64,000 nucleotides of DNA, from NCBI GenBank assembly GCA_905234185.1, contig CAJOGC010000002.1, forward strand, positions 103,949-167,948. The letters are read 5' to 3'. This document shows, piece after piece, positions 1 to 64,000 of this stretch; positions within the stretch are counted from its first letter, which is position 1; every line of letters starts with the position of its first letter. The notes under the pieces are model-generated. The model had not been told where the DNA came from, did not search any database, and saw only the letters and a list, made by a program, of their open reading frames with translations. This DNA comes from an uncultured Alphaproteobacteria bacterium. Its GTDB lineage: Bacteria; Pseudomonadota; Alphaproteobacteria; Rs-D84. Position numbers and translations under genes: made by a program.

Positions 1-1212
1 GTCCAGGGTGGCGATACAAATATGATTGTTTCTGGGAAATCTGGCAATCAATACATATTTTATTTGCGGGCCGAACCGACTAATTCGTCCGAAATCACCT
101 ATTCCCAGGTAGAGATTATAATGGACGGCAACGCAACTTTGCCTGGTGCGATTGGTACGACCCCGGCACCATCTGGCGGAATGTCATCTGTATTTAAGAA
201 GTCCAGATCTGCTTCCAACACAGTTGGTGTTGATGGTGAAGATTTTGGTTGGATAAAATCTATGAAAATCGACCCATCCGAATTCCGGTTTGATTTGGAT
301 ATATTTGTTCCGAACCCGGACGATTATGTAATTGCCCCGGAACGCGTGTGGCATGATCGCATATTCACATATATTGACTTTGGGGACAAAGTTATCGCGA
401 TGACCCAACGTCCGGTTGTTTCATTACTGGTCGAAGGTGGCGAATCCCCGGTCGGGTTCCGTACCGACGGCCAAGATGGACGTTTGCTGATTGTCGAGGC
501 GGTTGGTGACATGGTTTTGCGCAGTGGTCAACGCATCGTTTGCATTAAAAAACGTGAAAAACCGTTCCTTATCGCCGACACGAACAGTGTTATGGCCCTG
601 GCCGAGGCTAATGTCGCACAATCTATGATGTCGGGTCAATCATTAAACAATATGGCTTATGGCTATGATATGGCGGCGATAAACAGCGCGGGCATAAATT
701 ATACCGGAACGCCGGTTATGGTTGGCAATACAGCCAACACTGCAACCACTGGCTATTACATGCCGGCCGGCTTTATCGCAGGCCAGGCTTATCCACAACC
801 AACACAAAATGTTGGCACATCATCTGGCGCGGTGACAATGATGCCGACCGAACGCGTGACCGCTGGTTCGTATTTGCCCCAATCCAATATTCCAATTATT
901 TCCAGCAACCAAAGCGGTGTTGCCGTTGAATTGAAGTCCGATACTTCGGTAAAGGCGTTGGACGATTACTGGGTTGGATTATTAGCAAAATTTAGTGGTG
1001 AAAATGGCCAAGGATTATTAACCCCATACAAAGACAAAGTGTTCTTTGCGGTTGATGAACAAGGTGTAGGCGATTTGGGTTCCGGCGCAACAACGGCACG
1101 TCTGTATCGTTTGCGTATCGGGCCAATGGCTGATATTGATGCGGCACAAAAATTGTGCGACCAATTGTTAAAATTCAGTGGCGCCAGTTGCAATGTCGTC
1201 AGAATACAGTAA
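1..1212 (+). CDS. virB9: VirB9/TrbG-like type IV secretion outer-membrane core protein, 5'-partial (reading frame is open to the window edge), with a C-terminal SPOR-like extension
   Basis: The central segment VWHDRIFTYIDFGDKVIAMTQRPVVSLLVEGGESPVGFRTDGQDGRLLIVEAVGDMVLRSGQRIVCIKKR matches the VirB9 C-terminal beta domain pattern from memory. The last ~80 aa (YWVGLLAKFSG...LYRLRIGPMADIDAAQKLCDQLLKFSGASCNVVRI) look like a SPOR peptidoglycan-binding domain. A virB10-like gene follows immediately. Confidence 0.5.
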   Translation, partial: VQGGDTNMIVSGKSGNQYIFYLRAEPTNSSEITYSQVEIIMDGNATLPGAIGTTPAPSGGMSSVFKKSRSASNTVGVDGEDFGWIKSMKIDPSEFRFDLDIFVPNPDDYVIAPERVWHDRIFTYIDFGDKVIAMTQRPVVSLLVEGGESPVGFRTDGQDGRLLIVEAVGDMVLRSGQRIVCIKKREKPFLIADTNSVMALAEANVAQSMMSGQSLNNMAYGYDMAAINSAGINYTGTPVMVGNTANTATTGYYMPAGFIAGQAYPQPTQNVGTSSGAVTMMPTERVTAGSYLPQSNIPIISSNQSGVAVELKSDTSVKALDDYWVGLLAKFSGENGQGLLTPYKDKVFFAVDEQGVGDLGSGATTARLYRLRIGPMADIDAAQKLCDQLLKFSGASCNVVRIQ

Positions 1213-1221
1213 TTATTTTGG

Positions 1222-3621
1222 GTGCGGATTAATATGAGTAAACTTGGCGAACAATTTTCAGAACTGCGCAAATCAACACCAAAATATGTCCAGTGGTTAT
1301 TGCTGGCCGCGGCACTTGTTATCGTTTTAATTTTGTTGACTTTGCTTATGACGGGGCCAAAAAATAAAACGGCCCGGTCTGCCCAAAAATCTATGGACGA
1401 AACGCCTATCGAAGTTCGTATGATTACGATAAATGCCGACAACCAAGAAGTTTCTGTTGATAAAATCGATTGGGCCAATGTGATTGTCGGTGAGAAAAAG
1501 AGTACCACGATAACAATCAAAACAAATGCACCGACACGCGTATCTATGACCCAGAACAAGAATATTGTTGGGTTTTCTGCACAAACCACATGTACGGATG
1601 CGACCGTTATAAATGCAAAACTATCATGCAATATATATCTTAAATTCGAACCGACAACCGCCATGTCTCCGGAAACAGTGACATTGTCTGTTTATTGGCG
1701 CGCTGAAAACGACCCCGAAACAATGAATAACACGAAAAAGATTTCTGTCGTTTTGGGTGCCACCGCACCGGTCGTGCGACCTGAACCACAACCAATTGTC
1801 GAACCAGAACCGCTGTTTTCCGACGATTATGACGAACTTGACGATTATGATGAATATGATGACAATGTCGAACCACACCCAACAATTCGTGCGGAAATAG
1901 AATCAATTGCGCCGGCGTTGCCGTTCAATTCCGATATCGTGGAACCCGCACCCGTTGTGGAACGACCATCTGAATCTTGTTCTGATTTTGCCTTTCCGGG
2001 GTATGGTCCAAATGGAAATCAAATTGGCTGGATAAAACCCGAACGCGGCGGATATTATTTTCATCCTTTCTCGGACAAAGATTGTAAAAATGCAACGGGA
2101 ATCTATAACCCGGCAACCGGTGTTATTACCGATATCAGCGGCAATGGAACACGTATCGGAACCGATGCCGAACATATTGGGTATGCGGCCATAAATGATG
2201 GCGCATTGCCGGCACTAAATCCGGCCCCGCGTAGCGCAAGAACCGCATCTAATACCACGGTTTCTTCGACCAATGTTCCTATTGCTGGCATGGGCAAGGT
2301 TATTGTAAAGAAGGAACCAGATGTTGAATTTGCCTCCAGCGGCACAGACACCGTCACAAATACAGTTGCTTACGATCGCACCTTTATATTGCGTCAATAC
2401 AAACCTATTCCGGCGACAATCGTTTCCGATGTTCGTGCCGACCCATCGTTATACAAGCAGGGAAATACACTGCCTGTACGGGCGACGGTTGATCGCAATG
2501 TATATTCCGATAATGGACGCACTGTTATTATCCCGGCGGGGACAATGTTGTTGGGGTATCTGACCGGCACCATGCCCGGACCATATACGGCTATTGGTCG
2601 GATGGAGGTTAATTGGTATCAATTTGTTTTACCAAATGGTGTTGAGTTTAATTTCAGTGGTGCCAATGATCCGTTTTCTGGCGATGCCCAGGGGCGTGTC
2701 GGCGTTCCTGGTCGTGGCAGCACCGATTATTTGGAACAATTTGTTATGCCAATGTTAACGGCAATTGTGCCGGCGGCGGTGAATATGATTGCCCCGGTTG
2801 CCGACAAATTCGTTAATCAAATTGATTTGGACAATAATACAGTTGTACAAAGCGGAACAGTGCGATCGTCTGAATTGGCAAAGAACGAGATTATCACCGC
2901 ATGGAACCAAGTTGCCCAGAAATTATTGGTTGATATGATGGATAACACCGTGCCACCATTTACAATTCCGGCGGGGACCCGTATCACTGTTTATTCACCG
3001 GCTGATTTACAAGTCACGTGTGGCGCCCCAGGTACCAGTAATAAAAAGTGTGCCGTTGCTAAATACAGCGACGCAAAACGCCAATTGTGGAAAAATAGTG
3101 CCGAACCAGATTACTATGACGGTTCATGGGTGGGCCAGGCGCGTTCGTTCAATCTGGAACAATATTGCACAACAGACACTAATAATTTAAGGCGCGCATT
3201 ACCATACAGCGATGTTGGGGCTGAATTACAAAAACTTGGTTATTCATACAGCACGCTTGTTGCGTATTGCCAGGCAAGTAATTACCAGGCGATAAATAAT
3301 GCGCGTCAGGATGCCATTTATCAAAACCAACAAAACCCAAACAACAAAAACAGTGTTGCAAACGCCACCGCCCAGGGGACCAAAACATATAATGAACAGG
3401 TTCTTGGATTGAAATACAATGACGATGGTTCTATTAAGAATCCGTATCAGTCGGAAAAGAAACCAGAATCACAACAACCGACTAATGTCATCACATGTGA
3501 TGATGGTTTGGCACCGGACCAATACGGGTGTTGCACGGGTGAAATATACACAGATATGGGCGAACAGGGTTTCAATTGCTGTCCCCAATCTGGTGGCGAT
3601 TGTTTCCCGCCGATTTTGTGA
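1222..3621 (+). CDS. virB10: VirB10/TrbI-family (DotG-like) type IV secretion protein, 799 aa, with a ~230-aa Cys-rich C-terminal extension
   Basis: An N-terminal TM helix is followed by a Pro-rich acidic linker (PEPQPIVEPEP, DDYDELDDYDEYDD). The C-terminal barrel region carries VIIPAGTMLLGY...WYQFVLPNGVEFNFSGANDPFSGDAQGRVGVPGRGSTDYLEQF...IPAGTRITV, which is typical of the VirB10/TrbI signature. The tail has about 7 Cys in its last 45 aa. A GTG start lies at 1222 and an alternative ATG at 1234. Confidence 0.6.
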   Translation: MRINMSKLGEQFSELRKSTPKYVQWLLLAAALVIVLILLTLLMTGPKNKTARSAQKSMDETPIEVRMITINADNQEVSVDKIDWANVIVGEKKSTTITIKTNAPTRVSMTQNKNIVGFSAQTTCTDATVINAKLSCNIYLKFEPTTAMSPETVTLSVYWRAENDPETMNNTKKISVVLGATAPVVRPEPQPIVEPEPLFSDDYDELDDYDEYDDNVEPHPTIRAEIESIAPALPFNSDIVEPAPVVERPSESCSDFAFPGYGPNGNQIGWIKPERGGYYFHPFSDKDCKNATGIYNPATGVITDISGNGTRIGTDAEHIGYAAINDGALPALNPAPRSARTASNTTVSSTNVPIAGMGKVIVKKEPDVEFASSGTDTVTNTVAYDRTFILRQYKPIPATIVSDVRADPSLYKQGNTLPVRATVDRNVYSDNGRTVIIPAGTMLLGYLTGTMPGPYTAIGRMEVNWYQFVLPNGVEFNFSGANDPFSGDAQGRVGVPGRGSTDYLEQFVMPMLTAIVPAAVNMIAPVADKFVNQIDLDNNTVVQSGTVRSSELAKNEIITAWNQVAQKLLVDMMDNTVPPFTIPAGTRITVYSPADLQVTCGAPGTSNKKCAVAKYSDAKRQLWKNSAEPDYYDGSWVGQARSFNLEQYCTTDTNNLRRALPYSDVGAELQKLGYSYSTLVAYCQASNYQAINNARQDAIYQNQQNPNNKNSVANATAQGTKTYNEQVLGLKYNDDGSIKNPYQSEKKPESQQPTNVITCDDGLAPDQYGCCTGEIYTDMGEQGFNCCPQSGGDCFPPIL

Positions 3622-3644
3622 TATCACAAAAATTATAGAGACAT

Positions 3645-3671
3645 AAAAACCCACATGCGTGGGTTTTTTTT
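3645..3671 (+). terminator. Rho-independent terminator after the virB10-like gene
   Basis: aaaaacccacatgcgtgggttttttttat: a GC stem followed by a T run. Confidence 0.6.
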
Positions 3672-3923
3672 ATCGGAAAAAGAGGTTGAAAATGAACACA
3701 TCTTGAACCATATATGTGTACAACAATACGTGCGTGCTTTTCATGCGCGCATTTTATTTATCGCAAAACAGCATGTTTTTGCGATTCGTACATCAAAAGA
3801 AAAATTATTAAAACGAATCGAAAAACCGATTCGCACTTCAATCAAAAGTTGTAGTGTTTAATATTATTCTTATTAAGCCCTATAACACAATTGTAACCAT
3901 TTTATAAAACAATGGAGAAATAA

Positions 3924-4268
3924 ATGACACAAACACAAACTGCATACACACCCGAAAAATTCCAGAACGCCGAACAACTATGGTTTTGGTTTCTATATTC
4001 TAAATCTGTTCAGAATGACTATACACGCCGGCGCGAAACCGCCACACGCCGAGTATGTGAATTACTTGATGTAGAAGCACTGATAACAAAACTATATCTG
4101 TGCGGCAAAATAACCGATGAACAATTGGTCGTTATGAAAAAGTTTGGCGATCGCCGGCGTGCCCCACATCAATATATCTGGGCTGAAAATCGTGCCGCCG
4201 CTTTATGGCGATGCGCAATGGAAACAATCGAATCAGCCGCACGCGATCGCGGTTGGATTAATAAATAA
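3924..4268 (+). CDS. hypothetical protein (114 aa)
   Basis: Clean ORF with upstream AGGAG-like ggagaaataaATG. I recognise no family. Confidence 0.4.
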   Translation: MTQTQTAYTPEKFQNAEQLWFWFLYSKSVQNDYTRRRETATRRVCELLDVEALITKLYLCGKITDEQLVVMKKFGDRRRAPHQYIWAENRAAALWRCAMETIESAARDRGWINK

Positions 4269-4287
4269 AACAAGATAGAGGTAAAAA

Positions 4288-4629
4288 ATGATTATCATTG
4301 CATTTTCTGGTAAAACATCGAAATTATTACCACAAATATTCTGCAACCATTTTCGCCATTGTGCACCCATAGTACCCCACGGAAACAAATTGATCATGTA
4401 TCAATTTACCACCAGGAATAATATTGCAACAATCGAATTAAAGAATCGCGATATTGCAATATTGCGCGCACACGGTTGGCAATTTGTCTATATTCCGACC
4501 GATATACAACATGATTTCAATCCCGAGCGCGCATATTCATGTGTCGATTTATCAAAACGCGCCATTGGTATTAATAATCTATTTATACAAACACCATATA
4601 TGCTTTATAAATACATTGCACCACAATAA
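4288..4629 (+). CDS. hypothetical protein (113 aa)
   Basis: ORF tightly following the previous one. I recognise no family. Confidence 0.35.
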   Translation: MIIIAFSGKTSKLLPQIFCNHFRHCAPIVPHGNKLIMYQFTTRNNIATIELKNRDIAILRAHGWQFVYIPTDIQHDFNPERAYSCVDLSKRAIGINNLFIQTPYMLYKYIAPQ

Positions 4630-4654
4630 AAAATGCCCGAACGGGCATTTTTTA
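4628..4654. terminator. bidirectional Rho-independent terminator between convergent genes
   Basis: aaaaaatgcccgaacgggcatttttt. Confidence 0.55.
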
Positions 4655-6217
4655 CTTTTCCATTTTATGTTTAATTATGTACATCTGGGCAATACCAAAC
4701 AGATTTGATACCGTCCAATAAAGTACTAACCCCGCCGGCATCCATGCAAACATAATTGTAAATATAATCGGCATCCAACGCATAGCACGTTGGGTCTGGG
4801 CGGCGACATCGTTTTTATCAGTGGATTTTGTTGCACCAGATTGCAAACGTTGTTGCAACCACATACTTGCCCCCATCAGTATTGGCAATATAAAATATGG
4901 GTCCATTACTGCCAAGTCGGAAATCCAAAGGAAGTGCGCATTACGCATCTGGACCGAAATCAATAATGCTTTATACAACGCAAAGAAAATCGGAATCTGA
5001 ATCAGCATCGGCAAACACCCAGACATAGGCGAAGTTTTATGCGTCTGGTACAGTTTCATTATTTCAATCTGCATACGTTGTTTATCATTCGCATAAAGTT
5101 TCTGTATGCGTTGCATTTCCGGCTGCATTTTCTGCATCGCCGCCATTGATGTGTATGATTTGCGCGTTAATGGCCACAGTGCAAGGCGCAACAAGATTGT
5201 CATTATAATGATCGCAACGCCATAATTCATAACAATCGAATTGATTGTATTTATCAGCCATAACATAGGCATTGCCAAGAACCAGAACCATCCATAATCA
5301 ACTGTTTTATCAATCCCTGGAATCTGGCTCGATGCAACTTTCAACACAGAACTGTCACGGGGACCGGCATACAGCAATGTCTTTATGTTTGCCTTTTCGC
5401 CCGCCACCACATTCACCGCGCGCGCATTAACATCAGATTGATACAAATCACCATATTTCTGGGCACGAATCGTTTGATCGGGCGCATCCACATCAACAAC
5501 CGTTTCCCAGTATTGGTCAACAAACCCCATAAAACCGTTTACCGTTGTATATGCACGCGGTTTCTTGGCCAACACGCGCCAGTCATCATGTTCAACATCA
5601 CCGTTGGCATATACAACCAAGCCGGTATAAACACCCGCGGACGACATTGTATTATTTTCACGTTGAATCCGTGCATATGGAGTAAATGAAAAGTCTTTTT
5701 TTGTATTATTTTTAATCTCGTCATCAATGGTTATAACATAATTATCAATCGCAACGGTTCTGTTGAAAATTACACCGTCCGCATTGCGCCAAGTATATTT
5801 ATCGCCATCGGCTTTCCATACCGTATCGGCGGTTGGCGCAGTTGTTCCAACACCAACGACACCTATTTCGGCATATGCATTTTCACCAGACAATAATTTG
5901 ACCGTTTCATTGCTATTGGAATTGGCCTTGAAATCACGCAAATCAATGTCCGATATACGCAATCCTTGGACATTGGCAGTCATTTTATCAGATGATATTT
6001 CATACGATGGAACATTTGATACATCAACGACCGCAACGGGTGCATCATCAACTGTGACCGTTTTAGTTTGCTTGCCAAACATCACACCAATTGCCCACCA
6101 AGCGGCCATAAACACAATGAACCACCACAAAAAACCACCAATACCACCACGTTTTTTAGTTTGATTCGCGTTCCACGCGGCAAACCCTGAATTATTATTG
6201 TCCAGATATTTAACCAT
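4652..6217 (-). CDS. yidC: membrane protein insertase YidC
   Basis: 521 aa. An N-terminal TM is followed by a large periplasmic domain and a C-terminal 5-TM region with characteristic YidC motifs (PMLWL..., GCLPMLIQIPIFFALY). Confidence 0.85.
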   Translation of the reverse strand: MVKYLDNNNSGFAAWNANQTKKRGGIGGFLWWFIVFMAAWWAIGVMFGKQTKTVTVDDAPVAVVDVSNVPSYEISSDKMTANVQGLRISDIDLRDFKANSNSNETVKLLSGENAYAEIGVVGVGTTAPTADTVWKADGDKYTWRNADGVIFNRTVAIDNYVITIDDEIKNNTKKDFSFTPYARIQRENNTMSSAGVYTGLVVYANGDVEHDDWRVLAKKPRAYTTVNGFMGFVDQYWETVVDVDAPDQTIRAQKYGDLYQSDVNARAVNVVAGEKANIKTLLYAGPRDSSVLKVASSQIPGIDKTVDYGWFWFLAMPMLWLINTINSIVMNYGVAIIIMTILLRLALWPLTRKSYTSMAAMQKMQPEMQRIQKLYANDKQRMQIEIMKLYQTHKTSPMSGCLPMLIQIPIFFALYKALLISVQMRNAHFLWISDLAVMDPYFILPILMGASMWLQQRLQSGATKSTDKNDVAAQTQRAMRWMPIIFTIMFAWMPAGLVLYWTVSNLFGIAQMYIIKHKMEK

Positions 6218-6225
6218 TTTTCATC

Positions 6226-6756
6226 CTATTGTTTATTTGCGCGCATACAACGACGACGCGCCAAAATCCAATTCAAAATATATAAACCAACACCGACACA
6301 AATAAATATGTCCGCAACATTAAATGCCGGCCAATGTGCCCCACCAATATGAAAGTCCAAAAAATCCACCACGGCGCCAAAACGCATACGGTCAATTAAA
6401 TTGCCCAATGCCCCACCAACAATGAACGCCAACGGCAATCGTTCATAACTTTGCGCACGATAAAACAAGTAATATGAAATTGCCCCGATTACAAATGCGG
6501 TCAAAACAATTATGATAATCGGCGCGGCTTCGCCCAATGCACGAAACAATGAAAACGAAGTTCCAGGATTCCAAGTAAACACAACATTAAAGAAATCTGT
6601 CACATGCGACATTAAATATGGTACCGGAATTAATTGCCACGCAGGTGCAAACATCGGAACACGACCCGTAATAAGGTTTATCAATACACCCTTGGTTAAC
6701 TGATCCAGCAATATGATTGCTAAAATAATCAACAGATATCTGAAAATCTTTTTCAT
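6226..6756 (-). CDS. lspA: lipoprotein signal peptidase II
   Basis: Carries [11 protein letters not shown] and [38 protein letters not shown] motifs. The start is adjusted to the internal ATG (MKKIFRYLL); the track ORF extends to 6813. Confidence 0.8.
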
Positions 6757-6843
6757 TTGCGCCCTTTTCAATTCGATGATTTTCAATATAGCAATCTGGG
6801 CAATTAAAATCAAATAAAATGTCCCATCATCTGGGACATTTTA

Positions 6844-8562
6844 TTATTCAGATAATTTTACGGAATCATCCAAACATGCATAATCATTTTCACGTAATTC
6901 ATTTAACACACTGTGTATTTTTGTATCGGGCATTCCCATATGACGCAACGCCCGACAACCCAATACAGCGGCTGTTTCAATCGTTTCTGGTAATGCATTA
7001 CATGCACCGTACTTACGCAAAGTCTTGCAATCAGCCAGATTACGCGCACGTGCAAATATTTTGACACGCGGCGCAATAGATTTGACAGTCAACAATGCAT
7101 CTTTGGCGGTTTCCGCATTATCCAGCGCGACAATCACCGCCGCTGTTTTACGCGGATGCAAACCAAAATTGCGCAACACATCGGCATTTTTACAATTACC
7201 GAATACAACATTATAACCCTTTTCACGGCCACGCACGATTGCGTTTACATCCATATCAATCGCAACATATGGGACACAGTTTTGTTCCATTAATTTAGAA
7301 ACAATCTGACCGACACGTCCAAATCCCAATACAATAACTTTTGGTGCGATTTCCAAACCAGATCTGTCCAGACTACGTGGACGATATGCGGCAAAAATCC
7401 ACCCACGGCGGCGCAGGAAATCGTACATCGCCAACAACATTGGCGTTGTCATAATAGACAGTATTATGGTTGCCGTTAAAACTTCGGAACTGGTTGCCGG
7501 GATTGCGTTTATTCCCGCAGTTTTCATCGTCTGCAACATCAACAACCCAAATTCGCCCCCCTGGGACAGCATCAACGCCATAAACACCGCGTCCGGCACC
7601 AACATGCCACGCACGCGCGACACCATGAACAGCGCCATGAATTTTATAAATACCAAACCGCCCAAACCAACCAAGATATATTTCCATTTCATTAACAACA
7701 ACGGCACATTTAAGCCCATGCCAAGCGCGATAAAGAAAAATGCCAGGAATAACATCGAATACGGACTTATTTCCGCACTGATTTGATGGCGATAAATTGT
7801 TTCCGACATTAACATACCGGCCAAGAACGCGCCCAGGCCAACCGGCAACCCCATCATATCTAAAACCGTCGCCCAAATAACGATATTCAGCATAACGGTT
7901 AACAATAATGCTTCGCGACTTTTCAATTTCACAACACGTTTTAACAGCGGATTCAATATAAACCGACCAACAATTACAACCGATATAATCAACAGCAACG
8001 ATAACACCGCAACATCGATTGCCGTCGCACCAAAATTAAATGATTTGCCTGCAAACACCGGCAACATGGCTAAAATAGGAATCGACAATAAATCTTGGAA
8101 CAATAAAATAGAAAACGATTGATTTCCGACATTAGTATTTAATTCGTTTCTGTCTGACAATAATTGTAAATCTTCGGATGTACTGGACATCGCCAAAATC
8201 AGCGCAACCATAATACACCCCAACACCGACCAACGCGTAATACCAAACAATATCGGAAATAACATTACCGCAACGGTCAATACCTGGGACGCACCAAGCC
8301 CAAATATCGTTTTGCGCATAGACCACAGGCGGCTCATATTAATTTCCAAACCAATATTGAACCACAAAAACAAAATGCCCATATCACCCAGTAATTGCCA
8401 GGTTTGATTCATTTCAAAAAGGTTTAATCCAAACGGCCCCGACAAAATACCCGCTGCTAAAAACGCAACCAATGCCCCAATACGTGCGGCGCGCAGGAAG
8501 CATACCAACACAAACAAAATCCCAAAAAATATTAAAAACGATAATGGCATATCTCTCTCCAA
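6844..8562 (-). CDS. Kef-type (CPA2) K+/H+ antiporter with C-terminal TrkA-N (NAD-binding) domain
   Basis: Polytopic N-terminal transporter region plus a C-terminal VIVLGFGRVGQIVSKLM Rossmann motif. Confidence 0.75.
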   Translation of the reverse strand: MERDMPLSFLIFFGILFVLVCFLRAARIGALVAFLAAGILSGPFGLNLFEMNQTWQLLGDMGILFLWFNIGLEINMSRLWSMRKTIFGLGASQVLTVAVMLFPILFGITRWSVLGCIMVALILAMSSTSEDLQLLSDRNELNTNVGNQSFSILLFQDLLSIPILAMLPVFAGKSFNFGATAIDVAVLSLLLIISVVIVGRFILNPLLKRVVKLKSREALLLTVMLNIVIWATVLDMMGLPVGLGAFLAGMLMSETIYRHQISAEISPYSMLFLAFFFIALGMGLNVPLLLMKWKYILVGLGGLVFIKFMALFMVSRVRGMLVPDAVFMALMLSQGGEFGLLMLQTMKTAGINAIPATSSEVLTATIILSIMTTPMLLAMYDFLRRRGWIFAAYRPRSLDRSGLEIAPKVIVLGFGRVGQIVSKLMEQNCVPYVAIDMDVNAIVRGREKGYNVVFGNCKNADVLRNFGLHPRKTAAVIVALDNAETAKDALLTVKSIAPRVKIFARARNLADCKTLRKYGACNALPETIETAAVLGCRALRHMGMPDTKIHSVLNELRENDYACLDDSVKLSE

Positions 8563-8573
8563 TTATTGATTAA

Positions 8574-9416
8574 TTATACCACACTCTTGGCAATTTTTAC
8601 AAATGTTTCAGGTGTTAATTCCTGGGCTCGTTCGGTTCCCGACAACCCAAATTGCTTCCAATCCATACCCGGCATAATTCCGCGTATCATTTTGCGACGC
8701 TGGCCGAAAAGTTTTGCGGTTATATTTTCTATTTTTGATAAATCGCCAATCTGTTTCATCTTTTCCGCATTCGGAATAATTTGCACAACCGCACTTTCAA
8801 CCTTTGGTCGCGGGACAAAAGCGGTCGACGGCACACCAAACAATATTTTTGCATCCGCAATTAACGATGTTAACACCGACAAGCGACCATATTGCGCGTC
8901 ACCAGGCTTTGCAACAATGCGTTGTGCAACCTCGCGCTGGAACATTAGTGTCATAGAATTTATGATTTCTGATTTATGATTTCTGATTTGTTCATAGGAT
9001 AAGTGCAACCAATTTAATAATAATTCCGTCCCCACATTATATGGCAGGTTCGCGCAAATCGCATATTCCGTCACCCCCAGCGCACCAAAATCTACTTTCA
9101 GCGCATCATCATAAATTACTTCCAAGCGACCATTGGACGCATCAATAACCCGCGACAAAATTGGTGCGGTTGTTTTATCTTTTTCAATCGCAATAACACG
9201 TGGTGCACCCGCCAACAGCAATGCGCGGGTTAACCCCGCGGGGCCTGGTCCAACCTCTATCACTGGAATCTTTTTAATATTCGGCACGCTGCGTGCAATC
9301 CGTCCAGTCAGATTTAAATCAAACAAGAAATTCTGTCCGAATTGCTTTTTCGGTTCCAAACCACATTCGCGCATCATTTCGGATACGGGTGGCAAAGATT
9401 CTATTTTCATCGTCAT
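8574..9416 (-). CDS. rsmA: 16S rRNA (adenine1518/1519-N6)-dimethyltransferase RsmA/KsgA
   Basis: FGQNFLFDLNLTGRIA and VIEVGPGPAGLTRALL SAM-binding motifs. Confidence 0.85.
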   Translation of the reverse strand: MTMKIESLPPVSEMMRECGLEPKKQFGQNFLFDLNLTGRIARSVPNIKKIPVIEVGPGPAGLTRALLLAGAPRVIAIEKDKTTAPILSRVIDASNGRLEVIYDDALKVDFGALGVTEYAICANLPYNVGTELLLNWLHLSYEQIRNHKSEIINSMTLMFQREVAQRIVAKPGDAQYGRLSVLTSLIADAKILFGVPSTAFVPRPKVESAVVQIIPNAEKMKQIGDLSKIENITAKLFGQRRKMIRGIMPGMDWKQFGLSGTERAQELTPETFVKIAKSVV

Positions 9417-10006
9417 AATGGCCGCCGCCCCCCAAATGCCAATGATAACGTTCCGTCATCGATATAGTCTAAATCACCGCCCAACGGCACACCGGATGCC
9501 AATTCGGAAAACCGAACACCACCACCAATCACCGACATAATATAGTGCTGGGTCGTTTTACCCTCTACCGTATTTGGTAATGCAAAAATAATTTCCGTAA
9601 TATTTTCTTTTTTTATACGGTCGGACAAATTTGCAATATTCAAATCGTCCGGCATTGTCCCCGCCGTTCCGGAAATCAGCCCGCCAATAATATGGTACCG
9701 CCCATGAAACACAGATGATTTTTCCAGTGTCCAAACATCGCCCATATCGCGCACGACACACAGCCCGCCATTGGCACGCGACGTGTCACGACAAAATTCA
9801 CACACACCCACACTTTTATCGGTTAAACAGCCACATATATTGCACGGAACAACATTTTCGGTCGCGTCCAGAATAGCCGCCGCCAGGTTTTCCGCCCGCC
9901 CATCACGCGTCTGTAACAATGACAACACAATTCGCACAGCCGCGCGATTTCCCACGCGCGGCAACTTTGCAAATTGTTTGATTAATTTTTCTATTTTTTG
10001 GTTCAT
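9413..10006 (-). CDS. recR: recombination protein RecR
   Basis: C4 zinc finger (CNICGCLTDKSVGVCEFC) and Toprim region (GLCVVRDMGDVWTLE). Overlaps rsmA by 4 nt. Confidence 0.85.
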   Translation of the reverse strand: MNQKIEKLIKQFAKLPRVGNRAAVRIVLSLLQTRDGRAENLAAAILDATENVVPCNICGCLTDKSVGVCEFCRDTSRANGGLCVVRDMGDVWTLEKSSVFHGRYHIIGGLISGTAGTMPDDLNIANLSDRIKKENITEIIFALPNTVEGKTTQHYIMSVIGGGVRFSELASGVPLGGDLDYIDDGTLSLAFGGRRPL

Positions 10007-10016
10007 ACGCTATCCA

Positions 10017-11183
10017 TCAATGAAACACATAGCAATCGATTCCGTTCGCGGTCGCGGTCGCTTTTAACGACTGCGCCGCGCTTTCCGTCAGCCCATATGC
10101 ACGCACACGGAACAGTCCACTTGGCGCAGTTTCGATAATTGGTGTTGCGCCAGTCACACGTTGAACGGTCGCAATCATTTTTGATGCGGCATCGCGCGAT
10201 GAAAACGCCCCGAATTGAACCCCTGGACCACTGTGCGATGCGGTTGGCACATGATTTGTTGCCGCATGATATGCCCCCGCAAAAGTGTTCACCGCTGTTG
10301 CGCTTTCATAATTTTGATTCTGTTGTTGTGGTTTGCTTTCTACTGGTGTTGCCACTGGGGTTTCACGCACAACCATTGCCGGTGCCGGATTTTTTTCAAC
10401 CATTGCGAAACCACGATTCAGCAAATTTGTTGCCACCGCGGCACGTACATCTTTGTTTTCCGCCCCCAAAACAACCGCCATAAGATGTTTATCACCACGT
10501 CGCGCGGTTGCAACCAATGAATATTTTGATTTATTTGTGTATCCGGTTTTCATACCATCACAGCCCGGGAAAGATCCCAACAAACGATTTCCATTGGTAT
10601 ATGTTTTACCACCATACGTCCATGTTTTGATTCCAAAATACTTCCAATATTGCGGGAAATGTTTATACACCGCCATCGACACCAACGCAATATCACGCGC
10701 CGTTGATAAATGGTCATCATCCGGCAGGCCCGAACTGTTTTCAAAATTAGTCCGCGACAGCCCTATTTCGCGTGCGACACGCGTCATCAGGGACGCAAAA
10801 TTGCCCTCTTTGCCACCTTTCAGATTTTCCGCCAACACGCGTGCGATATCGTTCGCACTGTGCACCGCGACCGCCTTGATCGCATCTTCTACTGTAATTT
10901 TGGAACCCGCCGGAATACCAAGTTTTACCGGTTCCGCATTCGCCGCCGCATTGGACACAATCAGATAGTCATCCAAATGCAACCGCCCATGTTCCAACGC
11001 ATCAAACGTCAGATACAGCGTCATAATTTTTGTTAAACTTGCCGGATAGTTCAAATCAGTTGCGTTTTCCGAATACAGAACCCGCCCCGAATCCATATCG
11101 GCGACCATTGCCGCGCGGTAATTTGCCGCGTGTGCAATCGATGCTATAAACAGCATCGGTAAAATAAGAAATCTTCCCTTCAT
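10017..11183 (-). CDS. D-alanyl-D-alanine carboxypeptidase (PBP5 family) with C-terminal SPOR domain
   Basis: Signal peptide, an SLTKIMT active-site serine motif, and a C-terminal GVQFGAFSSRDAASKM...LFRVRAYGL SPOR-type repeat. Confidence 0.8.
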   Translation of the reverse strand: MKGRFLILPMLFIASIAHAANYRAAMVADMDSGRVLYSENATDLNYPASLTKIMTLYLTFDALEHGRLHLDDYLIVSNAAANAEPVKLGIPAGSKITVEDAIKAVAVHSANDIARVLAENLKGGKEGNFASLMTRVAREIGLSRTNFENSSGLPDDDHLSTARDIALVSMAVYKHFPQYWKYFGIKTWTYGGKTYTNGNRLLGSFPGCDGMKTGYTNKSKYSLVATARRGDKHLMAVVLGAENKDVRAAVATNLLNRGFAMVEKNPAPAMVVRETPVATPVESKPQQQNQNYESATAVNTFAGAYHAATNHVPTASHSGPGVQFGAFSSRDAASKMIATVQRVTGATPIIETAPSGLFRVRAYGLTESAAQSLKATATANGIDCYVFH

Positions 11184-11278
11184 AGCAATTAAAGTTTAGT
11201 AAAATTTTAGTGCGTGGGTCAATAGAGAAATAGAAAACTTTATTTGATTATTATTGCACAATCCTTATAATTTATGCC

Positions 11279-12961
11279 ATGAAACAAAAGTCATACATTA
11301 TTGACGATAAACAACTGATGTCCGAATGGGACTGGGATGCCAATGTTGGTTTAGATCCGAAAACATTAACCCGTGGATCAAATAAAAAGGCATGGTGGGT
11401 ATGTTCGGTATGTGGGCATAAATGGTGTGCCGATATACATCATAGAGCCGTAAGAAAACAAGGTTGTTTAAACTGCCGATATGTATATAAAAAACAACTT
11501 GCTTCTATTTTGTCTGAAACACATCCAAAAGTCCTTAAATACTGGGATTTTTCAAAAAATAAATTGATAACCCCCGAAATTGTCAGCCAGAATTCGCGTA
11601 AAAGCGTTTGGTGGCATTGTCCAGATTGTGGCCATGAATGGGAAGAAAAAATAAAAAATCAGGTTAAAAAATTAGTTTGGTGCCCACATTGTAAGAAGGG
11701 AATTAAAGATTTGGCTTCTGTGGAACCAGAACTTGCAAAAGAATGGCATAAAACAAAAAATACTGATGCCCCAGAACATATTTCGTATGCTTCTAACAAA
11801 TATGCATGGTGGAAATGCCAAAAGTGTGGTTACGAATGGAAAGCCAGAATAGCCAACAGGTCAATATTGAAACGGGGGTGTCCTTGTTGTTCTGGTGGTG
11901 CGGTTGTCGTCGGAATAAACGATTTAAAAACAAAGTTTCCGCATATAGCAAAAGAATGGCACCCTACAAAAAACGGTGAACTTTTACCAGAACAAGTCAC
12001 TTCTGGTACAAGAAAGAAAGTTTGGTGGCAATGCCCACTGGGACACGAATACCAAGCAACGGTAGGACACAGGACATCACAAAATGGCACAGGGTGTCCA
12101 ATATGTTATTCAGGACGTCAAACATCATTCGCTGAACAGGCTGTATTCTTTTATGTAAAACAATTATATCCCGACGCACTAAGCAGGTATAAGGCAGACT
12201 TTTTGGGAAAATTTGAATTGGATATTTATATCCCATCAATCAAATATGCGATAGAATACGATGGTGAAGCATGGCATAAAGCGAATAAATTAGAACGCGA
12301 AAAACGAAAGTATCAATTGTGCAAACAGAACGGCATCACATTACTCAGATTACGAGAAAAGGAACCAGAACATGATGCTGAAGTGGCAGATGATATAATT
12401 TGTGTGAAAAATCTATACGAACACAGAAATCTTGAAATGGTATTAAGACGGTTATTGGTGAAATTGAACCCGCAATCGGTAATGCCTGACAACTTTGTTA
12501 ATTTGGCCAGGGATAATCATAAAATCTTGGAATATAAAAAATCGGCCATATCAGAATCATTGATGTCCGTCAGACCAGATATTGCGATGGAATGGCATCC
12601 AACAAAAAATGGTAACCTGTTACCAAGTATGTTTAAAGCAGGTTCTGAACATAAAGTATGGTGGATTTGTCCAAAGTGTGCCACCGAATATCAAACAAGT
12701 ATTGCTCATAGAACAGATAAAAAGGTTCCAACAGGATGCCCAAAGTGTGGCAAAGAGCGAAGTGACTTAGCGAAAAGTGTCGCTGTAAATATGTTAGATT
12801 TGAAAACGAAAAAAGTATTAAAAACATTCGTTTCTGTATCAGATGCATCAAGGCAAATGAAAATCAATTTATCTAACATATGTATGGCTTGCAAAGGCCA
12901 ACGCAACCAAGCTGGTGGGTACGGTTGGGAATATAATTTAAAAATATGCAAAAGAAAATAA
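11279..12961 (+). CDS. zinc-ribbon-repeat / PD-(D/E)xK (DUF559-like) / NUMOD1 composite protein (homing-endonuclease-like), 560 aa
   Basis: Five WW-x-C-x2-C-x-H-x-W...C-x2-C treble-clef repeats. The central block FELDIYIPSIKYAIEYDGEAWH...GITLLRLRE matches the DUF559/Vsr-like nuclease core. The C-terminal block VSVSDASRQMKINLSNICMACKGQRNQAGGYGWEY matches the NUMOD1 pattern. Confidence 0.6.
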   Translation: MKQKSYIIDDKQLMSEWDWDANVGLDPKTLTRGSNKKAWWVCSVCGHKWCADIHHRAVRKQGCLNCRYVYKKQLASILSETHPKVLKYWDFSKNKLITPEIVSQNSRKSVWWHCPDCGHEWEEKIKNQVKKLVWCPHCKKGIKDLASVEPELAKEWHKTKNTDAPEHISYASNKYAWWKCQKCGYEWKARIANRSILKRGCPCCSGGAVVVGINDLKTKFPHIAKEWHPTKNGELLPEQVTSGTRKKVWWQCPLGHEYQATVGHRTSQNGTGCPICYSGRQTSFAEQAVFFYVKQLYPDALSRYKADFLGKFELDIYIPSIKYAIEYDGEAWHKANKLEREKRKYQLCKQNGITLLRLREKEPEHDAEVADDIICVKNLYEHRNLEMVLRRLLVKLNPQSVMPDNFVNLARDNHKILEYKKSAISESLMSVRPDIAMEWHPTKNGNLLPSMFKAGSEHKVWWICPKCATEYQTSIAHRTDKKVPTGCPKCGKERSDLAKSVAVNMLDLKTKKVLKTFVSVSDASRQMKINLSNICMACKGQRNQAGGYGWEYNLKICKRK

Positions 12962-13052
12962 AAAACACCGGTGTTCTTGTCTCGGCGTAGTCGCGGCATC
13001 GCTGTGCGATGACGGACGAAGACGGATGCCGGTGTTTTTTTTGTATTTTTTT
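12962..13052. terminator. terminator-like hairpin (aaaaaacaccgg...ccggtgttttttt) interrupted by a ~55-bp insertion in the loop
   Basis: The arms caccggtg/gccggtg are flanked by an A run and a T run. The loop contains an extra palindromic sequence (gcatcgctgtgcgatgac). Confidence 0.45.
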
Positions 13053-13056
13053 ACAC

Positions 13057-13467
13057 CTATTCTACCAAATGCGCATCCAGAAACATTGATTGCGACAGGG
13101 CGTTAAAGAAGTTCTGATATGCGGCTGGGGCGGTTATTTCATGCAAACCTGCCGATGCATTGGCACGAACCAACATTTGCTTTTTACCAGATGGACGAAC
13201 CGAAACAGTCATCTTGGAATTATTGGTGAATGATGTCCCGCTGACCGTCCCCAGTGTTTCATCTGCACGATCAATAATGAAACCCAAATCTTGCATTGTG
13301 GAAATCACACTGCGCAGCACCATTTTTTTATCCGATGTGTCAAACATACGCGATTGATAATTGCGCGTCGCCACCTGAGAATTAGCGGTTCCCAAAACAC
13401 TTTGACTGGTTGTCATACAACCGGTTAATAATGTTAACCCGAAAATCGCAATAAATATTTTCTTCAT
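13057..13467 (-). CDS. lipoprotein, paralog of the next gene
   Basis: Lipobox LLTGC. The C-terminal motif YQNFFNALSQSMFLDAHLVE is shared with the next gene. Strong SD (agggggg). Confidence 0.6.
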   Translation of the reverse strand: MKKIFIAIFGLTLLTGCMTTSQSVLGTANSQVATRNYQSRMFDTSDKKMVLRSVISTMQDLGFIIDRADETLGTVSGTSFTNNSKMTVSVRPSGKKQMLVRANASAGLHEITAPAAYQNFFNALSQSMFLDAHLVE

Positions 13468-13477
13468 ATATAACCCC

Positions 13478-13993
13478 CTATATTTCATGCGCGGTCAAGA
13501 ATAACGACTGGCTTAACTTATCAAAGAATTCGCGATATGTTTTTTGATCTGTTATCTTTTCGTTACGCGTTTCATGCATATTATTTGTCACCGCGCGTGC
13601 GAAAGTTATGCGGACATTGTATCCTTTGGACTCTTTACTTTTTGTTGATACCAATGTTGTGTAAATCTTTTGTTCGGTATCGTAAACAGGTTGGGTATCA
13701 CTCATTGCCGCCAGCAATATTATTGCCGCCTTGGCACCGGTGGAACTGGCCTCGCGATTTTTATATGCAGTAATAAGGCCCAGTTTTGTTTCTGTTTCGT
13801 CCAGCGTAAAGCCTAAATCTTGCAATACACCGGCGGACGCGGCCAGAATTGTTTCTTCTTTATCCGTTTCAAACCGCATGGTTTCCATTTGACGACGGGC
13901 CAGATAGTCGCTGTCCAATTGATAATAGTTATCATACGACACACAACCAGACAAACCGAATACGCACAAAAAAATCGCGATTAGCCGTTTCAT
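13478..13993 (-). CDS. lipoprotein, paralog of the previous gene
   Basis: Lipobox GLSGC. Shares the QDLGF core and the C-terminal YREFFDKLSQSLFLTAHEI with the previous gene. Confidence 0.6.
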   Translation of the reverse strand: MKRLIAIFLCVFGLSGCVSYDNYYQLDSDYLARRQMETMRFETDKEETILAASAGVLQDLGFTLDETETKLGLITAYKNREASSTGAKAAIILLAAMSDTQPVYDTEQKIYTTLVSTKSKESKGYNVRITFARAVTNNMHETRNEKITDQKTYREFFDKLSQSLFLTAHEI

Positions 13994-14003
13994 TTACGCC
14001 CTA

Positions 14004-14384
14004 TTAAAATGTTGATGTCCGATATGCAAAGTCGCGAACGCGATTGTCTTCGTCAAACTTTACAATAATGGTCAATGTGCGTTGGTTGCTTGATGCTTTG
14101 GCACTTTCCGCGCCCGCTATCAATAACCACACACCGGAACTGGATTTAGAAACATTGCTGGACACGCGGTCATACACCCATGTTTCGCGACGTTTATCGT
14201 CGGTTGTCACCATGTTTGGCGACCCCAGAACCTCAACCACTTCGGCGGATGTCATACCAACCTTTATTTCACGTTGTGCCTTTGCAACCGTCATTTGTTC
14301 TTCGCGAATCGGGTCCGTTCCCGTTGTGCACGCGGTTAATAGTGGTGTGGTTGCTAAACAAATTGCCAATAATACTTTTTTCAT
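14004..14384 (-). CDS. BamE/SmpA-OmlA-like outer-membrane lipoprotein
   Basis: Lipobox LLTAC, a KVGMTSAEVVEVLGSPN motif typical of BamE, ~126 aa. Confidence 0.5.
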   Translation of the reverse strand: MKKVLLAICLATTPLLTACTTGTDPIREEQMTVAKAQREIKVGMTSAEVVEVLGSPNMVTTDDKRRETWVYDRVSSNVSKSSSGVWLLIAGAESAKASSNQRTLTIIVKFDEDNRVRDFAYRTSTF

Positions 14385-14438
14385 ATATATCTCCTTTTGT
14401 GTTTTTGATTATATAATTTTAGATAAATAAAGCAAATG

Positions 14439-15824
14439 TTAATCCAGTGTTCTTAAACTTATTTTTTCATCATCGACAATCACCAGTTTACCGGTGTGAA
14501 TACCGAATCGGCGGGCGGAATTAAACCCGTCGCGCATACCAAATAACTGTGTATCAAACAACGATGAAACGCCACGCAATAAACATAATTGATTTGCAAC
14601 CATACTGTCATTACATACCGCGATGATTGGAATATCGGGCTTGCGACAAGAAATCTGAATCGTCGCATCTGTATCACGCGCAAAAACAACAATCGCCGAC
14701 GCATGATTTAAAAACGCCATTGACGACACCGAACGTGACCAATCGTTTTGCGGCACGTTATCAACACGCGACCAATCATATGGATTCGCAATTGTGTCGG
14801 AATCCGAAAAAGTCAAAATGCGCGCCATTGTTTCGACTGTATTAACCGGATTTACACCAACGGTTGTTTCTTCACTGGTCATTGCCGAATCGGCGCGCAG
14901 ATATGCCGTGTTCGCAACATCCGATATTTCCGCACGGGTTGGAAAATCACTTTCCACCATCGATGCCAGCATTTGCGTCGCGATTATTACCGGTTTATTC
15001 ATCATGCGACAAACACGAATTATTTTGCGAGTGATTGCCGGCACTTGCTCATACGGAACCTCTACCGCTAAATCGCCACGCGCAATCATAATACCGTCGG
15101 ACACCGACACAATTTCATCAATGCGTTCCACCGCATTTGGACGTTCAATCTTCGCAATAATTTTTATCGGGTATGCAGTGCGTCGCGCAATGAAGTCACG
15201 CACAAACGCAATGTCGGACGCCCGTTGCACAAACGATATTGCAACATAGTCCGGCCGTTTTGTGATTGCGTATTCTAAATCTTCCCGGTCCTTTGCGGTT
15301 AAAACAGATGTTGTAATTTCCGTATCCGGCAAATTAAATCCGCGTCGCGACCATATTTCCGTTCCACGAACGACGGTTGCAACGACTTTGTGTTTAGAAA
15401 CCGATTCCACACGCATTTCAATCTTGCCATCATTCAACAAAATGCGGTCATCAACATTAAGTGATTTTAGAACATCGTTGTCCGGCAAATAAACACGTTT
15501 TGAATTGCCCGGTGTTGGGTCATCATCAAATGTGAAACGCCCACCAACCTTTAATGGATAATGTTCATCAGTTTCAAAATCACCAATGCGATGTTTTGGT
15601 CCCTGAATATCAACGATTACACCAACTGGTTTTTGTAATTCAGTCGCAACATCACGAATTAAATCAATCTTGTGTCCCTGGACACGTCCGGTATCATGGC
15701 TAAAATTAATACGAAAAACATCGGCACCCGCCACAACCATATCGCGTATGGTTTTGCGTGTGTCGCTGTTTGGTCCAATAGACGCGACTATTTTAGTAAA
15801 ATTATACACTCCCTCAGACGACAT
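14439..15824 (-). CDS. pyk: pyruvate kinase
   Basis: KIVASIGPNSD...FRINFSHD...KIENPNAVE-type motifs. The start is placed at MSSEGVYNF; the track ORF (to 16229) carries a spurious N-terminal extension. Confidence 0.85.
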   Translation of the reverse strand: MSSEGVYNFTKIVASIGPNSDTRKTIRDMVVAGADVFRINFSHDTGRVQGHKIDLIRDVATELQKPVGVIVDIQGPKHRIGDFETDEHYPLKVGGRFTFDDDPTPGNSKRVYLPDNDVLKSLNVDDRILLNDGKIEMRVESVSKHKVVATVVRGTEIWSRRGFNLPDTEITTSVLTAKDREDLEYAITKRPDYVAISFVQRASDIAFVRDFIARRTAYPIKIIAKIERPNAVERIDEIVSVSDGIMIARGDLAVEVPYEQVPAITRKIIRVCRMMNKPVIIATQMLASMVESDFPTRAEISDVANTAYLRADSAMTSEETTVGVNPVNTVETMARILTFSDSDTIANPYDWSRVDNVPQNDWSRSVSSMAFLNHASAIVVFARDTDATIQISCRKPDIPIIAVCNDSMVANQLCLLRGVSSLFDTQLFGMRDGFNSARRFGIHTGKLVIVDDEKISLRTLD

Positions 15825-15897
15825 TGATTTTTCTTTGTCTTGATTTTTCGATTTTATGATATAACATATTGCCATAACATAACAAGGGGAAAAATAC

Positions 15898-16146
15898 ATG
15901 AAAAACGCAAACCATGGTGCAATTGATAACGCACAGTTAATCAGCATTATCGAACGAATCGAAAAATTAAACGAAGAAACCGCCGCAATCGCCGCCGATA
16001 TCAAGGAAGTGTACAGCGAGGCCAAGTCCGCCGGTTTCGATCCAAAATATATTCGCCAAATGATACGTTTGCGTAAAATGGATCCAGACGAACTGGACGA
16101 AGCGGACGAATTAACACAAATGTATCGTTCTGCATTGGGGTTATAA
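15898..16146 (+). CDS. gapR: GapR (DUF2312) nucleoid-associated protein
   Basis: Collinear with Caulobacter GapR (IERIEKLNEE...ADIKEVYSEAKSAGFDPKYIRQMIRLRK). This is a lineage marker for alphaproteobacteria. Confidence 0.8.
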   Translation: MKNANHGAIDNAQLISIIERIEKLNEETAAIAADIKEVYSEAKSAGFDPKYIRQMIRLRKMDPDELDEADELTQMYRSALGL

Positions 16147-16460
16147 TGAAACGTTTTACAAAACGTGTTGAAGATTTTACATGCGCACATTGTGGCGCAA
16201 ATGTTTCGGGCAATGGATACACAAACCATTGCCCGAAATGCTTATATTCACGTCATGTTGATAATACACCGGGCGACCGCGCGTCGAATTGCGGTGGAAT
16301 GATGGCACCAATAAGTATTGAAAAGTCGGGAAACGATTTTATCATTACGCACCGCTGTGAAAAATGTGGCAAAACAATTCGCCAACACACCGCCGAAAAT
16401 GACGACATGGACACAATAATTTCCATTTCCACCAACGATTCGTTTGTGTTTGGAAAATAA
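16146..16460 (+). CDS. RNHCP-domain protein
   Basis: YTNHCPKCL motif and Cys clusters. The start overlaps the gapR stop (TAATG). Confidence 0.6.
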   Translation: MKRFTKRVEDFTCAHCGANVSGNGYTNHCPKCLYSRHVDNTPGDRASNCGGMMAPISIEKSGNDFIITHRCEKCGKTIRQHTAENDDMDTIISISTNDSFVFGK

Positions 16461-16471
16461 GCACAATTTTC

Positions 16472-16508
16472 TAAAAAAAAACACCGGCAAACGCCGGTGT
16501 TTTTTTAT
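16472..16508. terminator. bidirectional Rho-independent terminator
   Basis: aaaaaaaaacaccggcaaacgccggtgttttttt between convergent genes. Confidence 0.65.
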
Positions 16509-16879
16509 TCCCAATAGTCATCATAATAATCCGTTTTGGTTGTTTTTTTCTTCATAACAGGGGTTGTTTTTTGTTTCGTTTTCTTCTTTTTTTCCGTATA
16601 TGCAAATTTCCATTGTTTATAACTTAATGGTGTTTTTCCTTGTTTATCACAATTTACTAAATATTTTCTGTATTTTTCTCGTTGATTTTTACGCTTTTTG
16701 TTTTCTTGTTTTCCATATTCTATACCAATAGATAGCATTGTTATTGCGAATATTACCGCAATATAACCAATAGATAATATTATCCAAAACAAAGAACGAA
16801 TGACAACATCATCTAAACTGGCAAAAGCAGGAAAAGAGCAAGTTAAAAATAAAGACACAAAAAAGATGATTTTTTTCAT
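16505..16879 (-). CDS. hypothetical membrane protein with Lys-rich tail
   Basis: Signal peptide or TM, a second TM, a basic C-terminus. The start overlaps the upstream gene (ATGA). Confidence 0.4.
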   Translation of the reverse strand: MKKIIFFVSLFLTCSFPAFASLDDVVIRSLFWIILSIGYIAVIFAITMLSIGIEYGKQENKKRKNQREKYRKYLVNCDKQGKTPLSYKQWKFAYTEKKKKTKQKTTPVMKKKTTKTDYYDDYWE

Positions 16880-16893
16880 TTTCTTTTCCTCTT

Positions 16894-17169
16894 TCATTCA
16901 TCTAATAGATCATTTAAAATCTCTATCGCCATTTTTCCGAATCTGGCGCCATTGAAAGAAACTTTATTACTTAATACATTTGCTTGCAGTTGATGTCTTA
17001 GAGCTCTGATACTGTCCTTGCTTGGGATAGTATTAAAATAATTGTTTATTATATAATTAAAGAATTCTTGACTTTGGGCATGTGTTATTTGGTTTGCCAC
17101 AAACCGTACGTTTGATTTACCGCCCATAGAAAAATAAATCCCTTTTACGATATCATCTAGTATGAACAT
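16894..17169 (-). CDS. hypothetical protein (start adjusted to the internal ATG with an AAGGGG SD)
   Basis: ORF with good SD. The R220 repeat lies about 50 bp upstream. Confidence 0.4.
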   Translation of the reverse strand: MFILDDIVKGIYFSMGGKSNVRFVANQITHAQSQEFFNYIINNYFNTIPSKDSIRALRHQLQANVLSNKVSFNGARFGKMAIEILNDLLDE

Positions 17170-17218
17170 TATCAGCCCCTTGGTGTATATTTTATAAAAA
17201 ACAAAACCGCCCAAGAAA

Positions 17219-17414
17219 GAGCGGTCGGGGAGTTAGAAAATCAGTTAAGTATGACTCCGCGGTCTTTAGATATACACACGCGGCTCCCCAACCATAGGTC
17301 AGGGATGATTACGGTGCAAAAACACCGAAACATCATTTTAACGATGCTTTCGCACCGACTTAACAGGACTTTCTACAGCCCGAACCCAATCTCTTGGATT
17401 CATTTCTTATTATA
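17219..17414. repeat. R220 repeat, copy 1 (about 200 bp; a second copy is at 26794-26992)
   Basis: Shared blocks cggtcgggg.gtt.gaaaatca, gattacgg...caccg, cccgaacc and gattcatttcttattata. Hairpin arms 17223-17232 and 17284-17293 show a compensatory base change relative to copy 2. Confidence 0.6.
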
Positions 17415-17489
17415 CCTTATTTATGCCTAATTGCAAACAGATTGATTTATCATTGCGAGGGAGCATAGCGACCGCGGCAATCCATAAAA

Positions 17490-17616
17490 ACTACCCCGCC
17501 ACTTCGTGACACCCCTTCGCTCGCGAAGGGGATTTTACTTTCTGGAATCATAGCATAAATCCCCTTCACTGTGTGAAGGGGTGGATTGCGAACGTTAGTG
17601 AGAAAGACGGGGTAGT
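17490..17616. mobile_element. MITE family 1, copy 1 (terminal inverted repeat actaccccg...cggggtagt, two internal ccccttc...gaagggg hairpins)
   Basis: The ends are exact reverse complements. The internal tctggaatcata core is shared with the copies at 25702-25834 and 27028-27088. Confidence 0.65.
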
Positions 17617-17618
17617 CC

Positions 17619-17785
17619 CCTGCCCCCTTGTGGGGCGGGATAGATTTATTTACGAACAAAGTGAGTTAATAAATCTTGGGTGGGGGAATTATAGGCGTTC
17701 TGTTTGCCCCCACCCAAGAGTCGCTAGTTCACATACGTTCACAAGCCGACTCTGTCCCGCCCCGCACGCTTTGCGCGGGGGCAGG
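17619..17785. mobile_element. MITE family 2: empty derivative of the DUF559 element (left and right ~70-80-bp TIRs separated by a 19-bp spacer)
   Basis: Left arm ctgcccccttgtggggcgggatag...cttgggtggggg. The right arm gcccccacccaagagtcgctagttcac...ctgtcccgcccc...gggggcagg is the reverse complement of the left TIR of the element at 39430-39983. Confidence 0.65.
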
Positions 17786-17789
17786 TCAA

Positions 17790-19364
17790 TTAATGCTTGT
17801 GTTTCTTTGCTGCGGCGATGAATGCGTTAAACATCGGGTGGCCGGTGTATGGGCTGCTTTGGAACTCTGGATGGAATTGTCCGGCAATAAAGAACGGATG
17901 GTTTTTCAATTCCACTATTTCCGGCAGGCGTCCGTCGGGACTGCGTCCCGAAATTATCATGCCCGCGTCCGCGAATTGCTTTTCGTATTCTATATTCATC
18001 TCGTACCGATGACGGTGCCGTTCCGAAATATGTTCCGCGCCCCAAATACTGTGCGCCAGTGTCCCCGGCGTAATGTCGCACGGATACGCGCCCAATCGCA
18101 ATGTTCCCCCCATATTTTTCGAATCGTGATCTGCCATAATGCCAATCACTGGGGTGCAATTCTTGTTAAACTCGGTCGAATCGGCATCCGCAATGCCCAA
18201 AACATTACGCGCAAATTCAATGACGGCAACCTGCATCCCCAGGCATATACCCATATATGGCACGCCGTTTTCACGCGCATAACCCGCCGCGGCAATTTTA
18301 CCCGCGACCCCGCGCGAACCGAACCCGCCGGGCACCAAGATTCCGTCAACATCGCTACACGTTTCCGGTGTGAATTCTTCGGCATTTATCTTTTTAATCT
18401 TTACATGCACATTGTTTTGGATGCCGGCGTGAAACAGTGCCTCGTTCAGCGATTTATACGCATCCGGCACATGAAAGTATTTTCCCACCATGCCGATTGT
18501 GACCGTCGGCAAATCCGCATCCAGGTAATGTTCAATCCGCCGAAACCTGTCCATATTGCCCGCGGCGTTTGGCAAACCAAAATGGTCGGCAATTATATCA
18601 AAGACATGTTGTGCGTCATATGCCAATGGAATCTTGTAAATATTATCAACATCAATGCCACTAATTACATTCTGCGCCGGCAAATTACAGAACATACCGA
18701 TTTTTGCGCGTTCATCCGGTTCCAACATGCGCGGTGTTCGCACGATTAGCATATCTGCCTGAATCCCGTTTTCAAGTAAGTTCCGCACCGACATTTGTGT
18801 TGGTTTTGTCTTTAATTCGCCACTTTTTTCCAAATATGGTGCCAATGTTAAATGAATAAACATAACATTGCGGCGACCAACATCGTTCGCAAATTGACGG
18901 ATTGATTCCAAAAATATCTTGCCCTCGATATCGCCCACCGTTCCGCCGATTTCACAGACAACGAAATCAGTATCGGTTGGTGCGGAAATATATTCTTTTA
19001 TCTTATTACTGACGTGCGGAATCATTTGCACTGTCGCGCCCAGATAATCGCCGCGTCGTTCCGCATTTAGAACATCCCAATATATGCGCCCACCAGACAC
19101 AGAATCGGCGCGACCCAATTTTGCACCCAAAAACCGTTCGTAATATCCCAGATCCAAGTCCGTTTCAAAACCGTCGTTTGTCACATAAACCTCGCCATGC
19201 TGAAACGGGGACATTGTGCCCGGGTCTATATTCAAATAAGGGTCAAATTTTCGCGCATGAACGGTATATCCGCGCGATTGTAAAAGGGCGCCACAACTTG
19301 CCGCCGCGACGCCCTTGCCTAAACTGGAAACCACACCACCGGTAATGAATATATATTTCGCCAT
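17790..19364 (-). CDS. pyrG: CTP synthase
   Basis: N-terminal synthetase domain (IFITGGVVSSLGKG) and C-terminal glutamine amidotransferase domain (GICLGMQ). Confidence 0.9.
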   Translation of the reverse strand: MAKYIFITGGVVSSLGKGVAAASCGALLQSRGYTVHARKFDPYLNIDPGTMSPFQHGEVYVTNDGFETDLDLGYYERFLGAKLGRADSVSGGRIYWDVLNAERRGDYLGATVQMIPHVSNKIKEYISAPTDTDFVVCEIGGTVGDIEGKIFLESIRQFANDVGRRNVMFIHLTLAPYLEKSGELKTKPTQMSVRNLLENGIQADMLIVRTPRMLEPDERAKIGMFCNLPAQNVISGIDVDNIYKIPLAYDAQHVFDIIADHFGLPNAAGNMDRFRRIEHYLDADLPTVTIGMVGKYFHVPDAYKSLNEALFHAGIQNNVHVKIKKINAEEFTPETCSDVDGILVPGGFGSRGVAGKIAAAGYARENGVPYMGICLGMQVAVIEFARNVLGIADADSTEFNKNCTPVIGIMADHDSKNMGGTLRLGAYPCDITPGTLAHSIWGAEHISERHRHRYEMNIEYEKQFADAGMIISGRSPDGRLPEIVELKNHPFFIAGQFHPEFQSSPYTGHPMFNAFIAAAKKHKH

Positions 19365-19444
19365 AAGAACACCTTTCCTTATGGACTTTTATCATAGGAA
19401 AAATATCGTTGCGATGCAATCAAATAAAATCCTATACTGGAACT

Positions 19445-21376
19445 ATGAATGAAACATTGGAAAATCAACGGCCTAATCTGTTTTTGTGGGTGCCATTTGT
19501 AATGGCGGCGGGGGCGGCGTTATATTTTTCGTGTTCGCATGAACCGAAACTGCCGTTTTGTTGGTTGTTTGCTATTATTACATTTTGCGCCGCGGCGTTT
19601 TTGCGCACGCCAATCATTATTCGCGGAATATTACTTTTTGTTTTTGGTTTTTGTTATGCGAACGCTTACACAAATATGCTTGATACACCAATTATGCCAC
19701 GCGACATGCACGATATAAGTATTACTGGTCGCATTACGGCAATTGACCATACACCCGACAAAGCCAGAATTTTTATTCGTGTGCCAAACCCAGTCCTTAA
19801 TATAAAAGCGAATGGCGATTCAATTGTTCGTGTTTCTGTTGAACTGGATACTGTTCCGAAACCAGGCGACATAATATCAACAACCGCGACACTGTTCACG
19901 CCAACCCCACCAGACATATATGGCGGGTTCGACTTTGCACGATGGGCATATTTCAACGGAATTACCGCGACGGGATATGCGGACAATATAACAATATCAT
20001 CGAACGGCACAACAAATAATATTCGTGATTGGTTGCACAATAAATCAGATTCCATATTAGTGGACAGTTTAGTACTGGGGTATAAAAACACTTTACCAAA
20101 GGCGGAACGCGCAACTTGGGTGTCCGCCGGTGTCGGACACATTTGGTCAATAAGTGGTTTTCATATGACATTAATCGGTGGTTGGCTGTTTGCGATTTTC
20201 TATTTTATATTTCGTTGCATACCGTCCGTTGTTCGTCGCATACCGGCACGACACATTGCGGCAATATTCGCATGGATTGGCGTTATGATTTATTTATTCG
20301 TATCAGGCATGGGGGTTGCAACAATTCGCGCCTTTTTAATGGCAACGTTATTAATGGTCGCCGCGATTATGGGACGGTCCGCTTTTTCATTACGCAATGT
20401 ATGCTTGGTGTTTTGTTTAATATTTTTGATAAACCCATATTATGTGATGACCGCCGGTTTTCAATTATCGTTTTCCGCAATATTCGGATTGGTATGGTTT
20501 TGGACCGTGGTTAACCCAAAACTGCCTGAAAATAGAATATTGCGCACATTGTGCACCGCTGTTTTGACAGCGACAATCGCATCACTTTTTACTGCACCAT
20601 TTGTCGCATTGCATTTTTATTCGGTACCATTATACAGCATTATTGGCAACCTGGTCTTGTTACCAATATTTTCATTTGTAATAATGCCGCTGGTAATAAT
20701 TGGATCACTGCTTGCATTATTTAATGTTTATTTTCCATTACATATCGCGGATTATGCTTACCATTGGGCGCTGGACATTGCGAATCACATATCACATTTG
20801 CCGTTTGCAACAATGACACCGGCACATGTTTCCAACACTGCAATTTGTTTTATCGTTTTTGGCATGATGTGCATCGTTTTTGTTCGCCCGGTCCGGCTAA
20901 AGATTAATTATATTCTAGGTGCAATTTTTATCTTAATCGGCACAATTATTGTTGCCGCAACCCCACGACCTGTTTTCTTTGCGACACCGGATCACGAACT
21001 GGTTGGTGTTGTACAAAATGGTGAAATATTATTTAACAAATCACGCGCATCAAACCACTATTTTGCATTTGATATATGGAAACATTTAACCAACAGCGAT
21101 ATAAATACACAAAACAATCGTGCAAAACATAATCGCGGATTGTATATCTTTGAAACGCCGAAATATAAAATTGCATATATACAGAAATTCACAGCATTAC
21201 AAAATAACATCGCTAAACTTTGCGACGATGAAAATATAGATTTTATAGTTTCATATCTGGAAATAAATGGCGACCGTTGTGCAAACAAGATTTTGCATGG
21301 TGGTTTTACAATTTATGAAAACGGGAAAATTATTTATGTACCGACATCTCGTCGTTGGAATAATCTGCACCAATAA
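19445..21376 (+). CDS. comEC: ComEC/Rec2-family DNA internalization membrane protein
   Basis: DUF4131-like N-terminal region plus a competence domain (WVSAGVGHIWSISGFHMTLIGG). Polytopic. The start is placed at the ATG at 19445; the track begins at a TTG at 19409. Confidence 0.7.
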   Translation: MNETLENQRPNLFLWVPFVMAAGAALYFSCSHEPKLPFCWLFAIITFCAAAFLRTPIIIRGILLFVFGFCYANAYTNMLDTPIMPRDMHDISITGRITAIDHTPDKARIFIRVPNPVLNIKANGDSIVRVSVELDTVPKPGDIISTTATLFTPTPPDIYGGFDFARWAYFNGITATGYADNITISSNGTTNNIRDWLHNKSDSILVDSLVLGYKNTLPKAERATWVSAGVGHIWSISGFHMTLIGGWLFAIFYFIFRCIPSVVRRIPARHIAAIFAWIGVMIYLFVSGMGVATIRAFLMATLLMVAAIMGRSAFSLRNVCLVFCLIFLINPYYVMTAGFQLSFSAIFGLVWFWTVVNPKLPENRILRTLCTAVLTATIASLFTAPFVALHFYSVPLYSIIGNLVLLPIFSFVIMPLVIIGSLLALFNVYFPLHIADYAYHWALDIANHISHLPFATMTPAHVSNTAICFIVFGMMCIVFVRPVRLKINYILGAIFILIGTIIVAATPRPVFFATPDHELVGVVQNGEILFNKSRASNHYFAFDIWKHLTNSDINTQNNRAKHNRGLYIFETPKYKIAYIQKFTALQNNIAKLCDDENIDFIVSYLEINGDRCANKILHGGFTIYENGKIIYVPTSRRWNNLHQ

Positions 21377-22088
21377 AATACAGACCCGATGCCGGTGCGG
21401 TCGGTCCCGCCGCACTACGATTTTTCGCTTTCAGAACCTTTTCAATATCATATGGTTTACCAATACCAATTTCAACCAGTGTTCCAACCATATTACGAAC
21501 CATGTGATGCAAAAATGACCGCGCAGAAAATTCAAAAATAATTTCATCGCCACGACGCGTGATTTTACATTCGTCCAATGTTTTTATTGGGGACTTTGCC
21601 TGACACTCCGATGCGCGAAAACTTGAAAAATCATGTTTACCAATTAACTTTGCGCCCGCGCGTTTCATTGCCGCAACATTTAATTTACGTGGCACCCACC
21701 AAACACGATTTTTATCCAGCACCGGCATTGCCGAACGATTCAGCACGATATAAATGTAATGTCGTTTGATACAATCAAACCGTGCATTAAAATTGTTTGC
21801 AGCAACTTCACAATCCAAAACCGACACCGGCTTATTCACCAAGTAGAAGTTCAAAGCACGCATAACCGTATTCGCGTCCCGCTTACCTTTTAAATCAAAG
21901 TGCGCAACCATTGCAATCGCATGAACCCCTGCATCGGTCCGCCCCGCGCCAACAATATCGGGGCGTTCACCACAAAATGCAAAAATTGCATCGGACAGAA
22001 TTGATTGCACAGACGGCCCCTGGCGGTTTTCCTGCCACCCTATTAAATCTGTACCATCGTATTCCAAGATTACTTTATATCGTGTCAT
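21330..22088 (-). CDS. truA: tRNA pseudouridine(38-40) synthase
   Basis: RYKVILEYDGTDLIGWQ and GAGRTDAGVHA catalytic Asp motif. Confidence 0.85.
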   Translation of the reverse strand: MTRYKVILEYDGTDLIGWQENRQGPSVQSILSDAIFAFCGERPDIVGAGRTDAGVHAIAMVAHFDLKGKRDANTVMRALNFYLVNKPVSVLDCEVAANNFNARFDCIKRHYIYIVLNRSAMPVLDKNRVWWVPRKLNVAAMKRAGAKLIGKHDFSSFRASECQAKSPIKTLDECKITRRGDEIIFEFSARSFLHHMVRNMVGTLVEIGIGKPYDIEKVLKAKNRSAAGPTAPASGLYFIGADYSNDEMSVHK

Positions 22089-22312
22089 CTTTGGCCATTA
22101 TAGTATTCGCATTTACTGCACCTCATTCGTTGCAGAAATTTTAGATCTATCTGATACTTAGCAGACAACTTGTATATATCACATGTTGAACATTTGTCGC
22201 CAAAACATGATAGACACGGACAAATAGCACCATTTGAACCATTTAATAAATTTGCGTATTCTTCCGCTGTTGCATTGCGACAAAACTGCAAACAATCAAA
22301 ACTTTTTGACAT
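22085..22312 (-). CDS. Cys-rich small protein (75 aa, 10 Cys), hypothetical
   Basis: Tightly packed between fmt and truA on the same strand. Cx2C/CxC clusters. Confidence 0.4.
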   Translation of the reverse strand: MSKSFDCLQFCRNATAEEYANLLNGSNGAICPCLSCFGDKCSTCDIYKLSAKYQIDLKFLQRMRCSKCEYYNGQR

Positions 22313-22329
22313 TCTTAATTCCCGCGGCT

Positions 22330-22611
22330 TTATCTTAATTTACCATTCTTTTTATATTGCGCCATACATTTAACACACCTGTCGCCACCGCCATATATCA
22401 GCCAATCTGGGTAATCACAATTTTTACAAAGAATTTTACTTGTTGCACCACAAGTAAGACATTTACACGCACCCGTGCCATATGCGATATAGGCTTCCCC
22501 ATTTTGTGGTTCATGATAAAATGGTTTTAGTGGGTCACCATTAAATTCAGATTCACAGACCCATTTCCCTTGATACGCACACCAAAAATCACGTCCTATG
22601 TCCAAACTCAT
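22330..22611 (-). CDS. Cys-rich small protein (93 aa, 9 Cys), hypothetical
   Basis: Starts 4 nt after the fmt stop. CKCLTCG, CKNC and CVKC clusters. Confidence 0.4.
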   Translation of the reverse strand: MSLDIGRDFWCAYQGKWVCESEFNGDPLKPFYHEPQNGEAYIAYGTGACKCLTCGATSKILCKNCDYPDWLIYGGGDRCVKCMAQYKKNGKLR

Positions 22612-22614
22612 TTT

Positions 22615-23451
22615 TTATTCCCCTATCTTTACTTCTGCGCCATGCAGACCATTTACAAAACTTTTCCAATCCATCGGTTTTTTACCGGCTGGCTGGACGG
22701 TTAATATTCTCAACTCGCCATTATCTACTTTGGTTTCCAAAATCTTGGCATCGATGCCGTTTATCTTTGTCCGACCGGCCCCCAGTGCACGAATCTGGTT
22801 GTGAATTGCACGCGCGTCGCGCGACCAATCAATAATTTCATCGTCACCCGTAAATTTACGCGTAAATGTTGCATCGCCTGTCTGTGCCACTGGTTTATAT
22901 TTTTCCGGCGTGTCCAGGTATTCAACCAACATTTTTGCGCCGATTTCCGAAACGCGTTTTTCCACTGTTTCGTTGGTGTCGTTTTCATCGATTTCAAATG
23001 GGGTTCGCATAAGGATTGGTCCCGCATCCATTTCCGCGACCAGTTGCATTAAACACACCGCACTTTCCGTATCGCCATTATAAATCGCCGTGCGTATTGG
23101 TGACGGGCCACGATATTTTGGTAAATCACTTGGGTGAATATTAATAATTGGTGCGGAATTTAATACATTATCACAAAGAATCACGCCATAGGAAACAACC
23201 ACAACCATATCTATTTTTGATTTCTGATTTTCGATTTCTGATTGTAATTCATCATATTGTTTTATTGATGTAAAAACACGCAACCCATGTTCGTTTGCCC
23301 ATAAATGCACTGGCGACGGGGTTAATACCTGTTTGCGTCCAACTGGTTTTGGCGCGCGCGTAAATACCGCGACAATTTCATGCCCCGATAAACACACCGC
23401 TTCAAAGATTGGAACAACAAAATCATTTGTTCCCATTAATATCAGTTTCAT
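22615..23451 (-). CDS. fmt: methionyl-tRNA formyltransferase
   Basis: N-terminal formyltransferase fold (ILMGTNDFVVPIFEAV...VVVSYG) downstream of def. The start overlaps the def stop. Confidence 0.8.
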   Translation of the reverse strand: MKLILMGTNDFVVPIFEAVCLSGHEIVAVFTRAPKPVGRKQVLTPSPVHLWANEHGLRVFTSIKQYDELQSEIENQKSKIDMVVVVSYGVILCDNVLNSAPIINIHPSDLPKYRGPSPIRTAIYNGDTESAVCLMQLVAEMDAGPILMRTPFEIDENDTNETVEKRVSEIGAKMLVEYLDTPEKYKPVAQTGDATFTRKFTGDDEIIDWSRDARAIHNQIRALGAGRTKINGIDAKILETKVDNGELRILTVQPAGKKPMDWKSFVNGLHGAEVKIGE

Positions 23452-23951
23452 TTTTTATGCTTCCGTACCTTGCGCATAACCATTTCGCGTTTTACCGGCG
23501 AAAGGTAATCTATAAATAGTATCCCGTCCAAATGATCCGTTTCATGTTGCACGATTCGTGCGGGCAACCCCGACATATGTGCCGCCATTTGTTTCCCATT
23601 TTCGTCCATCCATTCAACATCCACAGACGATGGTCGCGTCACATCGGCAAAGACCGGCAAATCATCGGGGCCCAATACCGACAGACACCCTTCCTCCATA
23701 GAAACGACATCATCACTTTTCATAACAATTTTTGGATTAATCATTTTGAATATTTCTTCGGTATCTGGGTTCATCATAACCAGGAATCTTTTTGTAATAT
23801 TAACCTGGGGCGCGGCAAGTCCAACGCCATTTTGTTCGCGCATCATTTGTACCATTTCGTCCATGGCACGCAAAATATCGGGGGTTATTTCACCCACGGG
23901 CGCGCATTTTTCACGCAGAACCAAATCGCCACAAAGTTTCATTTGCAACAT
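23448..23951 (-). CDS. def: peptide deformylase
   Basis: GVGLAAPQV, EGCLS and QHETDHLDG motifs. Confidence 0.9.
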   Translation of the reverse strand: MLQMKLCGDLVLREKCAPVGEITPDILRAMDEMVQMMREQNGVGLAAPQVNITKRFLVMMNPDTEEIFKMINPKIVMKSDDVVSMEEGCLSVLGPDDLPVFADVTRPSSVDVEWMDENGKQMAAHMSGLPARIVQHETDHLDGILFIDYLSPVKREMVMRKVRKHKK

Positions 23952-23993
23952 TTATAAAACCTCTTATAATGAATGATAGCAAAGGATTACCAA

Positions 23994-24863
23994 ATGACAA
24001 CCTATATTTTAATATTGCTTGGATTAATTGTAATTATGCTGCTTATCCTGCTTTTTCGCCGTCCAACGGTGGATATTTCGGGTCTGCGCGAAGACAATGC
24101 CCGTCTGCGTGAACGCTTGGCGGAACGCCTGGGCGCACTGTCGCAAAACGCAATTGAATTAAAGAACATCAGTGCCGATATCGCGAATTTCAAAAATATA
24201 CTTATGGGCAACAAACAGGCGCGTGGAACATTTGGTGAACGTCAGTTGGCGGATATTGTGACCGACATTATGCCACCAGAAACCTATGATTTTCAGCACG
24301 TTTTGCCAACCGGCGTTCGTCCCGATTGCATTATTCGCCTGCCGTATCCGCCGGGGGATATGATTATTGACAGCAAGTTTCCACTGGAATCATACAACCG
24401 CATGGTCGCGGGCGATGACGGTGCCAAGAAGCAATTTGAATTAGATGTTCGTAAGCATATTGATGCAATTGGCGAAAAATACATTATTTCCGGCACAACT
24501 GCGGAATCGGCGATGATGTTTATTGCATCGGAATCTATATTTGAATCATTGCACCGCGATTTTCCGGCGACGATTGACTATGCCGCGCGTCGTAAAGTAT
24601 TCATTGTTTCGCCATCAACATTATGGGCGACATTGAACACAATTCGTGCGGTATTATCCGACATAAAAATCAAACGCGTTGCCGCCCAGATAAAAAAAGA
24701 ATTGGAATACTTGATTGCTGATCTGGACCGTCTGTCTAAACGCGCGGGGGCAATTGATCAACATTTCGCATCGGCGCAAAAAGACCTTGATGAATTACAA
24801 ACATCTATTGGAAAAATTGCACCGCGCGCCGAAAAGATTCGCGAACTTGATTTCGGGGAATAA
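23994..24863 (+). CDS. rmuC: DNA recombination protein RmuC
   Basis: N-terminal TM, coiled coil and C-terminal RmuC nuclease-like region (PDCIIRLP...DSKFPLE). Start at the ATG with an AAGGA SD. Confidence 0.7.
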   Translation: MTTYILILLGLIVIMLLILLFRRPTVDISGLREDNARLRERLAERLGALSQNAIELKNISADIANFKNILMGNKQARGTFGERQLADIVTDIMPPETYDFQHVLPTGVRPDCIIRLPYPPGDMIIDSKFPLESYNRMVAGDDGAKKQFELDVRKHIDAIGEKYIISGTTAESAMMFIASESIFESLHRDFPATIDYAARRKVFIVSPSTLWATLNTIRAVLSDIKIKRVAAQIKKELEYLIADLDRLSKRAGAIDQHFASAQKDLDELQTSIGKIAPRAEKIRELDFGE

Positions 24864-24865
24864 CC

Positions 24866-25010
24866 GCAATGTCATCCCCGCGCAGGCGGGGATCCACTGC
24901 GCCGCAGGCACTATAAATTTGTCACTGCGCGGCAATGGATACCGGCCTTCGCCGGTATGACCCAAAGAGTGGATTGTCATTGCGAACAATGCGAAACAAT
25001 CCAGTATTTT
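24866..25010. repeat. cluster of short palindromic repeat modules (RPE-like)
   Basis: Hairpins atccccgcgcaggcggggat and ataccggccttcgccggtat. The module tgtcattgcgaacaatgcgaaacaatcc resembles cattgcgagggagcatagcgaccgcggcaatcc at 17448-17482, and tgtcatccccgcg resembles 27104-27125. Confidence 0.5.
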
Positions 25011-25621
25011 TATTTCTCAATTCGACAACCAGTTTTTCGGTCAATCCACACCTGTTCACCGGCCAATTTCATTATCGGCATATCGGACGAACTGTCGGAA
25101 TAGGAACGCACCACAACCGGCGCAACTTTATTTTTCTGGGCCCATTTGTTTAATGCAACAACTTTATTTTTGTTATAGCACAGAAAATGATATTTCCATG
25201 GGTATTTCGCATACATTTCGGAACAAATAACATCGTCAAATTCCATGTCCGCCACCAATGGCCGCAACAGGTAATTTGGCGATGCCGAAATTAATAAAAC
25301 AATGTTTCCCGCCGCGCGTTCTGCGGCAACCCTTTCCGCCGCCCACCCAAAGCGATTTAATTTGTGTTGTTTGATGAAACCGGGGCCCAGGCGTTTAACC
25401 ATTTTTGCATTGATAAAACGACGTCCTATCTCTCGCCACCACTTTGCGTTTGGTGCAAAATGCCGAAACGACATTCCGAACGCGGTCAATGGCAAAAACA
25501 GCCACGCACGAAAACTGTGCCGAAAACAGTATTTACCAAATTCATAATTTGCATCGTGCGCCGACAACGTCCCATCAAAGTCAAAAATAACAACATTAAC
25601 TTTCTTTGCTTTACTTGGCAT
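25010..25621 (-). CDS. HAD-superfamily hydrolase
   Basis: Motif I VVIFDFDGTL near the N-terminus. The start is adjusted to MPSKAKK. Confidence 0.6.
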   Translation of the reverse strand: MPSKAKKVNVVIFDFDGTLSAHDANYEFGKYCFRHSFRAWLFLPLTAFGMSFRHFAPNAKWWREIGRRFINAKMVKRLGPGFIKQHKLNRFGWAAERVAAERAAGNIVLLISASPNYLLRPLVADMEFDDVICSEMYAKYPWKYHFLCYNKNKVVALNKWAQKNKVAPVVVRSYSDSSSDMPIMKLAGEQVWIDRKTGCRIEK

Positions 25622-25701
25622 TTCGTGCTCCTTTACTTCTACGATTATAACAATATTTCGCACAACAGCAAATCTAAAAAACACCGACGCCCGCCGTCAC
25701 C

Positions 25702-25834
25702 ACTACCCCGCCTCGTTCCACTCGGCACCCTTTCACTGGAGTGAAGGGGAATTAAATTATCTGGAATCATATACCAGGTAATAAAAAATCCCCTTCATTG
25801 TATGAAGGGGTGGACGCGTAGCGGACGGGGTAGT
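25702..25834. mobile_element. MITE family 1, copy 2
   Basis: actaccccgcc...tctggaatcatata...ccccttcattgtatgaagggg...gacggggtagt. The TIRs are reverse complements. Confidence 0.65.
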
Positions 25835-25883
25835 GATGAACCAGAGTGTAGCATTCCCCCTTTAACGAATACAACAAATTGGA

Positions 25884-26768
25884 TTATTCATCCACACCGT
25901 AAATAAAATCGCCTGTGCCGGAATTACCATAAAACTTCTGTCCAACAACATCCCACATGCCATTTGCCGGAACCGTATAATTACCAATCACCATACCGGC
26001 GGGGACCGGAATAAAGTGTCCCAACAAAGTATCACCATTATATATCACAACATCATACCAATTCATCGTTCGTGACCAATATTCATCCCACCACGAACCA
26101 AAAACAATTGTATCTTCACCAGTTGCGACATAATTAATATCAAATGTTTGTTTAGTTCGTTCTTTGAATTGTGCACATGTTAAATCAGGAAAAACACGTA
26201 ATAATCTTGGGGCCCTATTATTCAACGACACTATACCACTGCTATAAGTTATGTAATTTGTCCCCAAAACGTTAGGGAAGGCACTACTACTGGCAAAAAA
26301 CATTGCGCGGTCTTCATAGCCTCTTGGTGGCGTTTCTATGTGTCTGTATCCAACTGTAAAAACGACCCTGCTGGAATCCAACCAATTTACACCTGTATCT
26401 ATATTATTTAAATACCCGTTTGTTACATCGTTTTGTATTTTCAAATACACATCGTCGTCCGCACCAACCAGACAATCACCAACAAACCAATGATGCCCCA
26501 CGTGTGTCTTGGTGCCAATGCATGCACTGTATACAGCATTATCATACATAACATGCAATGTATTTGTCAGATTTTTTCGAACCATTGGTATATGATAAAC
26601 ACTGCCGTTATCGGTCATTATATTAAAAGATGGCATTCCGAACTTTTCAGCATGTGCCGGTATGGACGCATTACCAATGCGCAATGCATAGCCCCAACAA
26701 ATTGTTGGTGCCAATATCAATAAAAATATTACTAATATTTTTCTCAACCCCGAATTCCCCAACCGCAA
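25884..26768 (-). CDS. secreted hypothetical protein (294 aa) with signal peptide
   Basis: Has a hydrophobic N-terminus with an ...ICWGYA cleavage-like site and is rich in Tyr/Asn/Gly. Repeats flank it on both sides. The start codon is uncertain (TTG). Confidence 0.5.
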   Translation of the reverse strand: MRLGNSGLRKILVIFLLILAPTICWGYALRIGNASIPAHAEKFGMPSFNIMTDNGSVYHIPMVRKNLTNTLHVMYDNAVYSACIGTKTHVGHHWFVGDCLVGADDDVYLKIQNDVTNGYLNNIDTGVNWLDSSRVVFTVGYRHIETPPRGYEDRAMFFASSSAFPNVLGTNYITYSSGIVSLNNRAPRLLRVFPDLTCAQFKERTKQTFDINYVATGEDTIVFGSWWDEYWSRTMNWYDVVIYNGDTLLGHFIPVPAGMVIGNYTVPANGMWDVVGQKFYGNSGTGDFIYGVDE

Positions 26769-26793
26769 AAAATAACCGTCAATCTGTGGACTG

Positions 26794-26992
26794 ACGGTCG
26801 GGGTGTTCGAAAATCATATACAACAATGACCCTGTGATTTTTACACCACAGCACCCCGACCTTTTATATCGGGGTTTGGTAACGACACAAATGCGTATGA
26901 TTTCTTAAGCGATTACGGACGCACTTGCACCGGTTGTATATGGGCTTTCGACGGCCCCGAACCTGTGCCACCACAGATTCATTTCTTATTAT
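26794..26992. repeat. R220 repeat, copy 2
   Basis: See copy 1. Hairpin arms ggtcggggtg (26797-26806) and caccccgacc (26852-26861). Confidence 0.6.
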
Positions 26993-27027
26993 AAAACATT
27001 TGGTATATTTTATGCAATATTAAAAAC

Positions 27028-27088
27028 ACTACCCCGTCACTTCGTGACACCCCTTCGCACGGCAAAGGGGATTTTTAGTATCTGGAAT
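27028..27088. mobile_element. MITE family 1, truncated copy 3 (left half only)
   Basis: actaccccgtcacttcgtgacaccccttcgcacggcaaaggggatttttagtatctggaat, then diverges into a tgtcatccctgcgatggatggga module. Confidence 0.5.
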
Positions 27089-27251
27089 ATGATTCCATAG
27101 AACTGTCATCCCTGCGATGGATGGGAATTATTACTTTTTCAATTTATCGGTTATTTTATTACGCAGGATTCCCCATACTGTTTGATAGATCTTGTGTAAG
27201 AGTATATGATGAATAACCCCATAAAAAATACCAGCATTTGCCGGTATTTTT

Positions 27252-27710
27252 TTATTTTTGTAATTCACGGCGGATGGCCATCAGGGTTTTTCCGATTCTG
27301 TTTTCGCCACTGCCGATTCCAAACCCACATTTATAGCAAACTGGGCATGCTTTTATCAAAATCGCATCGCCGGTACTTTTTAACAATTCTGCCGCGTCTG
27401 CATTTTGTTGAAACTTTGCATGCAATGCGTTTTCCATAATTTCAAATTTACGTTTATCAAAGTCCGCGCGACGATTGACTTTATATTCCGGTGTTTTTGT
27501 TATCAGACGGGCATCATCGGCATTTTTCATATTCAAAATCACATCAAAACGCGGGTCCGATGCGTAAAACTTCATTGCCTGGTAATAATGTTCCGCGGAC
27601 GGAAATACAAAATCGCGTCCATCAACATTCATTTTTATTGGGAACGATGCCAACGGTGATAAAAACCAGTATTCGCCCACTGGCGCACAAAATCGTATTT
27701 CCGTTGCCAT
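27252..27710 (-). CDS. NADAR-domain (YbiA-like) N-glycosidase family protein
   Basis: FPSAEHYYQAMKF...KFQQN...LLKSTGDAILIKACP...GFGIGSGENRIGKTLMAIR matches the DUF1768/NADAR pattern. Confidence 0.65.
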   Translation of the reverse strand: MATEIRFCAPVGEYWFLSPLASFPIKMNVDGRDFVFPSAEHYYQAMKFYASDPRFDVILNMKNADDARLITKTPEYKVNRRADFDKRKFEIMENALHAKFQQNADAAELLKSTGDAILIKACPVCYKCGFGIGSGENRIGKTLMAIRRELQK

Positions 27711-27711
27711 A

Positions 27712-30700
27712 TTATTTCTTTCCTGTTATTTTATTACGCAGGTTTTCCATCACCACGAATAATGCCGGGGTTAATGTAAATGTCCAAACCATGGATGCCA
27801 ACATACCGCCAATCAAAACCGCCGCCATTGCGATTTTCATATCGTCACCACCGAACAACTGGGGTGCCATACCGGCCGCGACAGCGATTGATGTCATCAA
27901 AACCATATTCTTGCGTCCGGTTAATTCGGTCCACAGTGCTTCGGCAACCGACGCACCGGCACGAATACGATTAATCGCCGGTTCCAACACCAAAATACTG
28001 TTATTAACCACTAAACCCACCAACATAACAAACGCCAACATAGCCCCAACATTCATTGATGCGCCCGAAATAAACAACATTAAAAACACACCCGCAAAAC
28101 TGGTTATAATTGCCGTTGAAATGGTTAACGGATGAATCAGCGAATTTAAAATCGCCGCCAATAACATAAATGTTAATAGCGCAGCAAGTAAGAATGCCTG
28201 GCCTATTTCACTGGTCGAATCGCTTTGGGTTTCCGACATCCCGCCAAATTCATATGTGTACCCCGGTTGCCAATCCATATTTTTCAATACTTTTTCAATT
28301 TTTGCCTGGACCGGTCCCAAAGTGGATTTGCCAAGGTTAATATCGATTTCGGTAATTCTGTTTTTATCCAAACGACGAATATCCGGTGTTGCGGGTGCTA
28401 TTTCACGACGCCCCAGTTGCGACAGTGCAACCATACCTTTGTTTGAATTAACGTATACAACATCAAATAAATTTTGTGTTTTAAACGGTTTTGCAAATTC
28501 CAAAATTATCGGATATTCGTTCCCGTGTTCTTTATACTTATATGTATCATTTCCATACAGCGCATAACGCAACACGGTTCCTGCATACGAATTTTTTACG
28601 CCCCAAAAGTCCATTTTATCGGCATCGGGTATAAAACGAACCTCGTTTGCGGGTTTCTGTTGCGCAAGTACCGCCGATTGAATTTCCTCTATTTTATTTA
28701 TTTCCGCAATGATTTGATTTGCATAGTCTTCACGAATGTCATCGTTTTCACCATAGACATTTAATACAATATCGCTGGATATACTGGACATAGACATACC
28801 CGCACGAATTTGTATTTCCGCATCAACAATATCTTTCAGCATTGGCAACATTTCCTGGGCCAATTTTTTATCGGATTTGAAACGTTTTGATTTATCAATT
28901 AATTCGACACGCATGGTTATGTTCTGCAGCCCTTGGTCGCCAATTTTTGCGGTTAATGATTTTACCTCTGGCAAATCGGATAACCGTTGTTCAATCGCAT
29001 TTGTGATTTCCAGCGACTTTTCATATGTCGCCCCCATTGGGGCACGCGCGGTAATTGTAATTTCATTTACATCAGTTGCCGGCGAAAATTCGTTTCCAAC
29101 AAATCGCATCAAAAATGTCGATGCAATCAATACTAAAAACGCAAGTCCAACAACACGTCCCGCGTGCGCCATTTGATATTCAAACCACCGGCGCAACCAT
29201 GACGATTTTCGTTCTGTCTTTTTAGCGGCCGCTTCTTTGCGTGCAATTTCGCGTTTGTTTTCATCGGTTAATCGCAGGAATTTTGCAATCATCATTGGGG
29301 TTAATGTAAAACTAAATATCAACGACAGTACGGTTAAATACACAACTGTCAAACCAAACTGAATCATAAATTTACCAACAATACCGCCCATAAATGCCAA
29401 CGGTAAAAACACCACAACATTCGTCCCAACCCCAGCCAGAACGGATACAGCAACATTTTTCGTACCGTCGATTGCGGCAGTTTCTGAATCTTTGCCGGCA
29501 CGCATTTCTTGCAATGCGGATTCAATCAAAATAATGGCGTTTGATACCAGTGTCCCCAATGCCGACGAATATGCCAACAATGTCATCGCATTGATTGTAA
29601 AACCACTGGCATACATAAATTCAAACCCCGCAAACAATGATGCCGGAATTACAACACCCGCGATAACGGTGGAACGCCAATTTCGCGTAAACGCCAACAA
29701 CACCAAAATTGTGAATACAACACCAAGAATAATTCCGTTAATCGTGTCGTTTGTATCGTTTAAAATCTCGGTCGAGGCATCGGAAATAATTTCCATCTCT
29801 GCATTTTCATTTGGGAAATGCACCGCAAAATCCGCATTTAATTCCGGCAATTTTTTACGCAGTGCACGGGAAATTTTGATCGCATTACCATCATTCGCTT
29901 TTTCCACAGAAGCAATAACCACATCTGTATTATTATAGCGCGCGCCCTTTTCAATATCGCGCGCCGCATCGGTGACGGATGCAACATCTGACAATCTGAA
30001 ACGGATGCCTTCGTTTGTCGTTATTGGCAAATCTGCGATTTCATCAACAGATGAAAATTCACCGATAAAGCGCACATTTTGTGATGTCGCGCTGTATTCG
30101 ATTTTACCACCCGGCACATTTAAATTTTTATTCCCCAGCGCCGTTAAAACATCCATTATCGTGACACCATGCGCCGCCAACAAATCAGGATCCATCGCGA
30201 CACGAATTGCACGTTCACGACCACCAAATGTAGAAACCTTGGCCACACCATCAATCGCGGTAATTTTGTTCGCCAAAACATCATCAATGTATTGATTAAT
30301 ATCCGTCGCCGATGGGCCACGCAAAACTATATCAACCACCGCCTGTTGCAATGGGTTCATTTTTTCCACAACCGGCTGTTTCAAGTCATCTGGAAATTCA
30401 GACGCCAAAGCGTCTATTTTCGTTTTAACTTCGGCTGCTTTATCATTTGCATCAACCCCCAGGTTGAATTCGGTCATGATATAACCGCCGTTTTCAAAAA
30501 TACGCGAAGTAATATGTTTTATACCCGGCACTTCGGATATGGCATCTTCGGCGCGTTTAATAACCTGGGACTCTATTTCATCACTTGACGCACCGGGATA
30601 CACAAATGTTGCCGTAACCATCGGAAAATCCAGCGACGGCGTACGTTCAATGTTCATTTTAGGATATGCAACCACCCCCAGCAACACCCAAACCAAAACG

Positions 30701-30744
30701 AACATCAATGTGGTAATCGGACGACGAACAAAGAACTTTAACAT
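27712..30744 (-). CDS. RND efflux transporter permease (AcrB/HAE1 family)
   Basis: 1010 aa, 12-TM architecture with two large periplasmic loops. The N-terminal MLKFFVRRPITTLMFVLVWVLLGV is typical. Confidence 0.9.
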   Translation of the reverse strand: MLKFFVRRPITTLMFVLVWVLLGVVAYPKMNIERTPSLDFPMVTATFVYPGASSDEIESQVIKRAEDAISEVPGIKHITSRIFENGGYIMTEFNLGVDANDKAAEVKTKIDALASEFPDDLKQPVVEKMNPLQQAVVDIVLRGPSATDINQYIDDVLANKITAIDGVAKVSTFGGRERAIRVAMDPDLLAAHGVTIMDVLTALGNKNLNVPGGKIEYSATSQNVRFIGEFSSVDEIADLPITTNEGIRFRLSDVASVTDAARDIEKGARYNNTDVVIASVEKANDGNAIKISRALRKKLPELNADFAVHFPNENAEMEIISDASTEILNDTNDTINGIILGVVFTILVLLAFTRNWRSTVIAGVVIPASLFAGFEFMYASGFTINAMTLLAYSSALGTLVSNAIILIESALQEMRAGKDSETAAIDGTKNVAVSVLAGVGTNVVVFLPLAFMGGIVGKFMIQFGLTVVYLTVLSLIFSFTLTPMMIAKFLRLTDENKREIARKEAAAKKTERKSSWLRRWFEYQMAHAGRVVGLAFLVLIASTFLMRFVGNEFSPATDVNEITITARAPMGATYEKSLEITNAIEQRLSDLPEVKSLTAKIGDQGLQNITMRVELIDKSKRFKSDKKLAQEMLPMLKDIVDAEIQIRAGMSMSSISSDIVLNVYGENDDIREDYANQIIAEINKIEEIQSAVLAQQKPANEVRFIPDADKMDFWGVKNSYAGTVLRYALYGNDTYKYKEHGNEYPIILEFAKPFKTQNLFDVVYVNSNKGMVALSQLGRREIAPATPDIRRLDKNRITEIDINLGKSTLGPVQAKIEKVLKNMDWQPGYTYEFGGMSETQSDSTSEIGQAFLLAALLTFMLLAAILNSLIHPLTISTAIITSFAGVFLMLFISGASMNVGAMLAFVMLVGLVVNNSILVLEPAINRIRAGASVAEALWTELTGRKNMVLMTSIAVAAGMAPQLFGGDDMKIAMAAVLIGGMLASMVWTFTLTPALFVVMENLRNKITGKK

Positions 30745-30753
30745 TTTTTACCC

Positions 30754-31371
30754 TTACTTTATAACCCTTACTAAATCACCATCGGCAATGTGCGATGTAA
30801 TAATAATGTCACCATCGGACACACCCGTTATCATTGTGTGTTCACCATCGCCGCGCACAATATCAATTGAAACAGCATGCGCCACCCCATCGCGCACAAC
30901 GAACACTGTCCCATTTTTAACCGCATCCGTCGGAATATAAAAACCATTTTCGCGAATCTCGACAGTATGCGCGCCATTTGTTGCACCACGTGTACGCACA
31001 ATATGCATACCCGTATCCAGATCCAGCGATGTCGACACAGATACTACTTCGCCGCCACCTGTAATTTTTTGGCCTGGTTTAAACCGTGCGACACGCATGC
31101 CGGAAACATAGCCCCGATTATCATTCACAAATAATGGTTCGTAAATAATACCATCTGACTTTTGGGCGCTCATAACACTTACCGGCACACCATGCAGTTC
31201 CGAATCGCGTGCCATATTGAATACGGATTTATAATGCTCTACGCCGAACGCAACGAAGCGATATATTACCAATATTATAAACATCGCGCCACCAATCTGC
31301 ATCACGATATGATTACGACGATGCGAGTCCATATTCTTAATTTTTACTATTAACTTTTTCATATTATTCAC
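30754..31371 (-). CDS. RND efflux periplasmic adaptor (membrane fusion protein), unusually short (205 aa)
   Basis: N-terminal TM anchor followed directly by beta-barrel/membrane-proximal-like sequence (VARFKPGQKITGGGEVVSV...). Lies between tolC-like and acrB-like genes with overlapping boundaries. Confidence 0.55.
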   Translation of the reverse strand: MNNMKKLIVKIKNMDSHRRNHIVMQIGGAMFIILVIYRFVAFGVEHYKSVFNMARDSELHGVPVSVMSAQKSDGIIYEPLFVNDNRGYVSGMRVARFKPGQKITGGGEVVSVSTSLDLDTGMHIVRTRGATNGAHTVEIRENGFYIPTDAVKNGTVFVVRDGVAHAVSIDIVRGDGEHTMITGVSDGDIIITSHIADGDLVRVIK

Positions 31372-32707
31372 CCAATTTTTTCACGGATTCTGCCGCCATT
31401 AAAATTTGATATTTAGAGTTAAGCAATGCTATATCTAATTGATACAGACCGGACGAAGCTTCGGCTAATTCAATAGCGGATGTTTGACCGGCGATAAAAC
31501 GTTGACGCGAAAAATCGTATGCACGCGCCGCCAAATCACGCGCATTTTGCAATGTTGTCAAATTACTGCGCAAATGGTCATATTGTAAAACAGCAGTATT
31601 ATATTTTTCGGTTGTGATTTTTTTCGACTTGTCTAAATCTTGGCGCACAGCTTCGGCATTCATGGCATCGACCGTGGCGTTTGCCCGATTCAGCCCACCG
31701 GAAAAAATCGGAACCTGTAATGCCAGCCCCCAATACGCCGACTGATTACCCTTTTTATCAAACAATTCACTGCTGGCATTTCCAATACTGGTATAACTGT
31801 ACGATGCGGTGGCCGCCAGTGTCGGCAACGCACCATCGCGTTTAGACCGCGCAGATTTTTCATACATACGAATTTGCTGATTCAGAATGTCCCATTCGGG
31901 GGTATTTGTTAATGGTTTTGCATTTAAATTCGCGAAATCTTTTGGGAATTCCGTGGTAAGATTTATTTCCGCATCCGCATCGATTCCCGCCAAAATTTTA
32001 AGCATACGATACGCCGTATCACGATTGAATTGCGCATTTGACAGTTGTATTTCTTTGGTTGCAATATCAGATTCAATTTTTACCAAGTTTCCACGACTGG
32101 CGCGCCCCGCCGATGCCAAATTACGACGCGCATCACGTGCAGACTTTAAGTCTTGTTCGGAAATTTTCACAATTTCATCGGTCATTTTCGCGGTCCAATA
32201 CAGGTCAACCGCGCTATATTTAACCTCTCGACGGACCAATTCGCGGTTTGTTTCGGACATTTTAACGGCACTGCGAACAGATTCAACCGCGTTACCAATT
32301 TTACCGAATGTATAAATAGGCTGTGTTAATGTTAAACCCGCCATTAAAATATTATCGGGCATTTCAATTTGTGTGACCGGACCTTCTGCCTGCATCAATT
32401 GTCCAACCAACCCGCCCAATTGTGGGGGCAATTGCATATTCATAGAACCACTGAACGGATGCGCAACATCAACAAGGTTCATGTATGTCGCCGACCCCTC
32501 TAATGTAAACCAACGATTGGCATTCGCAGCATCCAACGAAGCCTGGGCTTTCTTAATATTTGCGTCGGCCTTTTTAACATCTTGGGATTCCGCCAAAATT
32601 TTAGCAACCACATCGTCCAACGACAATTCTGTTGCAAGGACCGGCGTTCCGGTCATAGCCAACAATACGGCAAATAAAACATGCGTAAATTTTCGCATTT
32701 TATGCAA
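31364..32707 (-). CDS. TolC-family outer-membrane efflux protein
   Basis: Signal peptide and two coiled-coil repeat halves typical of outer membrane factor (OMF) proteins. Confidence 0.75.
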   Translation of the reverse strand: MHKMRKFTHVLFAVLLAMTGTPVLATELSLDDVVAKILAESQDVKKADANIKKAQASLDAANANRWFTLEGSATYMNLVDVAHPFSGSMNMQLPPQLGGLVGQLMQAEGPVTQIEMPDNILMAGLTLTQPIYTFGKIGNAVESVRSAVKMSETNRELVRREVKYSAVDLYWTAKMTDEIVKISEQDLKSARDARRNLASAGRASRGNLVKIESDIATKEIQLSNAQFNRDTAYRMLKILAGIDADAEINLTTEFPKDFANLNAKPLTNTPEWDILNQQIRMYEKSARSKRDGALPTLAATASYSYTSIGNASSELFDKKGNQSAYWGLALQVPIFSGGLNRANATVDAMNAEAVRQDLDKSKKITTEKYNTAVLQYDHLRSNLTTLQNARDLAARAYDFSRQRFIAGQTSAIELAEASSGLYQLDIALLNSKYQILMAAESVKKLGE

Positions 32708-33143
32708 CCTCCATATTCGATAAAACCTTGTTGATTGTCGTCATGGCATCGGTTAATTTCTTTTCGTCTTCGCGGGAAAGTTTTGCGAAAACCGTGCTGA
32801 TATTATTCTCGAAATCGGCAATCATATTACGCGCAACATCGGCACCAGCGGGGGTGACGCTGTACCAAGTATTGCGGCGATCTTTTGCATCCACCTCGCG
32901 CAGGACCAAACCTTTGGCCTCCAGGTTTTTGAATGTTGCACACAAATTTGGTGTGGTTGTAAATTCGCGATATGCAATATCTTTCAACAGTGCGCGTCCC
33001 CCAAGGTAAAGCCGCACCAAAACACTCATTTGCGAACGCGTATATTCCATATTTTTTATCATTTTGGACTTCATACGGTCCATCAACCGATCCATTATCG
33101 TCATATTTTCTTCGATTAAACGAATAAATTCTTTGCGCGCCAT
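32700..33143 (-). CDS. MarR-family transcriptional regulator
   Basis: Winged-HTH pattern (TRSQMSVLVRLYLGGRALLKDIA...LEAKGLVLREVDAKDRRNTWYSVTPAG). The start is adjusted to the ATG at 33143 (track start TTG at 33308). Confidence 0.7.
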   Translation of the reverse strand: MARKEFIRLIEENMTIMDRLMDRMKSKMIKNMEYTRSQMSVLVRLYLGGRALLKDIAYREFTTTPNLCATFKNLEAKGLVLREVDAKDRRNTWYSVTPAGADVARNMIADFENNISTVFAKLSREDEKKLTDAMTTINKVLSNMEVA

Positions 33144-33274
33144 TTTATCCCCCTTTTTATCAAAAAACACCGGTAAATGATTTAAATCGCCAATCATTAT
33201 ATGTTTTAACAAAATTATTTCAAGCCCTATTTTTGAAAAAATTCGCATTTTTTGAGCCGGACGGAAAAATATTA

Positions 33275-33302
33275 TTGCAAAACGAACAAAGAATATTATA
33301 AT
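33275..33302 (+). promoter_or_regulatory. consensus sigma-70 promoter (TTGCAA-16-TATAAT) upstream of the tRNA-Gln unit
   Basis: ttgcaa at 33275-33280, tataat at 33297-33302. The predicted TSS lies a few nt before the duplicated tRNA 5' fragment at 33315. Confidence 0.55.
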
Positions 33303-33314
33303 TTGCAATACCTT

Positions 33315-33400
33315 TGGGGTGTCGTTCCGTTTCCTCGGCTAACGCCTCGCCCGGAATGACAACGACTATGTCATGTGGATATAGTTCGTTCCAAGTTCAC
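33315..33400 (+). mobile_element. miniature insertion element at the tRNA-Gln 5' end: 11-nt copy of tRNA nt 1-11 (tggggtgtcgt) plus a ~75-bp insert
   Basis: The insert tccgtttcctcggctaacgcctcgcccggaatgacaacgac... is homologous to the insert upstream of tRNA-Glu. It is followed by the intact tRNA. Confidence 0.6.
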
Positions 33401-33474
33401 TGGGGTGTCGTCTAATGGTAGGACAAGAGATTTTGGTTCTCTTTATCATGGTTCGAATCCGTGCGCCCCAACCA
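33401..33474 (+). tRNA. tRNA-Gln (anticodon TTG)
   Basis: Cloverleaf: acceptor TGGGGTG/CGCCCCA, anticodon loop TTTTGGT, T-loop TTCGAAT, encoded CCA. Confidence 0.85.
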
Positions 33475-33638
33475 AAAATTCAACCGGCATTTTTGCCGGT
33501 TTAATTTTTGATCGCGCACGGATCGGTCAGAGTGCCAACGGCACGCATGACCAATACGAGAATACACAATTAGAAAAATCTTAAAAAATCGACGGATGGA
33601 GATTTTTTTGATTTTGATTATTGCGTATCGAGGCAGCG

Positions 33639-33656
33639 GCGCCCCAACCAAAAATT
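33639..33656 (+). repeat. 18-bp direct repeat of the tRNA-Gln 3' end (gcgccccaaccaaaaatt; first copy 33463-33480)
   Basis: The match is exact. Each copy is followed by a hairpin terminator (33481-33510 and 33657-33684). This is an att-like footprint. Confidence 0.55.
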
Positions 33657-33697
33657 AAAACCGCCCATCTGGGCGGTTTATTTTATTGTGTCGACAA

Positions 33698-34261
33698 TTA
33701 TAACCATTCACCTGCCCAGGTTTTCAATTCTTCGACGGGTACATGAATATCGAAGCGAGCACCATTCACAACATTGGCATTCGGTATAATTTCATGAATA
33801 CTTGTTGCGGCTTCGTCGGTTGTTGGGGTGCTGCCCGATGTTGCGAACGGAACAATCGTTTTACCTGTGAAATCATAACTTTCCACGAATGTATCGATTA
33901 TGGACGGTTCACGACCCCACCAAATTGGAAAGCCCAGGAATATAACATCGTATTGTTCAATATTATCGATTGTGTTTGCGATTGCGGGACGGCTGCCGCG
34001 ATCAGCCATTTCAACAGATGCACGGCTTTCTTTGTTGCGATAATCCAAATCTGCTTCTGTATATACTGTTTCTGGTTCAATCGCGAACACATCGGCATTA
34101 ATCGCGTTTGCTAAACGGTCGGCAACCGCCGCGGTATTGCCAGTCGCACTGAAATACGCAACCAGTACTTTATTTTGTGTCGCGTTTGATTTTCCCGAAA
34201 ACACCCAGATTATCGCAAAAATCGCCACAACCGCCGATACTATATATAAAAGTTTTTTCAT
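33698..34261 (-). CDS. flavodoxin-family protein with N-terminal membrane anchor/signal
   Basis: KVLVAYFSATGNTAAVADRLA FMN-binding P-loop-like motif and flavodoxin-like fold signature. Confidence 0.65.
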   Translation of the reverse strand: MKKLLYIVSAVVAIFAIIWVFSGKSNATQNKVLVAYFSATGNTAAVADRLANAINADVFAIEPETVYTEADLDYRNKESRASVEMADRGSRPAIANTIDNIEQYDVIFLGFPIWWGREPSIIDTFVESYDFTGKTIVPFATSGSTPTTDEAATSIHEIIPNANVVNGARFDIHVPVEELKTWAGEWL

Positions 34262-34329
34262 TGTTTCTCCTTTTGTTTTTGTTCAATTTGTTTATAGCAA
34301 ATAAATCATAACCCATACAAGAAAAAACA

Positions 34330-34358
34330 TTGCAACCAGTAATAATTATGTCTAGAAT
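34330..34358 (+). promoter_or_regulatory. sigma-70 promoter (TTGCAA-17-TAGAAT) upstream of the tRNA-Glu unit
   Basis: ttgcaa at 34330-34335, tagaat at 34353-34358, about 10 nt before the first duplicated tRNA 5' fragment. Confidence 0.5.
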
Positions 34359-34368
34359 ATTGCCACAC

Positions 34369-34498
34369 GGTCCCATCGTTCCGTTCCCTCGCTCCGCTCG
34401 CCCGGAATGACAACGACGACGGGACGATAGACGGTCCCATCGTTCCGTTCCCTCGCTCCGCTCGCCCGGAATGACAACGACGACGGGACGACATAGAC
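34369..34498 (+). mobile_element. two tandem copies of (11-nt tRNA-Glu 5' fragment ggtcccatcgt plus ~54-bp insert) immediately upstream of tRNA-Glu
   Basis: Copies at 34369-34432 and 34433-34498 differ by a 2-nt indel. The insert tccgttccctcgctccgctcgcccggaatgacaacgacgacgggacga contains the palindrome tcgcccg...cgggacga. Confidence 0.65.
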
Positions 34499-34573
34499 GG
34501 TCCCATCGTCTAGCGGTTAGGACATCGGATTCTCATTCCGGTAACATGGGTTCGATTCCCATTGGGACTGCCA
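34499..34573 (+). tRNA. tRNA-Glu (anticodon CTC)
   Basis: Cloverleaf: acceptor GGTCCCA/TGGGACT, D-loop AGCGGTTA, anticodon loop TTCTCAT, T-loop TTCGATT, encoded CCA. Architecture resembles E. coli tRNA-Glu. Confidence 0.85.
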
Positions 34574-34635
34574 AATTTTGTTATTATGCACAATTAAGAA
34601 ATTTGAATATCATATTTTTGTAATGTAATTTTTAT

Positions 34636-34667
34636 AAAAAACACCGGTAAAAGCCGGCGTTTTTTTA
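34636..34667. terminator. hairpin terminator aaaaaacaccggtaaaagccggcgttttttt (identical copy at 35241-35271)
   Basis: The two copies are perfect 30-nt direct repeats flanking gene 34665-35228. Confidence 0.6.
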
Positions 34668-35228
34668 CCTTTTTGGCGTTACAAAATAAATATCCGCTAC
34701 ACGTGGCGGGATTTCGATATTTTTTGAATCATAAATATACTTTTCCCCGGCTTTTTTTATCGCTATTTCACCAATACCGACTCCGGTTTCATTTTTACCA
34801 CGACTATCGTTTTGATGTGGATAACGCGTACTGTCAATAACACGCATTTGAAAACTATCCATATCACAACGCATAATTTTATCAACAAACATACAGTGCC
34901 CATTACCATCGGGAAACACCACAACTAAAATACAATTTTCTGTGGGTTGATTGGTGAATTGCCAATACTTAAAATCATCTGCGTGTTCATGTATAAACGC
35001 AAAGTCTTTACAAAACAGGCGATTTATCTTTATAAAATTATGTTTTCGCAGAAACGCACGCACTTCGACCAATGCGCGTTTATACCCCGATTGTTCAAGA
35101 CACCAATAAACAAAACCACTGCAATCCATATAAAAAAATCGTCGATCATCAATCAAATCTATTCGATTATCATGACTGTATTCAGATTGAAAATCATTGG
35201 TCAAAAATTTTTTGATAAAATCGTTCAT
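34665..35228 (-). CDS. hypothetical protein with possible papain-like (NlpC/P60-type) Cys/His arrangement
   Basis: YMDCSGFVYWCL (candidate catalytic Cys) and GNGHCMFV (candidate His). The start is adjusted to MNDFIKKF. Identical terminator hairpins flank the gene. Confidence 0.35.
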   Translation of the reverse strand: MNDFIKKFLTNDFQSEYSHDNRIDLIDDRRFFYMDCSGFVYWCLEQSGYKRALVEVRAFLRKHNFIKINRLFCKDFAFIHEHADDFKYWQFTNQPTENCILVVVFPDGNGHCMFVDKIMRCDMDSFQMRVIDSTRYPHQNDSRGKNETGVGIGEIAIKKAGEKYIYDSKNIEIPPRVADIYFVTPKR

Positions 35229-35276
35229 TTTATATTCCCAAAAAAACACCGGTAAAAGCCGGCGTTTTTTCATTTA

Positions 35277-35651
35277 TTATTCCAGAATCGCTTTTGCCTG
35301 TTGCAAATAACTTATTGCGACCGCAATTGCGTCTGTATCGATATTGGCACCCGACCGTATTGGTTCCGCCGGTGCAACGGGCTTTGGTTTAACCGCGCGA
35401 ACTTCGGCACTTAATTCGCCGTCATGTATCATTTTTTTTACGCCATTGATTGTCATACCGCGGTCATACAATAGCGATTTTATTGTTTCCAACTTGGTAA
35501 CCGTTTCTGGCCGATAATAACGACGGCCACCCGCGCCCGTTGTTGGACGAATTGCGGTTGGAAATTGCTTTTCCCAATAGCGCAGGGTATGTGCCGGCAC
35601 AGACAGACGTTTTGCAACTTCATTTATCGAAACAAAATATTCTTTGTCCAT
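35277..35651 (-). CDS. MerR-family HTH transcriptional regulator
   Basis: INEVAKRLSVPAHTLRYWEKQF helix-turn-helix. Lies immediately downstream of gyrA. Confidence 0.55.
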   Translation of the reverse strand: MDKEYFVSINEVAKRLSVPAHTLRYWEKQFPTAIRPTTGAGGRRYYRPETVTKLETIKSLLYDRGMTINGVKKMIHDGELSAEVRAVKPKPVAPAEPIRSGANIDTDAIAVAISYLQQAKAILE

Positions 35652-35666
35652 GTCGGCCCCCATATG

Positions 35667-38414
35667 TTATTCTGCAACTGGTTCACTTGGTGCATCCGCT
35701 GTGGCTTCGTCTGTCGATTCTTCTTCGTGTTCGATTGAAATCGCAGACATAACCCGTTCATTTTCCGCCGTACGGAACAGTGTCACGCCCGCCGTTGCGC
35801 GGCCCGCAATACGAACATCCGCAACCGGGGTACGAATAATCTTGCCGCCGTCCGTCACCATGATTATGTCGTGATTATCGTCAACCGGGAACGAACCCGC
35901 CACCGCGGTATTTTTACCCCCCAGTTTAATGTTCGCAAATCCCGAACCGCCACGGTGCGTAATACGATATTCATATGACGATGTACGTTTTCCAAATCCA
36001 TTTTCAGAAATCGTCAAAATGAATTGTTCGTTTGCCGCCAGCTCGGCCATCTTGGCATCGTCCAGCACCAAATCTGTTGTCTCTTCTTCGGCATCTGCTT
36101 CTTCTTCGATACCGGTTGCGGCACGACGTGCGGCACGACTCTGTTTAATATATGCGGCACGCACTGCGGAATCTGTTTCACCATGGTTCAGCATTGCCAT
36201 ACCGATAATACGATCATCCTTGGCCAATGTTAATCCACGAACACCCGTTGAATTACGTCCCGCAAAGATACGAATTTCGTTCACCGGGAATCGAATGCAG
36301 CGCCCACGATATGTCGCCAAGAACACATCTTGGTCTTCGGTGCACGGCAGAACGGAAATCAAACTTTCGCCGTCGTCCAATTTCATTGCAATCTTTCCGT
36401 TTGCACGGATTGAATCAAAGTCCGACATACGATTACGACGCACCGTCCCGGACGAAGTCGCAAACATAAGGAAGTGCTCTTTACCGCTTTCGGCAACACG
36501 TTGCACTTCTTCTTCGGAAACAGGCAAAATTGCGGTAATTGTTTCGCCCGCCTCTAACGGCAACAGGTTCACCAACGGACGCCCCTTGGCCGCCGCCGCG
36601 GCTTCGGGTAATTTATATGTTTTCAATTTATAGCATAAGCCCTTGGAACTAAAGAACAACAACGGTGTGTGTGTATTTGCAACGAACACCTGGACCACAT
36701 AGTCGTCGTCCTTGGTCGTCATGGCATTGCGTCCCTTGCCCCCGCGTTTTTGTGCACGATATGTATCCAGCGCAACACGTTTGATATAGCCTGTATTCGA
36801 CACTGTCACAACCATATCTTCGCGTGCAATCAAATCTTCCATATCAATGTCGATTTCCGCATCAGAAATTTCGGTTCTGCGCTTTGATGACCAGTTATCA
36901 CGTTCGTCTATCGTCTCTTCGCGAATAATTTGAACGATACGCGCATGACTGCCCAAAATATCTAACAAATCTTTAATCTGGGCACCCAAGTCAACCAAGT
37001 CACTGTGAATCTTGTCGCGTTCCAAACCGGTCAAACGGTGTAATTGCAATTCCAGAATTGCGCGCGCCTGATCTTCGGACATGCGGAACATACCGTTTTC
37101 ATATTCGGTATTTGGATCATCAATTAACTTAATATAACTTTCGATATCCGCCGCGTGCCAAGTACGAGAAACCAACTGTTCACGGGCAACATCGGGATTT
37201 GGACTTGATTTAATAAGTTCGATAACTTCGTCCAGATTGCCAACCGCAACGGTTAAACCCAACAAAGTGTGTGCACGATTACGCGCCTTGTTCAAATCGA
37301 AAATAGTTCTACGACGAATAACCTCTATACGAAAATCAATGAACGCATCCAACACGCCACGAATATTGAACAACATCGGGCGACCACGATTCAACGCCAT
37401 TAAATTCACTGGGAAATTCGTCTGCATTTCAGTGTATTGGAACAACTGATTCAGCACGACATCCGGAATTGCGTCGCGTTTTAATTCGATAACAACACGC
37501 AGACCTTCCTTGGACGATTCATCACGAATTTCGGCAATACCCTCTATTCTTTTATCCTTGGCCAGTTCCGCAATTTTGATAATCATTTGCGATTTATTAA
37601 CCTGGTACGGAATTTCATCAACAACAATCGCCGGATGATCGTGGAAAGTTTCCATATGTGTTTTTGCACGAACGATAATTGATCCACGACCCGTTGTGTG
37701 CGCCTTGTACGCGCCGCTGCGCCCCATAATAACAGCACCAGTCGGGAAGTCCGGTCCTGGAATAATTTCAAACAATTCATCATCGGAAATATTCGAGTTA
37801 TCCAAAATTGCTAAAATACCATTACACAATTCGCCCAAATTGTATGTCGGAACATTTGTCGCCATACCAACGGCAATACCAGAACCACCGTTTACCAAGA
37901 AGTTTGGAAACTTGGTCGGCAAAACAACCGGTTCTTGTAAAGTGCCGTCAAAGTTCGGTTGCCAATCAACGGTATCTTTATCTAAATCGTCCATCATTGA
38001 CGCGCCAAGTTTTGACAGGCGCGCTTCGGTATAACGCATGGCCGCCGCTTTATCCCCGTCGCGCGAACCGAAATTACCCTGACCCTGGACCAGCATTTCA
38101 CCCATGGAAAAATCCTGACCCATACGGACCATAGCCTCGTATATAGAACTGTCGCCATGCGGGTGATATTTACCCATAACATCACCGACAATACGTGCCG
38201 ATTTAACCGTTGCACGTGTCGCCGGCGCAACATCATTCATAACATACAAAATGCGGCGATGCACCGGTTTACAGCCGTCGCGAACATCCGGCAACGCACG
38301 ATCAACAATAACCGACATTGCGTAATCCAGAAAACTTGTTCGCATTTCATGTTCCAATGAAGATTGTGGAACTTTTATTTCGTTTATTTCGTTTGTTTCG
38401 ATAATTTCAGACAT
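35667..38414 (-). CDS. gyrA: DNA gyrase subunit A
   Basis: [29 protein letters not shown] with the AAMRYTE active-site region and C-terminal beta-pinwheel repeats. The start is adjusted to MSEIIETNE. Confidence 0.9.
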
Positions 38415-38496
38415 CCTTAGATTCCCTTGTTTTTTAGCATATAAAGCATAGCAAAATTTTGTCGCACGGGTCAAGACATAAAGCCTAAAAATTACA

Positions 38497-38524
38497 TTGA
38501 CAAACCACATTTTTGTAATACAAT
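38497..38524 (+). promoter_or_regulatory. near-consensus sigma-70 promoter (TTGACA-16-TACAAT) upstream of rpmH
   Basis: ttgaca at 38497-38502, tacaat at 38519-38524. Confidence 0.55.
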
Positions 38525-38553
38525 AAACCGCAGAATTCAGGGAAAAACATAAA

Positions 38554-38667
38554 ATGAATGCAACAAAAAGTTTATTTTTACCGTTGTGGCAGTTTTTTGC
38601 CGCGGTTTTTGTGTATTATTTAATACTGGAAGCGTTAAAGAAAGTTGGATTAATAAAATCTAAATAA
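38554..38667 (+). CDS. possible small hydrophobic leader ORF (37 aa) between the promoter and rpmH
   Basis: [37 protein letters not shown]. It is below the ORF-track length cutoff and the evidence is weak. Confidence 0.2.
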
Positions 38668-38722
38668 AAAGGTTGCGTTTTATAAAAACCTGTGATTAAA
38701 TAGGTGCGCAAAAGGATTTAGT

Positions 38723-38875
38723 TATGGCAACAAAAAGAACATATCAACCGTCAAAAACACGCCGTGTAAAGACACACGGGTTCCGTGAAAAAATGGCAAC
38801 GAAAAGCGGCCGCGATGTTTTGAATCGTCGTCGGGCGAAGGGTCGCGCACGCATTGCCGTTTCCGCGGTTAACTA
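38723..38875 (+). CDS. rpmH: 50S ribosomal protein L34
   Basis: [50 protein letters not shown] matches the conserved L34 sequence. It is not in the ORF track because it is 50 aa. Confidence 0.9.
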
Positions 38876-38905
38876 ATACGGTAAAACCCAAAACGGTTTT
38901 TATAA

Positions 38906-38978
38906 AAAATCCGGCAATCGCCGGTTTTTTATTTATAATAAAATCTTAAAATAAATGGGGCAAATGCCCCATTTCCAA
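38906..38978. terminator. two hairpin terminators (aaaaaatccggcaatcgccggtttttt and aaatggggcaaatgccccattt)
   Basis: GC stems with T and A runs between rpmH (+) and the convergent minus-strand gene. Confidence 0.6.
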
Positions 38979-38979
38979 T

Positions 38980-39309
38980 TTATTTCTGATTTTTCTCACC
39001 AGCCAACAAAGCCAGTGTTTTTTTATCTTGCGCACTCAGCTGTTTACTAACCTTGTTGCTTCCATCGCAGCGAACACGCAACGCTGTAGCGATTTCATCA
39101 AAATCTTTATCTCCCACCGCGATTTCTTCGCCACCAATTTTCAACCAACGTCCATAGCCACTGTCCCAATCATTAAAAATTTCTATCATAACACGGCCCG
39201 TCGGCGATGTCAGAGTCATCTCTTCATCCCCCATACGCGCGAATCTCTTGGGTGTGTTTTCCGGATTTTTTATTTCGGTAATAATCTGCCCTTTTACATA
39301 TGGATTCAT
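38980..39309 (-). CDS. hypothetical protein (109 aa from the ATG with an AAGGAG SD)
   Basis: Strong SD. I recognise no family. Confidence 0.4.
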   Translation of the reverse strand: MNPYVKGQIITEIKNPENTPKRFARMGDEEMTLTSPTGRVMIEIFNDWDSGYGRWLKIGGEEIAVGDKDFDEIATALRVRCDGSNKVSKQLSAQDKKTLALLAGEKNQK

Positions 39310-39429
39310 AATAAAACTCCTTTGATAATTCACTATATTTACGGAAATAATTGTATCACAAAAAACATAATAATCAAACAAAAACGGATAGGGTTGTTGG
39401 CAGGTATAAAAAAACGCGTAGCGTTTTCG

Positions 39430-39983
39430 CCTGCCCCCATTTTGTGGGGCGGGACAGAGTCGGCTTATGAACGCAGTGAATTAGCGACTCTTGGGTGGGG
39501 GCATTATTTTCCCCATCGCGACACAAAAAATTCATTAAAATCCAAATGTTCGTTTATACACATGTGCAATGTATCAACAACCGTTTTCATACCTTGTTTC
39601 GTTAATTCTGCATTTGCAACACGAATAACTTTATAGCCCTGTGATTCTATAAACTCTGTGCGCTTGTTGTCGTATTCAATATTTTCTGCGTGTTGGTTGC
39701 CATCAAGTTCAATAACCAATTTCAATTCATTACACACAAAATCAACATAATATGGACCAAACGGTTGTTGCCGGCGGAACTTTACCCCCAGTTTGTTATT
39801 ATTAATTTGATACCAGAATTTGCGTTCTGGGTCAGACATATTTTTACGCAGGTTTTTTGCACGAATAATGTTTGCTGGGTGATTTGTCATAATACAATTT
39901 TACCCCCACCCAAGATTTTCATCAACATTAAAAATGTTGTGAAAATCTGTCCCGCCCCACACGCACAATGTGCGCGGGGGCAG
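39430..39983. mobile_element. compact TIR-bounded element carrying a single DUF559 endonuclease gene
   Basis: Left TIR cctgccccc...gtggggcgggacagagtcggcttatgaacgcagtgaattagcgactcttgggtggggg (39430-39502). The right TIR (39902-39983) is its reverse complement with a variable internal palindrome. The ORF fills the interior. Confidence 0.65.
39504..39890 (-). CDS. DUF559 (Vsr-like PD-(D/E)xK) endonuclease-domain protein, 128 aa
   Basis: PERKFWYQI...FGPYYVDFVCNELKLVIELDGNQH...DNKRTEFIESQGYKVIRV is the canonical DUF559 core. Confidence 0.7.
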   Translation of the reverse strand: MTNHPANIIRAKNLRKNMSDPERKFWYQINNNKLGVKFRRQQPFGPYYVDFVCNELKLVIELDGNQHAENIEYDNKRTEFIESQGYKVIRVANAELTKQGMKTVVDTLHMCINEHLDFNEFFVSRWGK

Positions 39984-40010
39984 GTGAAAAATGCACCAAA
40001 CGGCGCATTT

Positions 40011-40742
40011 TTATTCCCTTTTTGCCCAACGACAAATTACAATCGCGTGGTCGGCGGAATCGGTGCGGATTTTGTGATAAGATGTATTGCCGTCTATTTT
40101 AACATCAACAAATACTTCCGGGGTTTCTGGATTTATTTCTTTCTTATAGTTTAATTCAATACCACACAATTTATGTTCATTGCGATATACATACCCAACA
40201 CTTTCCGTTGCCCATACCGCATAAACCGCATTGTTAATATGCTGATTCACATCGATATCATCGAAACGGCATTTCATAATATGTGTCTTTTCCGCATCAA
40301 AATCGGGAAACTTATCAAATGTCCGATTAAACGCGCGTTCGTTCACCAAAATATCCGCCGGCAATTTATCTTCCAATAACACAGGACGCCGACGTTCCAT
40401 ATCAATCAAAACCCACTGGGACGTCGCGCGAACCATTAACCGATTATCAGACCCACGAATTTCAAAATCGCGCACCGTACGCAAAGCGTCCGATATCGAC
40501 GGCCATGTGGTAAATTGTAATTCCTCGTTCTCGTGTGGCAATTCAACGATATCCACCAAATAATGCGTCACCACCCACGCCAAATTGTTTTCCAACAAGA
40601 ATGTGCGCCCAACGCCTAACAATTCCGCATGCGTGTCCGCCATTGATTGCAATTCGTTCATCAAAATAAGTGGACGAACATTGCCATAGCGGTCACATTG
40701 ATACGCCTGCAACTTTCTAATCTCGGTGTATTTGTCCGCCAT
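40011..40742 (-). CDS. acyl-ACP thioesterase
   Basis: Tandem hotdog fold (PF01643-like), e.g. NELQSMADTHAELLG...WVVTHYLVDIV. Confidence 0.65.
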   Translation of the reverse strand: MADKYTEIRKLQAYQCDRYGNVRPLILMNELQSMADTHAELLGVGRTFLLENNLAWVVTHYLVDIVELPHENEELQFTTWPSISDALRTVRDFEIRGSDNRLMVRATSQWVLIDMERRRPVLLEDKLPADILVNERAFNRTFDKFPDFDAEKTHIMKCRFDDIDVNQHINNAVYAVWATESVGYVYRNEHKLCGIELNYKKEINPETPEVFVDVKIDGNTSYHKIRTDSADHAIVICRWAKRE

Positions 40743-43147
40743 TATTTTTCCCCGTTATTTTCGGCAACAACAAAATCAACAGAATCGCCCAAAACAATTT
40801 CATTCGCACGCGCGGCGGATTTAATTACACCATGCAAGACAGACGGCGTGTCACTTGGAATCGTCAATGTTTCCAACTTTGCACCGTTACCAACCTTGCG
40901 TTCTGTGCGCAGGCCACGCACCGTTTTCAGAATATCCAGTGCAATCTGCATTTCAGAAACGTCCGTTTCACGTGCCGCGTCCACTTCCGGATACGCGGTT
41001 AAGTGTAATGTTTCGCCACCTTCGACATCTTTGTAAATTTTTTGCCATAATTCCTCGGTAATGAACGGTATGAACGGTGCATACAAACCAATTATGCTGC
41101 GCAACACTTCCCACAATGTCCACTGTGCTGCTAATTTCGATTCCGCACTGTATTTTTCCGGCGACCAAAATCTATCTTTGATAAACTCCAGATACTGATC
41201 ACAGAATATATCCCAGAAGAATGTATCAATCGCCACCCGGGAATTATAGTTATCATATTTATCAAGATTCCGACGCGTTTCCACAATCGTCTTATTCAAT
41301 TCAGACAACACCCAACGATCTTCAACGAAACGATTTTCAATTTCGATTTTCTGTGACGCACGCGGATCAAAATCTTCCAAATTCATCAAAACATAGCGCG
41401 ACGCATTCCACAACTTGGTTAACAATTTAGAACCACGTTTTACTTCATCATCACTGTATCTTAAATCGGTTCCAATTGGCGCGGTTGCAACCCAATAACG
41501 CAACGCATCAGTTCCGAATTTTTCAACCGTCGTTAATGGGTCAACACCGTTGCCCTTGGTCTTGGACATCTTTTGTCCCTTGGAATCACGAACAAGCCCA
41601 TGAAAATTCACTGTTTTGAACGGCACATCGCCCATAACATAGATACCCATCATAATCATACGCGCAACCCAAAAGAAAATAATATCGGCCGCGGTGTACA
41701 ATAAATCGGTTGGATAATATTTCTTTAATTCGGGTGTCACATCTGGCCAACCCAATGTTGAAAATGGCCACAGTCCAGACGAAAACCATGTATCCAAAAC
41801 ATCTGGATCGCGGTTCAGTTTTTTACCGCCTGATTGTTTAATCGCCTCTTCTTCGGTTTCGGCGACATACACATTACCATCCGCATCATACCAGGCCGGT
41901 ATATGGTGTCCCCACCACAATTGCCGCGATATTGCCCATGGACGAATTTCACGCATCCATGCCATAAACAGGTTGTAACGATGTTCTGGCATAAACTTTA
42001 TCTTGCCCTCTTCTACCGCTTTGATAGCAGGCTTGGCTAACTTTTCTGCATCAACGAACCATTGATCCGACAACCACGGTTCAACAACCACCCCGCCACG
42101 TTCGGAATATGGTGTTGGAATAATTTTATCTTCGACCTTGACCAACAATCCAGCCGCTTCAATATCCGCCATAACCGCCGCGCGCGCATCGTATCTATCC
42201 ATACCCCAATATTTTTCGGGGACCGGCGCGCTTGACACCATTTTCGCGGTTGGTGTTAAAATACAAACCGGGGTCAAATTGTGACGCAGGCCAACCTCAT
42301 AGTCATCAAAGTCGTGCGCCGGTGTAATTTTCACCGCACCGGTTCCTTTTTCCGGGTCGGCATGAACATCACCGATAATCGGAATTTCTATATCGGTCAG
42401 CGGAATAATCGCCCGCTTCCCGATTAAATGTTTCAATTTTTCATTTTCTGGATGAACCGCAATTGCCTGATCACCAAAAAGTGTTTCCGGGCGCGTTGTT
42501 GCAATTTCAACAAAGCCACCGTCAACCAATGGATAGTTGAAATAATAAAACTTGCCGTGTTCTTCGCGCGTTTCAACCTCTAAATCAGAAACCGATGTTT
42601 GTTGTTTCGGGCACCAATTCACCATGCGTTTTGCACGATAAATTAACCCCTCAGAATACATTTGGACGAACAGTTTTGTGACCGCACGCGACAACCCATC
42701 GTCCATTGTAAACCGTTCGCGTTTCCACACCGGCGTCACACCCAAAATATGCAACTGATTTATAATCTGGCCACCCTTGTCATTTTTCCATTTCCACGCA
42801 ATATCTAATTTTTCATCGACCGATAAACTGTGTGGGTTAATGCCGCGCTTGGACAAATCGCGTTCCACCAATAACTGTGTTGCAATTGATGCATGGTCGG
42901 TTCCGGGTTGCCATAAAACATCATATCCGCACATACGTTTATAGCGGCAAACTATATCGCTCAAAACATTATCCAGCGCATGCCCCATATGCAGATTTCC
43001 CGTCACATTTGGTGGCGGCATCATCATACAGAACGACTTTTTAGCCGATTTCACATCATTTGCCCAAAAATCGTTGCTATCCCAGAATTCCTGGATTCTG
43101 GTTTCAATTTCGCGCGGACTGATATTTTTACCCAATTCTATTTTCAT
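40742..43147 (-). CDS. valS: valine--tRNA ligase (short form, 801 aa)
   Basis: HMGH-type motif (NVTGNLHMGHAL) and KMSKT motif (GQKMSKTKGNGVDP). An editing domain is present. There is no long C-terminal coiled coil. Confidence 0.85.
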   Translation of the reverse strand: MKIELGKNISPREIETRIQEFWDSNDFWANDVKSAKKSFCMMMPPPNVTGNLHMGHALDNVLSDIVCRYKRMCGYDVLWQPGTDHASIATQLLVERDLSKRGINPHSLSVDEKLDIAWKWKNDKGGQIINQLHILGVTPVWKRERFTMDDGLSRAVTKLFVQMYSEGLIYRAKRMVNWCPKQQTSVSDLEVETREEHGKFYYFNYPLVDGGFVEIATTRPETLFGDQAIAVHPENEKLKHLIGKRAIIPLTDIEIPIIGDVHADPEKGTGAVKITPAHDFDDYEVGLRHNLTPVCILTPTAKMVSSAPVPEKYWGMDRYDARAAVMADIEAAGLLVKVEDKIIPTPYSERGGVVVEPWLSDQWFVDAEKLAKPAIKAVEEGKIKFMPEHRYNLFMAWMREIRPWAISRQLWWGHHIPAWYDADGNVYVAETEEEAIKQSGGKKLNRDPDVLDTWFSSGLWPFSTLGWPDVTPELKKYYPTDLLYTAADIIFFWVARMIMMGIYVMGDVPFKTVNFHGLVRDSKGQKMSKTKGNGVDPLTTVEKFGTDALRYWVATAPIGTDLRYSDDEVKRGSKLLTKLWNASRYVLMNLEDFDPRASQKIEIENRFVEDRWVLSELNKTIVETRRNLDKYDNYNSRVAIDTFFWDIFCDQYLEFIKDRFWSPEKYSAESKLAAQWTLWEVLRSIIGLYAPFIPFITEELWQKIYKDVEGGETLHLTAYPEVDAARETDVSEMQIALDILKTVRGLRTERKVGNGAKLETLTIPSDTPSVLHGVIKSAARANEIVLGDSVDFVVAENNGEK

Positions 43148-43276
43148 GTTTTGACCCCGATATTGCGATACACTTAACCGCCCAATCTTAGCATATTAAA
43201 ATCAGATTTCAAGCATACAAAATACGCCCCAAACAAACCATTGACAAAGTATAATTATGTGTCAAAATTGCTTTTA

Positions 43277-43693
43277 ATGACATCGAATGATATTATTTTG
43301 CTAAAATATTTTGCGACAACGGAAAACATTTCCGTGCATTATTTTGATGGTGGCAAGTATTATGAAATTCCTGTGGCCGCCTGTTTGTTTGATGACGGGG
43401 ATAATCCATCGGATGACTTTGACGACTGTATTGATATGATTGTTGCTTGTTGGTATGTAATGCAAATGGGAATACCCTTTATTCGTTGTGAAATAGGATC
43501 CAAAACATCTAATTCAACCATAGAGCAAATTTACATTCCATTGGATCCGGCCCGTCGTGATAAACATCAACGCGAAATAATGTCATTGTTAAACGCATGT
43601 TCTAAACGCGTCATAGCGATGGAAATGGCACGTAATAAATACGCAATTACAACCGCATTGGAATCTGCAAACGCAAACAAACAATACAGCTAG
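43277..43693 (+). CDS. hypothetical small acidic protein, paralog of gene 44146-44652
   Basis: Shares ISVHYFDGGKYYEIP and LLNACSKRVIAMEMARNKY with VSVYHDYDGQKTTYSIP and LMRKCSDKIIAQEQAAQKY of the third gene. The start is adjusted to the ATG; the track ORF starts at a TTG at 43241. Confidence 0.45.
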   Translation: MTSNDIILLKYFATTENISVHYFDGGKYYEIPVAACLFDDGDNPSDDFDDCIDMIVACWYVMQMGIPFIRCEIGSKTSNSTIEQIYIPLDPARRDKHQREIMSLLNACSKRVIAMEMARNKYAITTALESANANKQYS

Positions 43694-43706
43694 AAAAGGT
43701 CCCCGA

Positions 43707-44129
43707 ATGAGAAAAATTGTATATCAAAACATTATGAAACTTATCAAAGAAAACCATTCGTCTGCTAGACAAACGCTACATGGTACAAGATATGTATTGC
43801 GTGGCGAATATGGCACCACGATTCTTAGTTTATATCGCGACCCCTATAAAATTAAATTATTTATAAATGATGTTTTATTTGCATCTGAATCATTGAAAAA
43901 GCGCGTAATGCCGTTTGATCAAACATATGAGCATCTTCAACAACTATACAAAATTGAACGTGCATTAAAAGGTGAACCAACACAATATGCGATTGCACCC
44001 AACTTTTCTGCCAAATGTCGTGCTCGTTGTGGTGCGACCCCAAAACAAACCGGTGAATTACACCTTGCATGGTCTAAATCATGCAAAATAAACTATGTAA
44101 TGTATGACGCACTGGGCAACAGCCGTTAA
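43707..44129 (+). CDS. hypothetical protein (140 aa)
   Basis: Middle gene of the three-gene cluster. Basic, with a Cys pair CRARCG. Confidence 0.4.
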   Translation: MRKIVYQNIMKLIKENHSSARQTLHGTRYVLRGEYGTTILSLYRDPYKIKLFINDVLFASESLKKRVMPFDQTYEHLQQLYKIERALKGEPTQYAIAPNFSAKCRARCGATPKQTGELHLAWSKSCKINYVMYDALGNSR

Positions 44130-44145
44130 TAAAAAAGCATCCGTT

Positions 44146-44652
44146 ATGAACAAACCATTAAAAAACTATTTACAAAGAATAATAAAAAACGAATATGTTT
44201 CTGTATATCATGACTATGATGGTCAAAAAACTACATATTCTATTCCATATAACGCATCGCTTGCACCACGATCGGTAAGGTTGACATTGATTCGCGCGCT
44301 GGGGTTGGACTATGACGATGATTTTGATGAAAACAATCCGCAAGACATAGACAAAATGTCATACAACCTGATTGCGGACGAAACCCCATTGTTTTCGTTA
44401 ACATCCGATCATTATATAAACAATCGTGGCACTCTTATGACCCACTATATTTTGGACTTTGATGGTCAGGTACTTACCGAAAAATCCTATAAGTCGGATA
44501 AATTAAGCGGGAAAAATCCGCTAATCCAATTAATGCGCAAATGTTCCGACAAAATAATAGCCCAGGAACAGGCCGCCCAAAAATACAAAATGGAAAAAAT
44601 GTTTGTATCAACAAATATATTTACACAGAATGTGCAACACGACAGAATGTGA
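44146..44652 (+). CDS. hypothetical small acidic protein, paralog of gene 43277-43693
   Basis: See above. Acidic stretch DYDDDFDENNPQDIDK. Confidence 0.45.
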   Translation: MNKPLKNYLQRIIKNEYVSVYHDYDGQKTTYSIPYNASLAPRSVRLTLIRALGLDYDDDFDENNPQDIDKMSYNLIADETPLFSLTSDHYINNRGTLMTHYILDFDGQVLTEKSYKSDKLSGKNPLIQLMRKCSDKIIAQEQAAQKYKMEKMFVSTNIFTQNVQHDRM

Positions 44653-45352
44653 CCCCATATACCGCAACTGCGCCCGCATCCACCAACACACGTCGCAATT
44701 CGTTAAATGTCGCACCCGTTGTCATAACATCATCAACCAATAAAATTTTCTTGCCCTGGATTTTATCGGGTTTACACACGGTAAAAACATTACGAATATT
44801 TCGTGCGCGTTGGGCACTGGTTTTATGTCCCATATTTTCACGATATTCGCGCGACACAGAATCTAAATCCATTTTTACACCAAACACATGTGCAATTGGG
44901 CGCGCCAGTAATGTCGCCTGGTTATATCCACGTTGGAACAATCTGCGCCGTGCAAGTGGAACCGGCATAACTATATCAGGTTCTATATCGACATCACGCA
45001 ACGCCCAAATCATCGCACGCGACATAAAACGTGCATACTGAATGTGTCCCGCATGTTTATATGGCAACATCGCCGCACGTGATGCATCATCATATACACA
45101 TGCCGACCGAATTAAATCCAATTCACATTTTCCAGACGCGCATGTTGGACACATCATATTTGGCCCCATATCAAAACTGGACGCAAACGGGAAACCACAA
45201 TGAATACATTTTGCACCATCAATCCAATTAAACGATGCCCAACAATCAACACATAATTCACCATGCGTTTCGACATGCGCATTACACAACGGACACGATG
45301 GTGGAAAAATAAAATCTATTAAATCCTGCAAATACCGGCGCCCAGATTTCAT
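44621..45352 (-). CDS. comF: ComF-family phosphoribosyltransferase-domain protein
   Basis: N-terminal double zinc ribbon (CPLC...CVDC...CIHCG) and C-terminal PRTase motif ILLVDDVMTTGAT. Confidence 0.75.
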   Translation of the reverse strand: MKSGRRYLQDLIDFIFPPSCPLCNAHVETHGELCVDCWASFNWIDGAKCIHCGFPFASSFDMGPNMMCPTCASGKCELDLIRSACVYDDASRAAMLPYKHAGHIQYARFMSRAMIWALRDVDIEPDIVMPVPLARRRLFQRGYNQATLLARPIAHVFGVKMDLDSVSREYRENMGHKTSAQRARNIRNVFTVCKPDKIQGKKILLVDDVMTTGATFNELRRVLVDAGAVAVYGVTFCRVAHSV

Positions 45353-45359
45353 CGCGCAA

Positions 45360-46661
45360 TCACCAAGACATATTTTTATATGTTTTTCTGTTAACACTGT
45401 CGCCGAACATATTGCGTTGCTGTTGTGTCATTGATTCAAACTGCTCATTCGAAATAATCCGCAATACAAACGCATCTTCACTGCGTGACGACAACACCGG
45501 CAGCACCCGATGTTCTGCGACACCCGTATCGCGTAATACTTGTTCGATAATTGCCAATCTGCGTGCCGCCAACTTGCGGGCATCGGCATTGTTTGTCACA
45601 CTTTCTGGAATTGCAACCTGAATTGCGCGTTTCGGATTACTGACCACAATGGATGCATATTCGGTTAACAAAGTATAATTATCGCGTGACAACGCAGAGT
45701 CTTCATTACGGAAATGTATTTTTATTTCCAACGGACGAATACCACCCGATTCAGACAAATCACGAACGGCGGTAAATCCTTCTATATTTCTGGACATGTC
45801 ACTTGCCACATCGAAACGATCATCTATTTGGAAAGTTGAAAGATGTTTGTTTTCCGACAAAAATGTCTTACGAAATGCGCGACGCAATTCGGATGGTGAC
45901 ATTTTTGTCATATCATTACGAACCGAACTTATCGTCGGCGAAGTGTTTTTTTCGACGCTGCGCACAATAACATCGTTATTGTCCATCGGCACAACCAGGC
46001 GCGACAACTTTACCGGTGTACTCTGTACATTTTCTTTGCGCGATTCTTGGGCAATCGTATTATCATTTACAACCGGCATCATGGGTTCGGCAACAATCTG
46101 GGACGGACGCGCAATGATACTTTCATCGGCCCTGCGTTGTAATTCGGCAATCCGTGCAATTTGATTATCAAATTCACTTAAATTCCCATGCACAGCACCA
46201 GATTCATCATCACGCACCGCAACGGTGCGAACCGACATATTCATATCAAGGTTTTCTTCGGGTAAATCAAATTCTGGTGTTAACACCGAAAACTCTTCGG
46301 GGCTTGGCATACGCAACGGCATATCACTTTTTACCCACAAATCAGAACTGGGGCGATGCGGAATCAACACATCGGCAACATTTGCGATTTTTTCGCCCGC
46401 ATCAACAGATGGGCGCGTTGTACTTGCCGTGCGTGACGCAATATTTCGTGTATTTGTTTTTTGTGACGCCACGGCGGTCCGCCTTGTCACGGGGGCAACA
46501 GTGACGTTTGGCGCAACAGAAACGGGACCGTATCCCGATTCCCCAAACGCAGCACGTGCCGACACAGCAGTCGAAGCAACATTAACAACCGGTAAACGGG
46601 CATCCCCCCATGCGGGAATTACCACAAAAACCGCCAACAAAGACGCAGTAATTCGATGCAT
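45360..46661 (-). CDS. secreted hypothetical protein (433 aa) with possibly degenerate OmpA-like C-terminus
   Basis: Signal peptide, low-complexity Ser/Thr/Val-rich N-terminal half, and a conserved-looking C-terminal ~110 aa. Confidence 0.4.
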   Translation of the reverse strand: MHRITASLLAVFVVIPAWGDARLPVVNVASTAVSARAAFGESGYGPVSVAPNVTVAPVTRRTAVASQKTNTRNIASRTASTTRPSVDAGEKIANVADVLIPHRPSSDLWVKSDMPLRMPSPEEFSVLTPEFDLPEENLDMNMSVRTVAVRDDESGAVHGNLSEFDNQIARIAELQRRADESIIARPSQIVAEPMMPVVNDNTIAQESRKENVQSTPVKLSRLVVPMDNNDVIVRSVEKNTSPTISSVRNDMTKMSPSELRRAFRKTFLSENKHLSTFQIDDRFDVASDMSRNIEGFTAVRDLSESGGIRPLEIKIHFRNEDSALSRDNYTLLTEYASIVVSNPKRAIQVAIPESVTNNADARKLAARRLAIIEQVLRDTGVAEHRVLPVLSSRSEDAFVLRIISNEQFESMTQQQRNMFGDSVNRKTYKNMSW

Positions 46662-46733
46662 ATTCCTTTCCTTCCGATAATATCATAGAACAAATGACGA
46701 ATCGGGGGCAAGCACAAAATGCATCACTTTAAT

Positions 46734-47780
46734 TTATTTTTCGACCGCATCCGAAATTAATTCAACGGCCATGTTTTCCACACGCGATTTTTCCGCCATT
46801 TTCTTTAACCGTGACGGATTATCAAATAATTCGTCTAATGTGGCCGTTAACCATTTCTGCGTAAACTTGGACTGTTCTATTGCGAAACCACCGCCCAGGC
46901 GCGCGTATGACGCGGCATTTGCGGCCTGGTCCGGATTAATTCCCAATGGAACAATTATCGCCGGACGACCAATTGTTTCCAATTCAATAACGGTGCTGGC
47001 GCCACCACGCGAAATTACTAAATCAGAATCCGTGATTACACCCGCCATATCACGAATAAAAGACAAAACATTTGCGTGAATTTTATGTTTGGCATAAAAC
47101 ATCTGTAATTTTTCAACGTTTTCTGGCCGCGTCTGGTGCGTGACAAAAACCTTTTTATTTTTCATTGCGGCAACCGCGATTGGCACCACTTCATCTAATA
47201 TTTGTGCACCCAGCGAACCGCCGGTCACCAACAAATGCGACTTACCTGGCAATTTTGCGCCTGCACGTTCAATAAAATCACGGCGGACCGGCAAACCGGT
47301 ATAAATTATTTTTGCCGATGATTTTTTCGGCATACCGTCAACGGTCGGAAAACTGGTCATCAATGTTTTAACCCAACGCATAGTAAACTTATTCGCGCGA
47401 CCGATTGCCGCATTCTGTTCATGCAAAAATGTCGGAATATGCCAAACATGTGCGGCAAACACCGCCGGCACAGATGCATACCCACCGAACGCAACAACGC
47501 GACTGGGGCGCGAAAATATAAAACGCAATGTTAATGCAAATGCCGACACCGCGATTTTAAACAAAGCGAACATCTGTTGTGCTTTACTTTTTGCGCCAAC
47601 ACCCGATGCCCAGATATGAATTTTTTTTGCACCCGCCGGCATACCTTCACGCACCATTTTATCAACACGACCATCACACGAAATCGCAATTTTATGTCCA
47701 CGCGATGCTAATTCGCTGGCAACCGCTAACGCTGGATACACATGTCCACCCGTTCCACCCGTTGCAATAAGTATTTTCAT
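46734..47780 (-). CDS. murG: undecaprenyldiphospho-muramoylpentapeptide beta-N-acetylglucosaminyltransferase
   Basis: MKILIATGGTGGHVYPALAV glycosyltransferase family 28 N-terminal motif. dcw context. Confidence 0.85.
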   Translation of the reverse strand: MKILIATGGTGGHVYPALAVASELASRGHKIAISCDGRVDKMVREGMPAGAKKIHIWASGVGAKSKAQQMFALFKIAVSAFALTLRFIFSRPSRVVAFGGYASVPAVFAAHVWHIPTFLHEQNAAIGRANKFTMRWVKTLMTSFPTVDGMPKKSSAKIIYTGLPVRRDFIERAGAKLPGKSHLLVTGGSLGAQILDEVVPIAVAAMKNKKVFVTHQTRPENVEKLQMFYAKHKIHANVLSFIRDMAGVITDSDLVISRGGASTVIELETIGRPAIIVPLGINPDQAANAASYARLGGGFAIEQSKFTQKWLTATLDELFDNPSRLKKMAEKSRVENMAVELISDAVEK

Positions 47781-47798
47781 ATTCGTCTCCTGATATAT

Positions 47799-48968
47799 CT
47801 ATTTCCATTTATCTTCACGAATCAATGCCATCACCATACCAAACAGTAAACAATATGCAACAAACGAACTGCCCCCGTGTGATATGAATGGCAAAGTCAT
47901 CCCCTTGGCCGGCATAATACGCAAAGTCGATGCCAGGTTGATGCACACTTGGATACCAAACATCGCGGCCGTTCCAACAATTGCATTGGTGGTAAAATCG
48001 TCATGCGAATATTTCGATTGATGCAAAAGTCGCCAAAACACAAACCACAACAGAACAATAAGCCCGCAAGACAAAATTGCACCAAAGTTCTCGCATATTA
48101 CGGACAAAACAAAATCGCTTTCTGCCATCGGCAGATTTTCGACCACATGAGCCTTGTCCCCTGCGCCGGTCAGACCCCCATTACGAATCGCCCGCAACGC
48201 AAAACCTATTTGGCTGTGCGGATCAACCGGCGCAAAAAGTGCAAAGGTTCTTGACCGAACGTGTGGCAAAAACGCAACGCCCAATGCAAACAGTCCGCCA
48301 CCAATACCAATCATCGACGCAATCCATTTTCCGGGCAACCCCGCCAGAATTAACATCACAAATACCGTCCCCAGATAAAGCACCAGTGTACCAAAATCCG
48401 GATGCCAGAATTGAATTGCTAATATTACAATCAGTGGTGCTAAATACCATGCCCACGACCATGTTTTTACCTGGAACAATGTGCGCTTCAAGTTGAACAT
48501 GTCGCCCTTATACACCGAACGCATTTTTGCAATGAACCATGCGGTTATCATAACAAAACCGGGTTTCATTAAATCAGATGGCATAATATGTTGTGGCACA
48601 CCGGGCAACACAAACCAACGATAAGAATTATTTAGTTTATGCGGGAATAAAACAGTTCCTATTAACAATACAAAGAATACTATCAAATCCCCCCACGCCC
48701 ATCGCATAACATTTTTTTTATTGGTCATACTTATACCGATCATCATTGTAATGCCGACCAGATAATACGGAATCATACGAACAAAAAATTCATACCACTT
48801 TACTTTATGCGTCATATTTATTGTTCTTACGAACATCGCAGAACCACTGGATATAGCCATAATCATTGCGACCAATATCAATCCAAAAACCATAATCAGT
48901 AATTTACGGTCTATTTCGAAATACCAACTGGTTAATTTGCTTTCTTCGGTTCTGTTTATTCTGAACAT
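47799..48968 (-). CDS. ftsW: SEDS-family peptidoglycan glycosyltransferase FtsW
   Basis: 10-TM SEDS protein between mraY and murG. Confidence 0.75.
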   Translation of the reverse strand: MFRINRTEESKLTSWYFEIDRKLLIMVFGLILVAMIMAISSGSAMFVRTINMTHKVKWYEFFVRMIPYYLVGITMMIGISMTNKKNVMRWAWGDLIVFFVLLIGTVLFPHKLNNSYRWFVLPGVPQHIMPSDLMKPGFVMITAWFIAKMRSVYKGDMFNLKRTLFQVKTWSWAWYLAPLIVILAIQFWHPDFGTLVLYLGTVFVMLILAGLPGKWIASMIGIGGGLFALGVAFLPHVRSRTFALFAPVDPHSQIGFALRAIRNGGLTGAGDKAHVVENLPMAESDFVLSVICENFGAILSCGLIVLLWFVFWRLLHQSKYSHDDFTTNAIVGTAAMFGIQVCINLASTLRIMPAKGMTLPFISHGGSSFVAYCLLFGMVMALIREDKWK

Positions 48969-48987
48969 AACATTGTCCCATTATGAT

Positions 48988-50076
48988 TTATGCGAATTTC
49001 AATATTACCAACGCCAGACCAGCGAACATCACAGACAGGATAAAAAACCTGTCTACAATTTTTGTTTCGGTCCAACCCAGTTCTTCGAAATGGTGATGCA
49101 ATGGCGCACGACGAAATACCCGGCGCCCGGTTCCCGTGGCGATACGCGTTGCCTTGAACACCATAGTTTGTATAAACGATGACAGCAATATTAAAACCAT
49201 CATTCCCGCAGCAACCCCCATGATGATTTCAGATTTCAATAACATGGCGACCGTCCCCATAAAACCACCCAGGGCAAGCGAACCAACATCGCCCATGAAT
49301 ATAGACGCGGGTTTTGCATTAAACCACAAAAATCCCAAAACCGCGCCAAAGGTTGCCCCCAAGACAGCATACAAACCACTTGCTTCGGGCAAGAATATTA
49401 CCGTATCCATAAATCCGATTCGTGTTGCACCATATAACGCGACAACCAGAACAATTAATACCGGCATATAGAGTTTTGACAACATTCCATCCAACCCGTC
49501 GGTAATATTTGTTGCATTTGCGGAACCACAGATCACAAAATATGCGAACACATAATAAAGCAAACCCAACGGCCACGCAATCCACGAACCAAACGTCAAT
49601 GATAAATCGGGAACATATGCCGGCATCGTTTTATTTATAAGATACGCCAATATCACAACAAACACACCTTCGACAAACAATCGTGTCGATGGTTTAAGGC
49701 CATTTGCGGCCTTTACCGATTGCGAAGTGACCTTTTTATAATCATCGATAAAACCCAATGTTGCGAACATCACCAACGCCAACAATGCAACCCACCCAGT
49801 AGGATTATTCATGGGCATAAAAAGCACACTTGCAACTACTATTGCCAGCACGATTAGAATTCCGCCCATTGTCGGGGTTCCCGCCTTGGCCCGATGAGAT
49901 TCTGGGACATTTTCACTTATTGGCTGACCTTTCTTTTGCCATGTATGCATTGTGCGTATAAACGGGCGTCCGAACAACAACAATATCAAAAACGCCAGCC
50001 CAAAACCGCATGCAAATTGGGTCCAACCACTGGCAAAAAACATTGCGCCCCGCGCCAGAAAAAAATCAGTCAGCAT
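48988..50076 (-). CDS. mraY: phospho-N-acetylmuramoyl-pentapeptide transferase
   Basis: MraY motifs (NATNITDGLDG, FMGDVGSLALGG). Start at MLTDFF. Confidence 0.85.
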   Translation of the reverse strand: MLTDFFLARGAMFFASGWTQFACGFGLAFLILLLFGRPFIRTMHTWQKKGQPISENVPESHRAKAGTPTMGGILIVLAIVVASVLFMPMNNPTGWVALLALVMFATLGFIDDYKKVTSQSVKAANGLKPSTRLFVEGVFVVILAYLINKTMPAYVPDLSLTFGSWIAWPLGLLYYVFAYFVICGSANATNITDGLDGMLSKLYMPVLIVLVVALYGATRIGFMDTVIFLPEASGLYAVLGATFGAVLGFLWFNAKPASIFMGDVGSLALGGFMGTVAMLLKSEIIMGVAAGMMVLILLSSFIQTMVFKATRIATGTGRRVFRRAPLHHHFEELGWTETKIVDRFFILSVMFAGLALVILKFA

Positions 50077-50130
50077 AAAAATCTCCTTTCTATGCTGACA
50101 TTTTATCACAAAGTTTGTGGAAAATAAATC

Positions 50131-50430
50131 TTATTTACCACTACATTCGATAATTGTGTCATCGTCCAGAATCAGAGTCCAGTTTTCACCACGATTCCAC
50201 AAAACGACCACTGTATCATTTAATATTCCAGCAAATTTAGCACCAGACGCCGCAACAACATTGGATAATTCCAATTCATCACCGTTTATATTGGCCGTCA
50301 TCGTGTCACCATTTTCAGAAAACTGCATTTTAACATCGTATCCACCACACGTTTGGTGTTCGTCGCCGTTTCCACGATTGCATGCAACCAACATAAATGC
50401 ACACATGACACAAATTAGTATTTTTTTCAT
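50131..50430 (-). CDS. small lipoprotein, possibly MliC-like lysozyme inhibitor
   Basis: Lipobox LVAC, conserved Cys pair and ASGAKF (compare MliC SGSGARY). Confidence 0.35.
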   Translation of the reverse strand: MKKILICVMCAFMLVACNRGNGDEHQTCGGYDVKMQFSENGDTMTANINGDELELSNVVAASGAKFAGILNDTVVVLWNRGENWTLILDDDTIIECSGK

Positions 50431-50489
50431 AAAACCACCCCTTGAATCACTTTCTGGGGTATTATAGCACATTTTTTTGGAATATTAAA

Positions 50490-52529
50490 TTAAAATACAC
50501 CACCGACAACGGGACTGGTATCCATGGTGCCGCGATTTGGGGCCGGGTTTGGTTTCTGGCCGACTTTGAACGCTTCGGTAATGATGGTTCCATCTGGGTC
50601 AACGGATGCAGATGCCCCACTGCGTCGATTAACACGAACAAAACTTAATCCATCCGGCACAGGGAACGGCTGATTTTTTTCGTTTTCCAGCGCAACCCGC
50701 ATAAAGTCCGCGAACACACGTGCGGCCATATGGCTGCCAGCCCCCTTACCCAGCGGGGTTGGTGTATCATATCCCAGGTAAACCCCGGCAATCATGTTTT
50801 TGGAAAAACCGATAAACCATACATCTTTGACTTCGTTGGTGGTTCCGGTTTTGCCGGCAATAGTATGACCTTCGACACGCGCCTGGCGACCCGTTCCCCG
50901 TTCGACCGCGCCCTGTAATATTGAAACAATTTGATAAAGACTCTGGGCATCCGCCAATGGTTCAGATTCCGTATCGGTCTCTGGGGGCAACAAATCTGGC
51001 GACCATTCGACAATTTCGGTTTTGGTTCCATCAACGGTGCGCCCGTACCTGTCTTGGATATAATCCACCATTTGTGGCTTTATTTGATGTCCACCATTTA
51101 CAAATGCCGCATATCCCAGAACAAGTTTTTCCAGCGTTGTTTCGCCCGCGCCCAATGCCATTGCGATATTTACATTTTTCATGTTTTGTGGATAAACGCC
51201 GAATCGCTGGGCCATTTCGATGGCGTTTTCCGGACCAATTTGCTGGGCCAGACGCACAGTCGGTACATTACGCGATGTTTCCAACGACAACCGCAATGGA
51301 ATATCCCCAAGAAATTTCTTGTCATAATTTTCGGGTTTCCATTCCATACCACTTTCACGAATTCCTACAATTGGCGCGTCCAACAATAATGCTTCGGGCG
51401 ACATACCGCGCTCCAACGCGGCCAGATATACAAATGGTTTAATAGTACTGCCTATTTGGCGATACGCCTGGGTTGCACGATTAAATGAACTTTCGGCAAA
51501 GTTGCGGCCACCAGTCATGGCCAAGACGCGCCCTGTGTGTGGATTCATCGCTATAATAGCCCCCTGGATTTTATCGGTGCGTCCGGCATTATAAGCATCC
51601 AGTTCTTTGTTCAGTGCTTCGGCTGCGGCGCGTTGTAGTTTTGGGTCGATTGTTGTTTTTATGTATAATCCCTGGTTATACAGCACTTCACGCCCCAATT
51701 TATTTAACAATTGTCGCCGCACATCTTCGGCAAAATACTGGAATTCTGGGGCCATTTGTTCGGTAAACCCACTATTAATATTTAACTCTTCGGCAATGGC
51801 GGCATCGGCCTGGGGCTGGGTAATATATCCCTCCTCCAGCATACGGCGGATAACATAATTCCGGCGTTCAACCGCACGGTTGCGATCATTTGGTGCCTTT
51901 GGCAAAGATGCCAAAAACGCGCATTCCGCCAGCGATAATTCCGCCACCGGCTTGTTGAAATACATTAACGCCGCCGAACCGACACCATATGCGCGCGCGC
52001 CAAGGAATATTTCATTCATATACAATGTCAAAATATGTTTTTTGGAAAAAGTGCGTTCCAAACGTAATGCTAATATCGCCTCTTTTATTTTACGCGACAA
52101 ACTGCGTTCCGAAGTCAGGAAGAAATTTTTTGCCACCTGTTGCGTAATGGTTGATGCGCCCGAGAAATTCGTATTAAATCCCAACATGCGCGCCCCATTA
52201 TTAACGATCGCGCGGATTATCCCCTGGGCATCGATACCGGGGTGGGTCCAGAAATTCTGATCTTCGGCCGCGACAAACGCATTGACCAATTGAGACGGCA
52301 TATCATCAAAATCGATGAACACACGACGTTCTTCGGCATATTCTATTAACAACGAACCATCGGCCGCATAAAGCCGTGTTGCCACCGGTGGCGCATATGT
52401 CGCCAATTTGCGATAATCCGGCAAATCATTTCCATAAACAAATATCAGTGCTGCCAACGCAGCGATTCCAGCCGTAAAAGACCAAAATACAACATGCAAT
52501 AAAATACGCAGAATTTTTCTGAATTTCAT
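50490..52529 (-). CDS. class A penicillin-binding protein (PBP1A-like transglycosylase/transpeptidase)
   Basis: Glycosyltransferase family 51 motifs (AAEDQNFWTHPGID, RLERTFSKK) and transpeptidase SxxK/KTG region. Confidence 0.85.
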   Translation of the reverse strand: MKFRKILRILLHVVFWSFTAGIAALAALIFVYGNDLPDYRKLATYAPPVATRLYAADGSLLIEYAEERRVFIDFDDMPSQLVNAFVAAEDQNFWTHPGIDAQGIIRAIVNNGARMLGFNTNFSGASTITQQVAKNFFLTSERSLSRKIKEAILALRLERTFSKKHILTLYMNEIFLGARAYGVGSAALMYFNKPVAELSLAECAFLASLPKAPNDRNRAVERRNYVIRRMLEEGYITQPQADAAIAEELNINSGFTEQMAPEFQYFAEDVRRQLLNKLGREVLYNQGLYIKTTIDPKLQRAAAEALNKELDAYNAGRTDKIQGAIIAMNPHTGRVLAMTGGRNFAESSFNRATQAYRQIGSTIKPFVYLAALERGMSPEALLLDAPIVGIRESGMEWKPENYDKKFLGDIPLRLSLETSRNVPTVRLAQQIGPENAIEMAQRFGVYPQNMKNVNIAMALGAGETTLEKLVLGYAAFVNGGHQIKPQMVDYIQDRYGRTVDGTKTEIVEWSPDLLPPETDTESEPLADAQSLYQIVSILQGAVERGTGRQARVEGHTIAGKTGTTNEVKDVWFIGFSKNMIAGVYLGYDTPTPLGKGAGSHMAARVFADFMRVALENEKNQPFPVPDGLSFVRVNRRSGASASVDPDGTIITEAFKVGQKPNPAPNRGTMDTSPVVGGVF

Positions 52530-52574
52530 AACGAAATAATTTTAATACAACTAATTATGTATTGCAAATAAAAA

Positions 52575-52601
52575 CAAAAAAACGCCCAAACGGGCGATTT
52601 T
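52575..52601. terminator. Rho-independent terminator
   Basis: aaaaaaacgcccaaacgggcgatttt. Confidence 0.6.
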
Positions 52602-52625
52602 ACAAGCCACTTCAATAACAACAGC

Positions 52626-53342
52626 CTATAATTCAAAACGACCGTTCGTCGCGATTAAATCCGCACCCATTTCTATTTTACCGCCCGCTTCATGCACCAT
52701 TAACTCACCGGCGGCGATTTCCGCAAAATCCAGCGGTTCAGACACAAAACCATCAAACTTGCCCGATGCAACCCACGCCAAATCTAATGCCGGGCATCCC
52801 GTCCGACGAACATCACCAACCGTTTTGCGGTTATCGGTCGTGTTATACGCGACCGTCAAATCCGATTCGTCTGCAATATTTGACACACGAACACGCGATG
52901 AATGAAACGCCGAAAACGCATACGCACCATGGCCGCGTTCGGCATAATACAGCCGTTCATCTATTGGTGAATAAATCAATGCAATCTGGGTTTCGTCATT
53001 TGTCCGCAACGCCAAAGAGATTGCAAAATGTGGATTTGCACGAACAAAATTCGCCGCACCAGACAAAGCCAAAACAAATTCGTCACGACCATCACCGGCA
53101 TGCGACACATTAGGGGTAAGCAAACCCGCACTTGGGCGAACCAACATCAAATCAGACAAGATACTTTCTTCGATTCGCGCTTCTGCCTTGGCCACAAAAT
53201 CACGCGCCCCGCGCAACGATTGTTGCAAATTTTCCACTTCGCCAAAATCATGGCGCAAACCGGTTGCCGTGCGTTGCAACGCCATAAACATTTTGTTTAA
53301 TTCCGTTGAACCCTTAATCAGCAATTCCATTTGCGCCCCCAT
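52626..53342 (-). CDS. inositol monophosphatase (SuhB) family protein
   Basis: ISLALRTNDETQIALIYSPIDERLYYAERGHGAY and ALDLAWVASGKFDGFV...HEAGG IMPase-family motifs. Confidence 0.6.
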   Translation of the reverse strand: MGAQMELLIKGSTELNKMFMALQRTATGLRHDFGEVENLQQSLRGARDFVAKAEARIEESILSDLMLVRPSAGLLTPNVSHAGDGRDEFVLALSGAANFVRANPHFAISLALRTNDETQIALIYSPIDERLYYAERGHGAYAFSAFHSSRVRVSNIADESDLTVAYNTTDNRKTVGDVRRTGCPALDLAWVASGKFDGFVSEPLDFAEIAAGELMVHEAGGKIEMGADLIATNGRFEL

Positions 53343-53353
53343 AACCGGTTGGT

Positions 53354-53566
53354 TTAGAAATTAAATCCGGCAAATTTGCTCTTGAATTCCGCCGCGCGCT
53401 GACCCTTATCCCCGGCATTTGCACGTTGTCCGGTCCACGCAGAATGGTTCAAGTTATCGGTTGACAAAACCAAATCCTTCTTAACCGAAGAATACATTTT
53501 AACCGTTTTACCATCAGTCATTGTGACATTGATTTCATGGTATTCTGGATGAATTCCTTTTTTCAT
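53354..53566 (-). CDS. rpmE: 50S ribosomal protein L31
   Basis: MKKGIHPEYHEINVTMTDGKTVKMYSS... Confidence 0.75.
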   Translation of the reverse strand: MKKGIHPEYHEINVTMTDGKTVKMYSSVKKDLVLSTDNLNHSAWTGQRANAGDKGQRAAEFKSKFAGFNF

Positions 53567-53639
53567 ATTATAACCCTTTTGATTTTTTAGCCCCGTGATT
53601 ATACAAGGATTTTTCGATAAATCAAGCGATATTCGCTAA

Positions 53640-54149
53640 TTAATAGCGTCCGATACACCCTAAATAAGAATTACCGGTCGATTCGAGAATATTTATAAAC
53701 TGATTCTGATTTTTACCGGAAAACAGTGCCAAAATAGTTCCGGCATCTGTGGCCAGCATATCCGCCACCGTTGCGATGGACGAATTCATTTTCTTGAAAA
53801 ATCCACTGGCTGGGTATATTTCCGCGGCAAACAATTGATGACCACCACGCGTATTTGCGGAATTTTCCGCGCGGATAACCATCAGTTGACATTCCGGTGA
53901 AATAATAACTTTGTCCGTCACGACGGCACCGCCACCAAGCAATTCGCCCCACCAGCCCGTCGATTCGCAAAACACGGGATAGTACACGATCGCATCTGGG
54001 TTTGATTCGAATATAGAAGGCAAATCCAAATCCGTTGATATAACATCCGGCATTTCGCCCGTTGCGGTATTTATAACCTTGCGTGCCAACTGATATGTTG
54101 CATCACCATTTGTTTTGCGTGGCCAATAAAGAATCGGAAACTGCTTCAT
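53640..54149 (-). CDS. conserved hypothetical protein (169 aa)
   Basis: Clean ORF. I recognise no family. Confidence 0.4.
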   Translation of the reverse strand: MKQFPILYWPRKTNGDATYQLARKVINTATGEMPDVISTDLDLPSIFESNPDAIVYYPVFCESTGWWGELLGGGAVVTDKVIISPECQLMVIRAENSANTRGGHQLFAAEIYPASGFFKKMNSSIATVADMLATDAGTILALFSGKNQNQFINILESTGNSYLGCIGRY

Positions 54150-54217
54150 TGATGTGAATTATATCAGATTCGGAACACATAAAAAAGGGGCATATGTAAA
54201 ATAAAGCACTTGATTTT

Positions 54218-55504
54218 TTATTTTTTTATAACTTTCCAGAGTTTCTGCAGGTTTGCCCACGTCACTTCCAGGTTCTTTTTTGTCGTCTGATAGAATTTAT
54301 CCGATATTTTTACATTGAACAATGTTTCGATAAGTGCGGGAATAGATGTCATAAACATAGCGATAAATATCCCCATAAGGATGATTGTCACAATGCTGTC
54401 ATTACGCATCATCAATCCATCCATAAGAATTGTCGAATCGTTCTGTGCAAGTGCCGTCACTAATGCATTCGCCCCGCCCCAATCACCAAACATCGCGTCC
54501 AAGAACATTATTGCAAATGTCACAAATATACCAGTCAATGCCAGTCCCAATGTCCCCTTGACCACATCATCGATAATCGATTCGATATTTTTTCCACCAC
54601 CCGGCAATATTTTCCACCCATTAAATATCCATGCCAATAAGTTTAATGGCAACATTATCAAATCCAGTGATAAATTTATGAATATTTCCAAGAAAAAGAT
54701 GGGTATCGGCAATAATGCCGCAAAAAACAAAACCAGTATTAGTAATCCGCTAAAAAATATTAATACATTCGGGAAAATCGGAATATCCAGAATAATTTTG
54801 TGCATATACTTTTCATTAAATGCCATATTCAGCATCGTCCATCCCACCGCCATCCCAAGCCCGGTCATTTGATGAACAACCCCTAATTCACATGCCAGAT
54901 TATGACGCAACTTTGGTGAAAATGCCCCGCGCGACGCCGCATCCACAGACACAGATGCCGGATCCGCAATTGCGGTCGCAATGATACAATTATTAAATTC
55001 ATCATCGCCAACAACGATATGATTCATTGACATGCCTACATTAAATATCGGTTCTATTGCTATATCATTTATCATTCGTGGCAATGGCGCGACCAATAGC
55101 CCACAAACAACCGCTAATTTTATAACACGCACGCCAAAATCACCGGACAATGACCATGGTTCAATATTTTTTGCATTCATATAATTTGAAAGTAATTGCC
55201 ACGCAAACCAAATTGCCAAAAATGCCGCTGCAAACGGGATAATTACCGCACCAATCGCACTGTACACCCCCGGCAAAATATCAGACATCGTTCCAATTAC
55301 ATCCGAAAACATCTGGCACGACCAACATGTCGAAAAGAAATTAAGCGCGTCACTCATGTTAACCGGAACGGCCGTACGGTATATTGCAAACCCGGCTAAA
55401 ACGCCAACCCCTGCGATTGCGCCGACGACCCATGGTGCCACCGCCCCCGCCGCAAATGGCAAGAACGATAAAAACACTATCCAAAACTTTCTAAACCTAT
55501 TCAT
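54218..55504 (-). CDS. polytopic membrane protein, paralog A of the five-gene membrane-protein cluster (VirB6/TrbL-like, tentative)
   Basis: Signal-like N-terminus and multiple TM helices. Shared paralog motif LPLNLLAWIFNGW. Transcribed divergently from paralogs B-E. Confidence 0.45.
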   Translation of the reverse strand: MNRFRKFWIVFLSFLPFAAGAVAPWVVGAIAGVGVLAGFAIYRTAVPVNMSDALNFFSTCWSCQMFSDVIGTMSDILPGVYSAIGAVIIPFAAAFLAIWFAWQLLSNYMNAKNIEPWSLSGDFGVRVIKLAVVCGLLVAPLPRMINDIAIEPIFNVGMSMNHIVVGDDEFNNCIIATAIADPASVSVDAASRGAFSPKLRHNLACELGVVHQMTGLGMAVGWTMLNMAFNEKYMHKIILDIPIFPNVLIFFSGLLILVLFFAALLPIPIFFLEIFINLSLDLIMLPLNLLAWIFNGWKILPGGGKNIESIIDDVVKGTLGLALTGIFVTFAIMFLDAMFGDWGGANALVTALAQNDSTILMDGLMMRNDSIVTIILMGIFIAMFMTSIPALIETLFNVKISDKFYQTTKKNLEVTWANLQKLWKVIKK

Positions 55505-55516
55505 ATCATAATAAGT

Positions 55517-55544
55517 ATATCACATTTTGTCCCAAATGTGATAT
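55517..55544. promoter_or_regulatory. perfect 11-bp inverted repeat ATATCACATTT-N6-AAATGTGATAT in the divergent promoter region, overlapping a TATAAT -10 element
   Basis: Centered in the 74-bp intergenic region between paralog A (-) and paralogs B-E (+). The TATAAT hexamer lies at 55542-55547. Confidence 0.55.
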
Positions 55545-55578
55545 AATTGAAAAGATAAAAATGTAAACACGAGAGAGA

Positions 55579-64000: not shown

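Follow-up and report, generated by a model that had tools for sequence, protein, structure and literature searches.

A divergent virB8-virB9-virB10 operon of gut Alphaproteobacteria with a SPOR-like domain on VirB9 and a cysteine-rich C-terminal tail on VirB10

The DNA studied here, a 64-kb window from an uncultured alphaproteobacterium, opens with two genes on the plus strand that are related to components of type IV secretion systems (T4SS). The 3' part of virB9 (positions 1..1212, plus strand) encodes the last 403 of 513 amino acids, the open reading frame running off the left edge, and is followed by virB10 (1234..3621, plus strand). Since the N-termini of the homologues align to the ATG at position 1234, we consider VirB10 to be a protein of 795 amino acids; the 799 amino acids given in the first-pass annotation would result from the use of a GTG at position 1222. 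Along this contig the operon reads virB8-virB9-virB10, an order that recurs in three lineages of greater distance; positions 1-3621 represent the distal two-thirds of the operon. It sits between tRNA-Trp/secE-nusG and two small genes. When we inspected the upstream region for virB8 and virB7, as had been proposed, the former was found but the latter was not, only tRNA-Trp and secE being present there; neither VirB1 nor VirB7 is encoded beside the triad. Behind virB10, an intrinsic terminator (3647..3673, plus strand; AAAAACCCAC-ATGC-GTGGGTTTTTTTT) consisting of a hairpin and a T8 run was read directly from the sequence, in agreement with the first-pass annotation; the terminator scan did not list it. 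Of 75 related loci, 72 have a comparable hairpin and T run behind virB10, and the triad forms an isolated operon with a terminator in every lineage examined, one of which has different neighbors.

The genes behind the terminator are s114 (3924..4268, plus strand; 114 amino acids, no membrane segment), s113 (4288..4629, plus strand; 113 amino acids) and, on the opposite strand, yidC. A terminator-like hairpin, which the scan did list, is located at 4627-4654, where s113 and yidC converge. As had been noticed before, virB11 and virD4 do not follow virB10, and this is true for all loci inspected (about 90 across the clade), where a terminator and then other genes are found. The two small genes had been regarded as unrelated, but s114 is present downstream of virB10 in 75 and s113 in 74 of 80 species-level loci (median identity of 70 and 52%, respectively), and both stay with virB10 throughout the genus, even at loci where yidC synteny breaks. 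They are transcribed separately from virB10 and are absent in the more distant lineages. No match to s114 was found in Pfam, NCBIfam, PDB, or PHROG, and s113 had no family match.

The fragment of VirB9 encoded in the window matches the CagX family of Pfam (PF03524) with an E-value of 6e-11 and 42.9 bits, and the full-length protein of 513 amino acids does so with 2.6e-22 and 80.1 bits (cut-off 34.2 bits), so that the CagX homology of the first open reading frame, on which the earlier reading depended, holds. The same family is matched by 50 of 50 VirB9 homologues in profile searches, and a beta-sandwich fold was found in the N-terminal part. With 55.5 bits (cut-off 217.7), the protein does not reach the level of the NCBIfam equivalogs VirB9 (TIGR02781) or TrbG; judged by these scores, it is a divergent member of the CagX family and no equivalog. 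Its top homologues stem from many independent assemblies and are mostly about 500-535 amino acids long, with a few shorter ones, and its level of conservation is that of RecR and KsgA.

In VirB9, a linker of about 115 amino acids connects the VirB9/CagX domains to a C-terminal SPOR-like domain (916..1209, plus strand; amino acids 416-513 of the full-length protein). The proposed fusion is supported in that SPOR (PF05036), like CagX, scores above its cut-off (23.2 bits for the fragment and 22.8 bits for the full-length protein; cut-off 21), the match spanning only profile positions 41-76 of 76; PF05036 is also matched by 50 of 50 VirB9 homologues at E ≤ 0.01 (best value 8.8e-7). The predicted structure of the domain follows the order beta-alpha-beta-beta-alpha-beta at low pLDDT, within a VirB9 model whose overall confidence is low (pLDDT 47). 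When compared by hhalign with the SPOR domains of Escherichia coli FtsN, DamX, DedD, and RlpA, the domain aligned with a probability of 46% (P 2e-4) in its second half only. Manual comparison of the first strand places VAVELKS opposite xVQxGS/A, with E in the position of the Q conserved in the four E. coli domains; the Arg of strand 3 is kept. The assignment as a SPOR domain is likely and leans on its second half, and we infer from the sequence that the domain may bind peptidoglycan. It resembles its counterparts in FtsN, DamX, DedD, and RlpA in being a C-terminal domain of about 100 amino acids above the Pfam threshold, in the predicted order of its structural elements and in the strand 3 motif YRxRxGP, but unlike them it is attached to a ring protein of a secretion system and not to a division or cell-wall protein. 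We found no VirB9 protein fused to a SPOR-type peptidoglycan-binding domain in the searchable literature.

The identification of VirB10 is secure, since all four signature strings quoted in the first-pass annotation are present in the translation and TrbI (PF03743) is matched at amino acids 392-595 of the 799-residue form with an E-value of 3e-17 and 63.5 bits (cut-off 35; profile positions 4-185 of 188). Among the NCBIfam models, the VirB10 domain (1.2e-16) is followed by ComB10 as second best (1.4e-12), while the equivalog level of T4SS_VirB10 (NF038091) is not reached (60.8 bits versus a cut-off of 220); a PDB profile search returned CagY as the best match (1.7e-5) and also ComB10 (4e-3). 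More than 890 homologues were found. All of the best 120 are full length (770-850 amino acids), and in these 13 of the 14 cysteines never vary, the remaining one being conserved to 90%.

Direct reading of the VirB10 sequence revealed an inner-membrane anchor, a Pro-rich linker, and two antenna helices. The anchor (1294..1353, plus strand; amino acids 21-40, WLLLAAALVIVLILLTLLMT) is a hydrophobic stretch with 83% column identity, and the conservation of the cytoplasmic N-terminus and membrane helix amounts to 0.72-0.83. A possible Ig-like domain of the ASH/choice-of-anchor-D type with a conserved Cys pair (1459..1701, plus strand) is suggested by weak, sub-threshold matches to Cep192_D4 (0.014), ASH (0.047), and choice_anch_D (9e-5), and PF15780 is on record for two homologues. 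Behind a P/E/D-rich stretch (amino acids 180-245) lies a conserved middle domain (1966..2223, plus strand; amino acids 245-330; column identity 0.63-0.89) that has an invariant Cys pair, C249/C284, and no match in Pfam or NCBIfam. The TrbI/barrel region (2395..3006, plus strand) contains the antenna, a pair of a hydrophobic and an amphipathic helix at amino acids 500-570 with a column identity of 0.94-0.97. The 465 plasmid-encoded VirB10 proteins found match essentially the barrel part (query residues ~356-600 in the listed matches) with 24-31% identity; none of them covers 80% or more of VirB10, and the possible Ig-like domain, which canonical VirB10 proteins lack, is left uncovered.

Past the barrel, VirB10 carries a genuine extension of about 200 amino acids (about 230 had been estimated) with 10 cysteines in total. 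Its first part (3007..3495, plus strand) contains the invariant residues C596, C606, C645, and C679 and a confidently predicted helical core, followed by a variable Q/N/P/E-rich linker; the predicted helices are Q/N-rich, and inspection by eye, not by a formal scan, revealed no long hydrophobic or amphipathic stretch after the last barrel strand. The extension terminates in a discrete module of 42 amino acids (3496..3618, plus strand) with the pattern C-x10-CC-x14-CC-x6-C and the end CFPPIL; six cysteines are found in the last 41 residues of VirB10, in place of the seven in 45 that had been counted. The column identity of this module is about 93%, versus an overall identity of 52-73% of the VirB10 proteins. 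Its codons are identical to 0.889 at positions 1 and 2 and to 0.506 at position 3, and every Cys codon varies between TGC and TGT; these codon statistics demonstrate strong purifying selection.

The six-Cys module has no match in Pfam or NCBIfam. It forms the end of at least three protein architectures, VirB10, small proteins with a signal peptide, and long proteins with a single membrane anchor, and is always situated 4-20 (usually 4-10) residues from the C-terminus. The other module-bearing proteins derive from gut-metagenome contigs of apparently related Alphaproteobacteria, and one of the small proteins is assigned by name to an alphaproteobacterial MAG. The module represents a new domain family of 42 amino acids common to several classes of envelope proteins. 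The genes of the small module proteins adjoin a gene for a MacB-type ABC transporter; a prepilin peptidase is encoded near a module-bearing gene on a contig that also carries gcrA and looks alphaproteobacterial. We found no C-terminal Cys-stabilized appendage of VirB10 in the searchable literature.

Among gut Alphaproteobacteria whose genomes are smaller than 1 Mb, at least 274 species-level genomes encode full-length homologues. The best 80 genomes are those of Candidatus Enterousia or alphaproteobacterial MAGs from the rumen and from the gut of humans, chickens, horses, and mice, and include one closed genome of 958,618 bp; some MAGs among the relatives are labeled "uncultured Rickettsiales". 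In Candidatus Enterousia and related members of the order Rs-D84, we regard the operon as chromosomal and vertically inherited. We rejected a conjugative plasmid or integrative conjugative element because of the housekeeping neighbors and the near-invariant synteny at 80 species-level loci; no conjugation, relaxase, or integrase genes were found in the flanks. Members of Rs-D84/Enterousia are common in the rumen and in the guts of humans and animals. Their reduced genomes (<1 Mb) reportedly miss the main biosynthetic pathways, including nucleotide biosynthesis, and respiratory chains, and the bacteria are presumed to depend on a partner organism; reports of type IV pili concern only another lineage, and no interaction machinery has been described so far (PMC12306168). 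The triad is conserved at housekeeping levels and is therefore a candidate for the partner-interaction machinery of these bacteria.

When the VirB1-B11 and VirD4 proteins of pAtS4a were used as phmmer queries against all open reading frames of the window and of about 95 related loci, only B8, B9, and B10 were matched. VirB4, VirB11, VirD4, VirB2, VirB3, and VirB6 were found neither in the window nor in about 20 kb beyond it nor in the related loci; this says little, since the approximately 2 Mb of related sequence searched represent almost entirely the same genomic neighborhood. As no further T4SS gene turned up in the sequence covered, there was nothing from which to judge the dispersal of the T4SS genes proposed earlier. 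The gene array at 54218-60765 had been taken for VirB6-like. We rejected it as VirB6/TrbL (PF04610), as it has no Pfam match even at an E-value of 10, no match in NCBIfam or PDB, and a hhalign probability of 0.4% against a VirB6 protein. None of its best 120 homologues, which are unnamed or called "hypothetical", has PF04610 on record, and one carries the unrelated Pfam entry PF02535.

Compared with the canonical VirB7-VirB9-VirB10 core (TraN/O/F of pKM101, TrwH/F/E of R388, VirB7/9/10 of Xanthomonas citri), the locus differs by the lack of nearby virB7, virB11, and virD4 genes, by a VirB9 of 513 amino acids with a SPOR-like C-terminus, and by a VirB10 of 795 amino acids that also has a possible Ig-like domain, an additional middle domain, and the Cys-rich tail. 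The barrel of this VirB10 is only 24-31% identical to that of plasmid proteins, and scores lie far under the equivalog cut-offs. The ComB system of Helicobacter pylori lacks VirB11/VirD4, and its comB6-10 operon ends with B8-B9-B10. The operon studied here likewise ends with contiguous B8-B9-B10 genes in a genome with ComEC and ComF, but comB6/comB7 are missing upstream, and ComB2, ComB3, and ComB4 were not found; moreover, ComB9 and ComB10 are not known to have a SPOR domain or a Cys tail. In the Cag system, the VirB9 and VirB10 homologues CagX and CagY are similarly enlarged by extra domains. CagY possesses Cys-bearing repeats that are thought to be surface-exposed; its expansion consists of long tandem repeats N-terminal to the barrel, whereas the addition described here is C-terminal, unrepeated within VirB10, and common to unrelated proteins. 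The rvh T4SS of Rickettsiales is likewise alphaproteobacterial, chromosomal, and found in reduced genomes, but its virB8-9-10 genes run on into virB11-virD4, while the operon here ends in a terminator; furthermore, TrbL/VirB6 homology could not be detected in the candidate VirB6 array, and we saw no duplication of virB8 or virB9. In rvh systems the genes are spread over islands, and VirB1 and VirB5 are missing (bioRxiv 10.1101/2025.08.29.673095).

With a probability of about 65%, we regard the triad as the core that spans the envelope in a highly divergent type IV apparatus of the VirB type (P-type), with lineage-specific additions; the add-ons to a known secretion machine are new, the kind of system is not. 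A complete secretion machine around the triad is assumed. In such a core, the N-terminal helix would anchor VirB10 in the inner membrane, and the possible Ig-like domain, the Pro/acidic linker, and the conserved middle domain would cross the periplasm. The barrel and antenna helices, together with the C-terminal domain of VirB9, would form the outer-membrane pore, while the linker and SPOR-like domain of VirB9 would tether the ring to peptidoglycan and may stand in for the VirB7 lipoprotein and VirB1. The VirB10 tail would be a soluble, Cys-stabilized periplasmic appendage, with one tail per subunit by analogy with solved core complexes, whose VirB10 rings are 14-fold. For the six-Cys module, the most likely role would be that of a docking or cross-linking element common to the proteins that carry it, located either in the periplasm or on the inner side of the outer membrane. 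We assume that the VirB10 cysteines form disulfide bonds; they could bind metal instead. The reported lack of respiratory chains raises the question of how an oxidizing periplasm is maintained.

A periplasmic location of the tail is the simplest reading, since the antenna helices are internal and the module is common to Sec-exported and inner-membrane-anchored proteins. The tail might instead be a surface-exposed, disulfide-rich adhesin or contact element, which we consider quite unlikely. It does come after the outer-membrane-associated barrel, the bacteria presumably depend on contact with partner cells (PMC12306168), the VirB10 homologue CagY has repeats with cysteines that may be surface-exposed, and the small module proteins adjoin a transporter of a family able to expel periplasmic proteins. 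However, no membrane-crossing stretch was noticed by eye among its Q/N-rich helices, the periplasm is the default location of the inner-membrane-tethered and plain Sec-signal proteins that share the module, and every subunit of a presumed multimeric ring would need to pass its tail of about 200 residues through the membrane. The notion that the C-terminus of VirB10 forms the outer-membrane channel mixes up the C-terminal domain and the very end of the protein; the pore is made by two antenna helices that lie within this domain (PMC6536674). That the extensions arose by frameshift, fusion, or assembly error and the SPOR match by chance deserves practically no credence, given the length of the 120 VirB10 and most VirB9 homologues across independent assemblies, the invariant cysteines under purifying selection, and the recurrence of the SPOR match in all 50 VirB9 homologues; the extensions are no pseudogene artifacts.

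As to the function of the triad, a ComB-like DNA-uptake system without VirB11/VirD4, bringing DNA through the outer membrane and passing it to ComEC/ComF mainly as a source of nucleotides, is a possible but unlikely alternative. It would fit the consistent lack of virB11/virD4 behind virB10 (about 90 loci), the ComB10 matches in NCBIfam and PDB, and the presence of genes for ComEC (19409-21376) and a ComFC-type protein (44621-45397) in the window, as well as the reported lack of nucleotide biosynthesis and the restriction of type IV pili to another lineage (PMC12306168). However, the VirB10 model outscores ComB10, the required ComB4 (VirB4), ComB2, ComB3, and ComB6 were not found, VirB11/VirD4 could be encoded elsewhere in the genome, ComEC/ComF are widespread also in bacteria not known as competent, and the prepilin peptidase near a module-bearing gene suggests that some pilus system may exist. 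It appears highly unlikely that VirB8, VirB9, and VirB10 were re-purposed as an envelope-bridging scaffold or channel that works without a type IV ATPase and serves a purpose other than type IV secretion. The isolated, terminator-ended operon, the failure to detect other T4SS genes in the roughly 2 Mb of related DNA, and the unusual domains that anchor or dock would suit this idea, but that sequence comes from nearly one neighborhood, the parts of VirB10 that contact the ATPases in known systems, its cytoplasmic N-terminus and its membrane helix, are well conserved (0.72-0.83), and we know of no precedent for such a stand-alone complex. Still speculative, and rather improbable as a whole, is a lineage-specific conduit without VirB11/VirD4 (ComB-like uptake or a re-purposed channel) by which Rs-D84 bacteria, as obligate dependents of partners, would take DNA or metabolites from neighboring cells, with the six-Cys module as a clade-wide docking domain that links VirB10 and the inner-membrane-tethered and small periplasmic proteins into one network anchored to peptidoglycan through the SPOR-like domain of VirB9.

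The six-Cys family could enter domain databases and serve as a candidate docking or cross-linking unit. Its paired-Cys spacing and the beta-hairpin predicted between the CC pairs are reminiscent of granulin-type disulfide-stapled beta-hairpins, but granulin has 12 cysteines versus six in the module, and no Pfam granulin match was obtained. In a Foldseek search, three granulin entries appeared among weak, non-significant matches (E 4-6; 19-33 residues), a likeness that we treat as a lead only.

The left end of the window carries the 3' part of virB9 (1-1212, plus strand; 403 amino acids, open at the left edge), followed on the same strand by virB10, which extends from either a GTG codon at 1222 or an ATG codon at 1234 to position 3621. 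Pfam searches assigned the first of these to the CagX/VirB9 family (PF03524; E 6e-11) with a SPOR match at its C-terminus (PF05036; 23.2 bits, gathering score 21), and the second to the TrbI/VirB10 family (PF03743; E 3e-17; amino acids 392-595). These matches lie above threshold and bear out the domain calls of the first-pass annotation, whose VirB10 signature strings were likewise all found in the translation. Because the N-termini of homologues line up with the ATG at 1234, we take VirB10 to be a protein of 795 amino acids, as in its database entry, and not the 799-amino-acid GTG form. The best 120 VirB10 homologues are all 770-850 amino acids long and align at about 99% coverage with 52-73% identity; VirB9 homologues measure about 510 amino acids and are 72-100% identical. 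Across 80 species-level loci, the median identity to the window genome is 73% for VirB9, 53% for VirB10 and 47% for VirB8, as compared to 74% for RecR, 72% for KsgA and 63% for YidC. All 14 cysteines of VirB10 are conserved, and 13 of them are invariant. virB9 and virB10 are real genes and not artefacts.

An identical VirB10 is encoded on a 183-kb ENA scaffold with the gene order rpoB-rplLJAK-nusG-secE (minus strand), tRNA-Trp, virB8, virB9 and virB10. The upstream region, which we inspected for virB8 and virB7, thus contains virB8 (226 amino acids; PF04335, E 7e-15) and no virB7-like reading frame; full-length VirB9 comprises 513 amino acids. At one locus (L001), the tRNA-Trp gene occupies positions 7431-7504 between secE and virB8. 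In almost every genome, the virB8-virB9-virB10 operon, referred to here as the triad, is inserted next to a conserved cluster of tRNA-Trp, secE, nusG and rplK. When each species was represented by a single genome, relatives were encoded by 274 of the genomes scanned; the best 80 of these, recovered from the rumen and from the gut of humans, chicken, horses and mice, are assigned to Candidatus Enterousia or labelled "uncultured Alphaproteobacteria/Rickettsiales" MAGs, and include a closed chromosome of 958,618 bp. Rs-D84 is described in the literature as an order with genomes smaller than 1 Mb and without pathways for the synthesis of amino acids, nucleotides or lipids, whose members presumably live in obligate dependence on a partner; a type IV system is not mentioned in that report (PMC12306168).

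To search for the remainder of the type IV system, we used VirB1-B11 and VirD4 of plasmid pAtS4a as queries against every reading frame of the window as well as the 80 genome loci and another 14, nearly all of which represent a single genomic neighbourhood. Only VirB8, VirB9 and VirB10 were matched. One extension of the flank past the window's right edge likewise showed no type IV secretion gene, only rplU, rpmA and genes for large proteins of no clear family. At loci L085/L086 (1078-8435, about 2-9 kb past the right end), proteins of 1714 amino acids (with a faint Flg_new match) and 685 amino acids without clear family adjoin rplU-rpmA. Three more distant lineages likewise have the triad on its own, in one case in quite different surroundings, next to clpB and an ABC transporter; the triad is therefore an ancient stand-alone operon. 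A "VirB6-like array" had been proposed some 50 kb from virB10, at 54218-60765, where the products of five adjacent genes (four of them on the plus strand, one on the minus strand) are multi-pass membrane proteins 403-478 amino acids long, all with Lys-rich tails. This assignment is not supported: none of the five has a relative in Pfam (searched to E 10), in NCBIfam or, by profile search, in PDB, and neither a homologue search nor hhalign against a VirB6 brought out any likeness to VirB6. Within the array, detectable relatedness is confined to one pair, the products of 54218-55504 and 56814-58025 (E 3e-9); homologues of the latter are unnamed or "hypothetical" proteins, apparently from the same kind of gut MAGs.

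Our data are best accounted for by a type IV core-complex operon that is divergent and vertically inherited and bears additions specific to its lineage: on VirB9, a domain that would serve as a peptidoglycan tether, and on VirB10, a tail that would be stabilised by cysteines and ends in a module shared with other proteins. Among the 465 plasmids with tblastn matches to VirB10, none has a match covering at least 80% of the protein; the matches listed span essentially the barrel only (query amino acids ~356-600) at 24-31% identity. DNA uptake of the ComB type by the triad is an attractive if tentative sub-hypothesis that would fit with the lack of virB11 and virD4 after virB10 and with the presence in the same window of genes for ComEC (19409-21376; Competence and DUF4131 domains) and a ComFC-type protein (44621-45397; double zinc ribbon and phosphoribosyltransferase), both of which are retained in a very small genome. 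A re-purposed complex operating without ATPases is less likely than the core-complex operon outlined here. The component families are already known. Neither domain libraries nor the searchable literature yielded a fusion of VirB9 to SPOR, a VirB10 tail at the C-terminus or the six-Cys module, and literature searches on secretion systems of RF32 or Rs-D84 and on Enterousia turned up no account of the triad system.

VirB9 consists of a CagX region (amino acids 51-294), a linker of about 115 residues and a terminal domain of about 100 residues. The window protein passes the PF05036 threshold, and 50 of 50 homologues match this family at E <= 0.01 (best 8.8e-7). The secondary structure predicted for the terminal domain, at low confidence, is beta-alpha-beta-beta-alpha-beta, the SPOR order, and a comparison by hhalign with the aligned SPOR domains of E. 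coli FtsN, DamX, DedD and RlpA gave a probability of 46% (P 2e-4), restricted to the second half. By manual comparison, the four E. coli domains share a conserved Q in strand 1, whereas VirB9 has an E. A PDB profile search with the whole of VirB9 retrieved TrwF as its sole match and no SPOR entry. The AlphaFold2 model (pLDDT 47) is too poor to support the fold by structure, since every available homologue is at least 72% identical. The terminal domain likely possesses the SPOR fold, hence our designation "SPOR-like", and would be predicted to bind denuded glycan strands. The distant lineages share this VirB9 architecture (485-496 amino acids), and a faint SPOR record exists for the 485-amino-acid form. 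Apart from the two cysteines of the SPOR-like domain, VirB9 contains an invariant Cys291 (full-length numbering; window 541-543) in the motif RIVCIKK of the VirB9 C-terminal domain. In Agrobacterium, VirB9 forms a disulfide with VirB7 through a cysteine of this domain and, by analogy, Cys291 may possibly have a disulfide partner here too.

Conservation along VirB10, together with Pfam and NCBIfam matches, delineates a short cytoplasmic N-terminus, a membrane helix (amino acids 21-40), a possible Ig-like domain that contains a Cys pair and is suggested by weak matches to ASH, Cep192_D4 and choice-of-anchor-D, a linker rich in Pro and acidic residues, a middle domain (245-330) that is strongly conserved and has a further Cys pair, the barrel with its antenna helices (381-595; conservation 0.91-0.97, the highest in the protein) and the tail (596-795). 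A profile search identified CagY, ComB10 and TrwE as PDB relatives. The C-terminal extension noted earlier is real, but it continues for about 200 residues past the barrel instead of about 230; it has no match in Pfam, NCBIfam or PHROGs. AlphaFold2 modelling of the isolated tail with 75 sequences gave a pLDDT of 75 overall, 92-96 in a helical core and 79-86 in the terminal Cys region, modelled as a small beta-hairpin. Since the pore is built by the internal antenna helices (PMC6536674), since no long hydrophobic stretch was noticed in the tail by eye, and since the remaining carriers of the module are periplasmic by default, we consider a periplasmic tail the default. Exposure on the cell surface, proposed on the premise that the C-terminus of VirB10 forms the channel, is less likely.

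The last 42 residues of VirB10 constitute the six-Cys module (C-x10-CC-x14-CC-x6-C, ending CFPPIL), which is about 93% identical between VirB10 proteins whose identity is otherwise about 55%. In 75 genomes, identity is 0.889 at codon positions 1 and 2 and 0.506 at position 3, and each Cys codon switches between TGC and TGT; the module is thus clearly under purifying selection. When the tail was used as a phmmer query against 1.84 billion representative proteins, 201 matches were obtained, many limited to the last ~42 residues. The module is a mobile domain, and its carriers include VirB10-like proteins, proteins of 600-850 amino acids in which a single membrane helix is combined with a coiled-coil domain in the cytoplasm and a long linker rich in P, E and A, and small proteins (60-330 amino acids) with a signal peptide or single membrane anchor and 1-3 module copies. 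In proteins matched by the module pattern, the last copy always lies 4-20 (usually 4-10) residues from the C-terminus. The VirB10 copy is the only one in the window, and in other genomes no further copy lies closer than about 10 kb to virB10; neither the module nor its proteins are represented by a model in Pfam or NCBIfam or matched in PHROGs. One small carrier is recorded from an Alphaproteobacteria MAG. Two others end a conserved cluster beside ftsQ (L095 4166-11106; L090 1318-6336) that encodes proteins of 108 and 449 amino acids, a MacB/FtsX permease, an ABC ATPase and several products of no assigned function; small carriers may be substrates or partners of this MacB/FtsX-type transporter. 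One long carrier adjoins gcrA. On contig L098, which looks alphaproteobacterial and carries gcrA, a prepilin peptidase gene (PF01478) is part of a same-strand run of genes without assigned function (3582-7948; 289, 296, 560 and 105 amino acids); this run, close to the gene of a module-bearing bitopic protein, may represent a divergent pilus system.

The terminator reported 3' of virB10 is present as a hairpin followed by a T8 run (3647-3673), and small genes do follow at once: s114 (3924-4268) and s113 (4288-4629), both on the plus strand, with yidC, lspA and a kefB-type transporter gene on the opposite strand beyond them. A hairpin and T run follow virB10 in 72 of 75 loci, and s114 and s113 therefore form a separate transcription unit. 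Their earlier description as unrelated is too simple, since they are kept beside virB10 in 75/80 (s114) and 74/80 (s113) species-level loci, also where yidC synteny breaks; their tie to the triad is one of synteny only. Both are absent from the distant lineages checked and lack relatives in PDB, Pfam, NCBIfam or PHROG; the s114 protein is 70% conserved. Elsewhere in the window, a gene at 11279-12961, not syntenic in most relatives, encodes a 560-amino-acid protein with repeated DUF4379 zinc-ribbon-type domains, and genes for a BamE-like lipoprotein (14004-14384) and a DUF559 endonuclease-like protein (39504-39890) resemble ordinary genes of the housekeeping or mobile-element type.

Follow-up and report, generated by a model that had tools for sequence, protein, structure and literature searches.

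A free-standing DUF4379-array gene with a Vsr-like nuclease core, inserted beside dacA in a gut alphaproteobacterium, encodes a putative homing-type endonuclease

The 560-aa protein encoded between dacA and a lipoprotein gene in a 64,000-nucleotide stretch of alphaproteobacterial DNA (the window, meaning the whole stretch that was analysed) is probably a site-specific DNA endonuclease of the homing type, free-standing and from the Vsr-like (EDxHD) PD-(D/E)xK branch. We hold this reading with modest confidence, and infer both cleavage and homing. The three-part architecture proposed in a first-pass annotation of the same DNA, namely five DUF4379 repeats, a Vsr/DUF559-like PD-(D/E)xK core and an I-HmuI/NUMOD1-like tail, was borne out by profile and structure searches, and the gene is precisely present or absent at its locus among related genomes.

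A 2025 paper described a large, previously unrecognised group of HEGs that combine three to five CapR/DUF4379/DUF723-like domains of ~60 aa with an EDxHD/Vsr-like nuclease and reside in group I and II introns of phages (NAR 2025; PMC12350094). The window gene is best read as belonging to the DUF4379-array branch of the Vsr/EDxHD superfamily described there, as an example rather than a new kind.

Results and discussion

Features of the locus

Table 1. Positions of the cassette, its gene, the encoded domains and the adjoining terminator within the window.
Feature	Position	Strand	Description
Inserted cassette	11233..12961	+	promoter + ORF, ~1729 bp; missing from empty alleles
Cassette promoter	11244..11278	+	TTGATT 11244-11249, 16 nt, TATAAT 11266-11271, 7 nt, ATG
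ORF	11279..12961	+	560 aa, zinc-ribbon-array Vsr-like endonuclease (putative)
Zinc ribbon 1	11312..11482	+	aa 12-68, C42 C45 C63 C66; Pfam DUF4379, regex and repeat alignment
Zinc ribbon 2	11528..11698	+	aa 84-140; Pfam DUF4379, regex and repeat alignment
Zinc ribbon 3	11726..11896	+	aa 150-206; Pfam DUF4379, regex and repeat alignment
Zinc ribbon 4	11942..12112	+	aa 222-278; Pfam DUF4379, regex and repeat alignment
Nuclease domain	12113..12577	+	Vsr/EDxHD-like PD-(D/E)xK, aa 279-433; core then helical extension
Zinc ribbon 5	12578..12754	+	aa 434-492; Pfam DUF4379, regex and repeat alignment
C-terminal module	12761..12958	+	I-HmuI/NUMOD1-like DNA-binding module, aa 495-560; beta-beta-HTH-beta, AGGYxWxY motif
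Terminator	12960..13046		bidirectional, common to the convergent lipoprotein gene; outer stem CACCGG/CCGGTG

A zinc-ribbon array surrounds a Vsr-like nuclease core

A Pfam search of the 560-aa protein returned five DUF4379 stretches (E=2.2e-90), the top-scoring of which (aa 223-277) corresponds to the fourth zinc ribbon, where CPLGH replaces CxxC as the first knuckle. The nearest solved relatives of the fifth ribbon are the DUF4379 domains of trypanosomatid mitoribosomes (6sga_Fd, E=1e-4). DUF723 gave a faint precomputed match, and CapR gave none at E<=1 in the Pfam search of the window protein. Separate HypA, Zn_ribbon_8, DnaJ, Cys_rich_KTR and comparable domains were rejected, since these faint matches all lie below cut-off and stem from the zinc-ribbon CxxC knuckles. 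Among the homologues listed, the number of DUF4379 modules per protein ranges from 5 to about 12, and the nuclease is lodged between repeats in nearly all of the 120.

The nuclease domain has a Vsr-like PD-(D/E)xK catalytic fold. While DUF2726 (PF10881) passed the Pfam cut-off (29.4 bits versus 24.7), DUF559 (PF04480) fell under its gathering cut-off (14.4 bits versus 20.6, E=0.035); the DUF559-like core of the first-pass annotation holds at the level of the fold, and by Pfam thresholds the family is DUF2726. The candidate catalytic residues are E286, D315, E326, D328, H333, E341 and K344. Across 99 homologues E286, D315 and H333 never vary, and position 341, a glutamate in the window protein, is acidic in all 99 (75 E, 24 D). 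A family-profile search of the PDB ranked I-Bth0305I (3r3p_A) first and in register, albeit at a non-significant E=0.13. The catalytic residues of that enzyme, E170, D196, H213 and D222 (PMC3239194), correspond to E286, D315, H333 and E/D341, respectively. When the PDB was searched by single-sequence phmmer with the nuclease domain, it yielded NDUB15 and a SnoaL-like protein (E about 0.05-0.09), which were dismissed as chance matches. By tblastn, phage genes labelled 'Hef-like' and 'homing endonuclease' match at E between 1e-6 and 1e-10. Because every catalytic residue is kept, the window protein is not a binding-only derivative.

The C-terminus of the window protein shows the beta-beta-HTH-beta fold of the I-HmuI C-terminal domain. 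Taken alone it scores just under the cut-offs of PF22083 (24.5 bits, cut-off 27) and PF07453 (20.9 bits, cut-off 22.8); across 27 family members, at E<=0.01, PF22083 was matched in 25 and PF07453 in 19, with best E-values of 8e-9 and 4e-8. The sole PADLOC match, 'HEase' (homing endonuclease, E=4e-4), falls on this tail. A match of the C-terminal profile to the designed beta-propeller 'Tako8' (E=1e-10) was discarded as a repeat artefact contributing only about 5 bits per repeat.

In the mechanism that we propose, the five treble-clef zinc ribbons and the I-HmuI-type helix-turn-helix would lie along a long DNA target and position the central nuclease domain. A Vsr-type metal centre would then cut, with D315 and E341 as putative metal ligands, H333 as the likely general base, and E286, E326 and D328 as candidate accessory residues in cleavage.

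Relation to known nucleases

By its published description, the PMC12350094 group resembles the window protein in joining several ~60-aa DUF4379/DUF723-like zinc ribbons, of which five DUF4379 are found here, to an EDxHD/Vsr-like nuclease, and in being a large, mostly unannotated family with members in phages and bacteria. The two differ in order and setting: the nuclease is C-terminal in that group, whereas in the window protein it is central, after four repeats, and is followed by the fifth ribbon and an I-HmuI/NUMOD1-like HTH tail; and the former genes are intron-encoded, whereas the window gene is free-standing and chromosomal with its own leaderless-type promoter. I-Bth0305I (PDB 3R3P), the EDxHD prototype, shares the composite E...D...H...D motif, but it carries two N-terminal NUMOD2 repeats and no zinc ribbons, resides in phage recA within a group I intron, and has N208 at the position of D328.

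The core fold and motif order (..D-hydrophobic.. / ..IExDGxxH.. / ..hhR) are common to DUF559, DUF2726 and Vsr proteins, for example NGO0050 (3HRL) and E. coli Vsr (1CW0). The first-pass annotation had noted a shared nuclease fold with an element at 39.4 kb, and this was confirmed for the DUF559 ORF at 39.5 kb (39504-39890), although this ORF is a typical DUF559 protein: small, single-domain and without zinc-ribbon arrays or HTH tails. Vsr, unlike the window protein, acts in repair as a nickase specific for mismatches, and it has a zinc site of its own as well as Trp residues that intercalate. I-HmuI (PDB 1U3E) has a similar C-terminal DNA-binding domain, but its catalytic domain is HNH rather than PD-(D/E)xK.

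Giant-virus 'restriction endonuclease' proteins, such as those of Lausannevirus and Insectomime ISTM_159, carry four DUF4379 domains (PMC5513546). These Marseilleviridae and other giant-virus proteins likewise pair several DUF4379 domains with a restriction-endonuclease-like one, and their functions are likewise putative; they belong to eukaryotic viruses, and their likeness to the window protein is at fold level only. Structural relatives were found in phages, and also in giant viruses, where Marseille-, Klosneu-, Mimi- and Harvfovirus proteins match by Foldseek at E of about 1e-4 to 1e-3. Of the link to giant viruses and amoeba-associated bacteria that had been drawn earlier, the viral half is therefore upheld (PMC5513546), while an amoeba symbiont as host is not: the window DNA belongs to a rumen/gut 'Candidatus Enterousia'-like alphaproteobacterium.

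The gene and its promoter form a discrete insert

The extent of the insert was defined by aligning the window and L003, both of which are filled, with L010 and L015, which are empty. The flank alignment runs to GGGTCAATAGAGAAA on the dacA-promoter side and to the A-run of the terminator on the other; because these junctions are A/T-rich, the cassette ends can be placed only to within about ±4 nt. The nuclease is the sole ORF within the insert, and in the alignment of filled and empty alleles the window locus shows neither TIRs nor a TSD, nor any att-like repeat or recombinase. The cassette has a GC content of 38% and a positive GC skew, compared to 43-50% and a negative skew in the flanks; its composition is foreign and its gene lies on the opposite strand.

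Neighbouring genes in the window include dacA, recR, ksgA, lipoprotein genes and pyruvate kinase, and a TrbI conjugation gene was observed ~8 kb away on the same contig. No second copy of the gene was found in the window by tblastn, nor did Rfam at a permissive E-value place an intron or other RNA family around it. The gene is thus free-standing in a bacterial chromosome and not intron-encoded.

The cassette promoter scored 10 of 12 matches in a promoter scan, and the arrangement TTG(A/T)TT-N16/17-TATAAT-N6/7-ATG lies upstream of homologues in all nine loci examined. A Shine-Dalgarno sequence is absent before the nuclease ORF. A leaderless mRNA with a predicted transcription start is expected from the cassette promoter. 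The travelling unit would comprise a conserved sigma-70-type promoter, with the mRNA starting at or next to the ATG, and the ORF, joined in some lineages by its own terminator.

The dacA site is occupied in two lineages

Across ~160 related dacA loci, the gene was found only in the window and in one other lineage. It is carried at the dacA-lipoprotein interval by 0 of 80 GTDB species representatives and, among 80 metagenome loci, by L204 alone, which is the same contig as L003; the absence from this interval in related genomes that had been anticipated is therefore what was observed. That just two lineages are filled at this site counts against homing. Precise empty sites with a spacer of ~100 bp occur in L010, L015 and L172, the L010/L015-type spacer containing ...CACCGGCAAACGCCGGTGTTTTTTTGTTGTTTTTCTCTATTGACCC.... 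The filled L003 and the empty L015 are closely related (dS 0.39-0.40 for dacA and recR), and near dacA the gene is missing from the genomes most closely related to each carrier. The nuclease gene is accessory.

Other cargo occupies the same spacer upstream of dacA in relatives: NERD nuclease-like genes (L170, L176, L012, L178), an EcoRI-like R-M pair (L017), Stealth genes (L016, L011) and an OMP gene (L171). This spacer is a general cargo hot spot in Enterousia-like gut alphaproteobacteria, and so the polymorphism could also come from ordinary flank-mediated exchange without help from the nuclease.

Homologues move between contexts under purifying selection

Homologues at 70-91% identity occur in at least seven unrelated contexts, between which homology is limited to the promoter and ORF, ending at the promoter/ATG and at the ORF end. 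By eye, no conserved target motif flanks the different insertion sites, which counts against homing, as does the location of several homologues in defence-like or integrase-island neighbourhoods. The window copy shares 89.3-89.6% DNA identity with copies in an integrase island, compared to 78% with the syntenic L003 copy. Consistent with this, a neighbour-joining tree drawn without bootstrap places the window copy with the island copies, the gene tree being incongruent with the host tree and with synteny.

The dN/dS against the L003 copy is 0.084, similar to that of dacA, recR and the lipoprotein gene, and the gene is therefore intact and under purifying selection. Between the window and L003 the gene is as diverged as its flanks (dS about 1.2-1.6). 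Purifying selection of housekeeping strength over dS>1 is equally expected of a host-beneficial gene, a further point against homing. While the similar dS of gene and flanks would fit simple vertical inheritance of the two dacA-site copies, this was rejected given the 89% versus 78% identities and the gene-free sister lineages; the copies may instead reflect allelic replacement or independent insertion.

Most relatives are found in gut bacteria and phages, with at least 395 in IMG/VR, and those from phages bear the annotation homing endonuclease or Hef-like. The nuclease profile matches 20,694 representatives of 50%-identity clusters at E<=1e-3, whose public labels are 'hypothetical' or 'zinc-ribbon domain-containing'.

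Alternative explanations

The main rival, to which we assign a real but minority chance, is a stand-alone, restriction-like defence nuclease carried as hot-spot cargo. Its zinc-ribbon array and HTH would recognise foreign DNA that the Vsr-like domain degrades or nicks, and the patchy distribution would reflect defence-gene turnover. The R-M pair and NERD genes in the spacer of relatives are consistent with such a role, as are the strong purifying selection and the annotation of Marseillevirus relatives as restriction endonucleases. The surroundings of homologues point the same way: they adjoin a UvrD-type helicase-DUF2726 fusion plus an HNH_5 gene, adjoin a C5 DNA methylase, or lie in an island with SACS/NOV_C, a PIF1 helicase, HNH_3, Fic/RhuM and an integrase. 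However, no PADLOC defence model matches the protein, only the homing endonuclease model on its C-terminal tail, and the window holds no cognate methyltransferase or partner gene. Moreover, an I-HmuI/NUMOD-type tail together with an EDxHD-type core are hallmarks of homing endonucleases, and it is a single ORF with its own promoter that moves into housekeeping intergenic sites. The first-pass description of a free-standing selfish nuclease stands for 'free-standing', given the absence of an Rfam intron and the precise empty alleles, whereas 'selfish' is something that we infer; since the site is a hot spot for cargo in general, a defence role could apply as well.

The selection data also bear on an improbable alternative, that a homing endonuclease derivative has been domesticated for a cellular function, either as a site-specific nickase in repair or recombination or as a regulator. 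A dN/dS resembling that of its housekeeping neighbours, divergence of the syntenic window and L003 copies in step with their flanks, and a fold shared with the repair enzyme Vsr would all suit this role, but none of the 80 related species representatives has the gene near dacA, nor do the genomes most closely related to either carrier, its close homologues lie in differing contexts, its tree is at odds with synteny, and the full catalytic residue set is kept. Least probable of all is a reading in which the nuclease belongs to an integrative or transposon-like element whose ends are acted on by a recombinase or transposase, so that the cassette is moved. Tyrosine integrases do adjoin some homologues, and the TrbI gene on the window contig could be counted in its favour; against it, the ~1.73 kb insert holds the promoter and ORF alone, with neither terminal or att-like repeats, a TSD nor a recombinase, and homology between contexts stops at the limits of this unit. 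Under the preferred homing-type reading, the cassette would spread into gene-less sites by break-stimulated, or else by plain homologous or illegitimate, recombination, with no integrase or transposase involved.

For a nuclease family that is very large yet almost unannotated, the locus offers a clean example from nature. Its filled and empty alleles, cassette boundaries, conserved leaderless-type promoter and full catalytic residue set are unusually well defined, and the ~100-bp empty spacer is therefore a concrete substrate for a homing test. The locus could also reveal which DNA code the zinc-ribbon array reads. A bolder proposal, which we consider quite unlikely, is that the DUF4379 array reads DNA in modular fashion, each module covering a short DNA step and the number and order of modules setting the nuclease target, and that such bacterial cassettes, in variable hot spots, possibly serve as anti-phage nucleases while also being selfish elements. 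If true, this would make the array a 'beads-on-a-string' nuclease scaffold that occurs in nature and might be re-programmable, much like zinc-finger or TALE arrays.

The adjoining terminator has an expanded loop

The terminator downstream of the gene contains a 51-nt insertion (12976-13026) within its loop. The empty alleles have an identical outer stem with a 4-nt loop, and both filled alleles have the expanded loop. The possibility that the 51-mer is a repeated REP- or MITE-like element was set aside, the sequence being unique in the window. A simple terminator scan of 11000-13200 returned nothing because the loop exceeds the size limit of the scan. Folding of this stretch gives -39.4 kcal/mol (z=-5.1) and a long hairpin followed by a U-run, and what had been described as a disrupted terminator is an extended hairpin that still folds.

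A composite zinc-ribbon nuclease with a Vsr-like core

The nuclease ORF was recovered at the position and length proposed by the first-pass annotation. It is foreign in composition, with a GC content of 38% and positive GC skew compared to 43-50% and negative skew in its surroundings. The flanking genes (kefB-like, ksgA, recR, dacA, three lipoprotein genes and pyruvate kinase) all lie on the minus strand, opposite to the nuclease ORF. The pyruvate kinase ORF (14439-16229) reads mechanically as 596 aa versus a 461-aa product in gene calls and homologues; the surplus 135 aa at its N-terminus are an artefact of extending the ORF upstream, where it overlaps the region of the GapR gene on the opposite strand. 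About 8 kb upstream of the nuclease locus, the same scaffold carries a gene for the conjugal transfer protein TrbI (window ~1-3620; L001:1-2343), which hints at a conjugative element nearby.

Pfam detected DUF4379 "treble clef" domains in five stretches of the protein (E=2.2e-90), bearing out the five zinc-ribbon repeats; in repeat 4, CPLGH replaces CxxC. The proposed DUF559-like core held as to fold and not as to family name. DUF2726 passed its cut-off (aa 320-373, 29.4 bits vs 24.7), while MTES_1575, DUF559, I-HmuI_NUMOD-like and NUMOD1 were each sub-threshold on the whole protein, and the predicted core is thus DUF2726 rather than DUF559 by Pfam, with conserved Vsr-type EDxHD residues. PHROGs HNH/homing endonuclease families cover both repeats and core (phrog_559, E=4e-42; phrog_3339, E=1e-14).

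Conservation was scored on the domain at aa 278-437 taken from 99 homologues. Invariant or nearly so were T282, S283, F284, E286, Q287, Y292, E313, D315, P319, E326, Y327, D328, G329, H333, K344, R357 and E360, and position 341 was acidic throughout (E in 75 sequences, D in 24). The top PDB sequence match of the family profile was the homing endonuclease I-Bth0305I (3r3p), a non-significant alignment (E=0.13) that is in register. Combined with published I-Bth0305I residue roles (PMC3239194), it matches E286 to E170 (Vsr E25), D315 to D196 (Vsr D51), D328 to N208 (Vsr H64), H333 to H213 (Vsr H69) and E341 to D222 (Vsr D97), with E326 corresponding to the acidic residue at the Vsr F62 position. 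These six correspondences, together with their conservation, therefore indicate a complete and conserved EDxHD-type active site, supplying the candidate catalytic residues that the first-pass annotation had left to be mapped.

The NUMOD1-like C-terminus that it described was upheld. Taken alone, the last 71 aa of the window protein fell just below both cut-offs (I-HmuI_NUMOD-like, 24.5 bits vs 27; NUMOD1, 20.9 bits vs 22.8). Among family tails, I-HmuI_NUMOD-like matched 25 of 27 (best E=8e-9) and NUMOD1 19 of 27 (best E=4e-8).

Coordinates and contexts of the features discussed (L-numbers denote related loci compared with the window, each in its own coordinates)
Feature	Locus and position	Strand	Context or evidence
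Nuclease ORF, 560 aa	window 11279..12961	+	
Zinc knuckles 1-5	aa 39-66, 111-138, 177-204, 249-276, 461-490		regex and repeat alignment
Homologue	L005-8		between dinB and UvrD-type helicase fused to DUF2726
Homologue	L009		adjoins HTH protein and integrase
Homologue	L250		between dCMP deaminase and NADAR/nrdG/nrdD
Homologue	L251		past murG cluster
Homologue	L252		adjoins C5 methylase
Homologues	L253/L254:1-9746; L255:1-8344		island with SACS/NOV_C, PIF1-type helicase, HNH_3, Fic/RhuM, integrase
Membrane-anchored NERD-domain gene	L170:1-560; L176:2161-3406; L012:1-511; L178:1-291		
EcoRI-like endonuclease and D12 methylase	L017:8081-9915		
Stealth capsule phosphotransferase genes, one or two	L016:5959-7056; L011:7877-9886		
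OMP beta-barrel gene	L171:4261-4860		
DUF559 ORF, 128 aa	window 39504-39890	minus	Pfam E=2.9e-34; PDB 3hrl_A E=1e-20

Relatives in phages, introns and giant viruses

A word-index search returned at least 7,896 significant homologues among 8,000 candidates, usually, among the matches listed, with 5-12 zinc ribbons on both sides of a central nuclease. With the nuclease profile alone, 20,694 representatives clustered at 50% identity matched at E<=1e-3, of which 3,942 also reached E<=1e-10. IMG/VR contigs hold at least 395 relatives, and 165 phage GenBank records match under varied labels (homing endonuclease, Hef-like, HNH, DUF4379); the cluster to which the window protein belongs goes by the public names "hypothetical protein" and "zinc-ribbon domain-containing protein". 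Foldseek against BFVD found endonucleases of phages along with giant-virus proteins labelled "treble clef zinc finger" or "restriction endonuclease". The giant-virus half of the suggested giant-virus and amoeba-associate setting thus has relatives to show, while the host is a gut/rumen alphaproteobacterium and not an amoeba associate.

Hef-type phage genes were already linked to the Vsr-like family in the 2011 I-Bth0305I paper (PMC3239194), and Marseilleviruses encode four DUF4379 domains with a restriction-endonuclease-like domain (PMC5513546). Phage group I/II intron homing endonuclease genes (HEGs) combining 3-5 CapR/DUF4379/DUF723-like domains with an EDxHD/Vsr-like nuclease were described in 2025 as a large outgroup of EDxHD HEGs that had gone unrecognised (PMC12350094). 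The window gene is a modest architectural variation within this described family.

A precise insertion upstream of dacA

Scanning GTDB species representatives with dacA as anchor yielded 80 "Candidatus Enterousia"-like alphaproteobacterial loci, none of which carried the nuclease gene within 10 kb of dacA. Among 80 further dacA loci on metagenome contigs a single one did, on the same contig as L003, the syntenic filled allele. The identical protein occurs on a rumen/gut metagenome scaffold with unchanged neighbours. In three empty-allele relatives (L010, L015 and L172; DacA 91%, 85% and 88% identical to the window), the lipoprotein-gene terminator is followed by ~100 bp and then dacA. The expectation that relatives would lack the gene from the dacA-lipoprotein interval is thereby confirmed. 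Four-way alignment of window, L003, L010 and L015 delimited a clean insertion of ~1,729 bp (window ~11233-12961) between terminator U-run and dacA promoter, and neither inverted repeats nor a target duplication was found at its ends. L003 and the empty L015 are closely related (dS 0.39 for dacA, 0.40 for recR).

In empty alleles the terminator's CACCGG/CCGGTG stem encloses a loop of 4 nt. The filled alleles both carry extra loop sequence (51 nt in the window, 12976-13026; ~38 nt in L003, ~9700-9740), the two inserts aligning weakly; no second copy of the window insert lies within the window. The first-pass annotation had called this terminator disrupted; it still forms a single long hairpin with a run of U's after it (-39.4 kcal/mol, z=-5.1) and is regarded as extended rather than disrupted.

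Mobility limited to the ORF

Homologues 70-91% identical occupy unrelated contexts, across which homology to the window starts at the promoter or ATG and stops at the ORF end (blastn). At one of them, an 838-aa UvrD/AAA_11/AAA_12 helicase-DUF2726 fusion (L005:9913-12429) adjoins a 72%-identical homologue, with an HNH_5 gene nearby; the DUF2726 of this fusion in L005-L008 is also the Pfam family of the window nuclease core. All nine loci examined (window 11244-11281, L003, L005, L009, L250-L253 and L255) carry TTG(A/T)TT-N16/17-TATAAT with the ATG 6-7 nt downstream, and none has a Shine-Dalgarno sequence upstream of the ORF; leaderless mRNAs are therefore predicted, and the family appears to be expressed from them. 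Three contexts also share the gene's own terminator.

The closest copies are those of the L253-255 island (89.3-89.6% DNA identity, ORF only). The syntenic L003 copy is merely 78% identical and falls outside the window and island group in a neighbour-joining tree. The ORF is intact and constrained, with a dN/dS of 0.084 against the L003 copy, similar to its neighbours (dacA 0.08, recR 0.08, lipoprotein gene 0.065).

A cargo hot spot and the nature of the nuclease

The nearest dacA relative (L170, 97%) carries a NERD-domain gene at the same spot and orientation as the nuclease gene, as do L176, L012 and L178. Other Enterousia-like relatives have restriction-modification, capsule or OMP genes there, a spacer without cargo, or pyruvate kinase directly abutting dacA. 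Given these varied occupants, Enterousia-like genomes have a general cargo hot spot in the spacer immediately upstream of the dacA promoter. On the other side of dacA, recR follows after ~15 bp in the window and most other loci, versus ~1.1 kb in L014, L015, L017 and L075 (dacA end ~11165, recR start ~12295), which suggests a second variable insertion spot.

The EDxHD/Vsr core combined with an I-HmuI-type tail and a modular array, the relatives in phages and introns, the precise presence/absence polymorphism and the ORF-limited mobility without a recombinase lead us to favour, at somewhat better than even chances, a putative free-standing homing-type endonuclease gene, much as first proposed. 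The main rival, a defence nuclease that happens to occupy a variable hot spot, would accord with the restriction-modification and NERD genes at the same site in relatives and with the defence-like neighbourhoods of some homologues; however, the window protein matched no defence model and its locus holds no partner gene, and we consider this reading rather unlikely. Domestication of the nuclease is improbable and an origin as a transposon or integrative element more improbable still, both being less likely than homing or defence.

A DUF559 ORF at 39.5 kb

The proposed fold link between the nuclease core and the ORF at 39.5 kb holds: the latter is a DUF559 protein, matches 3hrl_A and can be aligned in register to the profile of the nuclease domain (E=5e-4 and 31% probability by hhalign). 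Three nested inverted-repeat pairs surround this ORF (39424-39438/39976-39990, 39443-39458/39946-39961 and 39489-39508/39896-39915), which therefore lies inside a long imperfect palindrome (39424-39990) flanked by a small ORF on one side and an acyl-ACP-thioesterase-like gene on the other.

Follow-up and report, generated by a model that had tools for sequence, protein, structure and literature searches.

The 167-bp doublet at 17.6 kb of the window, by which we mean the whole 64,000-nucleotide stretch of DNA that we analyzed, consists of two inverted copies of one 70-80-nt unit set 20 nt apart. As judged from sequence comparison, the family of units to which it belongs is linked, both in position and in evolution, to a single clade of genes for small DUF559 (Vsr-like) nucleases; the association of gene and unit is exclusive, and both are under selective constraint. 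We lean toward regarding the doublet as a non-autonomous, gene-free, DUF559-linked member of this family that is mobilized in trans by the DUF559 nuclease acting on its units. The initial annotation had called it a geneless MITE derivative of the DUF559 element at 39.4 kb, and a gene-free pair of the same units, oriented as are those around the DUF559 gene, is indeed what we observed.

The window holds four copies of the unit, one in each orientation at either place (Table 1), and the covariance model recovered all of them (E 3e-18 to 4e-9); it detected no further unit in the window below E=1, the next match being at E 1.9. We counted four matches to the end motif CCTGCCCCC-N(2-25)-GGGGCGGG in the window, vs 0.00 expected by chance, and TGGGTGGGGG ends all four units. 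The right arm of the 17.6-kb doublet matches the 39430 unit in reverse complement, with identities of 94% over 31 nt and 96% over 28 nt, or of approximately 93% over about 60 nt when the alignment is judged by eye, which improves in both identity and length on the roughly 90% over about 45 nt first reported. The observation first made is thereby confirmed. The left arm has only the conserved ends in common with the 39.4-kb units, its central hairpin being different, and in the right unit hairpin 1 has a longer loop, gcgcaaagcgtgc. The arms had been placed at 17619-17686 and 17706-17785 with a gap of 19 bp, which is right within 1 nt; the gap between the G-rich motifs is 20 nt, and this spacer sits where the DUF559 ORF stands in gene-bearing copies. 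At its outer end, 17785, the right unit lies 4 nt from the pyrG stop codon (17790-17792). The only ORFs that cross the doublet, of 82 aa and 357 aa, both also overlap pyrG on the opposite strand; we judged them to be spurious and the doublet to be noncoding. A search of Rfam at gathering thresholds returned two tRNAs only in the window, and there was no match at E≤1 within 17550-17850. When folded as single-stranded DNA, the doublet adopts a four-arm structure of −49.9 kcal/mol (z = −8.8).

Table 1. Repeat units, the DUF559 gene and neighboring features; positions are those of the window unless another locus is named.
Feature	Position	Strand	Detail
Left unit of geneless doublet	17619-17686	+	Covariance model 76.5 bits, E 1.3e-17
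Left unit, hairpin 1	17619-17626 pairs with 17632-17639		Mismatch T17621·G17637
Left unit, hairpin 2	17642-17650 pairs with 17668-17676		AGATTTATT pairs with AATAAATCT
Left unit, G-rich tail	17677-17686		TGGGTGGGGG
Spacer of 17.6-kb doublet, 20 nt	17687-17706		aattataggcgttctgtttg, between two facing G-rich tails
Right unit of geneless doublet	17707-17785	-	Covariance model 56.9 bits
Unit at 3' end of DUF559 gene	39430-39501	+	Covariance model 78.9 bits; L047/L057/L077 homology starts exactly here
DUF559 / Vsr-like PD-(D/E)XK nuclease gene, 128 aa	39504-39890	-	PF04480 E=3e-34; 3hrl E 1e-20
Promoter-like TTGATG-N17-TAAAAT	39897-39925	-	Consensus match only, across inner end of upstream unit
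Unit upstream of DUF559 start, sense orientation	39903-39984	-	Covariance model 42.7 bits
Second-family repeat copies	17490-17617, 25700-25835, partial 27028-27100; L086 1121-1246; L060 ~3532-3583		

Read 5' to 3' on its own strand, the unit opens with a GC hairpin (hairpin 1: CCTGCCCC(C), a loop and GGGGCGGG), continues with a second hairpin (hairpin 2: A-Y-AGA, a variable stem, a loop, the complementary variable stem and TCT) and finishes with the free G-rich tail TGGGTGGGGG. Pairing in hairpin 2 is maintained across 42 distinct 5' arms, with 5.54 of 7 variable positions paired when an arm is matched to its own partner vs 3.54±0.13 for permuted partners. In an alignment of 45 diverse units, 96.1% of cells were paired compared to 71.4% when shuffled and 27-55% with slid partners; cells with double changes numbered 83 vs 23.5, and the covariation score was 0.615 vs 0.137. 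Double changes occurred in six of the eight pairs, with all four Watson-Crick types in two of them, and G·U intermediates were nearly absent, at no more than one per pair in 360 cells. A constraint at the DNA level, with pairing required of both strands, accounts for this near absence better than an RNA-level constraint does. Hairpin 1 was counted by an anchored, alignment-free procedure, given that the MAFFT alignment is unreliable there since loop lengths differ, and its T·G was present in 113 of 116 distinct units, with C-G in three and T-A in none. The unit's own strand also folds better than the complement in 113 of 116, which is partly due to this T·G. Both the T and the G are perfectly paired if pairing forms between the arms of a doublet, and thus the mismatch may be a by-product of two separate sequence motifs.

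We evaluated the insertion of the doublet using metagenome contigs that carry close relatives of pyrG. In L086, where pyrG is 87% identical at the nucleotide level, the site downstream of pyrG has no doublet and reads TAAtatg followed directly by ACTACCCCG; the same site in the window reads TAAttga[167 nt]ggACTACCCCG, with the same ACTACCCCG element, the start of a second repeat family, following the 'gg'. The doublet is therefore a discrete inserted block with the ends CCTGCCCCC and GGGGGCAGG, separating the stop codon of pyrG from a further repeat. In L085, the closest relative, all of the 1.3 kb that separates pyrG from the following conserved gene is missing, and no units were present at the pyrG site of more distant relatives, L088-L090 among them. 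The gene-bearing element likewise occupies differing loci in related genomes, in copies whose protein is 77-91% identical. In L077 and L047 it adjoins RNase T/UvrD, a site at which nothing but a terminator hairpin is present in the window, and it lies at yet another locus in L057; in all three, 39430 and the outer CCTGCCCCC are the exact limits of similarity to the window. The unoccupied site and these differing loci, with homology that ends exactly at CCTGCCCCC, bear out the earlier proposal that the family has been mobile, and the second junction does define the ends of the element, at 17619/17785 and 39430/39984.

We did not detect a target-site duplication, in that no 2-4-nt direct repeat was enriched at any offset among 42 pairs; a 2-nt GA duplication is possible at the site of the window doublet but is not general across pairs. 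The inverted symmetry of the doublet arms reaches approximately 3 nt past CCTG. The flanks of the 39.4-kb copy had hinted at a preference for insertion beside GC-rich hairpins or terminators, which we rejected after obtaining −2.0 kcal/mol for outer flanks vs −2.4 kcal/mol for controls 150 nt farther out. The initial annotation had also entertained an internal deletion as the source of the doublet. A deletion from the 39.4-kb copy was not borne out, given that the hairpin of the left arm fits neither unit there and that the spacer has no clear homology to the sequence flanking the gene; only at L006 do the stretches on either side of the gene look like one of the spacer classes in that genome.

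Several other repeats were present in the window. A second MITE-like family of approximately 130 nt is bounded by ACTACCCCG...CGGGGTAGT and has internal CCCCTTC/GAAGGGG hairpins (copies in Table 1); one copy directly abuts the 17.6-kb doublet and is present in L086, from which the doublet is absent. A third short repeat (cattgcgagggagc...gcggcaatcc) adjoins the second family, as a single copy in the window (17451-17483) and as two copies in L086 (~1227-1262 and 1503-1538). The 1.3 kb at 16508-17790 of the window comprises two small ORFs without a Pfam match and the repeat cluster, and this segment is missing between pyrG and the next conserved gene in L085 and L088-L090. A perfect 61-nt direct repeat with 64-nt spacing is located just upstream of tRNA-Glu (34367-34491), and a 21-nt piece of it is located upstream of tRNA-Gln (33346-33366). 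The short repeat tgtcattcctgcgcaggcaggaat is found in intergenic clusters at ~27100-27125 of the window, at ~1290-1345 of L086 and at 1273-1301, 2023-2051 and 2158-2186 of L084.

The family is old, and several related genomes, from gut and rumen Alphaproteobacteria, contain it in abundance. A search for further copies had been proposed, and a scan for the conserved core, with one genome per species, identified 69 loci in 12 MAGs, 11 of which are termite-gut, rumen or other uncultured Alphaproteobacteria, 'Rickettsiales' or Proteobacteria. One doublet (L069, 7390-7553) is on a contig binned as Spirochaetaceae (Kf353_bin19), through either mis-binning or horizontal transfer. A looser pattern counted 132 units and the covariance model 135 (439 kb of related loci, 12 MAGs). 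Where units lie less than 80 nt apart, the order is '+ -', with tails facing, in 44 cases, '- +' in none and '+ +' in one. Geneless doublets outnumber gene-bearing pairs 44 to 5 in the related genomes. Their spacers fall into a few conserved classes (18, 19, 25 and 45-47 nt), each of which occurs in both orientations, from which it follows that the copying unit is the whole doublet. With spacer classes of their own, the geneless doublets are closer to REPINs than to sporadic deletion derivatives. The proportion of unit bases inside long ORFs was 31% vs a background of 82.5%, and no unit was called as an intrinsic terminator because none has a T-tail. All of the comparison data are MAG or metagenome contigs that are poorly assembled around repeats, and the short contigs that end inside the element imply several near-identical copies per genome.

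All 14 of the DUF559 loci that we examined were abutted by units. Every DUF559 match at loci obtained via the repeat adjoins units, and as a control for this bias we collected homologs by protein search alone and then retrieved their contigs; the seven clade-A proteins sampled by protein similarity (L070, L077, L079, L084, L166, L170 and L176; 56-79% identity) were abutted by units in seven of seven cases. Among the 314 ORFs within 300 nt of a unit, DUF559 appeared at 8 loci and any other cluster at 2 at most, and no transposase or recombinase recurred. The gene takes one of two positions. It may replace the spacer, with its ATG 4-21 nt after TGGGTGGGGG and its stop codon 0-8 nt from CCCCCACCCA or overlapping it, or it may lie between the outer ends of whole doublets (L044, L011 and L079). 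The doublets of L079 (2270-2450 and 2885-3060) flank the DUF559 gene as 98%-identical direct repeats, a pattern expected from recombination between a chromosomal doublet and a circle that carried the gene plus one doublet. The proteins fall into two clades, of which A goes with TTGT-loop hairpin-1 units (8/8) and B with extended-stem units (4/4), and this match of clade to subtype held across a split at 40-50% protein identity. A DUF559 gene of 45% identity in L167 shares an operon with a SAM methyltransferase gene and is not accompanied by units. Some DUF559 copies are in conserved synteny (PNPase-YbaB) in the divergent genomes L070 and L084, which suggests long residence and not current mobility.

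In the window, the DUF559 gene fills the entire space between the 39.4-kb units (39430-39984). Its stop codon is 2 nt from the 39430-39501 unit, and the G-rich tail of the upstream unit (39903-39984) ends 12 nt before its ATG. The neighboring genes encode a hypothetical protein and an acyl-ACP thioesterase, and no C5-cytosine methyltransferase is linked. We rejected a general promoter at the unit-gene junction, given that the promoter-like match is conserved only in the lineage of the window, L057 and L077. Across 31 homologs, D50, E61, D63, H67 and D74 are invariant and the KFRRQ motif is kept. The AlphaFold2 model of the protein (pLDDT 87) resembles 3hrl, the I-Bth0305I domain and Vsr, with Foldseek matches to 3hrl at 1e-7 and to 1vsr and 1cw0 at E ~2e-3, and both the Vsr-like fold and the active site are predicted to be intact. 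The protein is a nuclease domain only and has no N-terminal DNA-binding domain. Values of dN/dS were 0.07-0.18 (0.07-0.10 for the window gene) at a pS of 0.5-0.6, which indicates purifying selection on the gene. Synonymous sites differ by 50-60% among the window, L057 and L077, and the flanking units differ at 1 of ~60-70 nt (~98% identical), the upstream unit having one difference in ~70 nt from L057 and L077. Near identity of the units despite this synonymous divergence means that they are either strongly selected or continually homogenized. The repeat-associated DUF559 clades share a C-terminal extension (residues ~110-126 of the window protein) that ends in F-[VL]-S-x-[WY] and could be a repeat-recognition module; more distant DUF559 proteins do not have it. 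Candidate relatives among defense systems, named subfamilies and plasmids gave weak matches only, below the cut-off, and were rejected.

The closest analog of the doublet/DUF559 system is REPIN/RAYT, which agrees with it in every feature of architecture other than the enzyme and the repeat sequence. In each system, extragenic hairpin repeats occur mostly as inverted doublets with a short spacer, and also as singlets, and are numerous in a genome; they flank one protein gene or a few, and the protein lineage matches the repeat subtype; and some gene copies are at conserved loci, with no target-site duplication detected here. The RAYT enzyme is a Y1 HUH transposase, whereas the enzyme here is a DUF559/Vsr-like PD-(D/E)XK nuclease (PF04480). 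REP sequences are 20-40 nt with a conserved GTAG or CGTC tag (PMC3733652), whereas the units described here are 70-80 nt, contain two hairpins, begin with CCTGCCCCC, end with TGGGTGGGGG and have no GTAG/CGTC tag. Unlike in REPINs, the two arms of a doublet hold different central hairpins, and thus each arm folds on its own. The MITE label given to the doublet at the outset fits the family loosely. Like MITEs and their parent IS (e.g., Correia elements), the doublets are short, noncoding and dispersed, have terminal inverted repeats whose ends are common to the gene-bearing version, and vary in presence or absence at orthologous sites. Two features of MITEs did not hold, namely an enriched target-site duplication and a gene-bearing version that encodes a recognized transposase; the doublets also differ in having conserved spacer classes and not ad hoc deletions, with the gene outside doublets at some loci. 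Hairpins in DNA near the ends, the lack of a target-site duplication and a logic of single-stranded DNA are shared with IS200/IS605 and palindrome-associated elements. IS200/IS605 elements use a Y1 TnpA and have no terminal inverted repeats, whereas the ends here are inverted repeats and no TnpA-like neighbor recurs.

The protein itself is most like Vsr, the EDxHD enzymes (I-Bth0305I) and 3hrl, in both fold and catalytic residues, and the substrate of Vsr, a T·G, is conserved in hairpin 1 of the unit. The gene for 3hrl (N. gonorrhoeae NGO0050) is also bracketed by a dispersed repeat. Differently from Vsr, no cytosine methyltransferase is linked here, and this linkage is not universal for Vsr (PMC12907096). 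EDxHD homing endonucleases combine the nuclease with an N-terminal DNA-binding (NUMOD/HTH) region and are inside an intron or intein (PMC3239194); the 128-aa protein described here has no extra DNA-binding domain, and its gene is not in an intron or intein but is intergenic, between units. A full-text literature search on DUF559, YcjD, NGO0050, Vsr-like elements with inverted repeats and REPIN/RAYT identified no paper that links DUF559, YcjD or NGO0050 to repeat elements.

We propose that the DUF559 nuclease encoded by a gene-bearing copy would recognize, in DNA that is single-stranded or extruded, those parts of the unit that are conserved, namely the G-rich tail and hairpin 1, in which the T·G mismatch is retained. 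At a T:G mismatch, Vsr makes its nick 5' of the T (PMC3239194), and by analogy the nick may fall beside the mismatched T. Host replication or recombination would then resolve the break with no target duplication, and whole doublets, with or without the gene, would be copied into new intergenic sites. The doublet at 17.6 kb would be mobilized in trans, in the way proposed for REPINs and RAYT. We know of no strand-transfer activity for a 128-aa nuclease, which counts against this proposal, and the association of gene and unit could reflect co-inheritance only.

We considered whether the DUF559 gene might be a parasite of the homing-endonuclease type, which cuts gene-free doublets and is inserted by repair that uses the unit ends as homology arms, with the doublets being spread by other means (an unlinked enzyme or host recombination). 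The resemblance of the fold to the I-Bth0305I homing endonuclease is consistent with this reading, as is the position of the gene exactly in place of the spacer. The units that accompany one gene lineage also vary (the window and L077 have Y-gene-X and L057 has Y-gene-Z', and the geneless doublet of the window is Z-X), and the 98%-identical doublets on both sides of the L079 gene look as if recombined through the doublet. However, no other enzyme family recurs near the units, the protein does not have the N-terminal DNA-binding domain of the EDxHD homing enzymes (PMC3239194), protein clade and unit subtype are matched across the 40-50% identity split, and homing into a spacer leaves a gene outside the doublet (L044, L011 and L079) unexplained. 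We thus regard homing as unlikely. The units could instead be REP-like elements that are useful to the host, whether as mRNA 3'-end stabilizers, as sites for nucleoid proteins or as punctuation of replication or recombination, in which case they would be selected and largely immobile now, with DUF559 as a domesticated processing or maintenance factor. Their extragenic location, their strong conservation relative to synonymous sites, the synteny of some loci in divergent genomes and the placement of a doublet 4 nt past the pyrG stop codon argue for such a role, along with the G-rich tail, which in the majority of gene-bearing copies precedes the ATG by 4-12 nt, and the promoter-like match in one lineage. 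Presence and absence nevertheless vary at orthologous sites of close relatives, copies of the spacer classes run in both orientations, none of the units is scored as an intrinsic terminator, and short contigs that end inside the element imply several near-identical copies per genome, which together make a host-selected, immobile family quite improbable in our view.

We have little confidence at all in an explanation in which the units are structured RNAs, either small or cis-regulatory, and the DNA repeat pattern is secondary. Hairpin 2 covaries strongly, the G·T pair of hairpin 1 is strand specific and the sense-orientation unit forms the DUF559 leader in unit-gene-unit copies, all of which an RNA could account for. 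The scarcity of G·U intermediates and the lack of an Rfam match at gathering thresholds or E≤1 weigh against it, and given that the units are obligate inverted pairs, every transcript would include a sense as well as an antisense copy.

The large DUF559 protein family (PF04480), among whose members are E. coli YcjD and the protein of the solved but uncharacterized Neisseria structure 3hrl, has to our knowledge no function that is established. We rejected a parallel in which E. coli ycjD is flanked by REPs, as none are annotated there. In Bacteroidota (L080, L081/L082 and L083), DUF559 genes whose products are 40-49% identical are in the synteny MoxR ... Apyc1-like lactamase and have two upstream and two to five downstream tandem copies of a different G-rich unit of ~72 nt. 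In N. gonorrhoeae (L169; NZ_CP119142.1, 48090-51410, a chromosome filed as a plasmid), NGO0050 has one upstream and two identical downstream copies of a hairpin-bearing repeat of 120-180 nt that occurs at 11-14 places per chromosome. These two leads hint that the pattern of DUF559 with repeats may be wider.

In summary, the strict and ancient link between protein clade and repeat gives DUF559 a concrete candidate substrate, a hairpin with a T·G mismatch. As a tentative and rather doubtful extension, the family could represent a distinct class of mobile repeats that is spread by a stand-alone Vsr-like (DUF559) nuclease recognizing a T·G-mismatched end hairpin, in which case the REPIN/RAYT lifestyle would have arisen a second time, independently, and the class may extend to other DUF559 clades. 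The units also break the assemblies of gut and rumen Alphaproteobacteria MAGs. If our proposal is true, REPIN-like genomic replicators would not be restricted to HUH tyrosine transposases, and repeat families said to 'lack a dedicated transposase' (PMC3733652) would gain a candidate for their partner enzyme.

Follow-up and report, generated by a model that had tools for sequence, protein, structure and literature searches.

A low-copy hairpin cassette lies between promoter and gene at two tRNAs in some lineages of Candidatus Enterousia

Results

Promoters, partial tRNA copies, and cassettes at tRNA-Gln and tRNA-Glu

The window (the whole stretch of DNA that was analyzed, 64 kb) contains two tRNA genes only, tRNA-Gln and tRNA-Glu, and each is separated from its promoter by a displaced copy of its own first 11 nucleotides and a short cassette. 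Neighboring genes start at approximately positions 33143 and 34261 on the minus strand, and the cassettes are intergenic. The features of the two sites are as follows.

33275..33302, + strand: sigma-70-like promoter of tRNA-Gln, TTGCAA-16-TATAAT, which stands directly before the tRNA in the empty alleles of L004, L012, L017, L022, L028, and L031
33315..33325, + strand: copy of tRNA-Gln nt 1-11, TGGGGTGTCGT, the left direct repeat, beside the promoter and displaced in comparison with empty sites
33326..33366, + strand: conserved cassette core of 41 nt, TCCGTTTCCTCGGCTAACGCCTCGCCCGGAATGACAACGAC, homologous to the tRNA-Glu units
33367..33400, + strand: Gln-specific tail of 34 nt, the new proximal leader, with an AT-rich hairpin ACTATGTC..GATATAGT
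33401..33474, + strand: intact tRNA-Gln(UUG), 57.7 bits, whose own nt 1-11 (33401-33411) form the right direct repeat
34330..34358, + strand: tRNA-Glu promoter, TTGCAA-17-TAGAAT, conserved in empty-site relatives
34369..34432, + strand: Glu unit 1, 64 nt, made of GGTCCCATCGT, the core, ACGACGGGAC, and the spacer GATAGAC
34433..34498, + strand: Glu unit 2, 66 nt, the same as unit 1 apart from its spacer GACATAGAC
34499..34573, + strand: intact tRNA-Glu(CUC), 61.7 bits, complete and uninterrupted, 3' of the units

At tRNA-Gln, the 11-nt sequence TGGGGTGTCGT is present twice, at 33315-33325 and 33401-33411. The promoter ends 12 nt upstream of the fragment copy (33275-33302 versus 33315), not beside the intact tRNA, which is the arrangement that the original prediction had described. 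Between the two repeats lie the GC-rich core of 41 nt, which together with the preceding TGTCGT forms a hairpin (UGUCGUUCCG/CGGAAUGACA), and the AT-richer tail of 34 nt. This tail has no counterpart at tRNA-Glu, elsewhere in the window, or in the fetched loci, and we found no microhomology accounting for the return junction at Gln +1. A promoter-like match at 33356-33385 has its -10-like TATAGT inside the Gln tail.

At tRNA-Glu, the promoter lies 10 nt before the first fragment copy and is followed by the two tandem units. Unit 1 begins with the copy of tRNA-Glu nt 1-11 (GGTCCCATCGT, 34369-34379), continues with a 38-nt core (34380-34417), and includes a degraded antisense arm (ACGACGGGAC) at 34416-34425. 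Both tRNAs read TCGTCTA at nt 8-14, as had been pointed out earlier for the junction. The insert between direct repeats measures 53 to 75 nt, corresponding to 64 to 86 nt per unit when the 11-nt copy is included. Two independent public assemblies from different samples, L005 and L006, carry the tRNA-Glu array base for base as in the window; L005 also has the tRNA-Gln insert, and L006 ends within tRNA-Gln. Since independent assemblies agree on the cassette sequence, an assembly artefact is excluded.

The copies share a core and an invariant block but not their right ends

Homology of the tRNA-Gln and tRNA-Glu inserts had been predicted from the window alone, and the alignment bears this out: the Gln core and the Glu-unit insert reach a local alignment score of 51, compared with a mean of 12.7 and a maximum of 31 in dinucleotide shuffles (0/2000 reach the observed score), and the 21-mer CTCGCCCGGAATGACAACGAC is identical in all three window copies, with no matches expected by chance. 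The further claim that both sites hold the same element applies to the first 41 nt only. Homology between the Gln and Glu copies ends at ...ACGAC, the common part being the left junction (TCGT/TCCG, the slash marking the junction) and these 41 nt, whereas the right ends are unrelated, which counts against a two-ended transposon and is expected for a templated patch. The Gln core is closer to the variant of L002 and L004 (CCTCGGC-loop-GCCTCG) than to the window's own Glu variant.

Seven of eight different units, representing at least five lineages, have the right block of 21 nt unchanged; the exception is unit 1 of L002, in which the block is split by a nested insertion. The left block of 12 nt has one variable site, the loop at the hairpin tip varies (ACA, GTA, or TAAC), and the adjacent spacers are different in all units. 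No covariation was detected at any base pair of the cassette. As judged from these alignments, the invariant 21-nt block argues for a sequence-specific constraint, which may be a protein recognition site or an RNA function, because neutral templated junk would not be expected to be so conserved.

The direct repeat always spans at least tRNA nt 1-11. In the Gln copy, L001, and L007 it appears to be 11 nt long, in the window and L003 13 nt, in L004 14 nt, and in L002 15 nt, but the 2 to 4 nt beyond 11 may be due to chance. If genuine, a variable length would suit filtering by selection more readily than a stagger of fixed size.

Empty and filled alleles among relatives

We compared 32 related loci, retrieved with sequence patterns or by way of homologues of the flavodoxin-like gene situated between the two tRNAs. 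The tRNA-Glu site has no unit in L008, L012, L017, L020, L022, L023, L028, L031, and L032, one unit in L001, L004, and L007, and two units in the window, L002, and L003. The empty tRNA-Glu alleles run without a break from the -10 hexamer through a leader of about 10 nt into the tRNA. The tRNA-Gln site is filled, among the fetched relatives, only in the window and in its 96%-identical relative L007, and it is empty in L004, L012, L017, L022, L028, and L031. These clean empty sites at both tRNAs mean that the cassettes are true insertions and not a generic leader, in agreement with the original prediction.

Filled and empty alleles can be matched closely outside the cassette. L003, with two units, and L031, with none, have an identical 47-nt promoter/leader, and promoter and leader match likewise when the empty L012 and L022 are set against the filled L007 and the window. 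The sequence to the left of the first partial copy is the leader of the empty alleles, and from this match we infer that the promoter-proximal copy is the ancestral 5' end, to which the cassette and a fresh nt 1-11 were added. The idea of an insertion at nt 11 thus stands as far as position is concerned, with nt 1-11 duplicated in both genes; given that duplication, however, an insertion after nt 11 and the addition of an 11-nt copy plus cassette before +1 would be equivalent and leave indistinguishable sequences.

Five further loci, taken from other studies, also contain the cassette, and its distribution is patchy. Marker comparisons (flavodoxin, MerR, and the GyrA C-terminus, by single-gene neighbor-joining or identity) place the empty L022, L008, L020, and L028 nearer to the window than the filled L003 and L001 with three markers. 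Between L003 and the window, nucleotide identity is 70% in the flavodoxin gene, 80% in the promoter region, and 45% in the downstream spacer, versus 98.5% (130/132) across the 132-nt unit array, and the closest relative of L003 is empty. L001 is the most distant genome (47% amino acid identity in the GyrA C-terminus), yet it has an identical 38-nt core; its antisense arm and spacer differ. With such patchy spread and near-identical units, vertical inheritance with neutral drift is insufficient, and horizontal transfer, strong constraint, or both must be invoked, although ancestral presence followed by many precise losses may underlie part of the pattern. In sum, lineages of Candidatus Enterousia are polymorphic for the insertion or deletion of a small hairpin cassette at two tRNAs, and the polymorphism is lineage-specific.

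Sense and antisense tRNA patches within the cassette

The interior of the cassette contains pieces of its target in antisense orientation. The patch GACGATGGGAC is the reverse complement of tRNA-Glu nt 2-12, 11 nt long and reaching the genuine C12, and the patch CCGGAATGA is the reverse complement of tRNA-Glu nt 35-43; longest-match shuffles give p values of 0.004 to 0.03 per variant. Extended to CCGGAATGA(C)AA, the second patch, which lies a short way upstream of the first, agrees at 11/12 positions with the anticodon loop and 3' stem of tRNA-Glu read as reverse complement (shuffle p approximately 0.005 to 0.01). The L002 and L004 units end in ACGATGGGAC, a perfect reverse complement of tRNA-Glu nt 2-11, and contain the perfect 10-bp inverted repeat GTCCCATCGT/ACGATGGGAC, the left arm of which is the duplicated target itself; no repeat of this kind occurs in the Gln copy. 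In the window (A.C) and in L001 (C.A), mismatches that lack compensation have eroded the antisense arm. The occurrence of both sense and antisense tRNA-Glu patches in the cassette points to tRNA-Glu as the home site, with the Gln copy being secondary. As a separate candidate, a degenerate pseudo-tRNA was rejected, the forward-strand similarity of the core to tRNA-Glu being not above shuffles.

The promoter-proximal unit of L002 (unit 1) carries a nested 30-nt insertion with a CGGA repeat on its flanks, and 11 nt of this insertion are the antisense of the tRNA-Gln promoter/leader from -13 to -3 (p = 0.0005 in a post hoc test). Because this patch takes in one base of the -10 hexamer, it was likely copied from DNA and not from a transcript. 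A retro (cDNA) origin is disfavored on the same observation, the hexamer base lying upstream of the likely start site.

Predicted leader RNA

No terminator-like site was found on the + strand between promoter and tRNA, and a cassette placed between the two should therefore be co-transcribed as part of the pre-tRNA. As read from this layout, it should form a 5' leader of 85-130 nt that would be cut off by RNase P. The L004 unit folds at -28.8 kcal/mol (z = -4.98), unit 2 of L002 forms a strong hairpin (z = -3.5), and the Gln leader (z = -2.97) folds into a pair of hairpins above a short closing stem, with the displaced 5' copy, a potential decoy of the tRNA 5' end, buried inside. The Glu units of the window are no more stable than shuffles (z approximately -1.1). 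In both genes the decoy copy is predicted to be fully paired within the leader, with different partner sequences.

In minimum free energy (MFE) folds of the full-length pre-tRNA, the promoter-proximal decoy copy can pair with the tRNA 3' strand. By this model, the decoy could compete for the 3' strand, and the internal hairpins of the leader would be expected to block such pairing during transcription. Pairing of this kind in MFE folds is the thermodynamic ambiguity expected of identical sequences and is silent on co-transcriptional folding.

Only the two tRNAs pass the gathering threshold of Rfam 15, and no Rfam family covers 33315-33400 or 34367-34498 at E<=10, apart from weak chance hairpin matches to a microRNA model on the opposite strand. 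A glutamine or other riboswitch was rejected for want of an Rfam match. A leader peptide, ATG ACA ACG ACG ACG (Met-Thr4), was also considered and rejected; it is without a ribosome-binding site, and its frame is not conserved between variants.

Searches for further copies and for a mobilizing enzyme

An exact scan of GTDB species genomes with the 21-mer gave one match, in a Candidatus Enterousia MAG, and a pattern scan of metagenomes gave three matches, 3/3 at tRNA-Glu; both collections were scanned by exact pattern, by which diverged copies would be missed. nhmmer with the core found no extra copies in the 64-kb window or in approximately 130 kb of related loci. The window thus holds three copies, all at the two tRNAs, and each visible genome segment holds 1 to 3. 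A pattern scan of viral contigs detected no cassette, and BLAST of the Gln leader against plasmid and phage collections returned no match. Within these searches, the cassette was found at tRNA-Glu and tRNA-Gln only.

A Pfam scan of 50 open reading frames of the window revealed no transposase, integrase, or reverse transcriptase. Housekeeping genes are present in the window, among them gyrA, murein genes, an RND efflux operon, ComEC, RmuC, and RecR, and the presence of ComEC makes DNA uptake possible. Candidatus Enterousia belongs to the alphaproteobacterial order Rs-D84 and comprises gut bacteria with genomes mostly <1 Mb (PMC12306168). Genomes with the cassette also contain separate inserts of approximately 165-176 bp between repeats of a tRNA 3' end, which resemble classical att remnants.

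Discussion

Origin and spread of the cassette

The cassette is real, unusual in position and make-up, low-copy, and confined to one uncultured genus. Of the readings that we considered, templated insertion or template switching is the best fit to its features: the Gln core is the Glu-leader core joined at TCGT, and the antisense patches come from tRNA-Glu and, in L002, from the tRNA-Gln leader. Our tentative explanation, to which we assign a probability of roughly 0.45, is a tRNA-derived templated-insertion cassette whose copying relies on microhomology at TCGT and whose loss results from deletion between repeats; recombination would spread it, and as a leader of the pre-tRNA it would be transcribed together with the gene. 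A local template switch at tRNA-Glu(CUC), made while DNA was replicated or repaired, would have given rise to the cassette, in which nt 1-11 in sense orientation are followed by a GC-rich core, by nt 35-43 and nt 2-12 in antisense orientation, and by a short spacer. A unit so composed of sense and antisense patches would form a hairpin that sequesters the decoy 5' copy. Slippage or recombination involving the direct repeats of 11 nt (or 64 nt) would change the copy number and bring about precise losses, and co-resident Enterousia lineages presumably exchange the cassette by homologous recombination, for which the conserved promoter and the tRNA would supply the flanks. In the lineage of the window, an ectopic copy of the 41-nt core, with the tRNA-Glu leader 1.1 kb away as donor, would then have entered tRNA-Gln at the shared TCGT (nt 8-11). 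Selection would eliminate products lacking a complete regenerated tRNA, and if only products with a complete tRNA survive, this would explain why the duplication always comprises at least nt 1-11. The leader would be transcribed with the tRNA and subsequently removed by RNase P. The invariant 21-nt block and the same geometry in two genes count against a neutral templated origin, however, as do the return junction at Gln +1, where we found no microhomology, and the 34-nt Gln tail, for which no donor was found.

The invariant block and the shared geometry would both follow from a non-autonomous, site-specific mobile element, for which a trans-acting enzyme would read TCGT/CTA in the D-arm of Glx tRNAs and make a staggered cut resulting in a duplication of about 11 bp. 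We consider such an element unlikely overall, but of the readings it best accounts for these two features. Two tRNA genes have the same insertion point and the same 11-nt duplication, empty sites are clean, spread is patchy with near-identical units in distant genomes, and L002 and L004 retain the perfect 10-bp inverted repeat GTCCCATCGT/ACGATGGGAC. In this model, the 21-nt block would be the binding site of the enzyme, and arrays would be built by re-insertion into the regenerated target; the promoter-proximal unit of L002, which would then be the older one, is the more rearranged. Against an enzyme stand the unrelated right ends of the Gln and Glu copies, an inverted repeat whose left arm is the target duplication and which is missing from Gln, a duplication that apparently ranges from 11 to 15 nt, and the restriction to 1-3 copies, all at tRNA-Glu or tRNA-Gln, in the window, in the approximately 130 kb of related loci, and in the GTDB genome with the 21-mer. 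The scan of 50 window ORFs gave no transposase, integrase, or reverse transcriptase, and plasmid, phage, and viral-contig collections gave no match. Site-specific targeting, which had been argued from the two tRNAs hit at the same structural position, holds as a description of the shared site, but microhomology at TCGT, together with selection that keeps the tRNA intact, may also account for that site, and no enzyme was found. In its boldest form, which we favor as little as the enzyme itself, the cassette would be an undescribed kind of bacterial mobile DNA, a self-restoring, tRNA-derived hairpin cassette, formally a SINE analogue, homing to TCGT/CTA (nt 11/12) of Glx tRNAs. If true, the 5' 11 nt would be duplicated so that the gene survives, the cassette would spread horizontally between species, and CTCGCCCGGAATGACAACGAC would be either the recognition site of an enzyme or a functional RNA module of the pre-tRNA leader.

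Constraint on the 21-nt block could also stem from a functional cis-acting leader RNA, either a module for processing or stability or a hairpin that, as a decoy, mimics the tRNA-Glu acceptor stem, and this would be compatible with either origin. Spacers and tip loop vary, but the blocks of 21 and 12 nt show no or almost no variation, hairpins are strong in the best-preserved forms (L004, unit 2 of L002, and the Gln leader), the decoy 5' copy is paired in both genes, and no + strand terminator precedes the tRNA. We nevertheless regard such a function as rather improbable: the cassette is missing from most related lineages, sister genomes included, in the window and L001 no compensating change offsets the degraded outer stem, the Glu units of the window reach z values of only about -1.1, and there is neither covariation nor an Rfam match at E<=10. 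Far less probable still is a remnant of integrase-mediated integration, in which attL and attR would have been left after deletion of an element that used the 5' part of the tRNA. The insert is bounded by direct repeats of a tRNA segment, the succession of ACGATGGGAC, a spacer of 6-10 nt, and GTCCCATCGT resembles a recombinase core site, and the inserts of approximately 165-176 bp with tRNA 3'-end repeats occur in the same genomes. Integrases that target tRNAs are known to duplicate the 3' part of the tRNA, however, and here it is the 5' part; a kilobase-size insert at this position would part the tRNA from its promoter. The spacing of the inverted arms varies (6, 7, 8, or 10 nt), a Gln-specific arm would have to be postulated for the Gln copy, no integrase turned up in the scan of 50 window ORFs, and the same interior of about 40 nt would hardly arise twice from independent deletions. 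Finally, we give practically no weight to chance resemblance or an assembly artefact, which would have to contend with the 0/2000 shuffles, a 21-mer not expected by chance, the independent assemblies, and the five further loci.

Comparison with known systems

Mobile DNA usually enters the 3' ends of tRNA genes, where the gene is restored and its link to the promoter is kept. The cassette is unusual in its site, on the 5' side and between promoter and gene, in two tRNAs that stay intact through duplication of nt 1-11. Like the tRNA-directed elements of tyrosine integrases (islands and prophages), it has a tRNA target, a tRNA segment as direct repeats, and a regenerated intact tRNA; unlike them, it duplicates the 5' nt 1-11, measures 53-75 bp, has no integrase, and lies between promoter and gene. 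An att site would consist of the 3' part of a tRNA and accompany an encoded integrase, whereas here nt 1-11 are duplicated around an insert without coding capacity. Nor is the cassette a tRNA intron of the group I (with its catalytic core) or archaeal bulge-helix-bulge type, which would break up the mature tRNA and call for splicing, as the full, uninterrupted tRNA follows the insert and no intron family was matched at E<=10.

There are similarities to MITEs and small palindromic elements, such as Correia/NEMIS and the Rickettsia palindromic elements: the cassette is short, non-coding, and hairpin-forming, with a direct repeat of its target, it is present or absent between related genomes, and it is tolerated in transcribed regions of RNA genes. 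It differs from them in its very low copy number, at two tRNA genes only, in an interior made of antisense pieces of the target tRNA, in the lack of element-borne terminal inverted repeats, and in its differing right ends. Of the characters by which MITEs are recognized, it has short length and the absence of coding sequence but not its own terminal inverted repeats, nor, in the sequences searched, dispersed copies with an autonomous IS, and we know of no partner transposase. Our literature search for palindromic elements or MITEs inserted in tRNA genes returned nothing relevant. PATE derived from IS200/IS605 and REP sequences lie 3' of a fixed tetra- or pentanucleotide, do not duplicate their target, have subterminal hairpins at both ends, and are usually present in many copies. 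TCGT does precede both inserts here, but the 11-nt duplication, the differing right ends, and the minimal number of copies set the cassette apart from these.

With templated insertions and quasi-palindrome template switches, the cassette shares junctions at TCGT and CGGA microhomologies, sense and antisense patches taken from nearby, hairpin formation, short flanking duplications, and frequent indels and changes in copy number. Homology-facilitated illegitimate recombination in competent bacteria is a related system that generates patchworks. Template-switch events are normally unique and neutral, whereas the cassette has an invariant 21-nt block, occurs in several lineages, and sits at the homologous position of a second tRNA. 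If replication errors and recombination are responsible, it would be a clear natural case of templated patchworks arising, persisting, and moving between species with genomes of <1 Mb, and it would also show pre-tRNA leaders gaining structured decoy hairpins.

Eukaryotic tRNA-derived SINEs are likewise short, mobile-looking sequences with a body taken from a tRNA gene. SINEs, however, are retroposed by the LINE machinery and are dispersed and high-copy, whereas the cassette is not dispersed, and one of its patches suggests an origin at the DNA level. If an enzyme drives it, the cassette would represent a new targeting logic and a rare bacterial mobile sequence derived from a tRNA. Either way, its invariant block points to a testable function.

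Genes and promoter signals around the 5' cassette

The mechanical ORF of the MarR-family gene next to the 5' cassette, the small hairpin-forming insert between promoter and tRNA, is 202 aa (32700-33308, minus strand) and over-extends upstream, where it takes in the tRNA-Gln promoter. In identical contigs the gene is called at 147 aa with a start near 33143; the cassette therefore overlaps no gene. Within the tRNA-Gln cassette of the window lies a second promoter-like signal:

33356-33385, promoter-like match ATGACA-18-TATAGT (10/12 match)

This match reaches from the conserved core into the Gln tail, and its predicted start would fall about 8 nt before tRNA-Gln. Its -10 is weaker (TATGGT) in L007, one of the related Ca. 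Enterousia loci, and the Glu units, the tandem cassette copies before tRNA-Glu, hold no equivalent of it. The following genes were also recorded:

Window 22-3621, type IV secretion components (CagX/TrbI-like)
Window 9413-10006, RecR
Window 11279-12961, 560-aa protein with five DUF4379 treble-clef zinc-finger repeats and DUF2726 (Pfam)
Window 19409-21376, ComEC competence channel
Window 23973-24863, RmuC
L022 2462-2701, stand-alone GIY-YIG nuclease-domain ORF, 79 aa, adjoining the 3' end of tRNA-Glu

The ComEC, RmuC, RecR and type IV secretion genes are relevant to DNA uptake and recombination, without a link to the cassette. The tRNA-Glu beside the GIY-YIG ORF, an arrangement seen in one relative, is an empty site (a tRNA without the cassette). 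Five consecutive large ORFs of the window (403-478 aa, 54218-60765) gave no Pfam match.

Sequence variation at the two tRNAs

The T-stem of tRNA-Glu carries a compensatory change between lineages, reading ACATGGG...CCCATT in the window (34499-34573) versus ACACGGG...CCCGTT in L001, L003 and L008; in a second lineage (L017, L023 and L032) G2-C71 is swapped to C2-G71 (GCTCCC...GGGAGT). A cassette unit of another relative is itself interrupted:

L002 about 1853-1917, minus strand, promoter-proximal cassette unit with a nested 30-nt insertion flanked by CGGA repeats

Within the nested insertion, 11 nt (TTCGCTATGCT) match the tRNA-Gln promoter/leader in antisense, suggesting that the 5' regions of the two tRNAs have exchanged sequence.

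Small inserts 3' of the tRNAs

A second family of small inserts, distinct from the 5' cassette, occupies the 3' side of the tRNAs. After tRNA-Gln of the window it comprises:

33463-33474 and 33639-33650, 12-nt direct repeats GCGCCCCAACCA, equal to the tRNA-Gln 3' end
33475-33650, 3' insert of 176 bp with this flanking repeat
33514-33523, antisense T-stem/acceptor fragment GCGCACGGAT inside the insert

Each of the two GCGCCCCAACCA repeats is followed by its own terminator. The insert is present also in L007 and L012; L008 retains an orphan tRNA-Gln 3' fragment, and tRNA-Gln itself was not found in that locus. Analogous inserts of ~163-176 bp follow tRNA-Glu in L001, L012 and L023, bounded by a 19-nt repeat, ATTCCCGTTGGGACTGCCA, equal to tRNA nt 57-75, and containing a palindrome of T-arm fragments. 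The 3' inserts of both tRNAs resemble miniature att-type remnants, or else the 5' cassette in mirror image.

Follow-up and report, generated by a model that had tools for sequence, protein, structure and literature searches.

The 64-kb stretch of genomic DNA analyzed here (referred to as the window) stems from Rs-D84, the uncultured alphaproteobacterial order of Candidatus Enterousia, whose members live in animal guts and have genomes mostly smaller than 1 Mb. ARAGORN detected two tRNA genes in the window (n = 2), tRNA-Gln(TTG) and tRNA-Glu(CTC), in agreement with Rfam. The tRNA-Glu gene was placed by ARAGORN at 34499-34573 and reached an Rfam tRNA score of 61.7 bits. This settled the identity and the anticodon, which a preliminary description of the locus had left to be checked. 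The same description had proposed that an 11-mer and an insert occur twice in tandem ahead of the intact gene, an arrangement that was confirmed by ARAGORN, Rfam, Tandem Repeats Finder, and a count of the 11-mer. The locus comprises the following features:

34330-34358, plus strand: promoter-like site TTGCAA-17-TAGAAT for tRNA-Glu (scan, 9/12 match)
34369-34379, plus strand: first copy of the 11-mer, GGTCCCATCGT, the displaced nt 1-11 of tRNA-Glu (sequence comparison)
34380-34432, plus strand: insert of unit 1, 53 nt, TCCGTTCCCTCGCTCCGCTCGCCCGGAATGACAACGACGACGGGACGATAGAC (sequence comparison)
34376-34416, minus strand: SRM/NTS-like hairpin core of unit 1, reading TGTCATTCCGGGCGAGCGGAGCGAGGGAACGGAACGA on this strand
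34415-34425, plus strand: inverted copy of tRNA-Glu nt 2-12, GACGACGGGAC, 10/11 complementary
34433-34443, plus strand: second copy of the 11-mer (GGTCCCATCGT)
34444-34498, plus strand: insert of unit 2, 55 nt, with its hairpin core at 34440-34480
34499-34573, plus strand: tRNA-Glu(CTC), intact, CCA encoded (ARAGORN, Rfam)

The 11-mer is identical to nt 1-11 of tRNA-Glu and occurs exactly three times in the window (34369-34379, 34433-34443, and 34499-34509). At 34367-34509, Tandem Repeats Finder reported a 64-nt unit in 2.2 copies (97% matches, score 270). The two units are 100% identical across 61 nt, and their sole difference consists of two extra spacer bases in unit 2 (GACATAGAC vs. GATAGAC in unit 1). 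The 48-nt core of the insert was found twice (0 occurrences expected), and the GC content amounts to 64% for the insert vs. 43% for the window.

A promoter TTGCAA-17-TAGAAT ahead of the first tRNA fragment had likewise been described; it was found by our scan and is conserved in orthologous loci (L004, L005, L009, L019, L020, and L074). A spacing of 10 nt separates the −10 box (TAGAAT) from the first 11-mer downstream. The same spacing separates it from the tRNA in relatives that lack the insert, i.e. Candidatus Enterousia-like genomes in which TAGAAT is followed by 10 nt and then by the tRNA gene.

The hairpin previously noted within the insert is indeed predicted for each unit, but its folding energy is unremarkable, with no significant difference from shuffled sequences (z = −1.0 to −1.7). 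No RNA family in Rfam matched the tRNA-Glu leader. The inverted copy of nt 2-12 can pair with either flanking 11-mer, giving a hairpin at 34416-34443. Its single mismatch in the window is not the same as the one in the orthologous locus L003, so the ancestral copy probably was a perfect inverted repeat.

As a possible source of such a structure, misassembly was considered and ruled out. Two independent ENA metagenome assemblies agree at every base of the locus, which is therefore not an assembly artefact; versions with one and with two units also occur in other samples.

The insert at tRNA-Gln(TTG)

A search for the insert beside other tRNA genes, recommended in the preliminary description, revealed a homologous copy with equal geometry at tRNA-Gln(TTG):

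33275-33302, plus strand: promoter-like site TTGCAA-16-TATAAT for tRNA-Gln (scan; conserved in empty-site relatives)
33315-33325, plus strand: displaced nt 1-11 of tRNA-Gln, TGGGGTGTCGT
33326-33400, plus strand: insert in the tRNA-Gln leader, 75 nt
33401-33474, plus strand: tRNA-Gln(TTG), intact (ARAGORN, Rfam)

The first ~40 nt of the Gln insert are homologous to the Glu insert, with TCGTTCCGTTYCCTCG and an exact 21-nt block, CTCGCCCGGAATGACAACGAC, in common. Agreement between the inserts is lost in the hairpin loop and throughout the part 3′ of AACGAC (the last 34 nt of the Gln insert), so they are not fresh copies of one another. The Gln insert also contains a candidate promoter, ATGACA-18-TATAGT. 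The antisense stretch of the Glu insert is absent from the Gln insert.

Both insertions are located at TCGT/CTA (here and below, slashes within sequences mark junctions), between nt 11 and 12 of the tRNA, TCGTCTA representing nt 8-14 in both genes. In both tRNAs the duplication begins exactly at nt 1, and both share the insert junction TCGT/TCCGTT. The duplicated 11-mers themselves differ (GGTCCCATCGT for Glu and TGGGGTGTCGT for Gln), while the insert cores are homologous.

Filled and empty sites in relatives

Orthologous loci were gathered via homologues of the neighboring flavodoxin gene and by DNA scans. On the 5′ side of tRNA-Glu, these loci displayed (i) two units in the window and in L074, whose flavodoxin region shares ~80% DNA identity; (ii) one unit in L004, which is 98-99% identical to the window, and in L003 (~78%); (iii) an exact empty site in L005-8, L009-12, L017, L019, and L020; and (iv) no insert, with a tRNA starting GCTCCCATCGT, in L013-15 and L016. 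For tRNA-Gln, the site is filled in the window and L004 and empty in L013, L017, and L019.

The empty tRNA-Glu site of L009 reads ...TAGAATACGGCCACAT/GGTCCCATCGT/CTAG and the filled site of L004 ...TAGAATATTGCCACAT/GGTCCCATCGT/insert/GGTCCCATCGT/CTAG, where the bases ahead of the first 11-mer end in ...GCCACAT. As empty and filled sites align exactly, the unit is an insertion with an 11-nt duplication and not a conserved leader. An ordinary leader with no empty sites had been named in the preliminary description as the finding that would speak against its proposal; exact empty sites, e.g. in L009 compared with L004, decided the matter in favor of insertion. Its main claim, the footprint of an element located after nt 11 of the tRNA with nt 1-11 duplicated, is supported by these empty sites as well as by the copy at tRNA-Gln. 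On a tree of the flavodoxin, filled sites were patchily distributed among empty ones, a pattern which is indicative only as it derives from one short protein.

In the window, three copies are present at two sites, both of them tRNA genes. A search for diverged extra copies with nhmmer returned none in ~125 kb of Enterousia-like sequence (two tRNA species). In the GTDB species set, a 24-mer of the Glu type matched one locus only, in a Candidatus Enterousia MAG. This 24-mer spans the variable loop, and Gln-type copies would therefore escape the pattern.

Conservation of the insert equals that of the tRNA itself. Between the window and L074, all 53 of 53 positions are identical, compared with 79.5% for the upstream intergenic sequence and 50% for the downstream 100 nt; between the window and L003, the corresponding values are 49/53 and 71.6% (upstream intergenic). 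At 79.5% neutral identity, 53 matches out of 53 would have a probability of ~5 × 10−6 (own arithmetic). Given the diverged flanks, the insert either is under selection or has spread recently.

L004 has one unit and the window two at 98-99% identity, while L074, only ~80% identical, has two. Copy number thus changes fast between near-identical strains, which makes slippage or unequal recombination likelier than a second integration. The earlier claim that integration had occurred twice in tandem is, in the light of these unit numbers, unproven. Slippage or unequal recombination between units could also delete the element precisely between the 11-mers.

Elements were also noted at the other end of tRNA genes. 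In the window, 158 bp are inserted on the 3′ side of tRNA-Gln, and in L003 and L009-12, ~130-150 bp are inserted on the 3′ side of tRNA-Glu; an 18-nt repeat of the 3′ end of the respective tRNA flanks each of these insertions. The corresponding insertion in L019 holds a gene for a 79-aa GIY-YIG protein. Homologues of this gene are always located directly after the CCA of a tRNA gene, namely Glu(CTC), Ser(CGA), or Thr(GGT), with the junction CCA/TCCGCTTTCGCT... The 79-aa GIY-YIG protein of the relatives had no match in NCBIfam and matched SLX1 and UPF0213 in the PDB. The tRNA genes of this lineage are thus struck at both ends by small elements. Elements at both ends start with TCCG, which may hint at kinship, a weak lead drawn from the sequences.

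Relation to hairpin repeats and to mobile elements

NTS/SRM hairpins are associated with small GIY-YIG nucleases, Ssn, which cut single-stranded DNA a few nucleotides 5′ of the hairpin (Chenal et al. 2025, PMC11893778). The arrangement NTS-ssnA-NTS was likened to an insertion sequence by the same authors (PMC11893778). The description of Ssn nucleases and of their hairpin repeats dates only from 2025, mobility of the repeats still being a hypothesis. The repeats are reported to be enriched in host-associated Alphaproteobacteria (PMC11893778).

A segment of the Glu insert (34388-34411) is identical in 24/24 nt to the right-end hairpin of environmental GIY-YIG elements. When JGI metagenomes were scanned with a 20-mer of the insert, at least 81 loci were found, nearly all in environmental genomes unrelated to Enterousia. 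Their consensus, GGATTCCGGGTC-TCGCTCCGCTCG-CCCGGAATGAC, forms the right-hand hairpin of a palindromic element of ~75-120 bp starting with GTCATYCC.... This element often holds the canonical Neisseria-type NTS hairpin CGTCATTCCCGCGAAAGCGGGAATCC, which forms the left half of many copies. In L092, the element consists of a GTCATTCCGG hairpin, a gene for a single-domain Pfam GIY-YIG protein, and a CCGGAATGAC hairpin; GIY-YIG genes also adjoin these repeats in L090 and L062. The insert is accordingly homologous to repeats flanking small, ssn-like GIY-YIG genes (24/24 nt; L092, L090, and L062).

Among the matches listed, a GTCATYC head was located 45-145 nt upstream in 42/66 environmental copies, and eight contained a strict SRM. 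Also among the matches listed, 28 of 44 environmental copies had no target duplication and the remainder look like chance, so the 11-nt duplication is a peculiarity of the tRNA copies and not a trait of the family. At least one of the listed copies lies within 400 nt of a tRNA gene (L068, 125 nt from a tRNA-Pro detected by ARAGORN). Rfam assigned no RNA family to the environmental copies, and a BLAST search for plasmids hosting the element gave no match.

Scanning the window with the SRM pattern HGTCWYN(0-2)YYVSBRHN(0-5)WNVSBRGN(0-2)RNCYNB yielded a sole strict match at 24870-24897, which forms part of the following feature:

24870-24963: intergenic SRM/NTS-type hairpin doublet, with TGTCATCCCCGCGCAGGCGGGGATCCAC as the strict SRM on the plus strand and its inverted partner GTCATACCGGCGAAGGCCGGTATCC on the minus strand

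This canonical doublet indicates that the genome hosts the repeat family. Hairpins of the GTCWY type are not generally enriched in the window (20 vs. ~24 in shuffled sequences); only the GC-rich perfect ones stand out. No GIY-YIG gene, ssn included, was found in the window.

The strict SRM pattern does not fit the tRNA inserts, even when the loop length is relaxed, owing to an overlong loop (13-17 nt) and a degenerate second arm; the head GTCAT+TCCGGGC is present on the minus strand. The Glu and Gln inserts cease to be homologous 2 nt past the position at which a cut would be predicted from the Neisseria geometry. Because the strict pattern failed, we term the tRNA inserts a family-related degenerate single-hairpin derivative and not proven members.

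Compared with known systems, the tRNA inserts are closest to the NTS/SRM hairpin elements, but their target and footprint are new. Like the NTS/dRS3/SRM repeats (PMC11893778), they feature a GC-rich hairpin and a GTCAT head (TGTCATTCCGGG... on the minus strand of the insert). Their core equals the terminal hairpin of elements composed of hairpin, GIY-YIG gene, and hairpin (L092 and L090), i.e. the NTS-ssnA-NTS layout, and a strict SRM is present elsewhere in the window. In contrast to these repeats, the tRNA inserts do not fit the strict pattern, consist of single hairpins fused to tRNA-derived sequence, and lie in a window with no detected ssn gene. They also occupy a defined tRNA position with an 11-nt duplication, and neither "tRNA" nor "duplication" occurs in the text of PMC11893778 (0 times). 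A literature search for hairpin repeats inside tRNA 5′ ends found no description.

A second group for comparison consists of REP/REPIN-RAYT and IS200/IS605 elements, which also include short hairpins relying on a protein encoded elsewhere, arranged singly or as inverted doublets. Insertion 3′ of a short specific sequence (TCGT at both tRNAs) is consistent with their preference for a tetra- or pentanucleotide, and the environmental relatives of the insert resemble them in having no target duplication. However, the exact 11-nt duplication of the tRNA copies disagrees with a group that makes none. Also, a GIY-YIG nuclease and not an HUH Y1 transposase would act as the partner in the present case, and no Y1 transposase was seen.

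Several MITEs generate target-site duplications, for instance Correia elements and MIC231 of the IS4/IS231 group, with duplications of 10-12 bp. The inserts share with MITEs their tiny size, the lack of coding sequence, a flanking direct repeat, and polymorphism between filled and empty sites. At both tRNAs, an exact 11-nt direct repeat and empty sites were found. A short terminal inverted repeat is also present (GTCGTT and AACGAC in the Gln copy, TCGTT and AACGA in the Glu copy). Unlike in MITEs, no DDE transposase relative was identified for the insert, which shares only its right-end hairpin with the environmental GIY-YIG elements. The target, moreover, is a fixed tRNA position, and related copies elsewhere have no duplication.

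Other mobile elements are known for their use of tRNA genes. Integrative elements that target tRNA genes are kilobases long and act at the 3′ side by means of an integrase and a fixed att core. They resemble our case in that they regenerate the tRNA gene and leave a displaced partial copy behind, but here the 5′ side is concerned, the insert has 53-75 nt, and the 11-mer differs between the tRNAs. Ty3 and TRE retroelements insert at a fixed site in or near tRNA genes. The same holds for the eukaryotic Dada DNA transposons, which produce target duplications of 6-7 bp (Kojima and Jurka 2013, PMC3706591). Dada, Ty3, and TRE thus resemble the inserts as mobile elements with a fixed site in tRNA genes; they differ in being eukaryotic, in using DDE transposases or retroelement machinery, in having multicopy targets, and in not restoring the interrupted gene.

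Origin of the insertions

We judge it fairly probable that a miniature non-autonomous hairpin element, related to NTS/SRM repeats, was inserted in the 5′ part of the tRNA genes with duplication of nt 1-11. Such an element would be a relative of the repeats that accompany the small GIY-YIG single-strand nucleases (Ssn). Insertion would have taken place at TCGT/CTA, between nt 11 and 12, and would have duplicated exactly nt 1-11 in direct orientation. In this way, a complete tRNA gene would be regenerated downstream and the original promoter would stay upstream with the displaced 11-mer. The tRNA gene remains whole because its first 11 bases were copied upon insertion. The same event would have affected tRNA-Glu(CTC) and tRNA-Gln(TTG), both of which have TCGTCTA at nt 8-14. 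Judging from the position of the promoter, transcription presumably includes the insert as an extended 5′ leader, which RNase P would then cleave off. For the two Glu units, the most likely source is unequal recombination or slippage between repeats and not a second integration.

Two candidate mechanisms may account for the duplication: (i) cuts staggered by 11 nt at a site defined by the tRNA, or (ii) a repair or template-switch event of which only those products survive that restore an essential and probably single-copy tRNA. A tRNA-specific pair of cuts would agree with the equal geometry seen at both tRNAs, and a repair or template-switch event with the inverted nt 2-12 contained in the Glu insert. 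By pairing with the displaced 11-mer, the inverted copy may be kept from acting as an antisense to the real 5′ end of the tRNA. Such pairing could also be the reason that the displaced 11-mer is still preserved.

A single old insertion maintained by selection, with precise loss between the 11-nt repeats elsewhere, could account equally well for the patchy distribution and the high conservation. A related account, which we regard as unlikely but worth weighing, involves a single old accident per tRNA, e.g. serial template switching during break or fork repair, with a longer leader that proved useful and was retained. Empty sites would then be ancestral or result from precise deletions, and no site-specific mobility would be required. 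The mosaic structure of the Glu insert, which combines nt 1-11 in direct orientation with a fragment of a hairpin and with nt 2-12 in inverted orientation, looks like a product of serial template switching. The missing target duplication in the environmental relatives, the conservation of the insert at the level of the tRNA, and the demonstrably fast gain and loss of units point in the same direction. Two random accidents, however, would hardly produce the junction TCGT/TCCGTT, the duplication of nt 1-11, and homologous but diverged cores at two tRNAs, and filled sites are scattered among empty ones on the flavodoxin tree.

Another explanation, compatible with an origin by insertion, is that the unit serves as a functional RNA leader. 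Its hairpin and antisense stretch would control folding, processing, or stability of the pre-tRNA or yield a small RNA, and the conservation would result from selection acting on the RNA. The unit sits between promoter and tRNA, its 53/53 identity to L074 contrasts with flanks of ~80%, ACGACGGGAC is complementary to nt 2-11 of the tRNA, and CCGGAATGACAA is complementary to the anticodon arm TTCTCATTCCGG. The latter complementarity is, however, explained by the terminal motif of the family, CCGGAATGAC, which is present in unrelated environmental genomes. Furthermore, close relatives manage without the unit (empty sites), its fold energies are no better than those of shuffled sequences, no Rfam family was matched, and the Gln insert does not have the antisense stretch. 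We therefore consider this explanation improbable.

Finally, the preliminary description had offered an integrase-type att duplication as an alternative, and scars of a phage or island at the tRNA 5′ side, later almost wholly deleted, might indeed leave direct repeats of tRNA ends around inserted DNA and arms (ACGACGGGAC / GTCCCATCGT with an 8-nt spacer) resembling a recombinase core site; we reject it as very improbable, since (i) there is neither an integrase nor a remnant of such an element nearby (the neighbors are flavodoxin, a 202-aa protein without family match, MerR, GyrA, MarR, and an efflux protein), (ii) the insert has only 53-75 nt, (iii) different 11-mers accompany the same insert core, leaving no common att core beyond TCGT, (iv) viral contigs did not contain a 20-mer or 21-mer of the insert and their 35 matches to a 16-mer correspond to chance, and (v) the core is homologous to a family of hairpin repeats and not to phage DNA.

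Leaders that carry a copy of the tRNA 5′ end can mislead tRNA annotation, mapping of 5′ ends, and assembly. With their naturally filled and empty sites, the defined target (nt 11/12), the exactness of the duplication, and the change in copy number between near-identical strains, the loci provide a footprint for testing the chemistry of insertion. They also show an element inside essential, probably single-copy tRNA genes of a genome smaller than 1 Mb which, via the regenerated tRNA 5′ end, does not kill its host.

A more far-reaching and as yet tentative possibility is that SRM/NTS hairpins, the partners of the Ssn nucleases, are truly mobile. In gut Alphaproteobacteria of the Rs-D84 order, they would be directed to tRNA genes at nt 11/12 (TCGT/CTA, at the start of the D-stem), where they would duplicate nt 1-11 and restore the gene, and the GIY-YIG elements after the CCA of three other tRNAs would be their 3′ counterpart. 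If true, tRNA-directed mobility of SRM/NTS repeats would represent an undescribed kind of site-specific, gene-restoring insertion in bacteria.

GIY-YIG genes and insertions at tRNA 3′ ends

A 79-aa single-domain GIY-YIG gene was detected at L019 (1462-1701, minus strand), a tRNA-Glu locus of an Enterousia-like relative, as well as at loci L138-L147 and L148-L152. More than 100 homologues were found in gut alphaproteobacterial assemblies, and the gene was always located immediately 3′ of the CCA end of a tRNA, i.e. tRNA-Glu(CTC), tRNA-Ser(CGA), or tRNA-Thr(GGT). The junction between tRNA and element (CCA followed by TCCGCTTTCGCT...) is conserved and continues into a long hairpin of ~115 nt ahead of the gene. 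Downstream of the gene, the loci at tRNA-Glu (L019) and tRNA-Ser carry a degenerate copy of the tRNA 3′ end; at the tRNA-Thr loci, none was seen within the 800 nt scanned. The whole unit looks like a mobile element targeting tRNA 3′ ends.

Shorter 3′ insertions (~130-150 bp) occur at tRNA-Glu of the relatives' loci L003 (5735-5895, minus strand) and L009-L012. They are bordered by an 18-nt repeat of the tRNA-Glu 3′ end, TTCCCNTTGGGACTGCCA, and hold an inverted T-arm fragment (TGGGAATCGAAC...) together with a T-arm-like hairpin. Because their right ends resemble that of the GIY-YIG-containing insertion at L019, these insertions look like gene-less derivatives of the latter.

A second insertion at the tRNA-Gln of the window was noted on its 3′ side (33463-33656). 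The 18-mer GCGCCCCAACCAAAAATT, comprising the final 12 nt of the tRNA and 6 nt of flank, is present at both 33463-33480 and 33639-33656. After the second copy comes the original terminator, just as it does in relatives with an empty site; the 158 bp between the copies include:
33482-33501, terminator-like hairpin
33530-33551, minus strand, GTCAT-headed hairpin

Environmental elements and intergenic hairpins

In environmental metagenome loci, a GIY-YIG gene lies between two hairpins:
L092, 1930-2410
L090, 44-600
L062, 330-720
The terminal inverted repeats of these elements are 13 bp long (CCTCAGTCATTCC and GGAATGACTGAGG in L092). The abundant environmental doublets of 75-120 bp look like internal-deletion derivatives of them; no target duplication beyond chance was seen among 44 environmental copies. 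A hairpin layout resembling that of the environmental doublets was found in the window at 24864-25009, an intergenic region flanked by convergent genes, where three GC-rich GTCAT-headed hairpins include:
24870-24897, strict SRM/NTS match
24939-24961, inverted partner of this match

Possible effects of the inserts on their tRNAs

The insert at the 5′ side of tRNA-Gln contains a promoter-like site:
33356-33385, ATGACA-18-TATAGT, 10/12 match
It ends 15 nt upstream of the tRNA, and its -35 hexamer is the terminal motif of the element, GGAATGACA; the insert might thus supply its own promoter.

Within the tRNA-Glu insert, CCGGAATGACAA (34402-34413) is complementary at 11 of 12 positions to the anticodon arm, TTCTCATTCCGG (34530-34541). 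Equivalently, CTCATTCCGG is similar to GTCATTCCGG, the terminal motif of the environmental hairpin family. This complementarity is probably coincidental; it would permit pairing between leader and tRNA.
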